Of a stretch of 32,273 bases of DNA, positions 1 through 32,273 are shown one piece after another. The position numbers and the translations under genes were made by a program. How positions within the stretch are numbered: position 1 is the first letter of the stretch; the number at the start of each line of letters is the position of its first letter. The stretch lies in assembly GCA_005888925.1 (NCBI GenBank), contig VBCP01000089.1, positions 1-32,273 of the forward strand, in the 5' to 3' direction. The notes under the pieces were generated by a model, which ran no database searches, was not told the origin of the DNA, and was given only the letters and a program-made list of their open reading frames with translations. Origin of the DNA: Betaproteobacteria bacterium. Lineage in GTDB: Bacteria > Pseudomonadota > Gammaproteobacteria > Burkholderiales > SG8-39.

Positions 1-1443
1 AAAGGCGTGAAGAAGGTGGTGCAGGTGGGCGACAGCGCGGTTGCGGTCGTCGCCGACAGCTGGTGGCAGGCGAAGACGGCGCTCGATGCGCTGCCGATCG
101 TGTGGGACGAGGGCGAAAACGCCAAGGTGTCGAGCGCCACCATCGCGGAGATACTGAAGGCGGGCCTGGATGCGGATCAGGCTTTCGTCGGCAACCAGAA
201 CGGCAACGCGAAAGAGGCGCTCGCCGGCGCGGCGAAGAAGGTGGAGGCGGTCTACGCCTATCCCTTCCAGAACCACGCCTGCATGGAGCCGATGAACATG
301 ACCGCGCGCTACACGCCCGAGCGCTGCGAAGTCTGGGGCCCGACGCAACACGGCGAGGCCGCTTTCGCAGCGGTCCTCGCTGCATCGGGGCTGCCCGCGG
401 ACAAGGTCGATGTCTACAAAACCATGCTCGGCGGCGGCTTCGGCCGGCGCGGCGGCTACCCCAACGACTACGTGACGCAGGCGGTGCTGATCGCCAAGCA
501 GATGCCAGGCACGCCGATCAAGATGCTGTGGTCGCGCGAAGAGGACATGCTGCACGGCCGCTATCACCCGATCATGCAGTCCAGGCTCGTTGGTGGCCTC
601 GACGCGAGCGGCAACCTCACCGGGCTGTACATGCGGCTCTCCGGGCAGTCGATCCTCGCCGCGGTGCGGCCGGAGGTGGTGCAGGCGCAGAAGGGCAGGG
701 ACCCGCTCAGCTTCCAGGGCGTCTTCGAGAGCGGCGAGCACTCGTTCAGCTACACGGTGCCGAACCTCCTGATCGACCATGCGATGCGCAACACGCATGT
801 GCCGCCGGGCTTCTGGCGCGGCGTCAACATCAACCAGAACGCGATCTTCATCGAGTGCTTCATGGATGAGCTCGCCGAGGCGGCGGGGCAGGACGCGCTG
901 GAGTTCCGGCGCAAGCTCCTCGCCGACAACCCGCGCGGCTGGGGCGTGCTCAAGGCCGCGGCGGACAAGATCGGCTGGGGCAAGCCCGCGCCTAAGGGCA
1001 GGTTCCGCGGGCTCTCGGTGCTGAAAGCGTTCAACAGCTACGTGGCGGGAGCCGCCGAGATCTCGGTGACCGGCGGCAACAAGGTGAAGGTGCATCGCCT
1101 CGTCGGCGCCACCGATCCGGGCTACGCGGTGAACCCGGCGCAGATCGAGCGCCAGGTGGCGGGCTCGTTCGTCTACGGCCTTTCGGCGGCCTTCTTCCAG
1201 GAGTGCACGGTGAAGGACGGCCGCATCGAGCAGACGAACTTCCACGACTACAACTCGATGCGCATTGCGCAGATGCCCAAGGTCGAGGCGATCCTGATGC
1301 CGACCGGCGGAGCCGTGTGGGGCGGCGTCGGCGAGCCGACGATCTGCGTCGCCGCACCGGCAGTGTTGAATGCGTTGTATCGCGCGACCGGCAAACGCAT
1401 CCGCTCGGTGCCGCTCAAGAACCACGGCTTCGAGATGGTGTGA
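1..1443 (+). CDS. Molybdopterin-binding large (beta) subunit of a xanthine dehydrogenase/aldehyde oxidase-family dehydrogenase (IorB-type). C-terminal ~480 aa only; the 5' end is outside the window.
   Basis: Frame is open from base 1. GGGFGRRG motif and overall IorB-like C-terminal sequence (YAVNPAQIERQVAGSFVYGL, GEPTICVAAPAVLNA). The stop overlaps the next start (GTGTGA). Confidence 0.8.
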   Translation, partial: KGVKKVVQVGDSAVAVVADSWWQAKTALDALPIVWDEGENAKVSSATIAEILKAGLDADQAFVGNQNGNAKEALAGAAKKVEAVYAYPFQNHACMEPMNMTARYTPERCEVWGPTQHGEAAFAAVLAASGLPADKVDVYKTMLGGGFGRRGGYPNDYVTQAVLIAKQMPGTPIKMLWSREEDMLHGRYHPIMQSRLVGGLDASGNLTGLYMRLSGQSILAAVRPEVVQAQKGRDPLSFQGVFESGEHSFSYTVPNLLIDHAMRNTHVPPGFWRGVNINQNAIFIECFMDELAEAAGQDALEFRRKLLADNPRGWGVLKAAADKIGWGKPAPKGRFRGLSVLKAFNSYVAGAAEISVTGGNKVKVHRLVGATDPGYAVNPAQIERQVAGSFVYGLSAAFFQECTVKDGRIEQTNFHDYNSMRIAQMPKVEAILMPTGGAVWGGVGEPTICVAAPAVLNALYRATGKRIRSVPLKNHGFEMV

Positions 1444-1844
1444 GGTTTTTGCTCCTCATCCTTCCATTTCTATTCTTCGGCAAGGCTCTGGGAGATGACG
1501 CAATCCCGGCCTCGCTCACGGGCGCCAAAGGCGACCCGCAGCGGGGCCGGGCGATCGTCGCCAACCGGCAGGTCGGCCTTTGCCTGCTGTGCCACAGCGG
1601 GCCATTTCCGGAGGAGCGCTTTCAAGGAAACCTCGCGCCCGACCTGCGCTCCGCGGCGCGGCTGACCGAGGGTGAGCTCCGCTTGCGCTTGGTCGACCCC
1701 GCCCGCGCGAATCCGCAGACCATCATGCCGGCGTACTACCGCACCGAAGGACTCACGCGCGTCGCACCGTCGCTGCGCGGCAAGTCGATACTCACGGCCG
1801 AGCAGATCGAAGATGTGGTCGCCTACCTTGTGACGCTGAAATGA
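1440..1844 (+). CDS. soxX: Monoheme c-type cytochrome, SoxX-like
   Basis: GTG at 1440 overlaps the upstream stop. Hydrophobic N-terminus (RFLLLILPFLFFGKALG), single CLLCH heme motif, SoxX-like tail (IMPAYYRTEGL...LTAEQIEDVVAYL). Confidence 0.75.
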   Translation: MRFLLLILPFLFFGKALGDDAIPASLTGAKGDPQRGRAIVANRQVGLCLLCHSGPFPEERFQGNLAPDLRSAARLTEGELRLRLVDPARANPQTIMPAYYRTEGLTRVAPSLRGKSILTAEQIEDVVAYLVTLK

Positions 1845-2311
1845 CCAGCCGGCGCCAATTCCTGTTGCTGACGTGCGGTGCGCTTGCGGCCGGCGAGGCT
1901 GTGGCTCAGCTCGACCCGAACATAGCCGCCAAGCGCGAAGCGGCGCTGCGCGCGGCGATCGGCAAGATCACCGACGGTAAGCCGATCCGCACCGGCAAGG
2001 TGAAGCTGCAGGTGCCGCCGCTCATCGACAACGGCAACACCGTGCCGCTCGCCGTGGCGGTCGAGAGCCCGATGACGGCCGAGAACCATGTCAAGGCGAT
2101 CCACGTCCTCACCGAGAAGAATCCGCAGCCCTATGTGCTGAGCGCGCATCTGGGTCCGCGCGCGGGACGCGCGAGCCTCTCCACCCGCGCGCGCATCGCC
2201 GACACGGGGCGCGTCATCGCGATCGCACAGATGTCCGACGGCTCGTTCTGGCAGGACAGCGTCTCGGTGGTGGTGACGCTTTCCGCCTGCCTCGAGGACG
2301 GGCTGATCTGA
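1841..2311 (+). CDS. SoxY-family sulfur carrier with a non-canonical C-terminal arm (ends ...TLSACLEDGLI instead of GGCGG)
   Basis: Twin-arginine signal (MTSRRQFLLL). SoxY-like core (VKLQVPPLIDNGNTVPLAVAVESPM...HVKAIHVL). ATGA overlap with soxX. Confidence 0.75.
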   Translation: MTSRRQFLLLTCGALAAGEAVAQLDPNIAAKREAALRAAIGKITDGKPIRTGKVKLQVPPLIDNGNTVPLAVAVESPMTAENHVKAIHVLTEKNPQPYVLSAHLGPRAGRASLSTRARIADTGRVIAIAQMSDGSFWQDSVSVVVTLSACLEDGLI

Positions 2312-2631
2312 TGGCGCGCGTGGCGATCACCGCGCCGTCGAGCGCGAAGAAGGGCGAGATCATCGAGATCAAGACGCTCGCCGCGCACGTCATGGAGAAC
2401 GGCTTTCGCCGCACGCAGGAGGGCGCGCTGATCCCGCGCGACATCATCACGCAGTTCGTCTGCACCTATAACGGCGTCGAGATCTTCCGCGCCGAGCTGC
2501 ACCCGGCGATGGCGGCGAACCCGCTGATCGCCTTCACCACCGTCGCCACCGAGAGCGGCACGCTGGAATTCAAGTGGACCGGCGACAACGGCTACGCCGA
2601 GACGCAGTCGGCGAGCCTCAGCGTCTCTTGA
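2311..2631 (+). CDS. soxZ: SoxZ thiosulfate-oxidation carrier complex subunit
   Basis: 106 aa. SoxZ-like sequence (KKGEIIEIKTL..HVMENGFRR......FKWTGDNG). TGATG overlap with the soxY-like gene. Confidence 0.8.
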   Translation: MARVAITAPSSAKKGEIIEIKTLAAHVMENGFRRTQEGALIPRDIITQFVCTYNGVEIFRAELHPAMAANPLIAFTTVATESGTLEFKWTGDNGYAETQSASLSVS

Positions 2632-3359
2632 GGGCCGCCGCCCTCGTCCTCTCCATGCTGTGCATGTCGCTCCAGGCGGGGGAGATTCCGCTCGGCGAGC
2701 GCCGCTCCGGCTACGAGTTCATGGGGCGCGATACGCGCGCCATGCAGGACGACGACAGCACCAACCCGGCGCTCTTCTGGCTGATGGACGGCGAGACGCT
2801 GTGGAAGCGCAAGGACGGCGTCGCCGCCTGCTCGAGCTGCCACGAGACCATGAAAGGCGTGGCCGCGCGCTACCCCAAGGTCGCCGGCGGCCGCGCGGTG
2901 AACCTCGAGCAGCAGATCAATGCCTGCCGCAGCGAGCGGCAGAAGGCCGCGCCATTGGCCTACGAGAGCCGGGAGCTGCTCGCACTTACCGCCTACGTGG
3001 CGCGCCAGTCGCGCGGCATGCCGATCGAGGCGGGCTGGAACGAAAGGACCGAAGCAGGACGCGCGCTCTTCACCCGCCGGCAGGGCCAGCTGAACCTCGC
3101 CTGCACCCAGTGCCACGACGACAACTGGGGCAAGCAGCTCTCCGGCACCACCATCCCGCAGGCGCATCCCACCGGCTACCCGATCTACCGGCTCGAGTGG
3201 CAGGACATGGGCTCGCTGCAGCGGCGGCTGCGCAACTGCATGATCGGCGTGCGCGCCGAGCCGTATCCGTACGGCTCGGCGGAGCTCGTCGATCTCGAGC
3301 TTTACCTGATGTGGCGCGCTCGCGGCATGAAGCTCGAGACGCCCGCGGTGCGGCCTTAG
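2628..3359 (+). CDS. soxA: Diheme c-type cytochrome SoxA
   Basis: Two heme motifs (CSSCHE, CTQCHD) and the conserved region [13 protein letters not shown] with the Cys heme-ligand position. Start assigned to TTG 2628 (TTGA overlap with soxZ), which gives the signal peptide [19 protein letters not shown] 2655 is an alternative. Confidence 0.8.
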
Positions 3360-4363
3360 AACAATCGCGCCAGCCGCTCGCGGTTGGGCGCGAGCACGAC
3401 GCCTTTCTCGCAGATGATCCCGGTGATCAGCTCGGCCGGCGTCACGTCGAACGCCGGGTTGCGCACCTGCACGCCCTTCGGCGCCCAGCGCATCTTGCGA
3501 TAGCCGGTCACCTCGTCGGCCGGCCGCTCCTCGATCGGAATGTGCGAGCCGTCGGAGATCTTCGGATCGAAGGTCGAAAGCGGCGCCGCGACGTAGAACG
3601 GCACGCCATGGCGCTTGGCCAGCACGGCGAGCGCATAGGTGCCGATCTTGTTCGCCACGTCGCCATTCGCGGCGATGCGATCCGCGCCCACCACCACGAC
3701 GTCGACCTCGCCTTTGCTCATCAGGTGACCGGCCATGCTGTCGGTGATCAGCGTGCAGGGGATGCCTTCCTGGAGGCATTCCCAGGCAGTGAGCCGCGCG
3801 CCCTGCAGGTAGGGGCGGGTCTCGCAGGCGATTACCGAGATTTTCTTTCCCTTGGACGAGCGCACCACGCCCAGCGCCGTTCCATACCCGGCGGTCGCCA
3901 GGGCGCCCGCGTTGCAGTGGGTCATGACGCGCGCCCGCTCGGCGATAAGGGGCGCGCCAAGCTCGCCGATCGCCCGATTCGCCGCCAGGTCCTCCTCGTA
4001 AATCGCCTTGGCCTCGGCCTCGAGGTCCTTTGCCCGCTTCATGCGATCGAGCGCCCAGAAAAGATTCACCGCGGTCGGCCGGCTCTGGCGCAGCGCCTCG
4101 TAAGCCTTGGGCGAACCTTTGCCGAGCACGACGCCGAACGCGGCGGCGCAGCCGATCGCCGGCGCGCCGCGCACCACCATGTCACGGATTGCCTTCGCGA
4201 CCTGCTCGGCCGTGCGGCAACTGACGTAGATCTTCTTGTCGGGGAGCAAGCGCTGGTCCAGAAGCTCGAGCCGGTCGCCGCGCCAGCGAATCGGTTGTAC
4301 TGCAGAAATCCCACGGCGCTTCGCGCCACCCCCCTTATCAGGGGGGCGAAGGCGCTTATTCAT
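3356..4363 (-). CDS. mtnA: S-methyl-5-thioribose-1-phosphate isomerase (eIF-2B alpha/beta/delta family)
   Basis: MtnA-like motifs: [70 protein letters not shown]. Start ATG 4363 overlaps the upstream stop (ATGA). The longer track ORF to 4621 is rejected. Confidence 0.9.
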
Positions 4364-6330
4364 ACGACGCGCTCGTTGCCGCCATCGACGGGCACCTGCG
4401 CCGCCGTGGTCTTCGCGAAGAGCGGCCCGCACATCTCGGCGGCGAGTTCGGCCACGTCCTTGGACGACACCTCGGCCTTCAGCAGGTTGTTTTTCTTGTA
4501 CTGCTCGACCGTCATGTTGTAGGCCTTGGCGCGCGAGGCCAGCACTTCCTCGGTCCACAGCCCGGTGTCGAAGACCTGGTTGGGGTGCAGCGAGTTGATG
4601 CGGATGCCGTCCTTCGCCCACTCGAGCGCGGCGACCCTGGCGAGCTGGTTGAGCGCTGCCTTGGACGCCGAGTAGGCGGCAGCACCCGGTCCGGGCGCCG
4701 GCACGTTCTTCGAGCCGATGACGACGATGCGGCCGCCGCGCGGCGCGAGCTTGAGCAGCGGATGGCAGGCCTGCATCACGAGCAGGTTGGCTTCCACGTT
4801 CACCGACATGGCGCTGCGCCAGCTCTCGGCGGCGATGTCCTGGATCGCCTGGGAGGAGGGGAAGATCCCCGCGTTCAGCACCAGCATGTCGACGCCGCCG
4901 AAGCGGCGCACCGCCGCGTCGAGCGCTGTATCGATCGCCTTGGCATCGGTCAGATCGCAGGTGATACCGAGCACATCGGCCCGCTTCCAGAGCGTCGTTA
5001 TCGCCGGATTGCGATCCAGGCCGACGACCGCGGCGCCGCGCTTTAGAAAAGATTCGACGCAGGCCTTGCCGATGCCCGAGGCGGCGCCGGTGACGAGCAC
5101 GATCTCGCCGGTGAAAAGCGGCGGCGAGCCGGCCTTGCGCAGCTTCGCCTGCTCCAAGTCCCAGTACTCGATGTCGAAGGTGTGGCGCTGGTCGAGCGCG
5201 CGCCAGCCGCCGAGCGCTTCCGCGCGCAGGATGACGTCGATGGTGTGCTCGTAGAGCTCTTCGACGATCGCGGTGTCCTTCGCCGTGCGGCCAGCAGCCG
5301 CAAAGCCGAGTGCCGGGTCGAGTGCCATGCGCGGCGCGGCGTCCAGCATGGTCTTCTTCTCCTTGGCGGCGTTGGCGTGGCGCTCGAAATATTCGCCGTA
5401 GCGCTTCGCATACCCCGGCACATCGCGGCCGAGCATCGGAACCGGCTTGGTGCGAATCACATGATCGGGCGTCGCCGGCCCCTGCTGGGAGAGCTTCTCC
5501 ACCTCCGGGCGCTGCGCGAAGCCCAGAAATTTGGCGCTGTCGTTGACCCGAACCACGAGCGGCAGGCCGGCCTGGTCCGAGATCGAGCGGCGCAGCGCGG
5601 CGATTTCCGCACGCTTGGCGCTCGCAGTGCGCGCCGGCGGCGGAGCGACATGCCAGGCCTTCTTGCGCTGCAGGTATTCCTCCGCCATCGAGACGAGCTC
5701 GATCATGCGCTCGTAGGACTCACGCGCATCGGCGCCGAACGAAAAGACGCCGTGCGACAGGAGCACCATGCCGATGGTGCGCTTGCCGGCCTGGCGCGGA
5801 AACTCGCGCGCACAGTAGGCGGCGAGATCGAAGCCCGCCATGATGTACGGAATCACGGCGACGCGATCGCCGTAGATCTCGCGCACGCGCTTTTCGCCCT
5901 CCGGCGCGTTCGACACCGAGAGCACGGCGTCGGCGTGCGTGTGATCGACGTAGGTGTGCGGCAGGATCGCGTGCAGGATGGTCTCGACCGAAGGCGAGGG
6001 CGCCCCGGCGCGCAGCATGTGCGTGTTGAGCTCGTTCACCATCTGCGGGTCGGGCAGGCTGGGGAGCGCCGCGAGCCGGCGCACGTAGCCGAGCGTCACG
6101 GGGGTGAAGCCGGCAGCCTCGATGGTCTCGAGATCCCAGCCGCTGCCTTTCACGTAGAGGATGTCCTCGTCCTCGCCGAAGAGATTCTTCTCGCGCAGCT
6201 TGACCGAGGTATTGCCGCCGCCGTGCAGGACCAGCGACTTGTCGCGGCCCAGCAGCCGCGAGGTATAGACGCGCGGCCCGAGCGCGCCGCTGAACTGCGC
6301 CGCTTCGGCGTCGCTCCAGAGACTTTTCAT
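4360..6330 (-). CDS. Bifunctional class II aldolase/adducin-domain + short-chain dehydrogenase fusion (RhaEW-like architecture)
   Basis: N-terminal aldolase-like part ([18 protein letters not shown]). C-terminal SDR part ([23 protein letters not shown]). Start taken at ATG 6330 (MKSLWSD); ATG 6357 is an alternative. Confidence 0.85.
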
Positions 6331-6359
6331 CCGGCTGCCTTTGTGATTTGCATCCAAAT

Positions 6360-6365
6360 TATACT
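6360..6365 (+). promoter_or_regulatory. -10-like hexamer TATACT, 9 nt upstream of the GNAT ATG 6375
   Basis: AT-rich hexamer in the 44-nt divergent spacer. No Shine-Dalgarno before 6375. Confidence 0.25.
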
Positions 6366-6374
6366 TTTCGCGGC

Positions 6375-6812
6375 ATGGTGAAAATCGAACTGCTCGACTG
6401 GGCGGCGGCGCAAGCCGAAGCGCAGCGCATCCGCTTCGCGGTGTTCGTCGAGGAGCAGGGCGTGCCGGCCGAGCTGGAGATGGACGATCAGGATGCGCAT
6501 TGCCTCCACGCGCTCGCCTATTGGACAGATGCCGATGCAGCCGACGGGCGGGCGATCGGCACCGGCCGCCTGCTGCCCGATGGTCATATCGGACGCATGG
6601 CGGTGCTCAAGGACTGGCGCCGCCGCGGTGCCGGGCGGGCGCTGCTTCGCACGCTCATCGACGCCGCGCGCCGGCGCGGCGACCGCGAGGTGATGCTGTC
6701 GGCGCAAGTGCACGCGCTCGACTTCTATCGCGCCGAAGGCTTCAGGCCCGAAGGCCCCGAGTACGAGGAAGCCGGCATCGCGCACCAGGCGATGCGGATG
6801 AAGCTAGGCTGA
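6375..6812 (+). CDS. GNAT family N-acetyltransferase (YjcF-like)
   Basis: GRMAVLKDWRRRGAGRALL acetyl-CoA binding motif; FYRAEGF. Start ATG 6375; the TTG 6348 extension is less likely. Confidence 0.8.
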   Translation: MVKIELLDWAAAQAEAQRIRFAVFVEEQGVPAELEMDDQDAHCLHALAYWTDADAADGRAIGTGRLLPDGHIGRMAVLKDWRRRGAGRALLRTLIDAARRRGDREVMLSAQVHALDFYRAEGFRPEGPEYEEAGIAHQAMRMKLG

Positions 6813-7378
6813 GAACTGGAACTGCACGGTGGCACCTTCGGACCCGTCGGACTCGAAGCTGCGCTCGGCGTAGCGCATCTGCTTTGCGTCGTCGAGCAGC
6901 ACCGTGGAACAGCGCGTTCCGTATTCCGGGTTGAGGATCTTTGCCTGCGCCAGCACGCTGAATAGCGCTTCGACGGCCGGCGGCGTGTCGGCGACGCGTT
7001 GCTTGAGCGGCTGCACCTCCGGCGAATCGAGCAACAGATTGCCAAGTGCGTAGTACTCGCGGCCCGCTTCGCCACGTCGGCCATATATGCAGCAGGTGTA
7101 GGTTCATTCGCCAAAAACCCCGTGACCAAGGCCCCGCGCGATTCCGCCGCGGAAGGCTCGCGTGCACCGCGGTAGTTGGTGACTGCCGCGAACTTGCCGC
7201 CGCGGCTCACGCCCATCCACGTCCCCATCGCTTCGAGATCGCGCCCGGCGAGGATCGCGGGCCGGTCGCGCCAGAACGCGGCCGGCGCTGCCGGACGGCG
7301 ATGGAATTCATCGCGGTTGGCGGCGACCAGCAGCCGATAGCGCGGATGCGCCTGCCAGCCGATGACGATCAGGCAGAT
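6804..7378 (-). pseudogene. NRDE-family (TANGO2/DUF833-like) gene. Frame-disrupted, with ATC where the Met codon is expected.
   Basis: The N-terminal part (ICLIVIGWQAHPRYRLLVAANRDEF...) is in one frame. The C-terminal part (EYYALGNLLLDSPEVQPL...RCSTVLLDD) is in another. The frame change lies near 7055-7075. Confidence 0.7.
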
Positions 7379-7623
7379 ACGAAGAGCTCCGTCCTGCGCT
7401 GCACGCCCAGCTTGCCGCCTTCGCGCGCAAGCACGGCTTCGAATGACGCCGTGTCCTTCACCCCTTCGTAGACTTCCATATAGGTCACCGGATCGTCGCG
7501 CCGGTGCATCCAGCGCCCGCGCACGCCGCATTCGCGCTCGATGGCGGCGAACATCCGCTCGACGCCGGCGCGTACTTCCGGGAGCCGCGCGAGATCCACC
7601 TTGTAATAGACGTAGTAGTTCAG
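7369..7623 (-). CDS. DUF4936-family small protein
   Basis: NYYVYYKVDLARLPEV...RWMHRRDDPVTYMEVYEG matches the family pattern. There is no ATG/GTG/TTG at the expected start; CTG 7623-7621 overlaps the ygfZ stop (CTGA). Confidence 0.6.
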   Translation of the reverse strand: MNYYVYYKVDLARLPEVRAGVERMFAAIERECGVRGRWMHRRDDPVTYMEVYEGVKDTASFEAVLAREGGKLGVQRRTELFVSA

Positions 7624-8290
7624 ATCGGCAGGACGGCGAGGAGCTCCGTGCCGTCTTCGGCGGGCGCCACGTCGACCACCGTGCCGCCGTTGAACTCCTG
7701 CCCCGGCTGCAACGTGACGCCGGCGGGCGCGCGCGCGTGCACCATGCGCCGCTTCACCTGGCCGCGGTACTGCGCGCGCGCGACGATTTCCTGTCCCGGA
7801 TACGGGTGATGAGCGGCCGGCCGGCGCGGATCTCCTGCAGCGTCCACTGCACTTCGTCGGCAGTCGCGGGCTCCTTGAGCTCGGCGGTCGGGCCGAGCTC
7901 AAGGAATCGCCGCTCGCCCACGCGCACGGTGGCGATGTTTCCACGCCACGCCACGTCGCGCGGCTCGTAGTCGGCGTCCCAGACGCCGAACTGGGCCCAG
8001 GCGTCGCTCTCGTCGGCAATCTTTACCTTCGCGCGCAGCACGAACATGGCAAGGCGCTTCGCGACCGGCGCGGCGAGGTCGCGCGCGAGCTGCAGCAGGA
8101 AACCGTCTGGCGAGGGGATCACGAGAAAGCTTGCAAGCAGCCTTCCATTCGCTGAGCACCAGCCCGCGAGCGCCCAGCGCTCGGCTGGAAGGTTTTCGAT
8201 GTCGTTGGTGAGCTGCGCGTGAAGGAATGCACGCGCATCGCTCCCCGTCACGGAGAGCAGACCATAGCGGGTGAGGCGCGCGCGCTGCAT
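7620..8290 (-). pseudogene. ygfZ: Folate-binding tRNA-modification protein YgfZ; frame-disrupted and apparently shortened
   Basis: N-terminal part MQRARLTRYGLLSVTGSDARAFLHAQLTND...EIRAGRPLIT. The C-terminal part YPGQEIVARAQYRGQVKRR... is in a different frame. The junction is at about 7803-7806. Confidence 0.75.
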
Positions 8291-8296
8291 CGTAGA

Positions 8297-9240
8297 ATGC
8301 CGATTTTACCGCGCGCCAAATCCTGAAGACCCTTCTCGCGTTCGTGCTGCTCGTCGTCCTCGGCGCCGGTGGTTATGCCGCCGGCGGAAGTCGAGATTCC
8401 GCCGGGCGCCGGCTTTCGCGCCGCCGTAGGCCAGCTCGAGCGTGCCGGCGTGAAGGTGCGGCCGTACCACTTCGAGGCGCTCGCCCGCGTCCTGCGCCGC
8501 GAGCGCGACGTCAAGGCGGGTAACTACCTGCTCCTGGCGCCGCTCACGCCGATGGATCTCCTCGACAAGCTGACGCGCGGCGACGTCACGCAGGCGGAAG
8601 TGCGCCTCATCGAAGGCTGGACTTTCTCGCAGTTTCGCACCGTGCTCGACTCGAGCCCCGACCTGCGCCACGACACCGCCGGCCTCGAGGACGCGGCGAT
8701 CCTCGCGCGCATCCAGGCGACGGAGACGCACCCGGAGGGCCTTTTCTTTCCCGACACTTATCTCTTTGCGAAAGGCTCGAGCGACGTCAACGTGCTGCGG
8801 CGCGCATACCGGGCGATGCAGCGCCATCTGCAGACCGAGTGGGATGCCAGGCGCTGATCATGGCGTCGATCATCGAGAAGGAGACCGGGCGCGCCGCCGA
8901 GCGCGACCAGATCGGCGGCGTGCTGGTCAACCGGCTGCGCATCGGCATGCGGCTGCAGGTCGATCCGACGGTGATCTACGGTCTGGGCGCGACTTTCGAC
9001 GGCAACCTGAAGAAAATCCATTTGCTGGAAGACGGCCCCTACAACACGTACACGAGGGCAGGGCTTCCGCCGACGCCGATTGCCATGCCGGGCCTTCCAT
9101 CGCTGCGCTCGGCGGTGCGTCCCGGCAAGACCGACGCGCTCTACTACGTCTCGCGCGGCGATGGCACCAGCCAGTTCTCGCGTTCCATCCAGGAACACAA
9201 TCGGGCCGTGACGAAGTACCAGCTGCGCGGCGGCCGATGA
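8297..9240 (+). pseudogene. mltG: Endolytic murein transglycosylase MltG (YceG family); needs three frame changes
   Basis: The ATG 8297 frame stops at 8326. The TM helix ILKTLLAFVLLVVLGAGGY is in a second frame. The central part (8369-8857) is back in the first frame. The catalytic part (LIMASIIEKET, NRLRIGMRLQVDPTVIYG, YNTYTRAGLPPTPIA) is in the second frame. Confidence 0.8.
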
Positions 9241-9839
9241 AGTTTCTGACTCTCGAAGGCGTCGACGGCGCCGGCAAATCGACGCATATCGAATTCATCG
9301 CCGACGCGGTGCGCACGAAGAGCGCGCACGTCATCGTCACGCGCGAGCCCGGCGGCACGGATCTCGCCGAGCGGCTGCGCCAGACGATCCTCGCCGAGCC
9401 GATGCCGCCGGTGCTCGAGACGCTGCTGATCTTCGCCGCGCGCGCCGACCATGTGACGCGCGTCATCCGGCCCGCGCTCGCGGCCGGCAGCTTCGTCATC
9501 TGCGACCGCTTCTCCGACGCCACGGCGGCCTATCAGGGCGCCGGCCACGGCGTCAGCGCCGAGCTCATCGCGCGGCTCGCCGAAGCCGCGCATCCCGGCC
9601 TGCAGCCCGACCGGACGCTCGTCTTCGATTGTCCTTATGAAGTCGCGAGCGCGCGGCTCGCCAAGGCCGGACGGACGCTCGATCGCTTCGAGCGCGAGGA
9701 CCGCGCCTTCTTCGAGCGGGTGCGCGCGGCGTATCTCGCCCTTGCCGAAGACGAGCCGGTGCGTGTGCACGTCATCGATGCTTCTGCCGACGCCGCAGCC
9801 GTGCGCAAGCAGATCAAGTCCGCGCTGCAGGGTCTCTGA
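9237..9839 (+). CDS. tmk: Thymidylate kinase
   Basis: MKFLTLEGVDGAGKST P-loop, TREPGGT, DRF.DAT.AYQG. ATGA overlap with the mltG stop. Confidence 0.92.
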   Translation: MKFLTLEGVDGAGKSTHIEFIADAVRTKSAHVIVTREPGGTDLAERLRQTILAEPMPPVLETLLIFAARADHVTRVIRPALAAGSFVICDRFSDATAAYQGAGHGVSAELIARLAEAAHPGLQPDRTLVFDCPYEVASARLAKAGRTLDRFEREDRAFFERVRAAYLALAEDEPVRVHVIDASADAAAVRKQIKSALQGL

Positions 9840-10801
9840 TGCATCCCTGGAACCAGCCGATCCTCGATGCGCTGAAGAAAACCCGCGAGCGCCTGCCGCA
9901 TGCCCTGCTGCTGCACGGCCCGCGCGGCATCGGCAAGCTCGCGCTGGCCGAGCGCGTCGCTCAGCTTCTCCTTTGCGAGCACGCCGAGCCGGCGCAACGT
10001 CCGTGCGGACGCTGCGATGGCTGCCGCTGGTATCTCGGCGGCAACCATCCCGATTTCCGCCGCCTCGAGCCGGAGGCGATCGCCAAGCTGCCGCCACCGA
10101 GCGAAGAGGCGGAGGAGGGGAGCGAGGCCCCTGCCCGGCGCACCAAGCAGCCGAGCCTCTATATCCTCATCGAGCAGGTCCGCGAGCTCGCAGGCTTCCT
10201 GAACGTCGGCTCGCATCGCGGCGCGTTGCGGGTCGCGCTGGTCCATCCCGCCGAGGATCTCTATCCCAACGCCGCCAATGCGCTCCTGAAAAGTCTCGAA
10301 GAACCGCCCTCCGGCGCCATCTTCATCCTGGTCTCGCACCGCCCGGCTCGCCTTCTACCCACCGTGCGGAGCCGCTGCGTCGCCATACCGGTTCCCATTC
10401 CCCCGCGCACCGCCGCGCTAGCGTGGCTCGGCGCGCAGGGAGTCGCCGATGCCGAGCGCTGGCTCGCCTTTGCTGGCGGCGCGCCACTTCAGGCTCTCGA
10501 TTACGCCGCCGACGCGGCCGCGTGGGAGCGCCTGCTCAAATCGCCGCAATGGGTCGAGGACCGGGACAACCTGGAGCGGCTCGCGGAAGCCCTGCAGAAA
10601 ATGGCCTACGACCGCGCCTTCTCCGCCTTCGGCCTCGCGCCGAAGTACCGCACCGGCGTGCCCGCCGGCACGCGAGCTAAGGCCCGTGCCTGGCTAGCCT
10701 ATGCCCGCAAGATGGGGGAGAACCGCCTGCTTACACGCCACCCGTTGAATCCGAAGCTCTTCTCAGCCGAGATGGTGGCCGGGATGACTGATTTAACATA
10801 A
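9839..10801 (+). CDS. holB: DNA polymerase III delta' subunit
   Basis: LPHALLLHGPRGIGK, zinc module CGRCDGCRW, NALLKSLEEPP, SRC motif. TGATG overlap with tmk. Confidence 0.9.
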   Translation: MHPWNQPILDALKKTRERLPHALLLHGPRGIGKLALAERVAQLLLCEHAEPAQRPCGRCDGCRWYLGGNHPDFRRLEPEAIAKLPPPSEEAEEGSEAPARRTKQPSLYILIEQVRELAGFLNVGSHRGALRVALVHPAEDLYPNAANALLKSLEEPPSGAIFILVSHRPARLLPTVRSRCVAIPVPIPPRTAALAWLGAQGVADAERWLAFAGGAPLQALDYAADAAAWERLLKSPQWVEDRDNLERLAEALQKMAYDRAFSAFGLAPKYRTGVPAGTRAKARAWLAYARKMGENRLLTRHPLNPKLFSAEMVAGMTDLT

Positions 10802-10872
10802 TACACATTGTGCCGCTTCAGAGCCCCTAGGAACCTGGGACTAAGAGGGTGCGTCCGAATGTTTAGAGAACC

Positions 10873-11208
10873 ATGAGCCCCATCATCAAGGTCCTTCTCC
10901 TCGGCGCCTTCGCGACGCTTGTCACGAGCGCGAGCGCGCAAATCGGCAGCCGCGCCGGCAGCGACGACCGGTGGAACATCACCGGCCCGGCCTGGTACCA
11001 GACCGAATGCGGGCATGTCGGCTTCTCCGTGACTCACGGCCTGCCTTACGCGAACTGGCGCAAACCGTGCTCCGTGCCGATCCGCGTATGCGAGTACAAG
11101 ACCCTGACCATCAACTACCCGGCCGATCCGGACGTGCCGTGCGAAAAGATGGTGAACCCGGCGACCGCCGGTGAGCTGCAGCGGACCTACGTAAAGCGCT
11201 GGGACTAG
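10873..11208 (+). CDS. Small secreted hypothetical protein (four Cys in the mature part)
   Basis: Signal peptide MSPIIKVLLLGAFATLVTSASA-Q. No family recognised. Looks slightly less GC-rich than its neighbours. Confidence 0.55.
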   Translation: MSPIIKVLLLGAFATLVTSASAQIGSRAGSDDRWNITGPAWYQTECGHVGFSVTHGLPYANWRKPCSVPIRVCEYKTLTINYPADPDVPCEKMVNPATAGELQRTYVKRWD

Positions 11209-11663
11209 TTCAGGCTGTCTTTCGGAGGCACCGGGAAGCGCGCCACCGGAATGCCTTCGTCGACGAGTTCGTCGTGCTCTTCCTGGGTCGCCTGGCCGCG
11301 GATCGCGCGCTCCGGGGATTCCCGATAGAAAATCTTGCGGGCCTCGGCCGGAAATTCCTTGCCGACGTCCTCCGTCTTGGTCAGCAGCTCGTCGAGCATG
11401 CGCGAATAGAGCATTTGCGCGATGGCGAAGGGATCCTTGCCTTCCATGTCGGGCGTCTTCGCTGGCTGGGCAGGCTGAACCGGTTTCGGCGGCTCGGCGC
11501 CGAGGTTGGCGCGCGTCGCCGAAGGCACGCGCTCGACGCGTGCGGAGCCGCAGCTCGGGCAGCCGAGCAGCCCACGCTCCCGCTGGGAGGCGAAATCGGC
11601 GGCCGAGCCGAACCAGCCCTCGAAGCGGTGGCCTGAAGCACAAAGCAGGTCGAAAACAATCAT
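11205..11663 (-). CDS. DUF1178 family protein
   Basis: MIVFDLLCASGHRFEGWF....CPSCGS zinc-ribbon-like N-terminus typical of DUF1178. It shares a CTAG stop overlap with the convergent gene. Confidence 0.75.
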   Translation of the reverse strand: MIVFDLLCASGHRFEGWFGSAADFASQRERGLLGCPSCGSARVERVPSATRANLGAEPPKPVQPAQPAKTPDMEGKDPFAIAQMLYSRMLDELLTKTEDVGKEFPAEARKIFYRESPERAIRGQATQEEHDELVDEGIPVARFPVPPKDSLN

Positions 11664-11674
11664 TTAGGCCATTC

Positions 11675-11680
11675 TACAAT
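11675..11680 (+). promoter_or_regulatory. -10-like hexamer TACAAT placed for a leaderless transcript starting at ATG 11688
   Basis: AT-rich hexamer in a 15-nt divergent spacer. 7 nt separate it from ATG 11688. Confidence 0.3.
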
Positions 11681-12992
11681 GACGCCGATGGCCAAGTATC
11701 GCGATGACGCCGCGGCGCTCGGGCGCCTGGTCGAAGCCGACCGCGTGCACCGCGACGTCTATACCGACCCGGAGGTGTTCCAGCTCGAAATGGAGCGGCT
11801 CTGGTCGCGCACCTGGATCTACGTCGGCCATGCGAGTCAGGTCCCCAACGCAGGCGACTTCGTCACGCTCGCTATCGCCGCCAAGCCGGTGATCATGGTG
11901 CGCCAGACCGACGGCACGATCCGCGTGCTCATGAACCGCTGCGCGCACAAAGGCACCAAGGTGGTGAGCGACCTTGCGGGCAACGCGGGCAAGACCTTCC
12001 GCTGTCCGTACCACGCCTGGACCTATCGGACCGATGGCACGCTGATCAATATCCCGCTCAAAGAGGGTTACGACGGTACAGCGTTAAAGCGCGACAACCT
12101 CAGGCTGGCGCCGGTGAGGAACGTGGAGACCTATCGCGGCTTCGTCTTCGCCAGGCTGTCGGAGGAAGGCATTGGTTTCCGCGACTACTTCGGCGATTCG
12201 CTCTCCTCGATCGACAACCTCGCCGACCGCTCGCCCGAGGGCGAGCTCGAGCTCACGGGCGGGTGCCTCCGCTTCCTGCACAACTGCAACTGGAAGCTGT
12301 TCGTCGAGAACCTGAACGACACGATGCATCCGATGATTGTGCACGCCTCGTCGGCCGGCATCGCGAAGAAGCTCTGGGAAGGCCAGCCCGCCGACCGCCC
12401 CAAGCCCGTGGCGATCGAGCAGATCGCGCCGTTCGCGAGCGACTACAAGTTCTTCGACGACATGGGCGTGCGCGTGTACGCGCATGGACATGGCTTTTCC
12501 GGGGTGAATTTCTCGATCCACTCGTCTTACTCGAGCGTGCCCGAGTATGAAGCCGCGATGAAGCGCGCTTACGGGGATGAGCGGGCGCGAAAGATCCTGG
12601 GCACGGTACGCCACAACACCGTCTACTACCCGAGCCTGACCATCAAGGGCGCGATCCAGTCGATCCGCGTGGCCCGTCCCCTGGCGGCGGACAAGACATT
12701 GCTGGAGTCCTATACATTCCGGCTGAAAGGCGCGCCCGACGTGCTGCTCGAGCGCACCGTAACCTACAACCGCCTCATCAACTCGCCGATGTCGGTCGTC
12801 GGGCACGACGACCTGCACTGCTATCGCGCCATCCAGGAAGGGCTGGCCGCGCACGGCAACGAGTGGGTCAATCTGCAGCGCAACTTTGATCCCGCCGAAA
12901 CGGGCGCGACCGAGCTCACCGCCAACGGCACGAGCGATATCTCCATGCGCAACCAGTTCCGCGCCTGGCGCGAGTTCATGGCCGCGCAATGA
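11679..12992 (+). CDS. Aromatic ring-hydroxylating (Rieske non-heme iron) dioxygenase, alpha subunit
   Basis: Rieske motif CAHKG...CPYHAW; catalytic-domain region NWKLFVENLNDTMH. The start could be ATG 11688 instead. Confidence 0.88.
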   Translation: MTPMAKYRDDAAALGRLVEADRVHRDVYTDPEVFQLEMERLWSRTWIYVGHASQVPNAGDFVTLAIAAKPVIMVRQTDGTIRVLMNRCAHKGTKVVSDLAGNAGKTFRCPYHAWTYRTDGTLINIPLKEGYDGTALKRDNLRLAPVRNVETYRGFVFARLSEEGIGFRDYFGDSLSSIDNLADRSPEGELELTGGCLRFLHNCNWKLFVENLNDTMHPMIVHASSAGIAKKLWEGQPADRPKPVAIEQIAPFASDYKFFDDMGVRVYAHGHGFSGVNFSIHSSYSSVPEYEAAMKRAYGDERARKILGTVRHNTVYYPSLTIKGAIQSIRVARPLAADKTLLESYTFRLKGAPDVLLERTVTYNRLINSPMSVVGHDDLHCYRAIQEGLAAHGNEWVNLQRNFDPAETGATELTANGTSDISMRNQFRAWREFMAAQ

Positions 12993-13474
12993 GCGCCCGA
13001 CCGACGATTGCCGATCTAGTGCGCTTCGTGAAGCATGAAGCGCGGCTCATCGATGAAAAGAGATTCGATGAGTGGTATGAGCTCTTCACCGACGATGCTT
13101 ATTACTGGGTGCCGGCGGCGCCAGGACAGACTGATCCGCTCTTGCACAACTCGCTTGCCTACGAGGACAAGCTGCTGCTCAGGCTGCGCATTGAGCGGAT
13201 GAAAAGCCCCCTCGCCTACTCGCAGCGGCCGGCGAGCCGCTGCCTGCATGTGCTGCAGGAACCGGATATCGAGAAGGCGGACCACGAGGGCGGCGAATAC
13301 CTCACACGCACGCCGTTCATCTATACCGAGACGCGCAACGACGACTCGCAGCGCTACGCCGCAACCGCCTGGCACACGCTGGTGTGGTCGCAGGATAGGC
13401 TGCGCATCCGCCTCAAGCGTGTCGACATCCTGAACTGCGACGCGATGCTGCCGTCGATCCAGCTATTCCTGTGA
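12989..13474 (+). CDS. Ring-hydroxylating dioxygenase beta subunit (NTF2-like)
   Basis: 161 aa. DEKRFDEWYELFTDDAYYWVP...RLRIERM pattern. ATGA overlap with the alpha subunit. Confidence 0.85.
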   Translation: MSARPTIADLVRFVKHEARLIDEKRFDEWYELFTDDAYYWVPAAPGQTDPLLHNSLAYEDKLLLRLRIERMKSPLAYSQRPASRCLHVLQEPDIEKADHEGGEYLTRTPFIYTETRNDDSQRYAATAWHTLVWSQDRLRIRLKRVDILNCDAMLPSIQLFL

Positions 13475-14190
13475 GCACCGCGGTCGTCACCGGCGGCAGC
13501 GCGGGCATCGGCCGGGCGATCGCGCGGCGGCTGCTCGACGCCGGCTACGAGGTGGTCTCGCTCGATGTGCAGCCATCAGGGCTCGCGCATACGAAACTGA
13601 AGCACGTGCATGTGGATCTGGCGGACGCCGAAGCGACGCGCCACGCCGCCGCCGAGGTCACGCGCGACCACGCGGTGACCACCGTGATCCACAACGCCGG
13701 CGTCATCCGCCCTGCCCTGCTGCCCGATCTCAAGCTGCCGGACTTCAATGCGCTGGTCAATGTCCACCTGGCTGCGGCCATCGTGCTGGTGCAGGCGGCG
13801 CTGCCGACGATGAAGAACGCCGGCTACGGGCGCGTGGTGCTGGTGTCCTCGCGCGCGGTGCTCGGCCTGCCGACGCGCACCTCCTACTCGGCGACCAAGG
13901 CCGGCATGCTCGGCATGGCGCGCACCTGGGCGCTCGAGCTCGCGCCGCACGGCGTGACGGTGAACGTGGTCGCCCCCGGGCCGATCCAGACGGCGAATTT
14001 CCACAGCATCATCCCCGAGGGCAGCCCCCAGGTCGAGCGCGTGATCGATACGATCCCGGTGAAGCGGCTAGGTCAGCCCGACGACGTCGCGCGCGCGGTC
14101 ATGTTCTTCGCCGAGCGCGACGCGGGCTTTGTCACCGGCCAGGTGCTCTACGTCTGCGGCGGCACGAGCGTCGGCACGCTGACCCTGTAG
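13471..14190 (+). CDS. Short-chain dehydrogenase/reductase
   Basis: VVTGGSAGIGRA, NAG, YSATKAG, GQVLYVCGG. GTGA overlap with the beta subunit. Confidence 0.88.
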   Translation: MSTAVVTGGSAGIGRAIARRLLDAGYEVVSLDVQPSGLAHTKLKHVHVDLADAEATRHAAAEVTRDHAVTTVIHNAGVIRPALLPDLKLPDFNALVNVHLAAAIVLVQAALPTMKNAGYGRVVLVSSRAVLGLPTRTSYSATKAGMLGMARTWALELAPHGVTVNVVAPGPIQTANFHSIIPEGSPQVERVIDTIPVKRLGQPDDVARAVMFFAERDAGFVTGQVLYVCGGTSVGTLTL

Positions 14191-15360
14191 CGAGTCCACC
14201 AGCCGCAGCTGGGCCGGCAGGCAGACGCGTTTCAAGTCGTAGCGCTGCACCACCGTTTCGCGCGCGCGGCTGCGCAGCGGCGCGAGCTCGGCCTGGTGCT
14301 CGAGCGCATAGGCCACGCGCTCGGCGATCGCCTCCGGCGAGAAGAAGTCGACCAGCAATCCACTCTCGCCGTCGCGCACCACCTCCTCGAGCGGCGGCGT
14401 GCGCGAGCCGACGATGAGGCAGCCTGACGACATCGCTTCGAGCAGCGACCAGGAGAGCACGAACGGATAGGTGAGGTAGACGTGCACCGCCGAGCGGCGC
14501 AGCAGCCCGAGATACTCCTGGTAGGGAATGCGGCCGAGGAACTCCACGCGCGAAAGGTCGATGCGCTCACCGAGCTCGGCGAGCAGGCGGCTCCGGTAGG
14601 TCTGGCCGGCGGGAAGCCGCGGCGAGTAGCTCACCTCGTCGCCGCCGACGATCGCGATGCGGGCCTTCGGCCGGCGCCGCTGGATTTCGGGAATCGCGCG
14701 CATGAAGCTGTGGAAGCCGCGGTACGGCTCGAGATTGCGCGCAACGTAGGTGATGAGCTCCGGCTCGGCGGCACCGGATGCGCGAACCAGGTCGGTGTCG
14801 ATGCCGTCGTGGATCACGGCGATGCGCGGCTTGTGCGCGGCGGGAAACTGGTGGTGCTGCCAGCGCGTCGGCGCCATGCCGAGATCGCAGGCGTCGAGCG
14901 CCATCAGGAGCGGCGCGTTCATCACCCGCAGGTGGAGCAGCTTTTCCGGCGTCGCCGGGAATTCGGCATCGAAACCGAGATCGCCGCCGCGCGAACGGTA
15001 GAAAAACTCGCAGTAGAGAATGATCTGCGCCTCGGGGAACACATCCTTCAGGAACAGAGCCTCGCCCCAGCCGATGTGGGCGAACACCACCTCGGGAACG
15101 AAGCCCGCGCGCCGCAGCTGCGCGCAGCCTGCGGCGACGCGCCGGCCGCGGTGGATTGCCCGCGAGACGCTGGCGTCCCATCCGCCGGAGACGGGTGAAG
15201 GGGCGTCGTAGCCGAGCAAGCGCACACCGGGCACACGCGCGGTACGCGCGAGGTTGGCCTTCTCGCCGACCGCGACCACATCGTGGCCCTGGCGGGCGTA
15301 ATGGGCAGCGAGATGCCGGTACTGGCCGGGGAAATTCTGATGGACGAAGAGAAAGCGCAT
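14068..15360 (-). CDS. GT4-family glycosyltransferase
   Basis: MRFLFVHQNFPGQYRHLA N-terminus; EX7E-type region LLEAMSSGCLIVGSRTPPLEEVVRDGESG. The start overlaps the MFP stop (TGATG). The 3' tail overlaps the convergent SDR by 123 nt. Confidence 0.8.
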   Translation of the reverse strand: MRFLFVHQNFPGQYRHLAAHYARQGHDVVAVGEKANLARTARVPGVRLLGYDAPSPVSGGWDASVSRAIHRGRRVAAGCAQLRRAGFVPEVVFAHIGWGEALFLKDVFPEAQIILYCEFFYRSRGGDLGFDAEFPATPEKLLHLRVMNAPLLMALDACDLGMAPTRWQHHQFPAAHKPRIAVIHDGIDTDLVRASGAAEPELITYVARNLEPYRGFHSFMRAIPEIQRRRPKARIAIVGGDEVSYSPRLPAGQTYRSRLLAELGERIDLSRVEFLGRIPYQEYLGLLRRSAVHVYLTYPFVLSWSLLEAMSSGCLIVGSRTPPLEEVVRDGESGLLVDFFSPEAIAERVAYALEHQAELAPLRSRARETVVQRYDLKRVCLPAQLRLVDSLQGQRADARAAADVEHLAGDKARVALGEEHDRARDVVGLT

Positions 15361-16640
15361 CAGACCGGCTCGCGCATCGCGCGGCGCAGGTAGGCGGTAA
15401 CCGGCGCGAGCAGGTAATCGAAGGCGGTGCGGCTGTCGGTGCGGATGAACACCTCCGCGGGCATGCCGGCCTGCATCTTCAGATCGCCCAGCGAACCGGG
15501 AGCAACCTCGATCTGGGCGACGTAATACGGCGCGTTCTTGTTCTCGGAATCCATCAGCCGATCGCCGGACACATAGCTCACGCGCCCGACGACCAGCGGC
15601 GTGGTGCGCTGCTTGTACGCGGTCAGGCGCACGTCGGCGGGCGTGCCCTTCGCGACGTGGTTGATGTCTTCGGGCCGGATGCGCGCTTCCAGGATCAGGG
15701 TCTTTTCCGCCGGCACGATCTCCATCAGCACGTCGCGCGGACCGACCACCGCGCCCGGCGTGAAGACCCGCAGGCCGACCACCTCACCCGCGTTCGGCGC
15801 GAGCACCTGCTGGCGCGCGGCGGCATCGCGCGACGGGCGCAGGCGTTCTTCCAGATCGAAGATGTGCGCGGTGGTGTCCTTCAGCTCGTCCACCGCGTTC
15901 TGCTTGTAGCTGTTCCGCGCGGTGATGATGCGAAGCTCGAGCTCGCTCGCCTTCTGGCGGCTGCGCGCCAGCTCGGCGCGATGCTCGCCGTGCTTGACCT
16001 CGTATTCGGCTACCGCGCGTTGCAGGGTCAGGACCCGGATCTTCTGCACGTAGTTCTGGCGCAGCAGCTCCTCGTTCGCCGTCAACTCTTCCTTCTGCAG
16101 CGCGATGGCGCGCTCCTCGGCGGCGAGCTGCGCCGCCAGGGCCGCCGCTTCAGCCTGTGTCTCGCCGATCTGCACGCGCAAGGCCGCCACCTGGCTATCG
16201 ACGGAGGACCGGCGCGACTGGAAGAGAGCGCGCTCGCGCTCGAGAATCTCCGCGACGCGCGGCTCGCGCTCACGCCGCCCGATGTCGGCGGGAAAACCGG
16301 GCTTAGGCGCAAAGCTGGCCTCCGCCCCCAAGCGCGCCTCCTTTGCGCGCTCAGCGATAAGTTGGATCGAGAGCAGATCCAGCGTGGAATCCACTTTCAC
16401 GTCCTCGAGCACGACCAGCGTCTGGCCCTGCTTCACCGTGTCGCCGTCGCGCACCCGGATCTCGCGCACGATGCCGCCTTCCTGGTGCTGCACCACCTTG
16501 CGGTTGAGATCGACCTTGACGAACGCGGGAGCGACGATCGCGCCCGAGAGCGGCGCGAGAATCGTCCAGCCGCCAAGGCCGATCATTCCGGCTGCGATGA
16601 TCAGCAATCCTGCGCAAACCAGGCGCTTGAGCTCGCTCAT
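15360..16640 (-). CDS. HlyD-family type I secretion periplasmic adaptor (MFP)
   Basis: N-terminal TM segment, long coiled-coil middle, C-terminal GMPAEVFI motif. ATGA overlap with the ABC gene. Confidence 0.88.
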   Translation of the reverse strand: MSELKRLVCAGLLIIAAGMIGLGGWTILAPLSGAIVAPAFVKVDLNRKVVQHQEGGIVREIRVRDGDTVKQGQTLVVLEDVKVDSTLDLLSIQLIAERAKEARLGAEASFAPKPGFPADIGRREREPRVAEILERERALFQSRRSSVDSQVAALRVQIGETQAEAAALAAQLAAEERAIALQKEELTANEELLRQNYVQKIRVLTLQRAVAEYEVKHGEHRAELARSRQKASELELRIITARNSYKQNAVDELKDTTAHIFDLEERLRPSRDAAARQQVLAPNAGEVVGLRVFTPGAVVGPRDVLMEIVPAEKTLILEARIRPEDINHVAKGTPADVRLTAYKQRTTPLVVGRVSYVSGDRLMDSENKNAPYYVAQIEVAPGSLGDLKMQAGMPAEVFIRTDSRTAFDYLLAPVTAYLRRAMREPV

Positions 16641-18295
16641 GCGGCACGCCTCACCACGCGCGAGAGGATCTCGCTGCGCGGGCCGAAGGCTTCGACCGCG
16701 CCTTCCCGCAGCACCAGCACCTTGTCGACACCGCCGAGCAGCGAGGGACGGTGGGCGACGATGATCACGGTCACTGCCTCCGCCTTGAGGCCATGGAGCG
16801 TGGCGAGCAGCGCCTGCTCGCCGTCGTGGTCGAGGTTCGCGTTCGGCTCGTCGAGCACGATGAGGCGCGGCGTGCCGTAAAGCGCGCGCGCGAGCCCGAT
16901 GCGCTGGCGCTGCCCGGGCGAAAGCGCGCTCGCGCCTTCGCCCAGCTCGGTGTCGTAGCCCTGCGGCAGGCGCAGGATCAGCTCGTGCACGTGCGCGCGT
17001 TGCGCAGCGCGCACCACCTCGGCGTCATCGGGCTGGTCGAGACGCGCGATGTTCCGCGCGATGGTGCCCGCGAAAAGCTCGACGTCCTGCGGCAGATAAC
17101 CGAGGTGCGGTCCGAGGCTCTCCCGCGGCCACATCGAGACATCGGCGCCGTCGAGGCGCACCGCGCCGGCGCTCGGGCGCCACACGCCGATCAGCAGCCG
17201 CGCGAGGGTCGACTTGCCCGACGCGCTCGGCCCGATGATGCCGAGCGATTCGCCGGGAGCGAGCGAGAACGAGGCGCCGCGGATGATCGGGCGCTGCACG
17301 CCGCGGACGCCGAATACGAGGTTCTCCACGGCCAGGCGGCCTTCCGGCGCCGGCAGCGCAGTGTGCGGCTCCGCGGTTGCGGGCGCGGCAAAAAGCTGGC
17401 TCAGGCGCCGCCAGGCGCCGCGCGCTTCGACCAGCGCGCGCCAGCCCGCTATGAGCTGCTCCACCGGCGCGAGCGCCCGGCCGAGCAGGATGGTGGCGGC
17501 AATCATCACGCCCGCCGTGACCTGCTGGTCGATGACGATGTAGGCGCCAAGCGCGAGCATTGCGGACTGGATGAATTGGCGTGCGAACTTGGTGAGACCC
17601 GAGATCGCGGCGCCGGAGCGCGTGGCCCGCGTCTGCTCGACGAGCGCCACCTCGTTGAGCTCGACCCACCGCCGAGCGACGGCGGGCAGCATGCCAAGCG
17701 CACCAACCACCTCGGCATTGCGCAGGCTGGTATCGATGAAGCGCGCGGCGCGCCGGCCTTCGGCTTGCGAACGCTCGAGGGGCTTGCGCGTCATGCGCTC
17801 GTTGACGAAGGCAAGCGTGAGCATGACGAGCGCGCCGGCGAGCGCCATGGCGCCCATCAAGGGATGGAACAGCGTGATCACGAGCAGGAACACCGGCAGC
17901 CAAGGCGCGTCGAACAGGGCGAGGATCCCGCTGCCGCTGAAGAACCTGCGCAGGCAATGCACATCGCGCAGCGCGCTGGCGTGCTCGCGGCTGCCGAGCC
18001 GCGCCGCCTCGCCCAGCAGTCCGTCGAGCACCTTCGGCCCGAGCCTGCGGTCGAGCGCAGTGCCAAGCGCAGCCAGCAGGTACGCGCGCACTATGTCCAG
18101 CGCCGCCATGCTCACGAGCGCCATCGCCACCGCCACGCTGAGGACGAGCAGCGTCTCGTCGCTGCGGCTCGTCAGCACGCGGTCGAACACCTGCAGCATA
18201 TAGAGCGGCGGCGCGAGCAGCAGCAGGTTCATCGCCAGGCTGAAGAGCCCGGCAAAGACGAGATACGGCCGCAGCCCTGCGAGGATCTTCTGCAC
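16637..18295 (-). CDS. Type I secretion system permease/ATPase (PrtD/AprD type, no C39 peptidase domain)
   Basis: LYMLQVFDRVL N-terminal motif, Walker A GPSASGKST, signature LSPGQRQR, Walker B LIVLDEP. GTG start. Confidence 0.9.
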   Translation of the reverse strand: MQKILAGLRPYLVFAGLFSLAMNLLLLAPPLYMLQVFDRVLTSRSDETLLVLSVAVAMALVSMAALDIVRAYLLAALGTALDRRLGPKVLDGLLGEAARLGSREHASALRDVHCLRRFFSGSGILALFDAPWLPVFLLVITLFHPLMGAMALAGALVMLTLAFVNERMTRKPLERSQAEGRRAARFIDTSLRNAEVVGALGMLPAVARRWVELNEVALVEQTRATRSGAAISGLTKFARQFIQSAMLALGAYIVIDQQVTAGVMIAATILLGRALAPVEQLIAGWRALVEARGAWRRLSQLFAAPATAEPHTALPAPEGRLAVENLVFGVRGVQRPIIRGASFSLAPGESLGIIGPSASGKSTLARLLIGVWRPSAGAVRLDGADVSMWPRESLGPHLGYLPQDVELFAGTIARNIARLDQPDDAEVVRAAQRAHVHELILRLPQGYDTELGEGASALSPGQRQRIGLARALYGTPRLIVLDEPNANLDHDGEQALLATLHGLKAEAVTVIIVAHRPSLLGGVDKVLVLREGAVEAFGPRSEILSRVVRRAA

Positions 18296-18380
18296 AGCGG
18301 CACTTTTTCAGAACCCACGTGCCACTGCCATGCCGGCGGCATGGCCGATCGGCCTATGTCACCGATGCGCGACAGCCGAG

Positions 18381-19172
18381 CTAGTCGATGCGCAACTCCA
18401 CGTCGCCCAGCCTATCGACCGAGAACTTCACGAGGTCGCCGGCCTGGACGGTCTTGGTGGTGATGATGCTGCCGGTGATGACGACGTCGCGGAACACCAG
18501 GCCGCGGCCGTGCGCCGCGAGATGGTTGGCGATCCAGGCGAGCGCGTCGAGCGGATGGCCCATGGCGGCCGCGCCCAGGCCCTCGCCCACCACTTTGCCG
18601 TTGATCGTGGCAATGCCACGCACGGCGGCAAGGTCGAGAGCGCTCCAATTCGTCACCGGTACGCCCAGGACGGCACCCTCGTTCCAGCCGTTGTCCGCGA
18701 TCAGCTCGAGCGGATGCCTTGCCAGCTGGCCATAGTCGGCATCGCGGTCGTCGGCGATCTCGATCGCCGGCATCACGGCCTGCACGAAGGGGGCGACGCT
18801 CGAGCGCGTGTAAGGCGCGTCCGCCACCGGCAGGTCGGCGGCCATCTGCACCGCGATCTCGAATTCGACGATCAGGTGGACGTAATCGATTGCCCGCAGC
18901 TTGGCCGGCGTGCGATGCAGCGTCGACTCGAGCATCACGCCGGCCTGCGGCTCGTCGACGCCGACGAAGCGCTGCATCTCCTTCGAGGAGAGCGCGATCT
19001 TGTAGCCGGCGACGGCGCCCAGCTGCTCCGCGCGAAGGGCGACGAAGTAGTCCTGGATGGCGTAGGCCTCCTCGGCCGTGCGCGGCGCGAGCTCCGCCGG
19101 CAGCGGCGTGAAAGGCTCGCGGCGCTGATGCGCTTCGAACAGGCGCTGCGCGGCGAGTTTGGGTTTCCGCAT
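18381..19172 (-). CDS. 2-keto-4-pentenoate hydratase family protein (MhpD/HpcG-like, FAH superfamily)
   Basis: EEAYAIQD, AGYKIALSS, EFEIAV, ITGS pattern. Confidence 0.8.
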   Translation of the reverse strand: MRKPKLAAQRLFEAHQRREPFTPLPAELAPRTAEEAYAIQDYFVALRAEQLGAVAGYKIALSSKEMQRFVGVDEPQAGVMLESTLHRTPAKLRAIDYVHLIVEFEIAVQMAADLPVADAPYTRSSVAPFVQAVMPAIEIADDRDADYGQLARHPLELIADNGWNEGAVLGVPVTNWSALDLAAVRGIATINGKVVGEGLGAAAMGHPLDALAWIANHLAAHGRGLVFRDVVITGSIITTKTVQAGDLVKFSVDRLGDVELRID

Positions 19173-19181
19173 GAGGGACCC

Positions 19182-19187
19182 TAGAAT
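19182..19187 (+). promoter_or_regulatory. -10-like hexamer TAGAAT, 5 nt upstream of the STAS gene ATG
   Basis: It is the only AT-rich element in the 20-nt divergent spacer. No Shine-Dalgarno is possible. Confidence 0.3.
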
Positions 19188-19192
19188 ATCTC

Positions 19193-19567
19193 ATGCCTCT
19201 CTCCCACCGGAGCTACGGCGCGGCGCGCGTGGTGTCGCCGCGCGGCCGGCTCGATCACGACAATTGCGAGGGCTTCCAGCGCGACCTCGCGGCGCAGCTC
19301 GACGCGTGCACGCAGGAGGGCGCGGCGCTGGTGCTCGATATGTCGGGCATCGAATACGTCTCGAGCGCGGGCCTGCGCTGCCTGATGATCGCCGCGAAGC
19401 AGGCCGCGACGCGCGCGAGCCGCATCGTGGTCGCCTCGCCGCAGCCGGTGGTCGCCGAAATCCTGCAGATCAGCCGCTTCAATCTAGTGCTGCCGGTGTT
19501 CGGCACGACGCGCGAGGCGCTCGCTTCGATCTCGCCGCAGGCGGCGCAGGCCTTCGACAAGGGCTGA
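19193..19567 (+). CDS. STAS-domain anti-sigma-factor antagonist (RsbV/SpoIIAA-like)
   Basis: 124 aa. LVLDMSGIEYVSSAGLRCL with the conserved Ser position. Confidence 0.85.
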   Translation: MPLSHRSYGAARVVSPRGRLDHDNCEGFQRDLAAQLDACTQEGAALVLDMSGIEYVSSAGLRCLMIAAKQAATRASRIVVASPQPVVAEILQISRFNLVLPVFGTTREALASISPQAAQAFDKG

Positions 19568-19574
19568 GCGCGCC

Positions 19575-20484
19575 ATGCGCGTACGCTTCTGGGGTACGCG
19601 CGGCTCGATCCCGGTCGCCGGCCTCGGGACGGCGCTTCGAGTCCTACGGCGAGGCATATGCCTTCGCCCAGGAGGCGCTGCCCTTCTCGGTGAGCCACAG
19701 CTTCGGCGGCCACACCTCGTGCGTCGAATTCGAGACCGGCCACGCCGAGTACTTCGTCTGCGACATGGGCAGCGGCGCGCGCGCCTTCGGCGAGCACATC
19801 CTCGCGCGCCAGGGCGAGCGTCCCGCGACGGTGAATGTCTTCATGTCGCACGTGCACTGGGACCACATCATGGGCTTCCCGTTTTTCGGCCCGGCCTACG
19901 TCCCGGGGACGCGGATCCGCATCCATGGCTGCCACGACATCCTCGAGCACGCGTTTCGCCTGCAGCAGTCGCCGCCCTGCTTCCCGGTGTCGTTCGAGCA
20001 GCTCGGCGCGACCATCGAGTTCGTCCGGCTGGCCGCGGGCAAGCCGTTCCATGTTTCCGGCCTGAGCGTGACGCCGCAGCTGCAGCGCCACTCCGGCGAC
20101 TCGTACGGCTACCGCTTCGAGATCGGCGGCCGCAGCATCGTCTACACCACCGATTCGGAGCACAAGCTCGAGGATCGCGTGCAGACCGCGGCCATCGTCG
20201 CCTTCTTCCGCGATGCGGATCTCGTCATCTTCGACGCCATGTACTCCCTGGCGGAGGCGATCTCGGTGAAGGAGGACTGGGGCCATTCCAGCAACGTGGT
20301 GGGGGTCGAGCTCTGCCAGATGGCGGGCGCAAAGCACCTGGTGCTCTTCCACCACGAGCCCGCCAACAGCGACGCGGCGATCGAGGGCGCGCTGCGCGAC
20401 GCCCGCCGCCTGGAGGAGCTGACGCGCGGCGCGCAACCGCTGCGCGTCTCCGCCGCGCACGACGGGCTGGAGATCGATCTCTGA
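19575..20484 (+). pseudogene. MBL-fold metallo-hydrolase; frame-disrupted near the 5' end
   Basis: MRVRFWGTRGSIPVA is in one frame. The remainder (RRFESYGEAY...GGHTSCVEF...SHVHWDHIMG...HHEP) is in another. The change lies at about 19615-19630. Confidence 0.75.
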
Positions 20485-20488
20485 GTTT

Positions 20489-20493
20489 GAGGG
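20489..20493 (+). promoter_or_regulatory. Shine-Dalgarno-like GAGGG, 7 nt upstream of in-frame CTG 20501
   Basis: Read directly from the sequence. There is no in-frame ATG/GTG/TTG between the upstream in-frame region and Met 20630, yet the CHASE2-like N-terminal TM segment is encoded upstream of 20630. Confidence 0.4.
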
Positions 20494-20500
20494 TTTTCGT

Positions 20501-22415
20501 CTGAGGTTCGGCTCGGGCCCGCGCGCGGTCGGCACCGGTCTCGCCGCGGCGCTGTGCCTGCTCGTCGGCCTGGAACCGCCGCCGCTCGGCGCCCTGCGCG
20601 ACACGGTCTTCGACGGCTACCAGAAGCTGATGCCGCGCAGCCGCGCCACGGCCCCGGCAGTGATCGTCGCCATCGACGAGCGCGCGCTCGACGCGCGCGG
20701 CCAGTGGCCCTGGCCGCGCAACGTGCTCGCGCAGCTGGTCGACGCGATCAACGCGGCGCGACCGGCCGCCCTGGGCATCGATCTGCTGTTCGTCGAGCCC
20801 GATCGCTCTTCGGCAGGCGCCGATGCCGTGCTCGCGCAGGCCATCCAGCGCGGGAAGGTGGTGATGGGGATCGCCGGCCTGGAATACCGCGACCGGCGCT
20901 ATCCGTTCCCGCCGCAGGCGGCGCCGACGCGCGTTGCGACCAAGCGCGAGCTGCCGCTGCGCCGCTTCGACGGGCACCTGCAGAGCCGCGCGGAGATCAA
21001 CCGCGCCGCGGACGGCCGGGGCCTCATCAGCTCCGACGCGAAGGAGATCGTGCGGCGCGTGCCGCTCGCTGCGCGCATCGGCCAGGTGATCGTGCCCGCG
21101 CTCTCCATCGAGATGATCCGCGTCGCGGTCGGCGCGCCGCTCCTGCGGCTCACGGATCAGGGCGGCGAGCGCGTGACACTGGGGATCGGCGATCTCAGCG
21201 TGCCGCTGCAGTCCGACGGCTCGCTGCACGTCTACTTCGGCCACCACGATGCCGAGCGCTTCGTCTCGGCCGAGGACGTGCTCAGCGGGCCTGGGCTTGC
21301 TCGACTACCAGATTACGGCGCTCGGCGAGCGCATCCCCGGCGTCGAGGTGCACGCGCAGATCCTCGAGCAGATCTTCGATGGCGAGTATCTGCGCCGCCC
21401 GACCGGCGCGACCTGGATCGAGGCGGCGCTGCTTGCTGCGGCGGGTTTGGTTCTGGTCATCTGTGTCCCCATCGTCCGACCGTGGGTCTCGGCAAGCCTG
21501 CTCGCGGCATTGCTCGGGGCGCTGGCGGCGACCGGGCTCGTCGCGTTCCGCGCGGGATCCCTGTTGAACGTCGCGGCGCCGGCCCTCGGCGCGGCGTTCC
21601 TGTTCGCGACGCTCCTCGCCTCGACCCTCGCCGAGGCCGACCGCCAGCGGCGCCTGCTGCGCGAGGCGCAGGCCCGGGTGGCGGGCGAGCTCGAAGCGGC
21701 GCGCCGCATCCAGATGGGCCTGCTGCCCGCGCCGCGCGAGCTCTTCGCCGCCGAGCGGCGCTTCTCGCTCGAGGCCCTCCTCGAGCCGGCGCGCACCGTC
21801 GGCGGCGACTTCTACGACTGCTTCATGCTCGACCCGCACCACCTCTTCTTCCTCGTCGGCGACGTCTCGGGCAAAGGCCTGGCGGCGAGCCTTTTCATGG
21901 CCCTGTCGAAGTCGCTGCTGAAGAGCCTGGCGCTGCGCGGCGCGCGCGACCCGGCGGAAATCTTCAACCAGGCGAACGCCGAGATCAGCCGCGACAACCC
22001 CGAGTCGCTCTTCGTCACCGCCTTCGCCGGCGTGCTCGACGCGCGCAACGGCCGCCTCGCCTTCTGCAGCGCCGGGCACGAACCGCCGGTGGCGTGCCAG
22101 CCCGGCGGCGCGCCGCAGCGGCTGATGCAGTCGGGCGGGCCGCCGCTCTGCGTGATCCGCGACTTCGCCTATTCCGCGAGCGAGCTCGAGCTCGAGCCGG
22201 GCGGCTGGCTCTGCGTCGTCACCGACGGCGTGACGGAGGCGATGAACGAACGCGGCGAGCTGTATGGCGCCGCACGACTGCTTGAGACGGTACGAGGTCT
22301 AGCAGAACCGGGCGCGATCGCCGCAGCGGTGCGCGACGATGTCAGGCGCTTCGCCGGGAAGGCGGAGCAGTCCGATGACCTGACGCTGCTTTGCGTGCGC
22401 CGGAACGGCGCCTAG
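20501..22415 (+). pseudogene. CHASE2 sensor - TM region - SpoIIE/PP2C phosphatase fusion (RsbU-like); frame-disrupted, with a putative CTG start
   Basis: CHASE2-like N-terminal part (VIVAIDERALDARGQWPWPR...GIDLLF...) runs to about 21290. A shifted frame then carries GLLDYQITALGERIPGVEVHAQ, three TM helices and the PP2C motifs (GGDFYD, GDVSGKG, TDGVTEA, DDLTLL). A GAGGG Shine-Dalgarno lies 7 nt before CTG 20501. Confidence 0.75.
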
Positions 22416-22996
22416 CGGACGTTGATCTCGACGCGGCGGTTGCGCGGCTCGTCGACGTCGTCGGCTGTCGGAATCAGGAGCTCGCGCTCGCCGCGCCCGG
22501 CGGTGCGGATGCGCCCGGCCGGGATGCCGATATCGACGAGAAAGCCCTTCACCGTCTCGGCGCGCTGCGCCGAGAGCCGATCGTTGCCCGCGGCATCGCC
22601 CACGGTGTCGGTATGGCCGATCACCAGCACGTCGGGCAGCGGGCGGTCCTTGAGCGCGGCGAGCACGTTCTGCAGCTCGGCCTTCGACTCCGGGGTGAGC
22701 TCGTCCGTGCCGGTGATGAAGTGCAGCATGAATGCCGTGGGCCGCGCCGGCAGCGCCTGCAGCGTGGCGCCAAAGTTTTCGCGCACCTCGGCATCGGAGA
22801 GGCGCGCGACTTCGGCCTCGCCGGTGCGGCTCGCGGCGTACGGCTGGTCGAGGACCTGCCGGGTCTCGCCGCGCTGCACGACTACCGTGCCTACTTTGCC
22901 GTCGGGGCCGGGCAGCACCACCACCGTTTCGTTCGTGGCCGGACGCATGAGGAACAGCGCCAGGCCGATCGCGGCCGCGACGACCAGGACTCCCAA
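22412..22996 (-). CDS. OmpA-C-like (peptidoglycan-binding) domain protein with an N-terminal TM anchor
   Basis: VIGHTDTVGDAAGNDRLSAQRAETV...NRRVEI. TTG start directly after the fecR-like stop. Confidence 0.82.
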   Translation of the reverse strand: MGVLVVAAAIGLALFLMRPATNETVVVLPGPDGKVGTVVVQRGETRQVLDQPYAASRTGEAEVARLSDAEVRENFGATLQALPARPTAFMLHFITGTDELTPESKAELQNVLAALKDRPLPDVLVIGHTDTVGDAAGNDRLSAQRAETVKGFLVDIGIPAGRIRTAGRGERELLIPTADDVDEPRNRRVEINVR

Positions 22997-23422
22997 TCAG
23001 TCGACCTTCACGATGAATTCCGTGCCGCGAACGCCCATGATCGCCGACGGCGTACGCACATGCATGGCATCAGGCGACTGCTTGACGATCTTGCCGGAGA
23101 TCACGGCAAGCGTGCCCTTGCTGAGCGTGCTGTCGAACTTGCCGGCGTGCGTGGTCGAGTCGAACACGTACTGATCGATGGCGAGGACGCTGTTCGGGCC
23201 TACAGACAGGAGGCTGTTGTCGGTGAAGGTCACGCCGACGGTGCCATCGGCCCCGGTCACCAGCTTGTCGGCCTGCTGCACCGGCATGCCCACGCGCACC
23301 GGCAGGCGCTCCGCGCCGCGCTCGAGATGCGCGGCGCCGCGCGCGACTTTCACCTCGCCAACGTCGGCGGCCCACGCGGTCGCCGTGAAGCCGAGCAGGA
23401 CTGCAGCCATCGTGAAGCGCAT
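22997..23422 (-). CDS. FecR-domain periplasmic protein
   Basis: Signal peptide MRFTMAAVLLGFTATAWA. FecR-like core (VKVARGAAHLERG...PVRVGMPVQQADKLVTGADGTVGVTFTDNSLLSVGPNS..., VRGTEF). GGGAG Shine-Dalgarno upstream. Confidence 0.8.
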   Translation of the reverse strand: MRFTMAAVLLGFTATAWAADVGEVKVARGAAHLERGAERLPVRVGMPVQQADKLVTGADGTVGVTFTDNSLLSVGPNSVLAIDQYVFDSTTHAGKFDSTLSKGTLAVISGKIVKQSPDAMHVRTPSAIMGVRGTEFIVKVD

Positions 23423-23455
23423 ATAGGACTCCCAAGGGGTTGTTTTTTCGGATTC

Positions 23456-23461
23456 TATAAT
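23456..23461 (+). promoter_or_regulatory. -10 consensus TATAAT, 12 nt upstream of ATG 23474 of the RsbW-like gene
   Basis: Perfect consensus hexamer in the fecR/rsbW-like divergent spacer. No clear -35 or Shine-Dalgarno. Confidence 0.35.
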
Positions 23462-23473
23462 GCGCGCAACCCC

Positions 23474-23830
23474 ATGGCCGACCGCGTGAAAAATGCCCGT
23501 TCAGCAATGTTTCTTGCACGCCTCGCCGAGCTGCGCAGCATCGGCTCGTTCCTGGAGGGCTTTTGCGCCGACAGCCAGCTCGAGCGCGAGCGCTGCCTGC
23601 GCCTCAACCTGGTGCTCGAGGAACTGTTCATCAATACCGTGAACCACGGTCACCGCGGCGATTGCGACGCGCCCATCTGGATCCTGCTCGACGCGCAGCC
23701 GCAGGCCGTGCACCTGACCTACGAGGACACCGCTCCCCCGTTCGTGCTGCTTACGCGCGAACTCGCGGCCGCGCGCGACTACGCCTATCTCTTCGGCCGC
23801 AACCGCATCCGGCTCTCGCTGCTTCGGTAA
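23474..23830 (+). CDS. Small GHKL-type anti-sigma regulatory factor / Ser kinase-like protein (RsbW/SpoIIAB-like), apparently lacking the G2 (GGxG) box
   Basis: N-box LVLEELFINTVNHG, G1-like YEDTAPPF, C-terminal YAYLFGRNRIRLSL. Start ATG 23474 or 23507. Confidence 0.65.
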   Translation: MADRVKNARSAMFLARLAELRSIGSFLEGFCADSQLERERCLRLNLVLEELFINTVNHGHRGDCDAPIWILLDAQPQAVHLTYEDTAPPFVLLTRELAAARDYAYLFGRNRIRLSLLR

Positions 23831-23840
23831 ACCTGAGGCG

Positions 23841-24383
<543 letters not shown>

Positions 24384-24435
24384 CTAGCCGAGCGGGTCGT
24401 CAAAGTCGCACGAAGCACCGTAGGTTTGATCTCCG

Positions 24436-26361
24436 ATGTGCGGCATCGCCGGCTTCTTCGCGCTCACGCCCCGTACGCTCGCGCCGCGCGGCGTGCTCGA
24501 GCGCATGGTCGAGGCGGTGCGCCATCGCGGGCCGGATGACGCCGGCGTCTATCTCGACCGCCGCGCCGGCCTCGGGCATCGGCGGCTCTCGATCATCGAT
24601 CTCGCCGGCGGCAAGCAGCCGCTTGCCACCGCCGATGAAAAGCTGTGGGTCACGTTCAACGGCGAAATCTTCAACTACGTCGAGCTGACCAAGGAGCTGA
24701 CCGCGCGCGGCCGCCAGTTCCGCACGCGCAGCGACACCGAGACCATCCTGCACGCCTACGCCGAGTATGGACCCGCGTGCGTCGAATCTTTCAACGGCGA
24801 CTTCGCCTACGCCATCTGGGACCGCGAGCGCCAGCGCCTCGTCATGGCGCGCGACCGCATGGGCGTGCGGCCGCTTTACTACACCGTTCACGACGGCGTG
24901 CTGGTATTCGCCTCCGAGGTGAAATCGCTGTTCCTTTATCCGGGGCTGCGCGCCGAGCTCGACCCGCTGGGCCTCGATCAGTGCTTCACGTTCTGGTCGC
25001 CGCTCGCCCCGCGCACCGCCTTCAAGGGCGTGCACGAGCTGCCGCCGGGACACCAGCTCATCGCGGAGCACGGCACGCTGAAAGTGCAGCCGTACTGGAA
25101 GCTGCGCTTCCCGGCGCGCGGCGAGCGCTCGCGCGCGGATGCAGATGCCATTGGCGAGCAAGTGGAAGCGCTGCTCGCCGACGCGACGCGCATCCGCATG
25201 CGGGCCGACGTGCCCGTCGGCGCCTATCTGAGCGGCGGCTTCGACTCCTCGGTGACCACGGCGCTCGCCAAGGGGTACAACGAAGGCCTGCGCACTTTCT
25301 CGCTCGAGTTTGAAAGCCCCGAGCTCGACGAATCGGCCTATCAACGCACCCTTGTGGAAGCGTTGGGCACGGACCACTCCTCACTGCGCTGCAAGGGCGG
25401 CGACATCGCCGCGGCCTTCGAGCAGGTCATCCGGCACACCGAGCGGCCCGTGCTGCGCGCGGCGCCGGCGGCGCTCTACCTGCTCGCGCGCCAGGTGCGC
25501 GACCATGGCTTCAAGGTGGTGCTCACCGGCGAAGGCGCGGACGAAGTCTTCGGCGGCTACGACATCTTCAAGGAAGCGCTGGTGCGCCGCTTCTGGGCGC
25601 GCCAGCCGAACTCGAAATGGCGCCCGCTGCTCCTGCGCCGGCTCTACCCGTACCTCGGCGGCCTGCAATCGCAGCCGGCGCGCTATCTGGAAGCCTTCTT
25701 CCGCACCGGCCTCGCCGCGGGCGACGATCCGCTGTTTTCGCACCTGCCGCGCTTCGCGCTCACGCGGCGCATCAGCCAGTTCTACTCGGGCGATCTGCGC
25801 CGCGCGATCAATGGCTACGACCCGCTCGAAGACCTGCGTTCCACCCTGCCGCCGGAATTCGGCTCCTGGCACCCGCTGTCGCGCGCGCAGTACCTCGAGA
25901 CCGGCTGTCTGCTGCCCGGCTACATCCTTTCGTCGCAGGGCGACCGCGTCGCCATGGCCCACGCGGTCGAAGGCCGCTTCCCGTTCCTCGACCACCGCGT
26001 GGTCGAGCTGGGCGCCGCGCTGCCCCCGGCGATGAAGGTCAAGGGGCTGCGCGAGAAGTACGTGCTGCGCCGCGCGCTCGGGCGGCATCTGCCGCGCGCG
26101 ATCGTCGAGCGCCCCAAGCAGCCGTATCGCGCGCCCGACAGCGAAAGCTTCCTGCATGCCGGCGCGCCCGGGTACGTGGATGCGCTGCTCGCCCCCGAGG
26201 CGATCGGCCGCGCGGGCTATTTCGAGCCGCGCGCCGTGCGCCGCCTGGTCGACAAGTGCCGTAATCCGCTCGGACCGGTCTCGGCCGGCGACAACATGGC
26301 GTTCATCGGTATCCTGTCGACGCAGCTGCTGCATTCATGCTACGTGCAAGCGTTGATCTGA
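24436..26361 (+). CDS. Asparagine synthase-family glutamine amidotransferase (AsnB-like; resembles exopolysaccharide/exosortase-locus amidotransferases)
   Basis: MCGIAGFF Ntn nucleophile, PP-loop YLSGGFDSS. 641 aa. Confidence 0.88.
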   Translation: MCGIAGFFALTPRTLAPRGVLERMVEAVRHRGPDDAGVYLDRRAGLGHRRLSIIDLAGGKQPLATADEKLWVTFNGEIFNYVELTKELTARGRQFRTRSDTETILHAYAEYGPACVESFNGDFAYAIWDRERQRLVMARDRMGVRPLYYTVHDGVLVFASEVKSLFLYPGLRAELDPLGLDQCFTFWSPLAPRTAFKGVHELPPGHQLIAEHGTLKVQPYWKLRFPARGERSRADADAIGEQVEALLADATRIRMRADVPVGAYLSGGFDSSVTTALAKGYNEGLRTFSLEFESPELDESAYQRTLVEALGTDHSSLRCKGGDIAAAFEQVIRHTERPVLRAAPAALYLLARQVRDHGFKVVLTGEGADEVFGGYDIFKEALVRRFWARQPNSKWRPLLLRRLYPYLGGLQSQPARYLEAFFRTGLAAGDDPLFSHLPRFALTRRISQFYSGDLRRAINGYDPLEDLRSTLPPEFGSWHPLSRAQYLETGCLLPGYILSSQGDRVAMAHAVEGRFPFLDHRVVELGAALPPAMKVKGLREKYVLRRALGRHLPRAIVERPKQPYRAPDSESFLHAGAPGYVDALLAPEAIGRAGYFEPRAVRRLVDKCRNPLGPVSAGDNMAFIGILSTQLLHSCYVQALI

Positions 26362-26449
26362 AAGCGGCTGATCTGAAGGAAGCTGCCCGATTCGAATCCC
26401 GTGTCACGAAGCTCGGCTATCGTCTCGCTTGCCCGGAAACTCCCAGCCC

Positions 26450-26725
26450 ATGAAACACGATATCAGCCTCGCTGTGCGCCGCTTCATCGGCGAGAATTTC
26501 ATGTTCCGCGACGACGGCGACGCCATCACGCATGATGCCTCGCTGCTCGACGCCGGCATCATCGACTCCACCGGCGTGCTCGAGCTGGTGTGCTTTCTCG
26601 AGAGCAGCTTCGGCATCGAAGTGCACGACGAGGAGATGCTGCCGGAGAACCTCGACTCGATCCGCGCGATCAGCGCTTACGTCAGCCGCAAGCTCGAATC
26701 CCGCAAGATCGAACTCGTTGCTTGA
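26450..26725 (+). CDS. Acyl/aminoacyl carrier protein
   Basis: 91 aa. Phosphopantetheine Ser in LLDAGIIDSTGVLELV. Start ATG 26450 preferred over 26429. Confidence 0.8.
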   Translation: MKHDISLAVRRFIGENFMFRDDGDAITHDASLLDAGIIDSTGVLELVCFLESSFGIEVHDEEMLPENLDSIRAISAYVSRKLESRKIELVA

Positions 26726-28209
26726 CGGTGCGAGTCGAATCCTTCCTGCTCGAAAGCGCCCGGCGCTTTCCAGCTAAGACCGCGCTGGTCGCCGGGCCGG
26801 CGCGCCTGAGCTATCAGGAGCTCGCTGCCCGCGCGGCTTCGTTCGCCGCCGAGTTGCGACGCCAGGGCGTGGCGCGCAGCGATCGCGTCGTCATCTTCCT
26901 GCACAACTCGCCCGAGGCGGTGATCGCCGTCTTCGGCACGCTGCTCGCGGGCGGCGTGTTCAGCGTGGTCAACCCCGGCACCAAGGCCGACAAGCTCGCC
27001 TACATCCTCAACCATTGCACGGCAAAGGCGCTGGTCACCGAGCCTCGCCTCGCTGAGGTCGCCAGCTCGGCGCGCGAGAGCGCCCCGGCAGTCGCGACGA
27101 CGCTGGTCACACCGTTCAATTTCGAGCAAGCGCCAGCGCCCGCACAGCCGGGGATCGATCTCGACCTGGCGATGATCGTCTACACCTCTGGCTCAACGGG
27201 ATTTCCGAAGGGCGTGACGATGACGCACGCCAACATCGCGGCGGCCGCGACTTCGATCACCACCTATCTCGACAGCCGTGCCGAGGACATCGTCCTGTCG
27301 GTGCTGCCGCTCGCCTTCGATTACGGCCTGTACCAGGCGCTGATGTGCGCCAAGGTCGGCGCCACGCTGGTGCTGGAGAAATCGTTCACCTACCCGGCGG
27401 TGGTGCTGGAGAAGCTGAAAAGCGAGCGCGTCACCGGCTTTCCGCTCGTGCCGACGCTCGCCGCGATGCTCTTGCAGATGAAGCAGCTCGCGCCCGGGAT
27501 GTTTCCCGACCTGCGATATCTGACGAATACGGCGGCGGCGCTGCCGCGCGCGCACATCGAGCGGCTGCGCGAGCTCTTCCCGCAGGCGAAGCTCTACTCG
27601 ATGTACGGCCTCACCGAATGCAAGCGCTGCACCTATCTGCCGCCCGAGCAGCTCGCGCTGCGGCCCGAGTCGGTCGGCATCGCGATTCCCGGCACCGAGG
27701 CCTACGTGGTCGACGAGCTGGGCCAGCGCGTCGCGCCAGGCACCGTGGGCGAGCTCGTGATCCGCGGTGCGCACGTGATGCAAGGCTACTGGGCCGACGA
27801 GGAAGCGACCGCGCGCGTGCTGCGGCCGGGGCCCTACCCGTGGGAGAAGGTGCTGCACACCGGCGATCTATTCCGCAGCGACGACCAAGGCTACCTGTAC
27901 TTCGTCGGCCGCAAGGACGACATCATCAAGACGCGCGGCGAGAAGGTGAGCCCGAAAGAGGTCGAGAACGTGCTCTACGAGCTTCCCGGGATCCGCGAAG
28001 CGGCGGTCATCGGCGTGCCCGATCCGATCTTAGGCGAGGCGGTGAAGGCGATCGTCGCCGCCGATGACGGCGTCACCGAGCGCGACATCATCCGCCACTG
28101 CGCGGCGCGCCTCGAGGACTTCATGGTGCCCTCGTCGGTCGAGTTCCGCGGCCAGCTGCCCAAGAGCGAGAACGGCAAGATCGCGCGCAAGGAGCTCGTC
28201 GCCGCATGA
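26722..28209 (+). CDS. AMP-forming acyl-CoA/carrier-protein ligase (ANL adenylating enzyme)
   Basis: IVYTSGSTGFPKGV, YGLTE, TGDL, GRKDDIIKTRGEKV, PKSENGKIARKEL. TTG 26722 (TTGA overlap with the carrier protein gene) or GTG 26728. Confidence 0.88.
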   Translation: MTVRVESFLLESARRFPAKTALVAGPARLSYQELAARAASFAAELRRQGVARSDRVVIFLHNSPEAVIAVFGTLLAGGVFSVVNPGTKADKLAYILNHCTAKALVTEPRLAEVASSARESAPAVATTLVTPFNFEQAPAPAQPGIDLDLAMIVYTSGSTGFPKGVTMTHANIAAAATSITTYLDSRAEDIVLSVLPLAFDYGLYQALMCAKVGATLVLEKSFTYPAVVLEKLKSERVTGFPLVPTLAAMLLQMKQLAPGMFPDLRYLTNTAAALPRAHIERLRELFPQAKLYSMYGLTECKRCTYLPPEQLALRPESVGIAIPGTEAYVVDELGQRVAPGTVGELVIRGAHVMQGYWADEEATARVLRPGPYPWEKVLHTGDLFRSDDQGYLYFVGRKDDIIKTRGEKVSPKEVENVLYELPGIREAAVIGVPDPILGEAVKAIVAADDGVTERDIIRHCAARLEDFMVPSSVEFRGQLPKSENGKIARKELVAA

Positions 28210-29174
28210 ACGCGCGCTTCGATCCCCTTTCACTGAATTTAAACGCAGCCGTCGAGGTCGAGCGCATCGCCACGACGCTGCGCAGCCAGGTGCTCAAGCA
28301 GCTGCGCCGCAAGGGCGTGGTGCTCGGGCTTTCGGGCGGCGTCGACTCGAGCGTGGTGGCCGCGCTCTGCGTGCGCGCCTTCGGCGCAGACCGCGTGCTC
28401 GGCATCTACATGCCGGAGCAGGACTCCGAGCCGGATAGCTTGCGGCTGGGGCAAGCCGTCGCCGAGTGGCTCGGCATCGAGACGGTGCTCGAGGACATCA
28501 CGCCGATACTGGTCGGTGCCGGCTGCTATCGGCGGCGCGACGAGTACATCCGGCGCCTCGTCCCGGAATACGGCCCGGGCTGGCGCTCGAAGGTGGTATT
28601 GCGCAAGGCCAAGGGCACGGCGGGATACAACGTGTTTCACCTCGTGGTGCGCGGCCCGCACGGCGAGGAAAAGGAAGCGCGCATGCCGCCCGAGGTCTAC
28701 CTCGGCATCGTCGCCACCACCAACATGAAGCAGCGCACGCGCAAGCAGCTCGAGTACTACCACGCCGATCGCCTGCAGTACGCGGTCGCGGGCACCCCCA
28801 ACCGCCTCGAGTACGACCAGGGCTTCTTCGTCAAGAACGGCGACGGCGCGGCCGACGTCAAGCCGATCGCCCACCTCTACAAGTCGCAGGTCTACCAGCT
28901 CGCCGCCGAGCTCGGCGTCCCCGAGGAGATCCGCAGCCGGCCGCCGACCACCGACACCTATTCGCTCGCGCAGACGCAGGAAGAGTTCTTTTTTGGCATC
29001 TCGCTGCGCACGCTCGACGTGTGCATGTACGCGCTCGATCAGGGCGTGCCGGCCGAGACCGTCGCGCCCGCGGTGGGCTTGAGCACCGAGCAGGTGCTGG
29101 ACGTATTCCGCGACATCGCCGGGCGGCGCCGCAGCACGCGCTACCAGCACGAGCAGCCGCTGCTCGTCGCGTAG
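28206..29174 (+). CDS. NAD+ synthetase (NadE)-family N-type ATP pyrophosphatase
   Basis: PP-loop LGLSGGVDSSV; GTPNRLEYDQGFFVKNGDGAADVKPIAHLYKSQV. ATGA overlap with the ligase. Confidence 0.82.
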   Translation: MNARFDPLSLNLNAAVEVERIATTLRSQVLKQLRRKGVVLGLSGGVDSSVVAALCVRAFGADRVLGIYMPEQDSEPDSLRLGQAVAEWLGIETVLEDITPILVGAGCYRRRDEYIRRLVPEYGPGWRSKVVLRKAKGTAGYNVFHLVVRGPHGEEKEARMPPEVYLGIVATTNMKQRTRKQLEYYHADRLQYAVAGTPNRLEYDQGFFVKNGDGAADVKPIAHLYKSQVYQLAAELGVPEEIRSRPPTTDTYSLAQTQEEFFFGISLRTLDVCMYALDQGVPAETVAPAVGLSTEQVLDVFRDIAGRRRSTRYQHEQPLLVA

Positions 29175-29181
29175 GTCGCCT

Positions 29182-29799
29182 GTGCGTCAAGCGACTAGGC
29201 ACAAGGCGAGCACCGTCTGGGTCCAGGTGGGCGACGGCGCCCGCCTGGAGCTGCATCACACGCCCTGGTGGCGGCACATCTACCGCGATTTCCGGCGCTA
29301 CCGCGTCACGGCCGACGCGGCGCTGCGCACCATCTTTCTCACCCAGGGATTCTGGGCGAGCTGCATCTATCGCCTGTCGCGCGCCGGGGTGAAGCACGCG
29401 GGCTGGATCTCACGGCCGCTCGCGGCGCTCGCGCAGAAGCTGGTGGAGATCGTCACCGGCATCAGCGTCCCCGCGCAATGCGAGATCGGCGACGGTCTCT
29501 ACATCGGCCATTACGGCTCGATCATCCTCTCCCCCGAGGCGCGCATCGGGCATAACTGCAGCCTCGCGCAGAACGTCACCATCGGCGTGGCGGGGGCGAT
29601 CGGCGACGACGTGGTGGTCTGCGCCGGCTCGGTCGTGAGCCGCTCGGTGCCGGCGCGCGCCGTGGTCATGGGCAACCCGGCCCGCGTGGTGTCCTACGAC
29701 GGCAGCTTCGACTACGTGTTCTACGACGGCATGGACGTCGACCCCGCCCGGCGCGAATCGCTCGAGAAGGTCAGGTCCTTGAACGTCGGCCCGGCGTAG
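29182..29799 (+). CDS. Serine O-acetyltransferase-like hexapeptide-repeat acyltransferase
   Basis: FLTQGFWASCIYRLSR N-domain; LbH repeats IGDGLYIGHYGSIIL, IGHNCSLAQNVTIG, IGDDVVVCAGSVV; GNPARVV. GTG start 7 nt after the nadE-like stop. Confidence 0.75.
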   Translation: MRQATRHKASTVWVQVGDGARLELHHTPWWRHIYRDFRRYRVTADAALRTIFLTQGFWASCIYRLSRAGVKHAGWISRPLAALAQKLVEIVTGISVPAQCEIGDGLYIGHYGSIILSPEARIGHNCSLAQNVTIGVAGAIGDDVVVCAGSVVSRSVPARAVVMGNPARVVSYDGSFDYVFYDGMDVDPARRESLEKVRSLNVGPA

Positions 29800-29890
29800 T
29801 TCAGCGTCGAGACGAGCTCGTAATAGCTCACGCCGAGCTCCTTGGCCCAGCGGGCCAGGTCCTCGTCCCGTAGCGGGTTTGCATCGTCTG

Positions 29891-29926
29891 TAAGTCCCCT
29901 GCGTCTACCAGTTTCGCCACCTGGGC
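29891..29926 (-). pseudogene. 5' fragment of a tRNA-Leu gene (acceptor 5' strand, D-arm, anticodon stem 5' strand up to loop CTTA)
   Basis: The minus strand reads GCCCAGGTGGCGAAACTGGTAGACGCAGGGGACTTA. This closely resembles the 5' 36 nt of bacterial tRNA-Leu (compare E. coli GGTGGCGGAATTGGTAGACGC). No matching anticodon-stem 3' strand or T-arm follows. Confidence 0.6.
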
Positions 29927-29948
29927 GGGGTGGCGGACTCTAACCCAA

Positions 29949-29978
29949 AAGAAAGGGCGGCCGAAGCCGCCCTTTCTT
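29949..29978 (-). terminator. Intrinsic terminator of the OMP gene
   Basis: Perfect 13-bp stem AAGAAAGGGCGGC / GCCGCCCTTTCTT with a 4-nt loop. It is followed by TTTTGGG on the minus strand, 21 nt after the OMP stop. Confidence 0.8.
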
Positions 29979-29998
29979 AACGCTGTGCGGAGCGCCTG

Positions 29999-30571
29999 CT
30001 AGAACCGCCAGAGCGCGCCGACGGTCAGTGTGTCGATATCGGCCTTTGTCCCCAGCCCTCCACCCCCCATCTTGCTGAAGCGCTGCCATTCGGCGCGTGC
30101 GGAGAGGATGCGGCTGAGATCAGCCTGAATGCCGACGCCATAGGTCAGGTCGGTCGTGCCGTGCTTGAGCGTGGCGCCGGTCGAGGGCGTCTCGGCCGTC
30201 ACCTCGCCGTTATAGAGGCCGAGCCTGCCGAGGAGCGAGAGTCCCATGCCGCCGGCTCCCATCGGTACGCCCCAGGTGCCCACTCCCGATAGTTCCCACG
30301 CGGTGGCCTTGAGCCGGCTCGCGCCGAACGTGGTCTTGCCCATGTCGCTATAGCCGACCTCGAGGGCGGCGTAGCGATTGAACTGAAAGCCCCCGAACAG
30401 CTTGTAGTCCCTGCCCTTGTCGTCGCAGGGGCTCGAGCAGCCGCTGAAGTTGAACTTCGACTGGCCGACGTTGAAGCCGAGGTATCCGCCGCGCGTCGTT
30501 TGCGCCGCGGCCGGAGCCGCGAATGCAGCGGCCGCCAGACCCAGAACGGCAATGATTGCGGTGCTCTTCAT
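29999..30571 (-). CDS. Small outer-membrane beta-barrel protein (OmpA-membrane/OmpW/opacity-like, 8-strand type)
   Basis: Signal peptide MKSTAIIAVLGLAAAAFAAPAAA-Q, alternating beta-strand pattern, C-terminal ...VGALWRF. AAGGGA Shine-Dalgarno before ATG 30571. Confidence 0.8.
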   Translation of the reverse strand: MKSTAIIAVLGLAAAAFAAPAAAQTTRGGYLGFNVGQSKFNFSGCSSPCDDKGRDYKLFGGFQFNRYAALEVGYSDMGKTTFGASRLKATAWELSGVGTWGVPMGAGGMGLSLLGRLGLYNGEVTAETPSTGATLKHGTTDLTYGVGIQADLSRILSARAEWQRFSKMGGGGLGTKADIDTLTVGALWRF

Positions 30572-30756
30572 AGCATTCCCTTTCTGTTGTTGGAACGTGG
30601 ACAGAACACTAGCAAAGCGGGCATTTCCATAGGTCAGCAATGGCGGAATCGCGGCCTATCGGGGGCCGGGGGTGTTGCCGAAGTGCAACGCCCTACGGGT
30701 ATCGGCCCGTATCTTGCGGCGCACACAGACTTGACGCTTGACGAAGGGAGGTCAGG

Positions 30757-31266
30757 ATGACCGCGTACACCCCTCCTCCGAAATCCAGGATTCTCCTCGC
30801 CGTCACGCCGGACATGCGGGAGCGCTTTCAGCGCATCCTGGAACGGCACGAGACGAAGTTTGTCGGAACCGCGGGCGAGGCCATCCGGGCGCTCGATGAC
30901 CTCGAGCACTTCAGGATGGTCATCCTCAGCGTGCATTTCGACGAATCACAGATGTTCTCGCTGCTCGGGGACGTCCGTGCGCATTCGAATTACCGCAAGA
31001 TCCCGATCCTGTGCGTGCTCGGGGCGCGCGGGCCGGCGATCTCGGAGGTCGCAATCGAAGGTCTGGACCATGCCGTGAAAGCGATGCGAGCCAACGGCTT
31101 CCTCGACCTGCATCACTTCGCCGATGACGACGAGGGCAACGCCAGGATCTCCAGGATCGTGGACTACCTGATTCTCATCGACGGCGATCTCCAGCACATT
31201 GCGCGCGCGCTGGACGACTCGGTGGTGCAGATCGAGCGGCGGCGGGCAAAAACACCTGCAGGCTGA
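30757..31266 (+). CDS. Receiver (CheY-like)-domain-like orphan protein lacking the canonical phospho-acceptor Asp
   Basis: The beta/alpha pattern RILLAVTPD...RMVILSVHFDESQMFSLL...KIPILCVLGA aligns by eye to the REC fold, but Ser sits at the Asp position. Strong GGGAGG Shine-Dalgarno 5 nt before the ATG. Confidence 0.45.
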   Translation: MTAYTPPPKSRILLAVTPDMRERFQRILERHETKFVGTAGEAIRALDDLEHFRMVILSVHFDESQMFSLLGDVRAHSNYRKIPILCVLGARGPAISEVAIEGLDHAVKAMRANGFLDLHHFADDDEGNARISRIVDYLILIDGDLQHIARALDDSVVQIERRRAKTPAG

Positions 31267-31272
31267 AGTCTC

Positions 31273-31346
31273 TGGAGGCGGGAGTCGGAATCGAACCGGC
31301 GTCCACGGCTTTGCAGGCCGCTGCATGACCACTCTGCCATCCCGCC
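31273..31346 (-). tRNA. tRNA-Cys (GCA)
   Basis: The minus strand reads GGCGGGATGGCAGAGTGGTCATGCAGCGGCCTGCAAAGCCGTGGACGCCGGTTCGATTCCGACTCCCGCCTCCA. Cloverleaf with anticodon loop CTGCAAA and encoded CCA. There is one C-A mismatch in the T-stem. Confidence 0.9.
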
Positions 31347-31399
31347 GCACAAACTAGAAGGGAAGGTGCGGCGCCACGCCGGACCTTCCCTCGATAAGC

Positions 31400-31475
31400 T
31401 GGAGCGGGAAACGAGTCTCGAACTCGCGACCTCAACCTTGGCAAGGTTGCGCTCTACCAACTGAGCTATTCCCGC
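31400..31475 (-). tRNA. tRNA-Gly (GCC)
   Basis: The minus strand reads GCGGGAATAGCTCAGTTGGTAGAGCGCAACCTTGCCAAGGTTGAGGTCGCGAGTTCGAGACTCGTTTCCCGCTCCA, near-identical in pattern to E. coli tRNA-Gly(GCC). Confidence 0.95.
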
Positions 31476-31491
31476 GCAGCGTCGGATTATA

Positions 31492-32070
31492 TCAAGGGCC
31501 CACACTGGCATGGGGCAGCGCCTTGCGCAGGTAATACAGCATCGACGCCACCGTCAGTACCGCGGCGATGTTGATGAGCACGGTGCCCAGCCATTGCGCG
31601 TCGGGCAGCCCGAGGGCCAGCTCCTCGTGGTAGAGCAGCAGCGGAATGGCGATCATCTGGCTCACCGTCTTCAGCTTGCCGATGAAGGCGACCGCCACGC
31701 TCTTCGCCTGCCCCACCTTGGCCATCCACTCGCGCAGCGCCGAGATCGCGATCTCGCGTCCGATGATGATGAGCGCCACCAGCATGTCGACGCGCTGCAG
31801 GTACACGAGAACGATGAGCGCGCCCGCCACGATCAGTTTGTCGGCCACCGGGTCGAGGAACTCGCCAAACGCGGACATCTGGTTCAGGCGCCGCGCGAGG
31901 TAGCCGTCGAGCCAGTCGGTGGCCGCCGCGAGGATGAAGATCAGCGTCGCCGCCGCATTCTTGTGGTGATCCGAGAGCCAGTCGTACGGCAGGTAGTAAA
32001 GCCCGATGATCAGCGGGATCAGGATGATCCGCGACAGCGTGATGACGTTGGGTACGTTGAGGATGATCAC
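31492..32070 (-). CDS. pgsA: CDP-diacylglycerol--glycerol-3-phosphate 3-phosphatidyltransferase
   Basis: [15 protein letters not shown]-alcohol transferase motif [10 protein letters not shown]...G..LDPVADK. GTG start overlaps the uvrC stop (GTGA). Confidence 0.92.
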
Positions 32071-32273
32071 GACGCGTGCAGGTGCCGGTAGATGCGCTCG
32101 GCGAGCGGGCGGCTGATGCCTTCGACCTTGGCGATGTCGTCCACCGCCGCGGCCTGCACGCCGCGCAGTCCGCCGAAATGCTCGATCAGCGCCTGGCGGC
32201 GCTTCGCGCCGATGCCCGGGATTTCATTGAGCATCGACGTCGTGCGCGCCTTGCCGCGCCGCGCGCGATGCCC
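32067..32273 (-). CDS. uvrC: Excinuclease ABC subunit C, C-terminal (HhH)2 part; the 5' end is outside the window
   Basis: [48 protein letters not shown]. The frame is open to the window edge. Confidence 0.88.

Follow-up and report, generated by a model that had tools for sequence, protein, structure and literature searches.

The operon and its products

The first 3359 nt of the window, a 32,273-nt stretch of DNA from an uncultured soil betaproteobacterium, carry five genes on the forward strand (Table 1). The observation made in the first-pass annotation, of a molybdenum cofactor (Moco) gene joined to a variant soxXYZA set, is confirmed: the five open reading frames lie where they had been placed, and start and stop codons overlap at all four junctions. 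Read from the sequence, the GTG start of soxX at 1440 overlaps the TGA of iorB (1441-1443), the ATG of soxY' at 1841 overlaps the TGA of soxX (1842-1844), the TGA of soxY' (2309-2311) and the ATG of soxZ (2311) have one base in common, and the TTG of soxA at 2628 overlaps the TGA of soxZ (2629-2631). The non-ATG starts of SoxX and SoxA each yield a proper signal peptide, and identical overlaps are found in relatives. As had also been noted, a convergent mtnA gene (TIGR00512, 422 bits) lies downstream of soxA, and neither soxB nor soxCD follows the operon. A scan of positions 1-4700 for promoters and terminators gave no signal above that of shuffled sequences.

Table 1. Genes and sequence features within positions 1 to 3359 of the window.
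Feature	Position	Strand	Basis
IorB-type Moco large subunit, 5' end cut by contig start	1..1443	+	Pfam domains
IorB motif GGGFGRR	430-450		
IorB motif GVGEP (G-x-G-E-P, catalytic Glu)	1324-1338		
SoxX-like monohaem cytochrome c, 134 aa	1440..1844	+	TIGR04485
SoxX haem motif CLLCH	1581-1595		
SoxY' carrier protein, 156 aa	1841..2311	+	TIGR04487, Pfam SoxY
SoxY' twin-arginine signal RRQF, residues 4-7	1850-1861		
Variant swinging arm S148-A-C150-L-E152-D-G-L-I156	2282..2308	+	Alignment with Paracoccus SoxY
SoxY' Cys150 codon	2288-2290		
SoxZ, partner of the carrier, 106 aa	2311..2631	+	TIGR04490, Pfam SoxZ
SoxA-like dihaem cytochrome c, 243 aa from TTG 2628	2628..3359	+	TIGR04484
SoxA haem motif CSSCH	2829-2843		
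SoxA haem motif CTQCH	3102-3116		
SoxA active-site Cys204 within RRLRNC	3237-3239		

The window's IorB, a molybdopterin-binding large subunit of the xanthine-oxidase family, corresponds to the C-terminal 480 residues of the protein; about 245 residues of the N-terminus are lost at the contig start, and the Tat signal with them. It matches MoCoBD_1 (2.8e-32) and MoCoBD_2 (3.1e-12) in Pfam and is 88-90% identical to the 725-aa proteins that loci L012 and L013 encode in full length. These match from end to end (2.2e-69, or 4.6e-102 with a profile) the large subunit of the membrane-bound aldehyde dehydrogenase of Gluconobacter (8gy3_C), the nearest solved relative of IorB. In relatives with 74-90% identical IorB proteins, IorB has a Tat signal and a 2Fe-2S IorA is encoded directly upstream. 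Indeed, IorA precedes IorB in every relative whose DNA reaches that far, as the first-pass annotation had predicted, the window's own copy being unassembled. A search of the other contigs of the genome for the organism's own IorA and IorB N-terminus yielded only paralogues, with at most 57% identity. The Sox-linked IorB proteins cluster as a tight group, with a mean column identity of 74% across relatives.

Large-subunit homology, the upstream 2Fe-2S subunit and the Tat signal of the relatives liken this enzyme to the Gluconobacter aldehyde dehydrogenase and to IorAB-type periplasmic molybdenum hydroxylases. In three-subunit enzymes of the Gluconobacter type, the third subunit is a cytochrome c. 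In contrast, the module has no gene for such a subunit and is joined to Sox-type proteins instead. No recurrent cytochrome c gene beyond soxX and soxA was found in the gene tables of four relatives or by ORF clustering of 49 loci, except for a small ORF preceding a flavocytochrome gene in some of them (see below).

As for the cytochromes and SoxZ, all score above the cut-offs of their models. SoxX, which has a Sec-type signal peptide, reaches 71.3 bits against TIGR04485 (cut-off 61), SoxZ 82.9 bits against TIGR04490 (cut-off 76; 2.8e-26 against Pfam SoxZ) and SoxA 201 bits against TIGR04484 (cut-off 110). Aligned with Rhodovulum SoxA (1h31_A, 6e-38), SoxA retains both CxxCH motifs and the 'NAC' cysteine. 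The haem-ligand cysteine is likewise retained ('RRLRNC' here versus 'DRFRGC' in 1h31_A), its ligation being predicted from the alignment. Judging from the comparison with relatives, positions 1-3359 hold all but the first gene of a six-gene periplasmic operon, iorA-iorB-soxX-soxY'-soxZ-soxA, which is conserved and self-contained.

The variant carrier SoxY'

SoxY' scores 187.5 bits against TIGR04487 ('SoxY-related AACIE arm protein', SoxY_para_1), above the curated cut-off of 172, and 3.5e-30 against Pfam SoxY. In contrast, it remains below the cut-off of the true-SoxY model TIGR04488 (101.5 versus 125 bits) and has no GGCGG C-terminus. Both sequence and model scores thus agree with its initial description as a SoxY-like protein with a Tat signal and a SoxY core but lacking the GGCGG arm, and the class with an AACIE-type arm and no defined substrate that the first-pass annotation mentioned is indeed TIGR04487. 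Close relatives carry the same NCBI name. The protein ends in ...VTLSACLEDGLI, the arm being SACLE followed by DGLI. Cys150 is the only cysteine of mature SoxY', because Cys12 sits in the signal peptide. It was therefore rightly singled out as the sole candidate for the carrier role, but it lies six residues from the C-terminus rather than eight as first counted. In alignments with 2ox5_Y and 2oxg_Y, both from Paracoccus SoxY, it falls on the carrier cysteine ('VTIGGC' there, 'VTLSAC' here). The T-x-x-A-C-x-E arm motif is kept in 49 related loci, with T146, A149, C150 and E152 invariant among 32 aligned sequences. The conservation of the A-C-x-E arm in all 49 loci rules out that this ending stems from a sequencing error.

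SoxY' resembles TIGR04487 proteins in its score, its Tat signal, its SoxY core, its Cys-bearing A-C-x-E arm and the adjoining SoxZ, and differs from them in having SACLE and DGLI in place of AACIE. Many relatives from the Betaproteobacteria that share both arm type and operon with it appear to score below the cut-off of that model, which two of seven hits passed. Another family, TIGR04557 ('quinoprotein dehydrogenase-associated SoxYZ-like carrier'), is similar in that its name ties a SoxYZ-like carrier to a non-Sox dehydrogenase, but its members are SoxY-SoxZ fusions that partner a PQQ enzyme. Membership in it is ruled out for both SoxY' and SoxZ, whose weak matches (62 and 32 bits) are far under the cut-off of 140. 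Protein clusters with SoxY-like relatedness number 6251 at E <= 1e-20, a figure that may include canonical SoxY. No IorB-SoxY' fusion was found in the protein search. The eight longer proteins that the SoxY' fusion search returned, seven of which are singleton clusters, all have SoxY, SoxZ or SoxA domains and may be frameshifted gene calls.

Conservation of the module and its relation to canonical Sox genes

The Moco and sox genes are co-conserved in both Beta- and Alphaproteobacteria: of the 44 informative loci, i.e. those that reach far enough, 43 have IorB immediately before soxX-soxY'-soxZ-soxA. We also looked for a standard sox cluster around the module, and no SoxB, SoxC or canonical soxY is encoded within 10 kb at any of 53 related loci. 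The flanking genes vary from locus to locus, with guaBA/pilin, LrgAB and malate synthase among them, and conservation is thus confined to the module itself. At L057, the carrier gene directly follows IorB and no SoxX was found in the locus, an arrangement that makes IorAB and SoxY'Z' look like the core. Loci L059-L061 encode SoxY-related proteins with a GGCGI ending and have neither IorB nor SoxXA. In L032, from one metagenome-assembled genome, iorAB has been cleanly lost and soxXY'ZA is intact, which we count against the main reading proposed below.

The only other recurrent neighbour is the flavoprotein of flavocytochrome-c sulfide dehydrogenase (FCSD), present in 19 of 49 loci, which ties the module to reduced sulfur. 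In the alphaproteobacterial-type loci L015-L017 and L020, a small ORF precedes the FCSD gene, that of L015 having one haem motif, CSGCH. The operon has no SoxF/FCSD gene in the window or in L012-L014. An FCSD homologue (45% identity) is encoded on another contig, C540, of the window's genome.

A search for canonical sox genes elsewhere in that genome revealed a separate set comprising a true GGCGG SoxY (G000:C344:3154-3597), SoxZ, SoxA, SoxB and three copies of SoxC, with SoxB and SoxC on contigs other than the window. As this organism has the complete canonical system too, the two sets are not redundant assembly duplicates. A bona fide SoxB is encoded elsewhere in 20 of 25 module-bearing genomes. 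SoxB was not seen in the other five, among them the isolate Telmatospirillum siberiense, and the module therefore need not feed the canonical pathway. Its SoxX, SoxY', SoxZ and SoxA are homologous to those of the Paracoccus and Rhodovulum systems, including the carrier Cys and the haem-ligand Cys of SoxA. Unlike those systems, the operon lacks the GGCGG terminus as well as SoxB and SoxCD, and harbours the IorAB molybdenum hydroxylase instead. By homology, the module is a second, paralogous Sox-like set, apart from the organism's canonical thiosulfate-oxidising system.

The operon link between a molybdenum enzyme and duplicate Sox genes is not new. It was described in 2013 for Starkeya novella, whose second sox cluster soxX2Y2Z2A2F2 (Snov_1982-1977) goes with a xanthine-oxidase-family molybdenum enzyme (Snov_1975/1976) (Kappler & Nouwens 2013, PMC3797975). 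Our search of the literature on AACIE-arm or SoxYZ carriers with xanthine-oxidase-family or isoquinoline oxidoreductase enzymes found nothing beyond that report. Compared through its published description, the S. novella cluster likewise combines a two-subunit enzyme of this family with duplicate SoxAX and SoxYZ in one operon without SoxB or SoxCD. Its locus-tag order fits that of the alphaproteobacterial relatives: IorA, IorB, small cytochrome, FCSD flavoprotein, SoxX, SoxY', SoxZ, SoxA. It differs in having SoxF, which is missing from the window lineage and L012-L014. In Bradyrhizobium diazoefficiens, soxY2, which may or may not belong to the AACIE-arm class, is dispensable for thiosulfate oxidation (PMC5748708).

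Possible functions of the module

The suggestion in the first-pass annotation that SoxXA and the variant SoxYZ may serve the molybdoenzyme, as electron acceptor and/or carrier of a non-thiosulfate substrate, is partly supported: the genes belong together, whereas such a service, its direction and its substrate are inferred from gene context. It is tempting to speculate that SoxXA loads a sulfur compound onto Cys150 and that IorAB oxidises the tethered adduct in place of SoxCD, the whole forming a separate paralogous set. We favour this reading tentatively, at somewhat less than even odds. SoxX'A', with its predicted cysteine-ligated active-site haem, would attach a reduced sulfur compound to Cys150 of SoxY' by oxidative coupling; this compound is probably an inorganic anion of sulfur, for instance sulfide, polysulfide or thiosulfate. 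IorAB would then oxidise the carrier-tethered adduct, in the role that SoxCD has in the standard pathway. Because IorAB has no cytochrome subunit of its own encoded, its electrons might pass through two [2Fe-2S] clusters to a soluble cytochrome c or to the haems of SoxXA. In favour of this reading are the conserved linkage to IorAB, the invariant arm with its positionally homologous cysteine, the retained haem-ligand cysteine of SoxA and the recurrent FCSD neighbour. Against it count, besides L032 and the chemistry known for the enzyme family (see below), the weak expression of the S. novella cluster, the dispensable soxY2 of B. diazoefficiens, the lack of IorB-SoxY' fusions in the protein search and the missing IorA and IorB N-terminus in the assembly. 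A structure prediction for SoxY' and SoxZ in complex with L012 IorB (residues 36-725) scored 0.84, and a control with IorB replaced 0.80; the score therefore comes from the SoxY-SoxZ pair and speaks neither way on binding of IorB.

A bolder form of this proposal, which we regard as doubtful, is that IorAB is the first xanthine-oxidase-family enzyme to work on a carrier-tethered substrate, namely an S or S-C adduct on Cys150, and that the six genes make up a complete branch of periplasmic sulfur oxidation independent of SoxB and SoxCD, with a non-classical substrate. To our knowledge, enzymes of this family hydroxylate carbon centres (aldehydes, N-heterocycles, CO) and not sulfur, and we know of none that acts on a protein-tethered substrate.

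Alternatively, IorAB might be an ordinary periplasmic dehydrogenase of a free small molecule, such as an aldehyde or an N-heterocycle, with SoxXA replacing the cytochrome c subunit as acceptor and SoxY'Z' serving as an accessory, e.g. for redox buffering or enzyme protection. The nearest solved relative of IorB is an aldehyde dehydrogenase subunit, the GVGEP catalytic-glutamate motif is typical of carbon hydroxylases, and SoxX and SoxA are the module's only cytochromes, where the aldehyde dehydrogenase complex has a cytochrome c subunit. Nevertheless, the other IorAB paralogues of the window's genome (on C105, C126 and C307) have neither an adjoining CxxCH protein nor Sox genes, and a missing cytochrome gene alone therefore does not call for SoxXA. 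That SoxA retains a predicted catalytic, cysteine-ligated haem site, unlike a plain electron carrier, that the carrier Cys and the nearby Glu of SoxY' are invariant, and that SoxY'Z' remain beside IorB in the SoxX-less locus L057 further make this explanation unlikely.

It also seems improbable that soxXY'ZA encodes an isoenzyme set passing another sulfur substrate into the canonical pathway, with SoxB and SoxCD supplied from elsewhere and IorAB co-transcribed but chemically independent. If the functions were unrelated, it would be hard to explain why iorB is almost always adjacent, with overlapping start and stop codons; moreover, the module never adjoins canonical sox genes. It is true that most module-bearing genomes have SoxB, that the window's genome also encodes canonical SoxY, SoxZ, SoxA and three SoxC copies, and that SoxX, SoxZ and SoxA exceed the cut-offs of the 'true' Sox models; literature cited by PMC3797975 also proposes that duplicate SoxAX proteins act as isoenzymes. 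However, the changed, longer arm with its invariant Glu is presumably ill suited to enzymes adapted to GGCGG, and SoxB was not seen in one fifth of the genomes, including a 6.2-Mb isolate genome. As for the suggestion that such clusters are functionally insignificant duplicates, it stems from S. novella, in which the homologous cluster shows hardly any expression during growth with thiosulfate, methanol or glucose, and the SoxAX2 and SoxYZ2 proteins were not detected under four growth conditions, although the authors leave room for others (PMC3797975). We consider it very improbable here, in view of the strong conservation of IorB and of the 49 loci, spanning two classes of Proteobacteria, in which all five genes are intact. 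All five are under purifying selection, with dN/dS values of 0.03-0.25 for nearly all gene pairs.

Surveys of genomes and metagenomes read thiosulfate oxidation from the presence of soxX, soxY, soxZ and soxA, and SoxX, SoxZ and SoxA here pass the NCBI 'true' equivalog models though they are part of a different module. The window adds one clean example of that module, from a bacterium that also bears a canonical Sox system. If the molybdenum enzyme does act on a carrier-bound substrate, the xanthine-oxidase family would gain a new type of reaction, and soil and freshwater Proteobacteria a new sulfur-cycle route.

The SoxY variant and its gene set

The five open reading frames at positions 1-3359 of the window, all in one orientation, encode part of a molybdenum enzyme, SoxX, a SoxY homologue (hereafter SoxY'), SoxZ and SoxA (see table). 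Every junction overlaps start to stop, as the first-pass annotation had described, and these overlaps recur in relatives. SoxX starts with GTG and SoxA with TTG, and plausible signal peptides follow from both starts. The convergent mtnA gene is present after soxA as described. The soxA stop codon TAG (3357-3359) and the minus-strand stop of mtnA (3356-3358) overlap, so that the two genes share a few bases at their 3' ends (3356-3359), leaving no space for a terminator between the genes, and a scan of this junction yielded no terminator-like site. The two genes abut likewise in the nearest relative (L012/L065). Directly behind mtnA lies an aldolase/dehydrogenase fusion gene, which overlaps the frame 3356-4621 at that frame's upstream end; the pair is retained in L012. 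The remaining genes are unrelated (GNAT, DNA polymerase III delta', Rieske oxygenase, glycosyltransferase, HlyD/ABC exporter and SpoIIE-type phosphatase). The window is an entire contig (G000:C507:1-32273) of its genome assembly, G000, which comprises 629 contigs with a completeness rating of 85.8% and in which the DNA 5' of window base 1 is absent.

Features of the window and SoxC copies elsewhere in assembly G000
Feature	Position	Remarks
IorB-type molybdopterin-binding large subunit, C-terminal 480 residues	within 1-3359	Pfam MoCoBD_1 and MoCoBD_2
SoxX	1440-1844	single CLLCH haem motif; TIGR04485 passed
SoxY homologue (SoxY')	1841-2311	
SoxZ	2311-2631	TIGR04490 passed
SoxA	2628-3359	TIGR04484 passed
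Class II aldolase domain and short-chain dehydrogenase fusion	4360-6357 (-)	665 residues
SoxC copy	G000:C170:973-2184	616 bits
SoxC copy	G000:C457:1222-2439	608 bits
SoxC copy	G000:C614:4377-5603	513 bits

SoxY' carries a twin-arginine signal and ends in ...VTLSACLEDGLI. Compared with the SoxY family models, as had been proposed from the unusual C-terminus, it passes TIGR04487, 'SoxY-related AACIE arm protein' (187.5 bits, cut-off 172), whereas it fails the true-SoxY model TIGR04488 with only 101.5 bits (cut-off 125). Its close relatives bear the former name at NCBI and that of plain SoxY at JGI. Cys150 is the exact alignment partner of the carrier cysteine in the Paracoccus SoxY structures 2ox5 and 2oxg ('VTLSAC' versus 'VTIGGC'). 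In an alignment of 32 relatives, T146, A149, C150 and E152 are invariant, and the stretch after the arm Glu is variable and one to five residues long. The carrier cysteine thus keeps the homologous position, and its invariant sequence context is new. As the A-C-x-E/D arm is retained in all 49 loci of the SoxY' class, it is a trait of the family, and a sequencing error at the terminus can be ruled out.

The proteins look functional. Both CxxCH motifs and the first-haem cysteine ('NAC') of Rhodovulum SoxA are found in the window SoxA, as is the active-site ligand cysteine ('RRLRNC' in the window, 'DRFRGC' in Rhodovulum), and IorB has kept its GGGFGRR and glutamate (GVGEP) motifs, with a mean column identity of 74% over two proteobacterial classes. 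The dN/dS ratios of the five genes in seven pairs range from 0.03 to 0.25, except for SoxZ in the comparisons of the window with L012 and L013. In those comparisons soxZ gives 0.41-0.58 (0.05-0.15 in other pairs) and the neighbouring genes 0.12-0.25; the low dS (0.23-0.36) suggests synonymous-site constraint or a short-gene artefact.

A conserved module apart from canonical Sox genes

Scanning a single genome from each species yielded 53 loci, onto which the proteins of the window, and then those of its closest relative, were mapped. The A-C arm is found in 49 of them, of which 44 extend far enough upstream to be informative. IorB lies directly ahead of soxX, or ahead of a flavocytochrome pair that precedes soxX, in 43 of these 44, so that the Moco gene and the sox genes are indeed co-conserved. 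IorA, a Fer2/Fer2_2 protein of 150 residues, precedes IorB wherever the locus DNA extends that far, and the large subunit of relatives bears a Tat signal. Precomputed Pfam gene tables give the order IorA, IorB, SoxX, SoxY', SoxZ, SoxA in the nearest relatives, in Telmatospirillum and in a Bradyrhizobiaceae-like MAG. The flanks differ between lineages and are mutually unrelated, which indicates that the module alone is conserved. The sole true exception to the IorB linkage, L032 from a Burkholderiaceae MAG, shows a clean 2.8-kb loss of iorA-iorB relative to its close relative (L032:9383-9470 versus L029:6670-9466), with soxX-soxY'-soxZ-soxA intact. In a Geminicoccaceae MAG (L057:38-2294), soxY' lies 43 bp 3' of iorB; soxX is not between them and was not found elsewhere in this 6.1-kb locus, which has SoxZ and SoxA. 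Three SoxY-related loci whose SoxY ends in GGCGI have neither IorB nor SoxXA. The distribution of the module is patchy: of 400 genomes sampled evenly across the class, TIGR04487 matched seven at E <= 1e-30 and only two above the cut-off.

In the Polynucleobacter necessarius isolate PPGSP2 (L028/L068), just the C-terminal half of IorA matches upstream of IorB, with no Fer2 gene called, and SoxB of the L028 genome has three in-frame stop codons. Decay of sulphur-oxidation genes may therefore be in progress in this genome. A Polynucleobacter strain was reported to harbour a four-gene cluster, Pnuc_1154-1157, as one of three SOX clusters, and to have SOX genes known elsewhere from Alphaproteobacteria, B. 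japonicum among them (Hahn et al. 2012, PMC3308952).

A standard cluster in close proximity would have spoken against a separate role; within 10 kb of the 53 loci, however, none of the genes for SoxB, SoxC and canonical SoxY was found. The search for canonical sox genes elsewhere in the genome, which the first-pass annotation had called for, uncovered a full set on other contigs of G000, so the set of the window is a second, divergent one. A GGCGG-ending SoxY is at the end of contig C344, and C461 begins inside SoxZ, followed by a canonical SoxA (28% identity to that of the window) and SoxB (814 bits). Unlike a standard sox cluster with its single SoxC, G000 has three copies of this sulfane dehydrogenase Mo subunit, each above the TIGR04555 cut-off.

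A recurrent neighbour gene and relatives of the molybdenum enzyme

Clustering of all open reading frames around the modules revealed one single additional recurrent gene, for an FCSD-type flavoprotein (Pyr_redox_2, FCSD_central and FCSD-flav_bind domains), in 19 of the 49 loci, either in the iorB-soxX gap or 3' of soxA. A small open reading frame separates iorB from this gene in four loci of alphaproteobacterial type (L015-L017, L020); the L015 copy has one haem motif, CSGCH. Many lineages thus show a linkage between the module and a flavoprotein of the sulfide-dehydrogenase type. The pair is absent from the operon in the window and its nearest relatives, and an FCSD homologue in G000 is on a separate contig, C540.

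A full-length IorB relative aligns end to end with 8gy3_C, the large subunit of the membrane-bound aldehyde dehydrogenase from Gluconobacter (2.2e-69 with a single sequence, 4.6e-102 with a profile), and other xanthine-oxidase-family enzymes match over partial lengths only. In a tree, the Sox-linked IorBs group tightly; the nearest paralogue clade includes a protein of G000 contig C307 (52% identity), with no sox genes beside it, and second copies that some Alcaligenaceae carry immediately 5' of the module. Xanthine-oxidase-family enzymes are abundant in G000 (C307, C105, C126, C483, C607, C413 and others), with large-subunit matches on at least 14 further contigs and a similar number for IorA-type small subunits.

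Possible roles of the module

It is tempting to speculate that SoxX'A', the SoxXA of the module, would join a reduced sulphur species to Cys150 of SoxY', that IorAB would then oxidise the tethered adduct, and that electrons would exit through the iron-sulphur clusters to the haems. The interpretation of the first-pass annotation, in which SoxXA and the variant SoxYZ may serve the molybdoenzyme, is partly supported, as the linkage of the Moco and sox genes is borne out in relatives; the coupled mechanism is a tentative proposal, which we hold to be possible but somewhat short of probable. What speaks most strongly against it is that the known chemistry of xanthine-oxidase-family enzymes is carbon hydroxylation rather than sulphur oxidation, and that a protein-bound substrate is not known for any of them. 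IorAB could also be a dehydrogenase of a free substrate, with SoxXA serving as its cytochrome, although this seems unlikely to us. The third subunit of the Gluconobacter enzyme is a multi-haem cytochrome c, of which the module encodes no counterpart; the cytochromes of the module are confined to SoxX and SoxA, joined in some loci by the small cytochrome c beside FCSD.

It is doubtful that soxXY'ZA is instead an isoenzyme set supplying the canonical Sox pathway. SoxB is above the cut-off in 20 of 25 other module-bearing genomes; none was found in the isolate Telmatospirillum siberiense and four MAGs, the latter possibly incomplete. Its gene order sets the module apart from SoxB/SoxCD, and in some genomes the gene content does so too. 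Bradyrhizobium diazoefficiens has two soxY homologues, only soxY1 being essential for thiosulphate oxidation (Masuda et al. 2017, PMC5748708); soxY2 is a candidate for the SoxY' class. The second sox operon of Starkeya novella additionally encodes a xanthine-oxidase-family molybdenum enzyme (Snov_1975/1976); its SoxAX2 and SoxYZ2 were undetected, with very low transcripts on thiosulphate, methanol and glucose, and the authors considered it either without functional significance or active in conditions not yet tried (Kappler & Nouwens 2013, PMC3797975). That the module is a silent duplicate appears highly improbable to us. As read from its sequence, the module is translationally coupled, conserved, under selection and periplasmic, and the catalytic site of SoxA is predicted to be intact.

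The initial observation is confirmed. We found no functional study of the module in the literature; the testable question of its role had been raised before, and the window brings no feature that answers it. SoxX, SoxZ and SoxA of the window pass NCBIfam 'equivalog' models of true thiosulphate-oxidation proteins. Automated annotation therefore scores these paralogues as canonical Sox, and marker-gene surveys will tally them as such.

Follow-up and report, generated by a model that had tools for sequence, protein, structure and literature searches.

A conserved six-gene bacterial cassette joins partner-switching and envelope-sensing domains to an MBL-fold hydrolase, its candidate output

The window (contig VBCP01000089.1 of the Betaproteobacteria assembly GCA_005888925.1, 32,273 nucleotides) carries one copy of a six-gene cassette. 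Genes for a STAS protein, an MBL-fold hydrolase, and a CHASE2-PP2C phosphatase lie on the forward strand, facing a convergent ompA-like/fecR-like pair on the reverse strand, from which a gene for an RsbW-like kinase diverges. A sequence-only reading of this DNA had named the domains, and Pfam bore out all six calls (STAS, Lactamase_B_2, CHASE2 plus SpoIIE, OmpA, FecR, and HATPase_c_2). These include CHASE2 and SpoIIE, whose HMM backing it had proposed to check, and all three domains of the STAS, PP2C, and RsbW-type kinase triad that it had recognized as partner switching. The features are as follows.

19193 to 19567, forward strand: STAS-domain antagonist, 124 amino acids, intact (Pfam STAS, E = 4 × 10−15)
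19575 to 20484, forward strand: MBL-fold (Lactamase_B_2) hydrolase gene, disrupted; 318 amino acids in relatives (Pfam Lactamase_B_2, E = 4 × 10−17)
20501 to 22415, forward strand: CHASE2-3TM-PP2C(SpoIIE) sensor phosphatase gene, disrupted (Pfam CHASE2, E = 2 × 10−31; SpoIIE, E = 4 × 10−49)
22412 to 22996, reverse strand: predicted OmpA_C-like peptidoglycan-binding protein, 194 amino acids (Pfam OmpA, E = 8 × 10−20)
22997 to 23422, reverse strand: FecR-domain periplasmic protein, 141 amino acids, intact (Pfam FecR, E = 4 × 10−12)
23474 to 23830, forward strand: RsbW/SpoIIAB-type GHKL protein (HATPase_c_2), 118 amino acids (Pfam HATPase_c_2, E = 2 × 10−10)

Judged by comparison among genomes, the cassette is a genuine bacterial signaling unit that is kept across many soil bacteria. 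The gene set co-occurs as a neighborhood, with all six genes in identical order and orientation in 65 of the 66 species-level genomes that had enough flank to be counted. The flanks themselves vary (at least three distinct genomic contexts), and a Verrucomicrobiae MAG holds a cassette identical in make-up. Within the common lineage, the MBL hydrolase is the best-conserved member, with a mean identity of 73% versus 55 to 65% for the other four members scored. Neither the relatives in differing contexts nor the Verrucomicrobiae MAG has a second conserved candidate output gene in the cassette. With the CHASE2-PP2C protein as the query, every match was a close cassette ortholog (63% identity or higher), and no distant context came to light. 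The only PADLOC match was a generic resemblance of the OmpA domain to MotB/ZorB, on which basis an anti-phage defense system was rejected. No sigma-70 consensus promoter was found between positions 18900 and 24000, a scan that is uninformative at the ~68 to 70% GC of this genome.

The STAS gene is followed by the MBL-fold gene with its HVHWDH motif, as had been read from the sequence: Both domains were matched and the motif is present in the window. The two genes are 7 nt apart here and 1 nt apart in locus L019. The STAS protein exceeds the NCBIfam cut-off for anti-sigma factor antagonists (59 bits), and its motif LEYVSS(58)AGLRC has a serine at the phospho-serine position of SpoIIAA (S58) and RsbV (S56). 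LEYVSS58AGL is near-invariant among the related loci listed, and identical copies of the whole window protein occur on 16 contigs of relatives.

In the MBL protein, all the metal-binding motifs of MBL phosphodiesterases (HxHxDH, H, D, and H) are present, and H108, H110, D112, H113, H188, D209, and H275 are each conserved at 95% or more in 150 representatives. Its nearest structures are the phosphodiesterases ElaC, YhfI, RNase Z, PhnP, and PDE1 (AF2 model, pLDDT 71, moderate confidence), and RNase Z is the only solved structure matched by sequence (E = 3 × 10−5). The Lactamase_B_2 fold and the HxHxDH/H/D/H ligands are common to this protein and to ElaC/RNase Z, PhnP, YhfI, class II PDE, and Apyc1-type enzymes, but it scores far under every ElaC-, PhnP-, or Apyc1-type family cut-off. 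Its best NCBIfam match, the cyclic-nucleotide-degrading phosphodiesterase NF041851, reaches 51 bits where the cut-off is 400, and Apyc1 appeared only as a weak precomputed match, which hmmscan at E ≤ 1 did not recover. The family also differs from these enzymes in motifs of its own, an N-terminal FWGTRGS followed by a helix, and WGHSS. It is large: at E ≤ 1 × 10−3, its representative clusters number over 6,000. Our best guess from the sub-threshold family matches is that the substrate is a nucleotide or cyclic-nucleotide phosphodiester. For none of the known enzymes compared here did we find a literature report of an association with STAS.

In the window, the start of the MBL gene (19575, MRVRFWGTRGSIPV) and its catalytic body are in different frames; the Lactamase_B_2 match sits in the frame ending at 20484. 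Compared with near-identical contigs, 48 nt are deleted and a C is inserted at 19618/19619, which accounts for the split; the lesion takes out LTAADIRDKLARALVA.

The phosphatase was described as one long gene. Its layout stands: TM1, a periplasmic CHASE2 domain, three TM helices (~21414 to 21629), a helical linker, and a PP2C domain (~21834 to 22403), with relatives encoding CHASE2 plus SpoIIE products of 612 to 685 amino acids. Its continuity does not, because a 53-nt deletion at 21288/21289 (again relative to near-identical contigs) splits the window gene over two frames. The deletion lies in the CHASE2 part and causes a frameshift upstream of the SpoIIE domain, so that CHASE2 profile positions 4 to 180 fall in the frame 20486 to 21328, and positions 199 to 255 fall together with SpoIIE in the frame 21249 to 22415. 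The SpoIIE match covers profile positions 2 to 191 of 192. The canonical ATG at 20630 falls downstream of TM1. A conserved CTG at 20501 to 20503, with GAGGG 7 nt 5′ of it, is probably the start codon.

The RsbW-like gene belongs to the GHKL family, as had been proposed, with HATPase_c_2 assigned; the shortness attributed to its product comes from a deletion. An in-frame loss of 48 nt at 23743/23744 removes NPFAYRVEMGKVGGLG, which comprises the ATP lid together with the GGLG of the G2 box, leaving 118 amino acids compared with 134 in near-identical relatives and 143 to 157 in more distant ones. Accordingly, the window protein covers positions 1 to 85 of the 127-position HATPase_c_2 profile, versus 1 to 125 in relatives. 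Relatives conserve the N-box EELFxNTVxHGH, GGLG, and a YEDTAPPFNP motif, and the G1 box is atypical (DTAPP instead of DxGxG).

The remaining two genes converge on the phosphatase gene, and the CTAG at 22412 to 22415 noted previously is indeed common to the phosphatase and OmpA-like stop codons. The OmpA-like protein has an N-terminal hydrophobic anchor, with a lipobox Cys in several relatives, and its NCBIfam matches to YiaD/PA1041/Pal-like families are all under the cut-offs. Its gene is uninterrupted, has no indels relative to contigs 98 to 99.6% identical over the gene, and is annotated with a product of 189 amino acids in some relatives. The FecR-domain protein has a Sec signal peptide (AWA/ADVG), signal peptides are conserved in relatives, and identical copies of the window protein occur on 11 of their contigs. 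A CHASE2 protein with TM1 and C-terminal TM helices thus lies beside a secreted FecR-domain protein, a pair kept in 65 of the 66 genomes.

As sequenced, with a deletion of about 50 nt in each of three genes, this copy of the cassette could not work, to judge from its predicted products. Half of its six genes (MBL, phosphatase, and kinase) are broken relative to whole genes on contigs that are 98 to 100% identical. The earlier reading got the domains and families of this copy right and missed the breaks; a domain reading from raw sequence can overlook gene-disrupting deletions in a given copy. A fourth deletion, of ~90 nt at position 29891, shortens a tRNA-Leu(UAA) gene 6 kb from the cassette. 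This gene is whole in identical relatives, and because of its truncation the deletions look like a trait of the record and not of cassette decay alone.

We see an even chance that the four deletions (48 to 92 nt) are assembly or processing artifacts, for example uncovered stretches dropped from the consensus, and that the organism's cassette is intact and functional. Besides the shortened tRNA gene, this explanation draws on the near-identical contigs, which are all intact with at least six samples per site, and on the unusual ratio of four large deletions to ~0.2% substitutions. Moreover, the junction k-mers of deletions 1 and 3 occur in none of the JGI metagenome contigs, so that independent support for real variants is lacking. 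An artifact is harder to square with the absence of N runs from the window, with De Bruijn assemblers making no junctions without read support, and with the junctions themselves, where microhomology of 1 to 6 nt and a single untemplated base resemble real end joining or slippage. By analogy with bldA, a genome of 68% GC may tolerate being without tRNA-Leu(UAA). That the deletions are genuine, the strain having inactivated the module and kept a cassette that has three pseudogenes and is decaying or under counter-selection, is a serious possibility that falls a little short of even. Three of the four deletions in ~19 kb of compared sequence hit the 4.7-kb cassette (an estimate, P ~ 0.05), each of the three takes out a conserved structural element, and deleted segments 1 and 2 have the 13-mer CGCGACAAGCTGG in common (P ~ 10−3). 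Genuine inactivation leaves the fourth deletion unconnected with the cassette, however, and must accommodate STAS and FecR proteins that match the relatives' recorded proteins exactly, an uninterrupted OmpA-like gene, and junctions (deletions 1 and 3) seen in none of the other samples.

Three further ideas about deletions were rejected. Hairpin-mediated skipping was dropped because the three deleted segments, folded as DNA, are no stabler than shuffles (z = −0.35, −0.77, and +1.0). A motif common to every deleted segment was not found: The 13-mer is confined to segments 1 and 2, and the 8- to 9-mers that they share with segment 3 are no more than chance would give (22% of random pairs). Divergence of locus L108 to the left of window position 10800 reflects different neighboring sequence and not a deletion.

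The statement that no sigma factor is encoded here can be extended to relatives: no sigma-70–family ORF lies within 8 to 10 kb in 85 sequences (the window and 84 related loci), where a phmmer search of 7556 ORFs with RpoE, SigB, SigF, and FliA as seeds gave no match at E ≤ 5. Pfam on the flanking genes of the window showed nothing sigma-related. A sigma-54 gene (rpoN) 3 kb upstream in L021 and L022 was judged coincidental, as it is part of a conserved lptCAB-rpoN-hpf-ptsN-hprK-rapZ block that is missing in other contexts. None of the three outcomes that the earlier reading had named as refuting it (no HMM backing for CHASE2 or SpoIIE, no conserved neighborhood, and an adjacent sigma factor in relatives) was observed.

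The MBL hydrolase had been proposed as the candidate controlled output, and the family's associations lend support to that proposal. Among the best 150 MBL representatives (50% clusters), 45 have a fused STAS domain, in either order, among them 27 of the 27 proteins longer than 1000 amino acids; the architectures are STAS-MBL, MBL-STAS, and MBL-STAS-Pkinase-AAA_16-TPR. In the deltaproteobacterial locus L107, an MBL-STAS fusion is followed by an RsbW-like HATPase_c_2 protein and then by a dCache-HAMP-SpoIIE protein; by its domains, this is the core of the cassette under another sensor. Most likely, judging from these fusions and the L107 pairing, the phosphorylation switch of the cassette controls the MBL hydrolase rather than a sigma factor.

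Partner switches that control enzymes are known from Pseudomonas aeruginosa SiaABCD (SiaC-SiaD) and HptB-HsbR-HsbA-HsbD and from Sinorhizobium meliloti BgrSTUWV-BgrR (PMC8457831). Each of these joins a PP2C phosphatase to a serine kinase of the GHKL type and to a STAS or STAS-like protein whose phosphorylation governs the enzyme encoded next to it, in a locus without a sigma factor. The cassette has predicted counterparts of each component and likewise encodes no sigma factor. Their enzyme is a GGDEF diguanylate cyclase, whereas that of the cassette is an MBL-fold hydrolase with no GGDEF domain, and the CHASE2 input with FecR-like and OmpA-like partners also sets the cassette apart. The NCBIfam SiaA model is matched by its PP2C domain only (53 bits, where the cut-off is 700). 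With RsbU/V/W, SpoIIE/AA/AB, and BtrU/V/W, the cassette shares the STAS/PP2C/HATPase_c_2 triad, the phospho-serine position, and, in relatives, the kinase N and G2 boxes. It differs from them in lacking a sigma factor within 8 to 10 kb, in the extra MBL gene between antagonist and phosphatase, and in a phosphatase that is a membrane CHASE2 sensor. We found no paper that combines partner switching with CHASE2, or STAS with MBL. By its gene content, the cassette would add a new variant, with an MBL enzyme, to the partner-switching systems that control enzymes.

The input side also has parallels. In the Burkholderia 'BiofilmReg' operon, a CHASE2 histidine kinase is accompanied by a response regulator, a LysM-FecR protein, and a DUF4136 protein (PMC5192318), and a Campylobacterota cluster comprises a CHASE2 adenylate cyclase, a phosphodiesterase, a FecR protein, and a TPR protein (PMC9239204). 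Both, like the cassette, place a CHASE2 sensor (TM1, periplasmic domain, and three TM helices) next to a secreted FecR-domain protein, and the phosphodiesterase of the Campylobacterota cluster may be a further parallel to the phosphodiesterase-type MBL protein. The peptidoglycan-binding module is LysM fused to FecR in BiofilmReg versus a separate OmpA_C protein here, and the transmitter is a histidine kinase or an adenylate cyclase there versus a PP2C that would feed a STAS/kinase switch here. By analogy, these documented CHASE2-FecR pairings fit the suggestion that the CHASE2/FecR/OmpA trio takes its input from the periplasm or cell wall.

We somewhat favor the view that the six genes encode an envelope-sensing phospho-switch that controls the MBL enzyme without a sigma factor, with interactions, direction of control, signal, and substrate all inferred from domain content and neighborhood. 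The periplasmic CHASE2 domain of the phosphatase would work with the secreted FecR-domain protein and the peptidoglycan-anchored OmpA-like protein to read a cue from the envelope or cell wall. The signal would cross the three TM helices and the helical linker and set the activity of the cytoplasmic PP2C domain. The RsbW-like kinase would phosphorylate STAS Ser58, and the PP2C domain would take the phosphate off. The phospho-state of STAS would then control the co-translated MBL-fold, phosphodiesterase-type enzyme, probably via direct STAS-MBL contact and with no sigma factor involved, for which SiaC-SiaD, HsbA-HsbD, and BgrV-BgrR may serve as precedents. Counting against this view are solitary MBL homologs, in loci (L103 and L104) with no nearby STAS gene, and the atypical G1 box of the kinase. 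The giant MBL-STAS-kinase proteins often have a residue other than Ser or Thr at the canonical STAS serine position, so STAS-MBL coupling may not rely on phosphorylation everywhere.

An ordinary anti-sigma partner switch seems unlikely; its sigma factor would be encoded elsewhere and captured by the RsbW-like protein, with the MBL enzyme as a co-transcribed accessory or passenger. STAS, PP2C, and HATPase_c_2 do form the canonical triad, the STAS protein falls in the anti-sigma-factor-antagonist superfamily of NCBIfam, and unlinked targets are invisible to neighborhood analysis. Against it stand the 85 sequences without a nearby sigma-70–family ORF and the conduct of the MBL protein, which is not that of a passenger: It is the most conserved member, it carries a fused STAS domain in roughly one-third of its representative clusters, and it accompanies a kinase and a PP2C under the different sensor of L107. 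Rather improbable is an MBL protein that is part of the switch, resetting or processing STAS or its ligand, or making or destroying a small-molecule cue, with the true output elsewhere. The phosphodiesterase-type clade of the protein would suit such a role, and an extra phospho-esterase would be useful in the giant MBL-STAS-Pkinase proteins, which lack PP2C. The cassette, however, already has a PP2C with an intact catalytic domain, and no alternative output gene is conserved in it. Nor is an established class of MBL-fold phosphoprotein phosphatases known.

Proteobacterial partner-switching modules without a sigma factor are many, and their outputs are largely uncharacterized; the cassette and the STAS-MBL fusions nominate a specific, testable enzyme family, and the cassette connects that output with CHASE2/FecR envelope sensing, itself a poorly understood module. 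If control of the MBL enzyme is confirmed, then the known outputs of STAS phospho-switches would gain a hydrolase that may break down a second messenger, and there would be an experimental handle on the cues detected by CHASE2 sensors. More tentatively, STAS-coupled MBL hydrolases could form a widespread, uncharacterized class of phosphodiesterases run by phospho-switches, maybe degrading a nucleotide second messenger. Their sensors would be interchangeable, an equally tentative part of the idea: CHASE2/FecR/OmpA here, dCache elsewhere, and Hanks kinase-STAND-TPR in the giants. If true, this would be a second enzymatic output class of partner switching beside diguanylate cyclases, tying envelope state to nucleotide signaling.

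The six genes form a genuine cassette, conserved as a module. With an MBL alignment as query, a search covering one genome per species returned at least 568 relatives, the best 80 of which were fetched. The sequence-only reading had treated the six genes as one cluster, and 65 of the 66 genomes with enough flanking sequence keep all of them, in the same order and orientation; at the sole exception, locus L069, the OmpA match alone went undetected. The same six genes also occur in a Verrucomicrobiae MAG (L105). Its flanks vary between genomes. The window has 3-HAO at one end of the cassette and, at the other, a hydratase together with a type I secretion system; the related locus L019 has a hydratase and uvrC, and L021 an rpoN-hprK-rapZ block and mutY. 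Mean identity is highest for the MBL (73%, range 61-96%); the STAS, OmpA-like, FecR and kinase proteins average 55-65% when scored against the same lineage, and the phosphatase value is not directly comparable because L019 was used as its query.

In the window, the upstream type I secretion set (14068-18295, minus strand) comprises a putative TolC-like ORF, HlyD and an ABC transporter. Downstream (23841-29174) lie 3-hydroxyanthranilate dioxygenase, asparagine synthase, an acyl carrier protein, an AMP-dependent ligase and an NAD-synthase-like gene. In other genomes, the cassette has none of these window genes as a conserved neighbor.

The window has a GC content of about 68%. A Pfam profile search of its products assigned the cassette domains as follows.

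Pfam domains of the cassette in the window
19193-19567, + strand: STAS
frame ending at 20484, + strand: Lactamase_B_2 (MBL), with the HVHWDH motif
split over two frames, + strand: CHASE2 and SpoIIE (phosphatase)
22412-22996, - strand: OmpA
22997-23422, - strand: FecR
23474-23830, + strand: HATPase_c_2

Every domain named from sequence alone (STAS, MBL, CHASE2, SpoIIE, OmpA, FecR and GHKL) was matched by Pfam; the reported HVHWDH is present in the MBL, and CTAG at 22412-22415 is indeed common to both convergent stop codons. The first description holds only in part, since deletions disrupt three of the cassette's six genes in the window sequence as it stands.

The STAS, MBL and phosphatase genes are close-packed on one strand, with gaps of 7 nt in the window and, in L019, a spacing of 1 nt followed by an overlap. 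No ATG, GTG or TTG lies upstream of the first transmembrane helix (TM1) of the phosphatase in the window lineage and several relatives. A conserved CTG upstream of TM1 is the apparent start codon of the CHASE2-PP2C gene (window position 20501, in the stretch 20485-20503; compared with L021, L023, L024-L028 and L034); in L023 it forms CTGA with the MBL stop, the two overlapping. The window lineage carries an insertion of 20 nt, with TCTGAG duplicated, which puts GAGGG 7 nt upstream of this CTG. Gene callers choose the ATG at 20630, and TM1 is lost; with TM1 counted, the protein runs from this helix through periplasmic CHASE2, three further TM helices and a helical linker to a cytoplasmic PP2C domain. 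A Sec signal peptide is present in the FecR protein, and a hydrophobic anchor, or in relatives a lipobox, in the OmpA-like protein. STAS keeps a serine at the SpoIIAA S58 position (LEYVSSAGL), and the kinase of relatives keeps the N and G2 boxes, with an atypical G1 box (DTAPP).

The MBL is also found fused to STAS. A fused STAS domain is present in 45 of the 150 best MBL representatives (by length, 27/27 above 1000 aa, 6/7 of 501-1000 aa and 11/16 of 346-500 aa), in the order STAS-MBL as well as MBL-STAS. Giant fusions of 700-1640 aa, which account for 27 of these 150 and include proteins P0138, P0145, P0153, P0163, P0164, P0167 and P0189, run MBL-STAS-Hanks Ser/Thr kinase (Pkinase)-AAA_16 (STAND)-TPR. 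The SSAG serine motif is kept in short fusions, and the giants often have another residue at the canonical STAS phospho-serine position. On the deltaproteobacterial contig L107, an MBL-STAS fusion is followed by HATPase_c_2 and dCache-HAMP-SpoIIE, that is, the cassette core with another sensor and without FecR or OmpA genes. Some MBL homologues are solitary. The fusions are independent sequence evidence that MBL and STAS act together, and they favor direct control of the MBL by STAS over its putative sequestration by the kinase. The proposal that the MBL is the controlled output is strengthened because such fusions exist.

The MBL family is large: 6657 representative clusters match at E<=1e-3, and 838 still do at E<=1e-30. 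A sequence search found no close solved structure; an AF2 model (pLDDT 71, pTM 0.78) has as its closest structures a B. anthracis ElaC homologue, B. subtilis YhfI, RNase Z, PhnP and yeast PDE1. The top NCBIfam match, far under cut-off, is a cyclic-nucleotide-degrading phosphodiesterase. Among 150 representatives, conservation is >=95% for the metal ligands and for WGHSS, a motif specific to the family. From these structural neighbors and conserved ligands, the MBL is predicted to be an active phosphodiesterase-type enzyme.

The cassette had been said to encode no sigma factor, and this held: phmmer searches with RpoE, SigB, SigF and FliA seeds, which match one another and are therefore valid, gave no hit at E<=5 in the window and 84 loci (7556 stop-to-stop ORFs in all). 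Precomputed Pfam labels of related contexts contain no sigma-70 domain, and the window neighbors identified by Pfam are the type I secretion system, hydratase, 3-HAO, AsnB, ACP, acyl-CoA ligase and similar genes. None of the refutation tests named with the earlier interpretation, on domain assignment, neighborhood conservation and an adjacent sigma factor, went against it.

On balance, we lean modestly toward reading the cassette as an enzyme-controlling partner switch with a phosphodiesterase-type MBL output and an envelope input through CHASE2, FecR and OmpA. Diguanylate cyclases are an established case of enzymes under partner-switch control (HsbA-HsbD, BgrV-BgrR and SiaC-SiaD; PMC8457831), whereas the output proposed here is the phosphodiesterase-type MBL. 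A CHASE2 sensor with a FecR-domain periplasmic protein, as here, is found in the Burkholderia BiofilmReg operon (PMC5192318) and, with a phosphodiesterase, in Campylobacterota CHASE2 adenylate-cyclase clusters (PMC9239204); such pairs are often accompanied by a peptidoglycan-binding module (PMC5192318, PMC9239204). No paper in the searched literature linked CHASE2 to partner switching or an MBL to STAS, and PADLOC gave no defense-system match.

Exact-protein look-up with the window STAS and FecR retrieved soil-metagenome contigs (L001-L018) 98-100% identical to the window, on which the MBL has 318 aa, the CHASE2-SpoIIE protein 612-615 aa and the HATPase_c_2 protein 134 aa. In the window, the usual MBL N-terminus MRVRFWGTRGSIPV (ATG 19575) is out of frame with the catalytic body, and the GHKL protein matches just positions 1-85 of a 127-position profile. 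The CHASE2-PP2C frame, first described as one long gene, is broken, with CHASE2 profile positions 4-180 and 199-255 in different frames. Alignment to near-identical contigs identified three lesions unique to the window within the cassette, and a fourth lies outside it.

Deletions in the window
19618/19619, MBL: deletion 1, 48 nt between GGTCGC repeats, plus one extra C
21288/21289, CHASE2: deletion 2, 53 nt between CGG repeats, frame shifted
23743/23744, kinase: deletion 3, 48 nt, in-frame
29891, outside the cassette: deletion 4, about 88-92 nt present in near-identical contigs (L110 212-299)

Deletion 1 removes LTAADIRDKLARALVA from the MBL and shifts its frame; deletion 3 removes NPFAYRVEMGKVGGLG, the kinase ATP lid and G2 box. 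All near-identical contigs are undeleted at each of the three cassette sites, and the related contig L024 is colinear with window 12833-28387, with its only breaks at these points. Deletion 4, between 29721-29939(-) and 29999-30655(-), leaves a tRNA-Leu(UAA) gene without its 3' half and a small minus-strand ORF without its ATG; by ARAGORN, this tRNA is intact in L110-L112 and undetected in the window. Because the fourth deletion is outside the cassette, the 50-90 nt deletions are a property of this record and not of the cassette alone.

The deletions may be genuine, as suggested by junctions that show microhomology and, once, an untemplated base, and by three of the four lying in the cassette, or they may be an artefact of assembly or processing, as suggested by large deletions being oddly frequent relative to substitutions and by no other sample carrying them. 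Genuine loss is also favored by a 13-mer, CGCGACAAGCTGG, common to the segments deleted at 19618 and 21288 (read in L003 at 663-710 and 2380-2432); the chance of two random cassette 50-mers having a 13-mer in common is about 1e-3. It codes for RDKL in both MBL and phosphatase, and the window lacks it. A search of JGI metagenome contigs found neither the junction of deletion 1 nor that of deletion 3. The deleted segments are not unusually prone to form hairpins, and no N occurs in the window.

The window tRNA-Cys (31273-31346) and tRNA-Gly (31400-31475) genes are intact. The contig of a near-identical strain (L007, Ga0066710_100114898) carries tandem STAS genes at 2196-2570 and 3066-3440, and its second block shares about 85% identity with window 18793-19619; either a real duplication or the chimeric assembly of sequence from two strains could account for this. 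The only near-identical contig over window 10800 (L108, 1-134) is wholly divergent to the left of that position, which looks like strain-specific neighboring sequence rather than a deletion.

Follow-up and report, generated by a model that had tools for sequence, protein, structure and literature searches.

A widely conserved carrier-protein operon with two amidating enzymes in a soil Burkholderiales genome, and a candidate pathway for an aspartate-like substrate

The window, which is the whole stretch of 32,273 nucleotides that was analysed, carries the soil Burkholderiales version of an orphan operon family that is widely conserved and already published, in which an AsnB-like amidotransferase, a carrier protein, an adenylating ligase and a NadE-family enzyme are encoded in a fixed order. 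The reading that we favour, with a modest degree of confidence, is that the carrier protein has an aspartate-like amino-dicarboxylate loaded onto it, and that this acid is amidated and acylated. New here are the alternation of two types of acyltransferase near this core and a 78-bp in-frame deletion in the hexapeptide-repeat (LbH) acyltransferase gene of the window.

Operon organisation

A reading made from the sequence alone had placed five same-strand genes at 24436-29799. The five plus-strand ORFs were confirmed (Table 1), with a high third-position GC of 0.84-0.93, and each junction that had been quoted proved exact: TTGA at 26722-26725 between carrier protein and ligase, ATGA at 28206-28209, where the nadE-like start overlaps the ligase stop, and a nadE-like stop (TAG, 29172-29174) followed by 7 nt and the GTG start of the LbH gene at 29182. 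For the carrier protein a start at ATG 26450 is probable and gives the 91 residues called in relatives; for the ligase, GTG 26728 is a possible start (493 residues, as in relatives). The operon promoter presumably lies within the divergent intergenic region, where it is placed by position only because no sigma-70-like match was found in 24354..24435. The cassette is flanked by nbaC on one side and tRNA/pgsA on the other, in a chromosomal core region, and in close relatives of this lineage it likewise sits amid core housekeeping genes. The enzyme encoded directly upstream in this lineage, 3-hydroxyanthranilate dioxygenase, belongs to the de novo NAD pathway.

Table 1. Features of the operon and its upstream region
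Feature	Position	Strand	Length and assigned domains
AsnB-like glutamine-dependent amidotransferase	24436..26361	+	641 aa; TIGR01536, GATase_7 and Asn_synthase domains
Carrier protein	26450..26725 (mechanical ORF from TTG 26429)	+	91 aa from ATG 26450; PP-binding
ANL adenylating ligase	26722..28209	+	495 aa; AMP-binding and AMP-binding_C domains
NadE-family PP-loop ATP-pyrophosphatase	28206..29174	+	322 aa; NF002048, Pfam NAD_synthase
Hexapeptide-repeat (LbH) acyltransferase, serine-acetyltransferase-like	29182..29799	+	205 aa
Divergent intergenic region	24354..24435	.	82 nt; between nbaC (minus strand) and asnB

Conservation of the four-gene core

The comparison set was the 80 nadE-like loci nearest to that of the window among species-representative genomes. 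The order asnB, carrier protein, ligase, nadE-like is kept in almost all of them, and the complete core in this order was found in 55 of the 59 related loci having enough flanking DNA, in taxa that include Burkholderiales, Hyphomicrobiales, Planctomycetota and Armatimonadota; chance falls far short of explaining such a grouping. Wherever upstream sequence exists among the 80 loci, the nadE-like gene lies directly 3' of the ligase gene, and in Alpha- and Betaproteobacteria the loci for which genes are called share the 4-nt overlap between the two. Two outcomes that the sequence-only reading had named as fatal to its proposal, a cassette that is not conserved as a unit and a nadE-like gene in an ordinary housekeeping setting, were not encountered: the gene goes with the cassette, and in Sinorhizobium meliloti the orthologue lies on pSymB, a replicon that can be removed once engA and a tRNA-Arg gene have been moved and is otherwise dispensable (PMC4207669). 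Together with the acyltransferase gene alongside, the conserved core lends support to the earlier proposal of a dedicated carrier-tethered pathway in which an acetyltransferase joins two amidating enzymes.

Carrier protein, ligase and substrate pocket

The carrier protein is acidic (pI 4.6) and passed the PP-binding model (21.7 bits, cutoff 20.8), and its phosphopantetheine-attachment serine, in the motif I-D-S-T-G, is invariant in 31/31 orthologues. In the profile search it stayed under the cutoff of every named ACP model. The stand-alone ligase is predicted to load it. The best solved-structure match of the ligase was VinN (3WVN, E 1.9e-85), with LgrA adenylation domains next; among specific NCBIfam models TIGR03098, the XrtA-associated ligase, came first (468 bits, cutoff 592), and TIGR01733 reached 292 bits (cutoff 317). 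The specificity residues of VinN are D230, F231, S299, K330 and R331 (PMC11253843). Ligase residues D200, Y201, T270, K301 and R302 align to these without gaps and with equal loop length, a comparison of five aligned residues at moderate overall similarity. Of 65 ligase sequences compared (the window's own and 64 orthologues), 54 have the combination DYTKR, and the S. meliloti orthologue, counted apart, has it too; in the other 11 of the 65 the D, T and K change jointly while the R is constant, and four of these 11 loci also lack asnB.

Assignment of the ligase as a FadD-like enzyme was rejected, as all FadD models scored below cutoff in the profile search and the nearest proteins were VinN and NRPS adenylation domains. 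Membership of a characterised fatty-acid-CoA ligase clade, which the sequence-only reading had raised as a possible objection, was accordingly not found.

Amidating enzymes

The asnB product scored 499 bits against TIGR01536 (cutoff 267) in the profile search and combines an N-terminal MCGI, with Cys2 of a glutaminase domain, and a PP-loop synthetase domain with SGGFDS; the MCG motif and the PP-loop are kept among orthologues. Among solved structures the hydroxyamidotransferase TsnB9 (7YLZ, E 1.6e-68) is nearest to it, with E. coli AsnB behind (2.8e-48). TsnB9 amidates a non-aspartate carboxylate. The second-best specific NCBIfam match was the XrtA amidotransferase model TIGR03108 (457 bits, cutoff 817) and the third-best TIGR03104 (368, cutoff 570).

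The nadE-like product, which has no glutaminase domain, passed the NAD synthase subfamily model NF002048 (489 bits, cutoff 313) and is 62-64% identical to its rhizobial orthologues. About 68 extra residues (about 101-168) split its NAD_synthase domain into two Pfam stretches, and the best solved relative, P. horikoshii NadE, was matched at only E 9e-31 and in two segments; the predicted structure (pLDDT 60.7) was too poor for use. Because the generic NadE catalytic motifs (the SGGxDS PP-loop and G-F-F-x-K-x-G-D-G-x-x-D) are kept and NF002048 is passed, the product could, judged by its sequence, have true NAD synthetase activity. The cassette might then be a mixed operon in which a true ammonia-dependent NAD synthetase and a true asparagine synthetase, as the names of NF002048 and TIGR01536 ('NAD(+) synthase' and 'asparagine synthase') would have it, share a transcript with a carrier protein and ligase unrelated to them, and the dioxygenase gene upstream would fit such an arrangement. 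We consider this very improbable: the four genes stay joined, ordered and translationally coupled across four phyla, the NadE clade with the 68-residue insertion is distant from characterised NadE, AsnB is closer to TsnB9 than to its E. coli namesake, the replicon that bears the S. meliloti copy is dispensable, and the nbaC adjacency is confined to close Burkholderiales relatives (neighbour cluster 11, 8 loci).

Acyltransferases and the nature of the cargo

An acyltransferase is encoded near the cassette in 59/59 loci, an LbH enzyme in 11 and an unannotated 370-aa protein in 48. The model of the latter (pLDDT 88.5) matches N-myristoyltransferase tandem-GNAT folds (E 4e-13, TM about 0.5), which points to a tandem-GNAT enzyme, and in two loci (L084, L085) its gene takes the LbH slot directly 3' of nadE. 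The LbH gene follows nadE in the Burkholderiales clade and adjoins the cassette in some Planctomycetota and Armatimonadota. Its product is CysE/EpsC-like at scores under the cutoff of 150 bits (57 bits here, 102 bits for a full-length relative). In the window this gene has lost 78 bp in frame after 29596, leaving 205 aa against 231-235 aa in relatives; the 26 missing codons are present in L001-L003, L005 and L010, and public soil-run contigs carry 78 extra bases at 29596/29597 and so do not support the deletion.

These enzymes bear on whether the cargo is a fatty acid. The ligase could be an acyl-carrier-protein synthetase that takes a fatty acid of medium or long chain, the tandem-GNAT or LbH enzyme could move the chain to an amine and AsnB and the NadE paralogue could amidate the head group, so that an N-acyl amino-lipid or a lipid decoration would result; taken whole, this is an unlikely reading. 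The N-myristoyltransferase-like predicted fold of the 370-aa protein fits it, but tandem-GNAT folds also include acetyl- and aminoacyl-transferases; LpxA and LpxD are LbH enzymes that use acyl-ACP, but the LbH enzyme here is of the serine-acetyltransferase type. The best named model for the carrier protein is the lipid-pathway ACP OlsHI, though far below cutoff (52.7 against 130 bits). The S. meliloti operon was reportedly first described by Ramos-Vega et al. 2009 (Microbiology 155:257), with partial characterisation of carrier protein and ligase, and SMb20651 made in E. coli is reported to have carried a C12:0 or C18:0 acyl group, which would favour a fatty-acyl cargo. By gene order, replicon and published description, SMb20651 is assigned as the carrier protein and SMb20650 as the ligase. 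The two genes are cotranscribed and their co-expression in E. coli yields acylated SMb20651; however, SMb20650 cannot replace FadD, and neither activates oleate for growth nor clears free fatty acids (PMC7232532). The function of the operon was left open in the literature (PMC5686131). Further against a fatty-acid substrate, the window ligase is nearer to VinN, LgrA and TIGR01733 than to any fatty-acid ligase and keeps the amino-group-binding Asp and the Lys-Arg pair.

Proposed pathway

In the favoured reading, with an aspartate-like acid as cargo, we infer the following order of steps. The small amino-dicarboxylic acid adenylated by the NRPS-like ligase would most probably be aspartate or one of its near analogues, held as in VinN with its amino group at D200 and its distal carboxylate at K301/R302; the ligase would activate the side-chain carboxyl and then join the acid, as a thioester, to the carrier protein's phosphopantetheine arm. 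Both amidating enzymes, the AsnB-like one, which depends on glutamine, and the NadE paralogue, which has no glutaminase domain, would consume ATP in adenylating a carboxyl or carboxamide group of the tethered or released intermediate, and nitrogen would take the place of AMP, in two successive amidation-type steps. Since loading of an aspartate-like acid leaves one free carboxylate, two amidating enzymes need a second target, for which conversion of the amide to an amidine or nitrile, a different carboxylate, and the released acid are candidates. The acyltransferase (serine-acetyltransferase-like LbH here, tandem-GNAT elsewhere, with an acyl-CoA or acyl-carrier donor) would N-acylate the amine or hand the unit to an acceptor.

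Were the acceptor a glycan, the carrier-bound unit (e.g. N-acetyl-aspart-4-yl or isoasparaginyl) might end up on an amino sugar in an O-antigen, capsule or EPS; amidation of uronic acids might occur as well or instead. This is quite unlikely in our estimate. By analogy, its logic would resemble that of the exosortase-A-associated ligase/ACP/amidotransferase set and of WbpS, and the best-scoring specific models are indeed the XrtA-associated ligase and amidotransferase, but both scores are well below cutoff. The sequence-only reading had pointed to exosortase-A models. Three Planctomycetota loci (L041, L046, L085) have the cassette amid GT4, GT2, epimerase, GFO-type oxidoreductase and sulfotransferase genes, two GT1 genes lie upstream in L008, a polysaccharide deacetylase occurs in seven loci, and Providencia O-antigens bear beta-linked N-acetyl-aspartyl on Qui4N (PMC10609480). 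However, a glycosyltransferase within 10 kb was found in only 5/46 long loci, the sensitivity of the detection being limited, and the neighbours are housekeeping genes in the window's lineage and minCDE in S. meliloti. The glycan option of the sequence-only reading therefore has patchy support, while its statement that the window has no exosortase or PEP-CTERM protein was borne out, none having been found there, nor a decarboxylase.

Comparison with known systems

In the NAGGN pathway (Ngg and AsnO; N-acetylglutaminylglutamine amide), as proposed here, an AsnB-like amidotransferase and an N-acetyltransferase yield an N-acetylated, amidated amino-acid derivative; that pathway, however, uses an ATP-grasp enzyme without a carrier protein, ANL ligase or NadE paralogue, and the window asnB product is below the TIGR03104 cutoff. 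Ammonia-dependent NadE (EC 6.3.1.5) shares the PP-loop, catalytic segment and overall domain with the nadE-like product, which differs in its 68-residue insertion, its carrier-protein cassette setting and the dispensability of its S. meliloti copy. The XrtA/PEP-CTERM set (TIGR03098, TIGR03108) likewise brings an ANL ligase and a carrier protein together with an AsnB-like amidotransferase; it has no NadE paralogue, and its exosortase, PEP-CTERM protein and PLP decarboxylase were not found in the window. VinN/VinL of vicenistatin biosynthesis, which handles a beta-amino acid, also pairs a stand-alone adenylation enzyme with a stand-alone ACP, in an actinomycete rather than a proteobacterial host; the PLP decarboxylase VinO, a second adenylation enzyme, a VinK-type acyltransferase and a polyketide synthase are absent from the window cassette, which has in their stead two PP-loop amidating enzymes. 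Finally, the S. meliloti pSymB operon asnB-SMb20651-SMb20650-nadE differs in having neither acyltransferase type within 9 kb, whereas the LbH gene of the window is coupled to nadE, and in lying beside minCDE on pSymB rather than on the chromosome between nbaC and tRNA/pgsA. Its four genes are the same in content, order and strand (asnB 58%, carrier protein 49%, ligase 62% and nadE 62% identical), and it shares with the window the 4-nt ligase/nadE overlap and the ligase pocket D-Y-T-K-R.

Gene content and genomic setting

The interval 24436-29799 was found to be filled by five plus-strand open reading frames, each with a third-position G+C of 0.84-0.93 in a window of about 67% G+C overall, and the assignments of their products are collected in the table below together with the other features discussed. 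The same-strand grouping of five genes proposed in the sequence-only reading and every junction quoted there were confirmed exactly: TTGA at 26722-26725, ATGA at 28206-28209, and a TAG at 29172-29174 separated by 7 nt from the GTG at 29182. The carrier protein has 91 residues in relatives, consistent with the ATG at 26450, and the ligase 493, consistent with the GTG at 26728; the coupling of the genes is tight with either set of carrier-protein and ligase starts. Promoter and terminator scans returned nothing informative. Short low-depth contigs from one soil metatranscriptome covered four of the five genes, the carrier-protein gene being without clear coverage, and DNA carry-over is possible.

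Features of the window discussed in the text, with supporting evidence or remarks
Feature	Position	Strand	Evidence or remark
PrtD-type type I secretion ABC transporter, HlyD adaptor and GT4 glycosyltransferase, in a row	14068-18295	minus	about 6-10 kb upstream of the cassette
Partner-switching module	19193-23830		directly upstream of the cassette
CHASE2-SpoIIE phosphatase gene	~20540-22412	+	two reading frames, break near 21289
nbaC, stand-alone 3-hydroxyanthranilate 3,4-dioxygenase	23844-24353	minus	82 nt from asnB, divergent
AsnB-type glutamine amidotransferase (gene 1 of cassette)	24436-26361	+	TIGR01536 499 bits, cutoff 267
Small carrier protein (gene 2)	26450-26725	+	PP-binding, barely over cutoff
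ANL adenylating ligase (gene 3)	26722-28209	+	AMP-binding and AMP-binding_C
NadE-family PP-loop enzyme (gene 4)	28206-29174	+	NF002048 489.4 bits, cutoff 313
Hexapeptide-repeat (LbH) transferase	29182-29799	+	profile search
Resembles a short coding remnant	29800-29890	minus	left of the tRNA-Leu remnant
tRNA-Leu(TAA), 5' half only	~29891-29945	minus	about 300 bp past the LbH deletion
OmpA-like beta-barrel ORF	29999-30640	minus	between the tRNA-Leu remnant and tRNA-Cys
169-aa ORF without family assignment	30757-31266	+	between the tRNA-Leu remnant and tRNA-Cys

The nearest protein relatives belong to uncultured soil Burkholderiales, and the sequence is also present in soil metagenomes. In close relatives the five genes occupy the same chromosomal place, with a partner-switching module, OmpA-like and FecR-like genes and a divergent 3-hydroxyanthranilate dioxygenase gene upstream and tRNA-Leu/Cys/Gly, pgsA, uvrC, efp, acpS, pdxJ, recO, era, rnc and lepB downstream. 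This constancy of place and neighbours indicates that the cassette is a stable chromosomal feature of the lineage and neither a mobile island nor a larger biosynthetic cluster.

The partner-switching module, syntenic in close relatives, comprises a STAS antagonist, a metallo-beta-lactamase-fold protein, a CHASE2-SpoIIE phosphatase and a HATPase_c_2 kinase, with the OmpA-like and FecR-like genes interspersed on the minus strand. The phosphatase is encoded by a single open reading frame of 647-655 aa in relatives, and its break in the window is either a frameshift or a sequencing error. The enzyme encoded by nbaC belongs to the de novo NAD pathway, and its place beside a cassette with a nadE-like gene, found in close Burkholderiales relatives only, is suggestive.

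Conservation of the cassette and its counterpart in Sinorhizobium meliloti

NadE-like relatives were scanned using one genome per GTDB species (532 of the 599 pattern matches listed encode a relative), and the best 80 of the at least 532 loci were retrieved with 10-kb flanks and queried by tblastn with all five proteins of the window. The order AsnB, carrier protein, ligase, NadE, in a common orientation, recurred in nearly all loci with upstream sequence, drawn from Burkholderiales, many Hyphomicrobiales (Sinorhizobium/Ensifer, Agrobacterium, Rhizobium, Aminobacter, Mesorhizobium, Bosea, Rhodopseudomonas and others), Planctomycetota (Gemmataceae, Fimbriiglobus, Tepidisphaerales) and one Armatimonadota genome. 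A total of 59 loci were well flanked (at least 5.5 kb upstream and at least 2.5 kb downstream); all four core genes were complete in 55 of these, and AsnB was undetected in the remaining four. In Burkholderiales, a plasmid record labelled Roseateles and S. meliloti alike, the end of the ligase gene overlaps the start of nadE by 4 nt. The sequence-only reading had called for this gene-neighbourhood comparison and had held that its proposal would fall if the cassette were not conserved as a unit; the unit proved to be conserved.

Two further families recur beside the cassette, a HemK/PrmC-like methyltransferase with an NPPY motif in 14 loci (12086-12889 in locus L043 and 13 others; also 3114-3818 in L053) and a polysaccharide deacetylase in 7 loci. 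Characterised HemK/PrmC relatives methylate a glutamine amide nitrogen, and this neighbour hints that an amide made by the pathway might be methylated.

A search of plasmid records located the NadE-like gene on Sinorhizobium pSymB-type replicons. On S. meliloti pSymB the order asnB, carrier protein, adenylate-forming enzyme, nadE is that of the window, and the window proteins are 58, 49, 62 and 62% identical to their respective counterparts over nearly the full length. By replicon, gene order and published description, this locus matches the operon of the carrier protein SMb20651 and the ligase SMb20650, and the window shares the four-gene order and strand of the asnB-ACP-ligase-nadE operon family and has syntenic counterparts within it. 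SMb20650 is cotranscribed with SMb20651, and acylated SMb20651 arises when SMb20650 is expressed in E. coli making holo-SMb20651 (PMC7232532); the function of SMb20651 was still given as open in 2017 (PMC5686131).

Predicted substrate specificity of the ligase

The nearest solved structure to the ligase is that of VinN, the vicenistatin adenylating enzyme (3WVN, E 1.9e-85); adenylation domains of linear gramicidin synthetase come next, and fatty-acid and aryl-acid ligase structures trail the VinN match by about 25 orders of magnitude. The best specific model, for the exosortase-A-associated ligase, scored 468 bits, under its cutoff of 592, and the generic amino-acid adenylation domain model fell narrowly short (292, cutoff 317). 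Scores for all FadD-type models were far under cutoff, at best 365 bits for NF004837 (cutoff 476) and 237 bits for FadD NF006523 (cutoff 884). The ligase does not therefore fall in a fatty-acid-CoA ligase clade, a placement that had been named as contrary to a carrier-tethered pathway: a FadD-type enzyme is ruled out by these cutoffs, by the nearest structures and by the published inability of SMb20650 to replace FadD, in both growth on oleate and clearance of free fatty acids (PMC7232532).

VinN transfers (2S,3S)-3-methylaspartate or L-Asp to the stand-alone carrier protein VinL, handling the substrate in the manner of a beta-amino acid. Its amino group is held by D230; K330 and R331 contact it from a loop that is shorter by one residue than its counterpart in alpha-amino-acid domains, and F231 and S299 press the substrate toward this loop (PMC11253843). 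The substrate-specificity residue analysis that the sequence-only reading had suggested was carried out using a HMMER alignment of the two proteins, the 16-residue tag offset being counted out. The five VinN specificity positions are occupied by D200, Y201, T270, K301 and R302 in the window ligase, which thus has both the amino-group Asp followed by a bulky aromatic residue (D200-Y201) and the shortened Lys-Arg loop (K301-R302), the beta13-beta14 loop reading T-E-C-K-R in both proteins and aligning without a gap.

The combination D-Y-T-K-R was present in 54 of 65 ligase sequences (64 orthologues and the window), with Asp in 54, Tyr in 65, Lys in 54 and Arg in 65, and likewise in the S. meliloti orthologue, which was checked separately. 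In the 11 others (Agrobacterium, some Rhizobium, Nitratireductor, Phyllobacterium, one Aminobacter and Fimbriiglobus) the Asp (to G/N/T), the Thr (to A) and the Lys (to T/L/I/A/M) are changed jointly and the Arg is retained, a covariation of the kind expected from a change of substrate. Four of them, with G-Y-A-(L/I)-R, are the asnB-less loci L067, L082, L088 and L089 (Rhizobium spp. and an unclassified Rhizobiales isolate), in which a further ANL ligase, distantly related to the first, is encoded some 3 kb downstream of nadE and the substrate has probably diverged. From these residues we infer that the common form of the ligase would load an aspartate-like amino-dicarboxylate via its side-chain carboxyl.

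The two amidating enzymes

The N-terminal Cys and the PP-loop of AsnB are both retained and conserved among orthologues, and the enzyme is predicted to hydrolyse glutamine because the Cys is retained. Its nearest solved relative is TsnB9 (E 1.6e-68; E. coli AsnB, 2.8e-48), which acts on a non-aspartate carboxylate.

The NadE-like protein carries the SGGVDS motif and the G-F-F-V-K-N-G-D-G-A-A-D segment typical of NadE, exceeds the cutoffs of NF002048 ("NAD(+) synthase") and TIGR00552 (159.6 bits, cutoff 63.65), and showed no glutaminase domain in the profile search. Its Pfam domain is divided by about 68 extra residues, located where canonical NadE forms part of the substrate site, and the best solved NadE was matched at only E 9e-31, in two pieces. 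An AlphaFold model built from 24 close homologues reached only pLDDT 60.7, too low to place substrate-binding residues, and gives no more than a weak hint that the inserted residues fold as a small three-stranded sheet. Among the best 80 loci, wherever upstream sequence is available, the gene always lies right after the ligase gene and is coupled to it. The S. meliloti copy resides on pSymB, which is removable and whose only single-copy essential genes are engA and tRNA-Arg (PMC4207669). The setting is thus not the ordinary, cassette-independent one expected of a genome's sole housekeeping NAD synthetase, the alternative that the sequence-only reading had weighed. The fixed, ligase-coupled position, the dispensability of pSymB and the lineage-limited adjacency of nbaC argue against a housekeeping role in NAD synthesis, and true NAD synthetase activity appears unlikely.

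Two alternating acyltransferases

The Burkholderiales clade has the LbH gene after nadE, and several Planctomycetota and the Armatimonadota locus have it beside the cassette; it is missing from the Alphaproteobacteria loci. Its product resembles serine O-acetyltransferase CysE/EpsC in fold type without reaching membership of that model (56.8 bits for the window protein and 102.5 bits for the full-length protein of L010, cutoff 150). Clustering of all flanking open reading frames brought out a family of roughly 370-aa proteins, present in 42 loci (5108-6232 in L059 and 41 others; alignments A2, A4), annotated as hypothetical and without a match in Pfam, NCBIfam and PDB sequence searches. A confident structural model (pLDDT 88.5) matched N-myristoyltransferases in Foldseek (E 4e-13, TM ~0.5), which gives the protein a tandem-GNAT acyltransferase fold. 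All 59 well-flanked loci carry either the LbH (11) or the tandem-GNAT gene (48), the latter being placed directly after nadE in L084 and L085, at the position of the LbH gene in the window; S. meliloti is an exception, both being absent within 9 kb of the cassette. The interchange of two unrelated thioester-dependent acyltransferases argues that an acyl-transfer step is part of the pathway.

The main rival explanation for the cargo of the carrier protein is a fatty acyl group, with which both the resemblance of the tandem-GNAT protein to the N-myristoyltransferase fold and the acylation of SMb20651 with C12/C18 in E. coli, reportedly described by Ramos-Vega et al. in 2009, would agree. The residues of the ligase pocket speak against such a cargo, and so does the finding that the S. 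meliloti ligase does not complement fadD (PMC7232532).

State of the copy in the window

The LbH gene of the window lacks 78 bp (26 codons), in frame, after 29596 in comparison with every relative, the lost segment corresponding to a Gly-rich loop and one 18-residue LbH coil; the full-length gene is also found on contigs whose NadE protein is identical to that of the window. Among contigs from the four soil runs examined, none reads across 29596/29597 with the deletion; one has 78 extra letters exactly at this point and another terminates in full-length sequence. The deletion therefore reflects either an error of assembly or a variant that is rare, and the LbH enzyme may be non-functional as encoded here.

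The tRNA-Leu(TAA) gene beyond it is intact in close relatives, and ARAGORN calls no tRNA at 29891-29945 in the window. In each of the four soil runs the contigs break at 29891, at a spike in depth, and the junction represents either the scar of an integration or a chimeric join introduced in assembly. The interval 29999-31266 has a lower G+C, about 63.5%; the matching interval measures about 370 nt in L005-L007 and about 3.2 kb in L012, and the spot adjacent to the tRNA is thus variable.

Proposed pathway and its product

The carrier protein of the window, with its conserved D-S-T-G serine, is a predicted phosphopantetheine carrier whose cargo the ligase is predicted to load. In the proposed mechanism the VinN-like ligase would load an aspartate-like acid onto it; two ATP-dependent amidation-type steps would be provided by the AsnB-like enzyme, using glutamine nitrogen, and the NadE paralogue, using free ammonia or an amine; and acylation or transfer would be performed by the LbH or tandem-GNAT enzyme. 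Such a scheme would set two amidating enzymes against the single carboxylate left free after loading. Other PP-loop enzymes convert amides to an amidine or nitrile, and the second step could possibly act on the new amide (giving an amidine or nitrile), on the released acid or on a polycarboxylate substrate. With low confidence, the product may be a carrier-tethered beta-aspartyl unit, amidated at the alpha-carboxyl and N-acetylated (N-acetyl-isoasparaginyl/aspart-4-yl), which would pass to an acceptor, for instance an amino sugar, or be set free as a small amide metabolite.

In Planctomycete loci the cassette lies amid glycosyltransferase, epimerase, oxidoreductase and sulfotransferase genes, and the amino sugars of Providencia O-antigens bear beta-linked N-acetyl-aspartyl groups (PMC10609480). 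A glycan context was rejected as a general feature of the cassette, since only 5 of 46 long loci yielded a glycosyltransferase within 10 kb by a method of limited sensitivity, and a soluble amide metabolite is as possible a product as a glycan decoration.

Significance

The operon is widespread, at least 532 species-representative genomes having a NadE-like relative and the best 80 loci, among them those of model rhizobia and Agrobacterium, spanning at least four phyla, and its carrier protein has been on record for 17 years. Part of the operon is probably mis-annotated: should the NadE paralogue be no NAD synthetase, routine annotation is wrong across these genomes and metabolic models that count it as NadE are affected. 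Were the carrier-tethered beta-aspartyl reading true, the paralogue would be the first NadE-family enzyme to act on a non-nucleotide, carrier-bound substrate instead of NaAD, the NAD synthase mis-annotation would extend to at least 532 species-representative genomes, and a biosynthetic route would be at hand for beta-linked N-acetyl-aspartyl O-antigen decorations. Newly provided here are a predicted aspartate-like substrate for the ligase and an obligatory acyltransferase partner in two unrelated forms, and a search for the product is feasible in the genetically tractable hosts S. meliloti, A. tumefaciens and R. palustris.

Comparison with known systems

Membership of the exosortase A set was rejected. 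In the HMM check advised by the sequence-only reading, the window ligase scored 467.7 bits against TIGR03098 (XrtA ligase; cutoff 592.35) and AsnB 457.5 bits against TIGR03108 (XrtA amidotransferase; cutoff 816.9). As that reading had stated for exosortase and PEP-CTERM proteins in the window, neither was present among the 25 window proteins scanned, and these and the associated PLP decarboxylase were absent both there and from the recurrent neighbours of the 80 loci. The OlsH/OlsI ornithine-lipid pathway of planctomycetes is a separate system. The VinN system differs in having a macrolactam starter pathway with a PLP decarboxylase and a polyketide synthase, none of which occurs in the window or among the recurrent neighbours. 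A literature search returned no paper on NadE-like enzymes paired with carrier proteins and no experimental work on this NadE clade, and a survey of the NadE family (PMC3376133) added nothing. The cautious interpretation first given, a carrier-tethered pathway with two amidating enzymes and an acetyltransferase, is supported, and the cassette belongs to the published S. meliloti-type operon family: it is no new kind of system but an LbH-bearing addition to a known, functionally orphan family.
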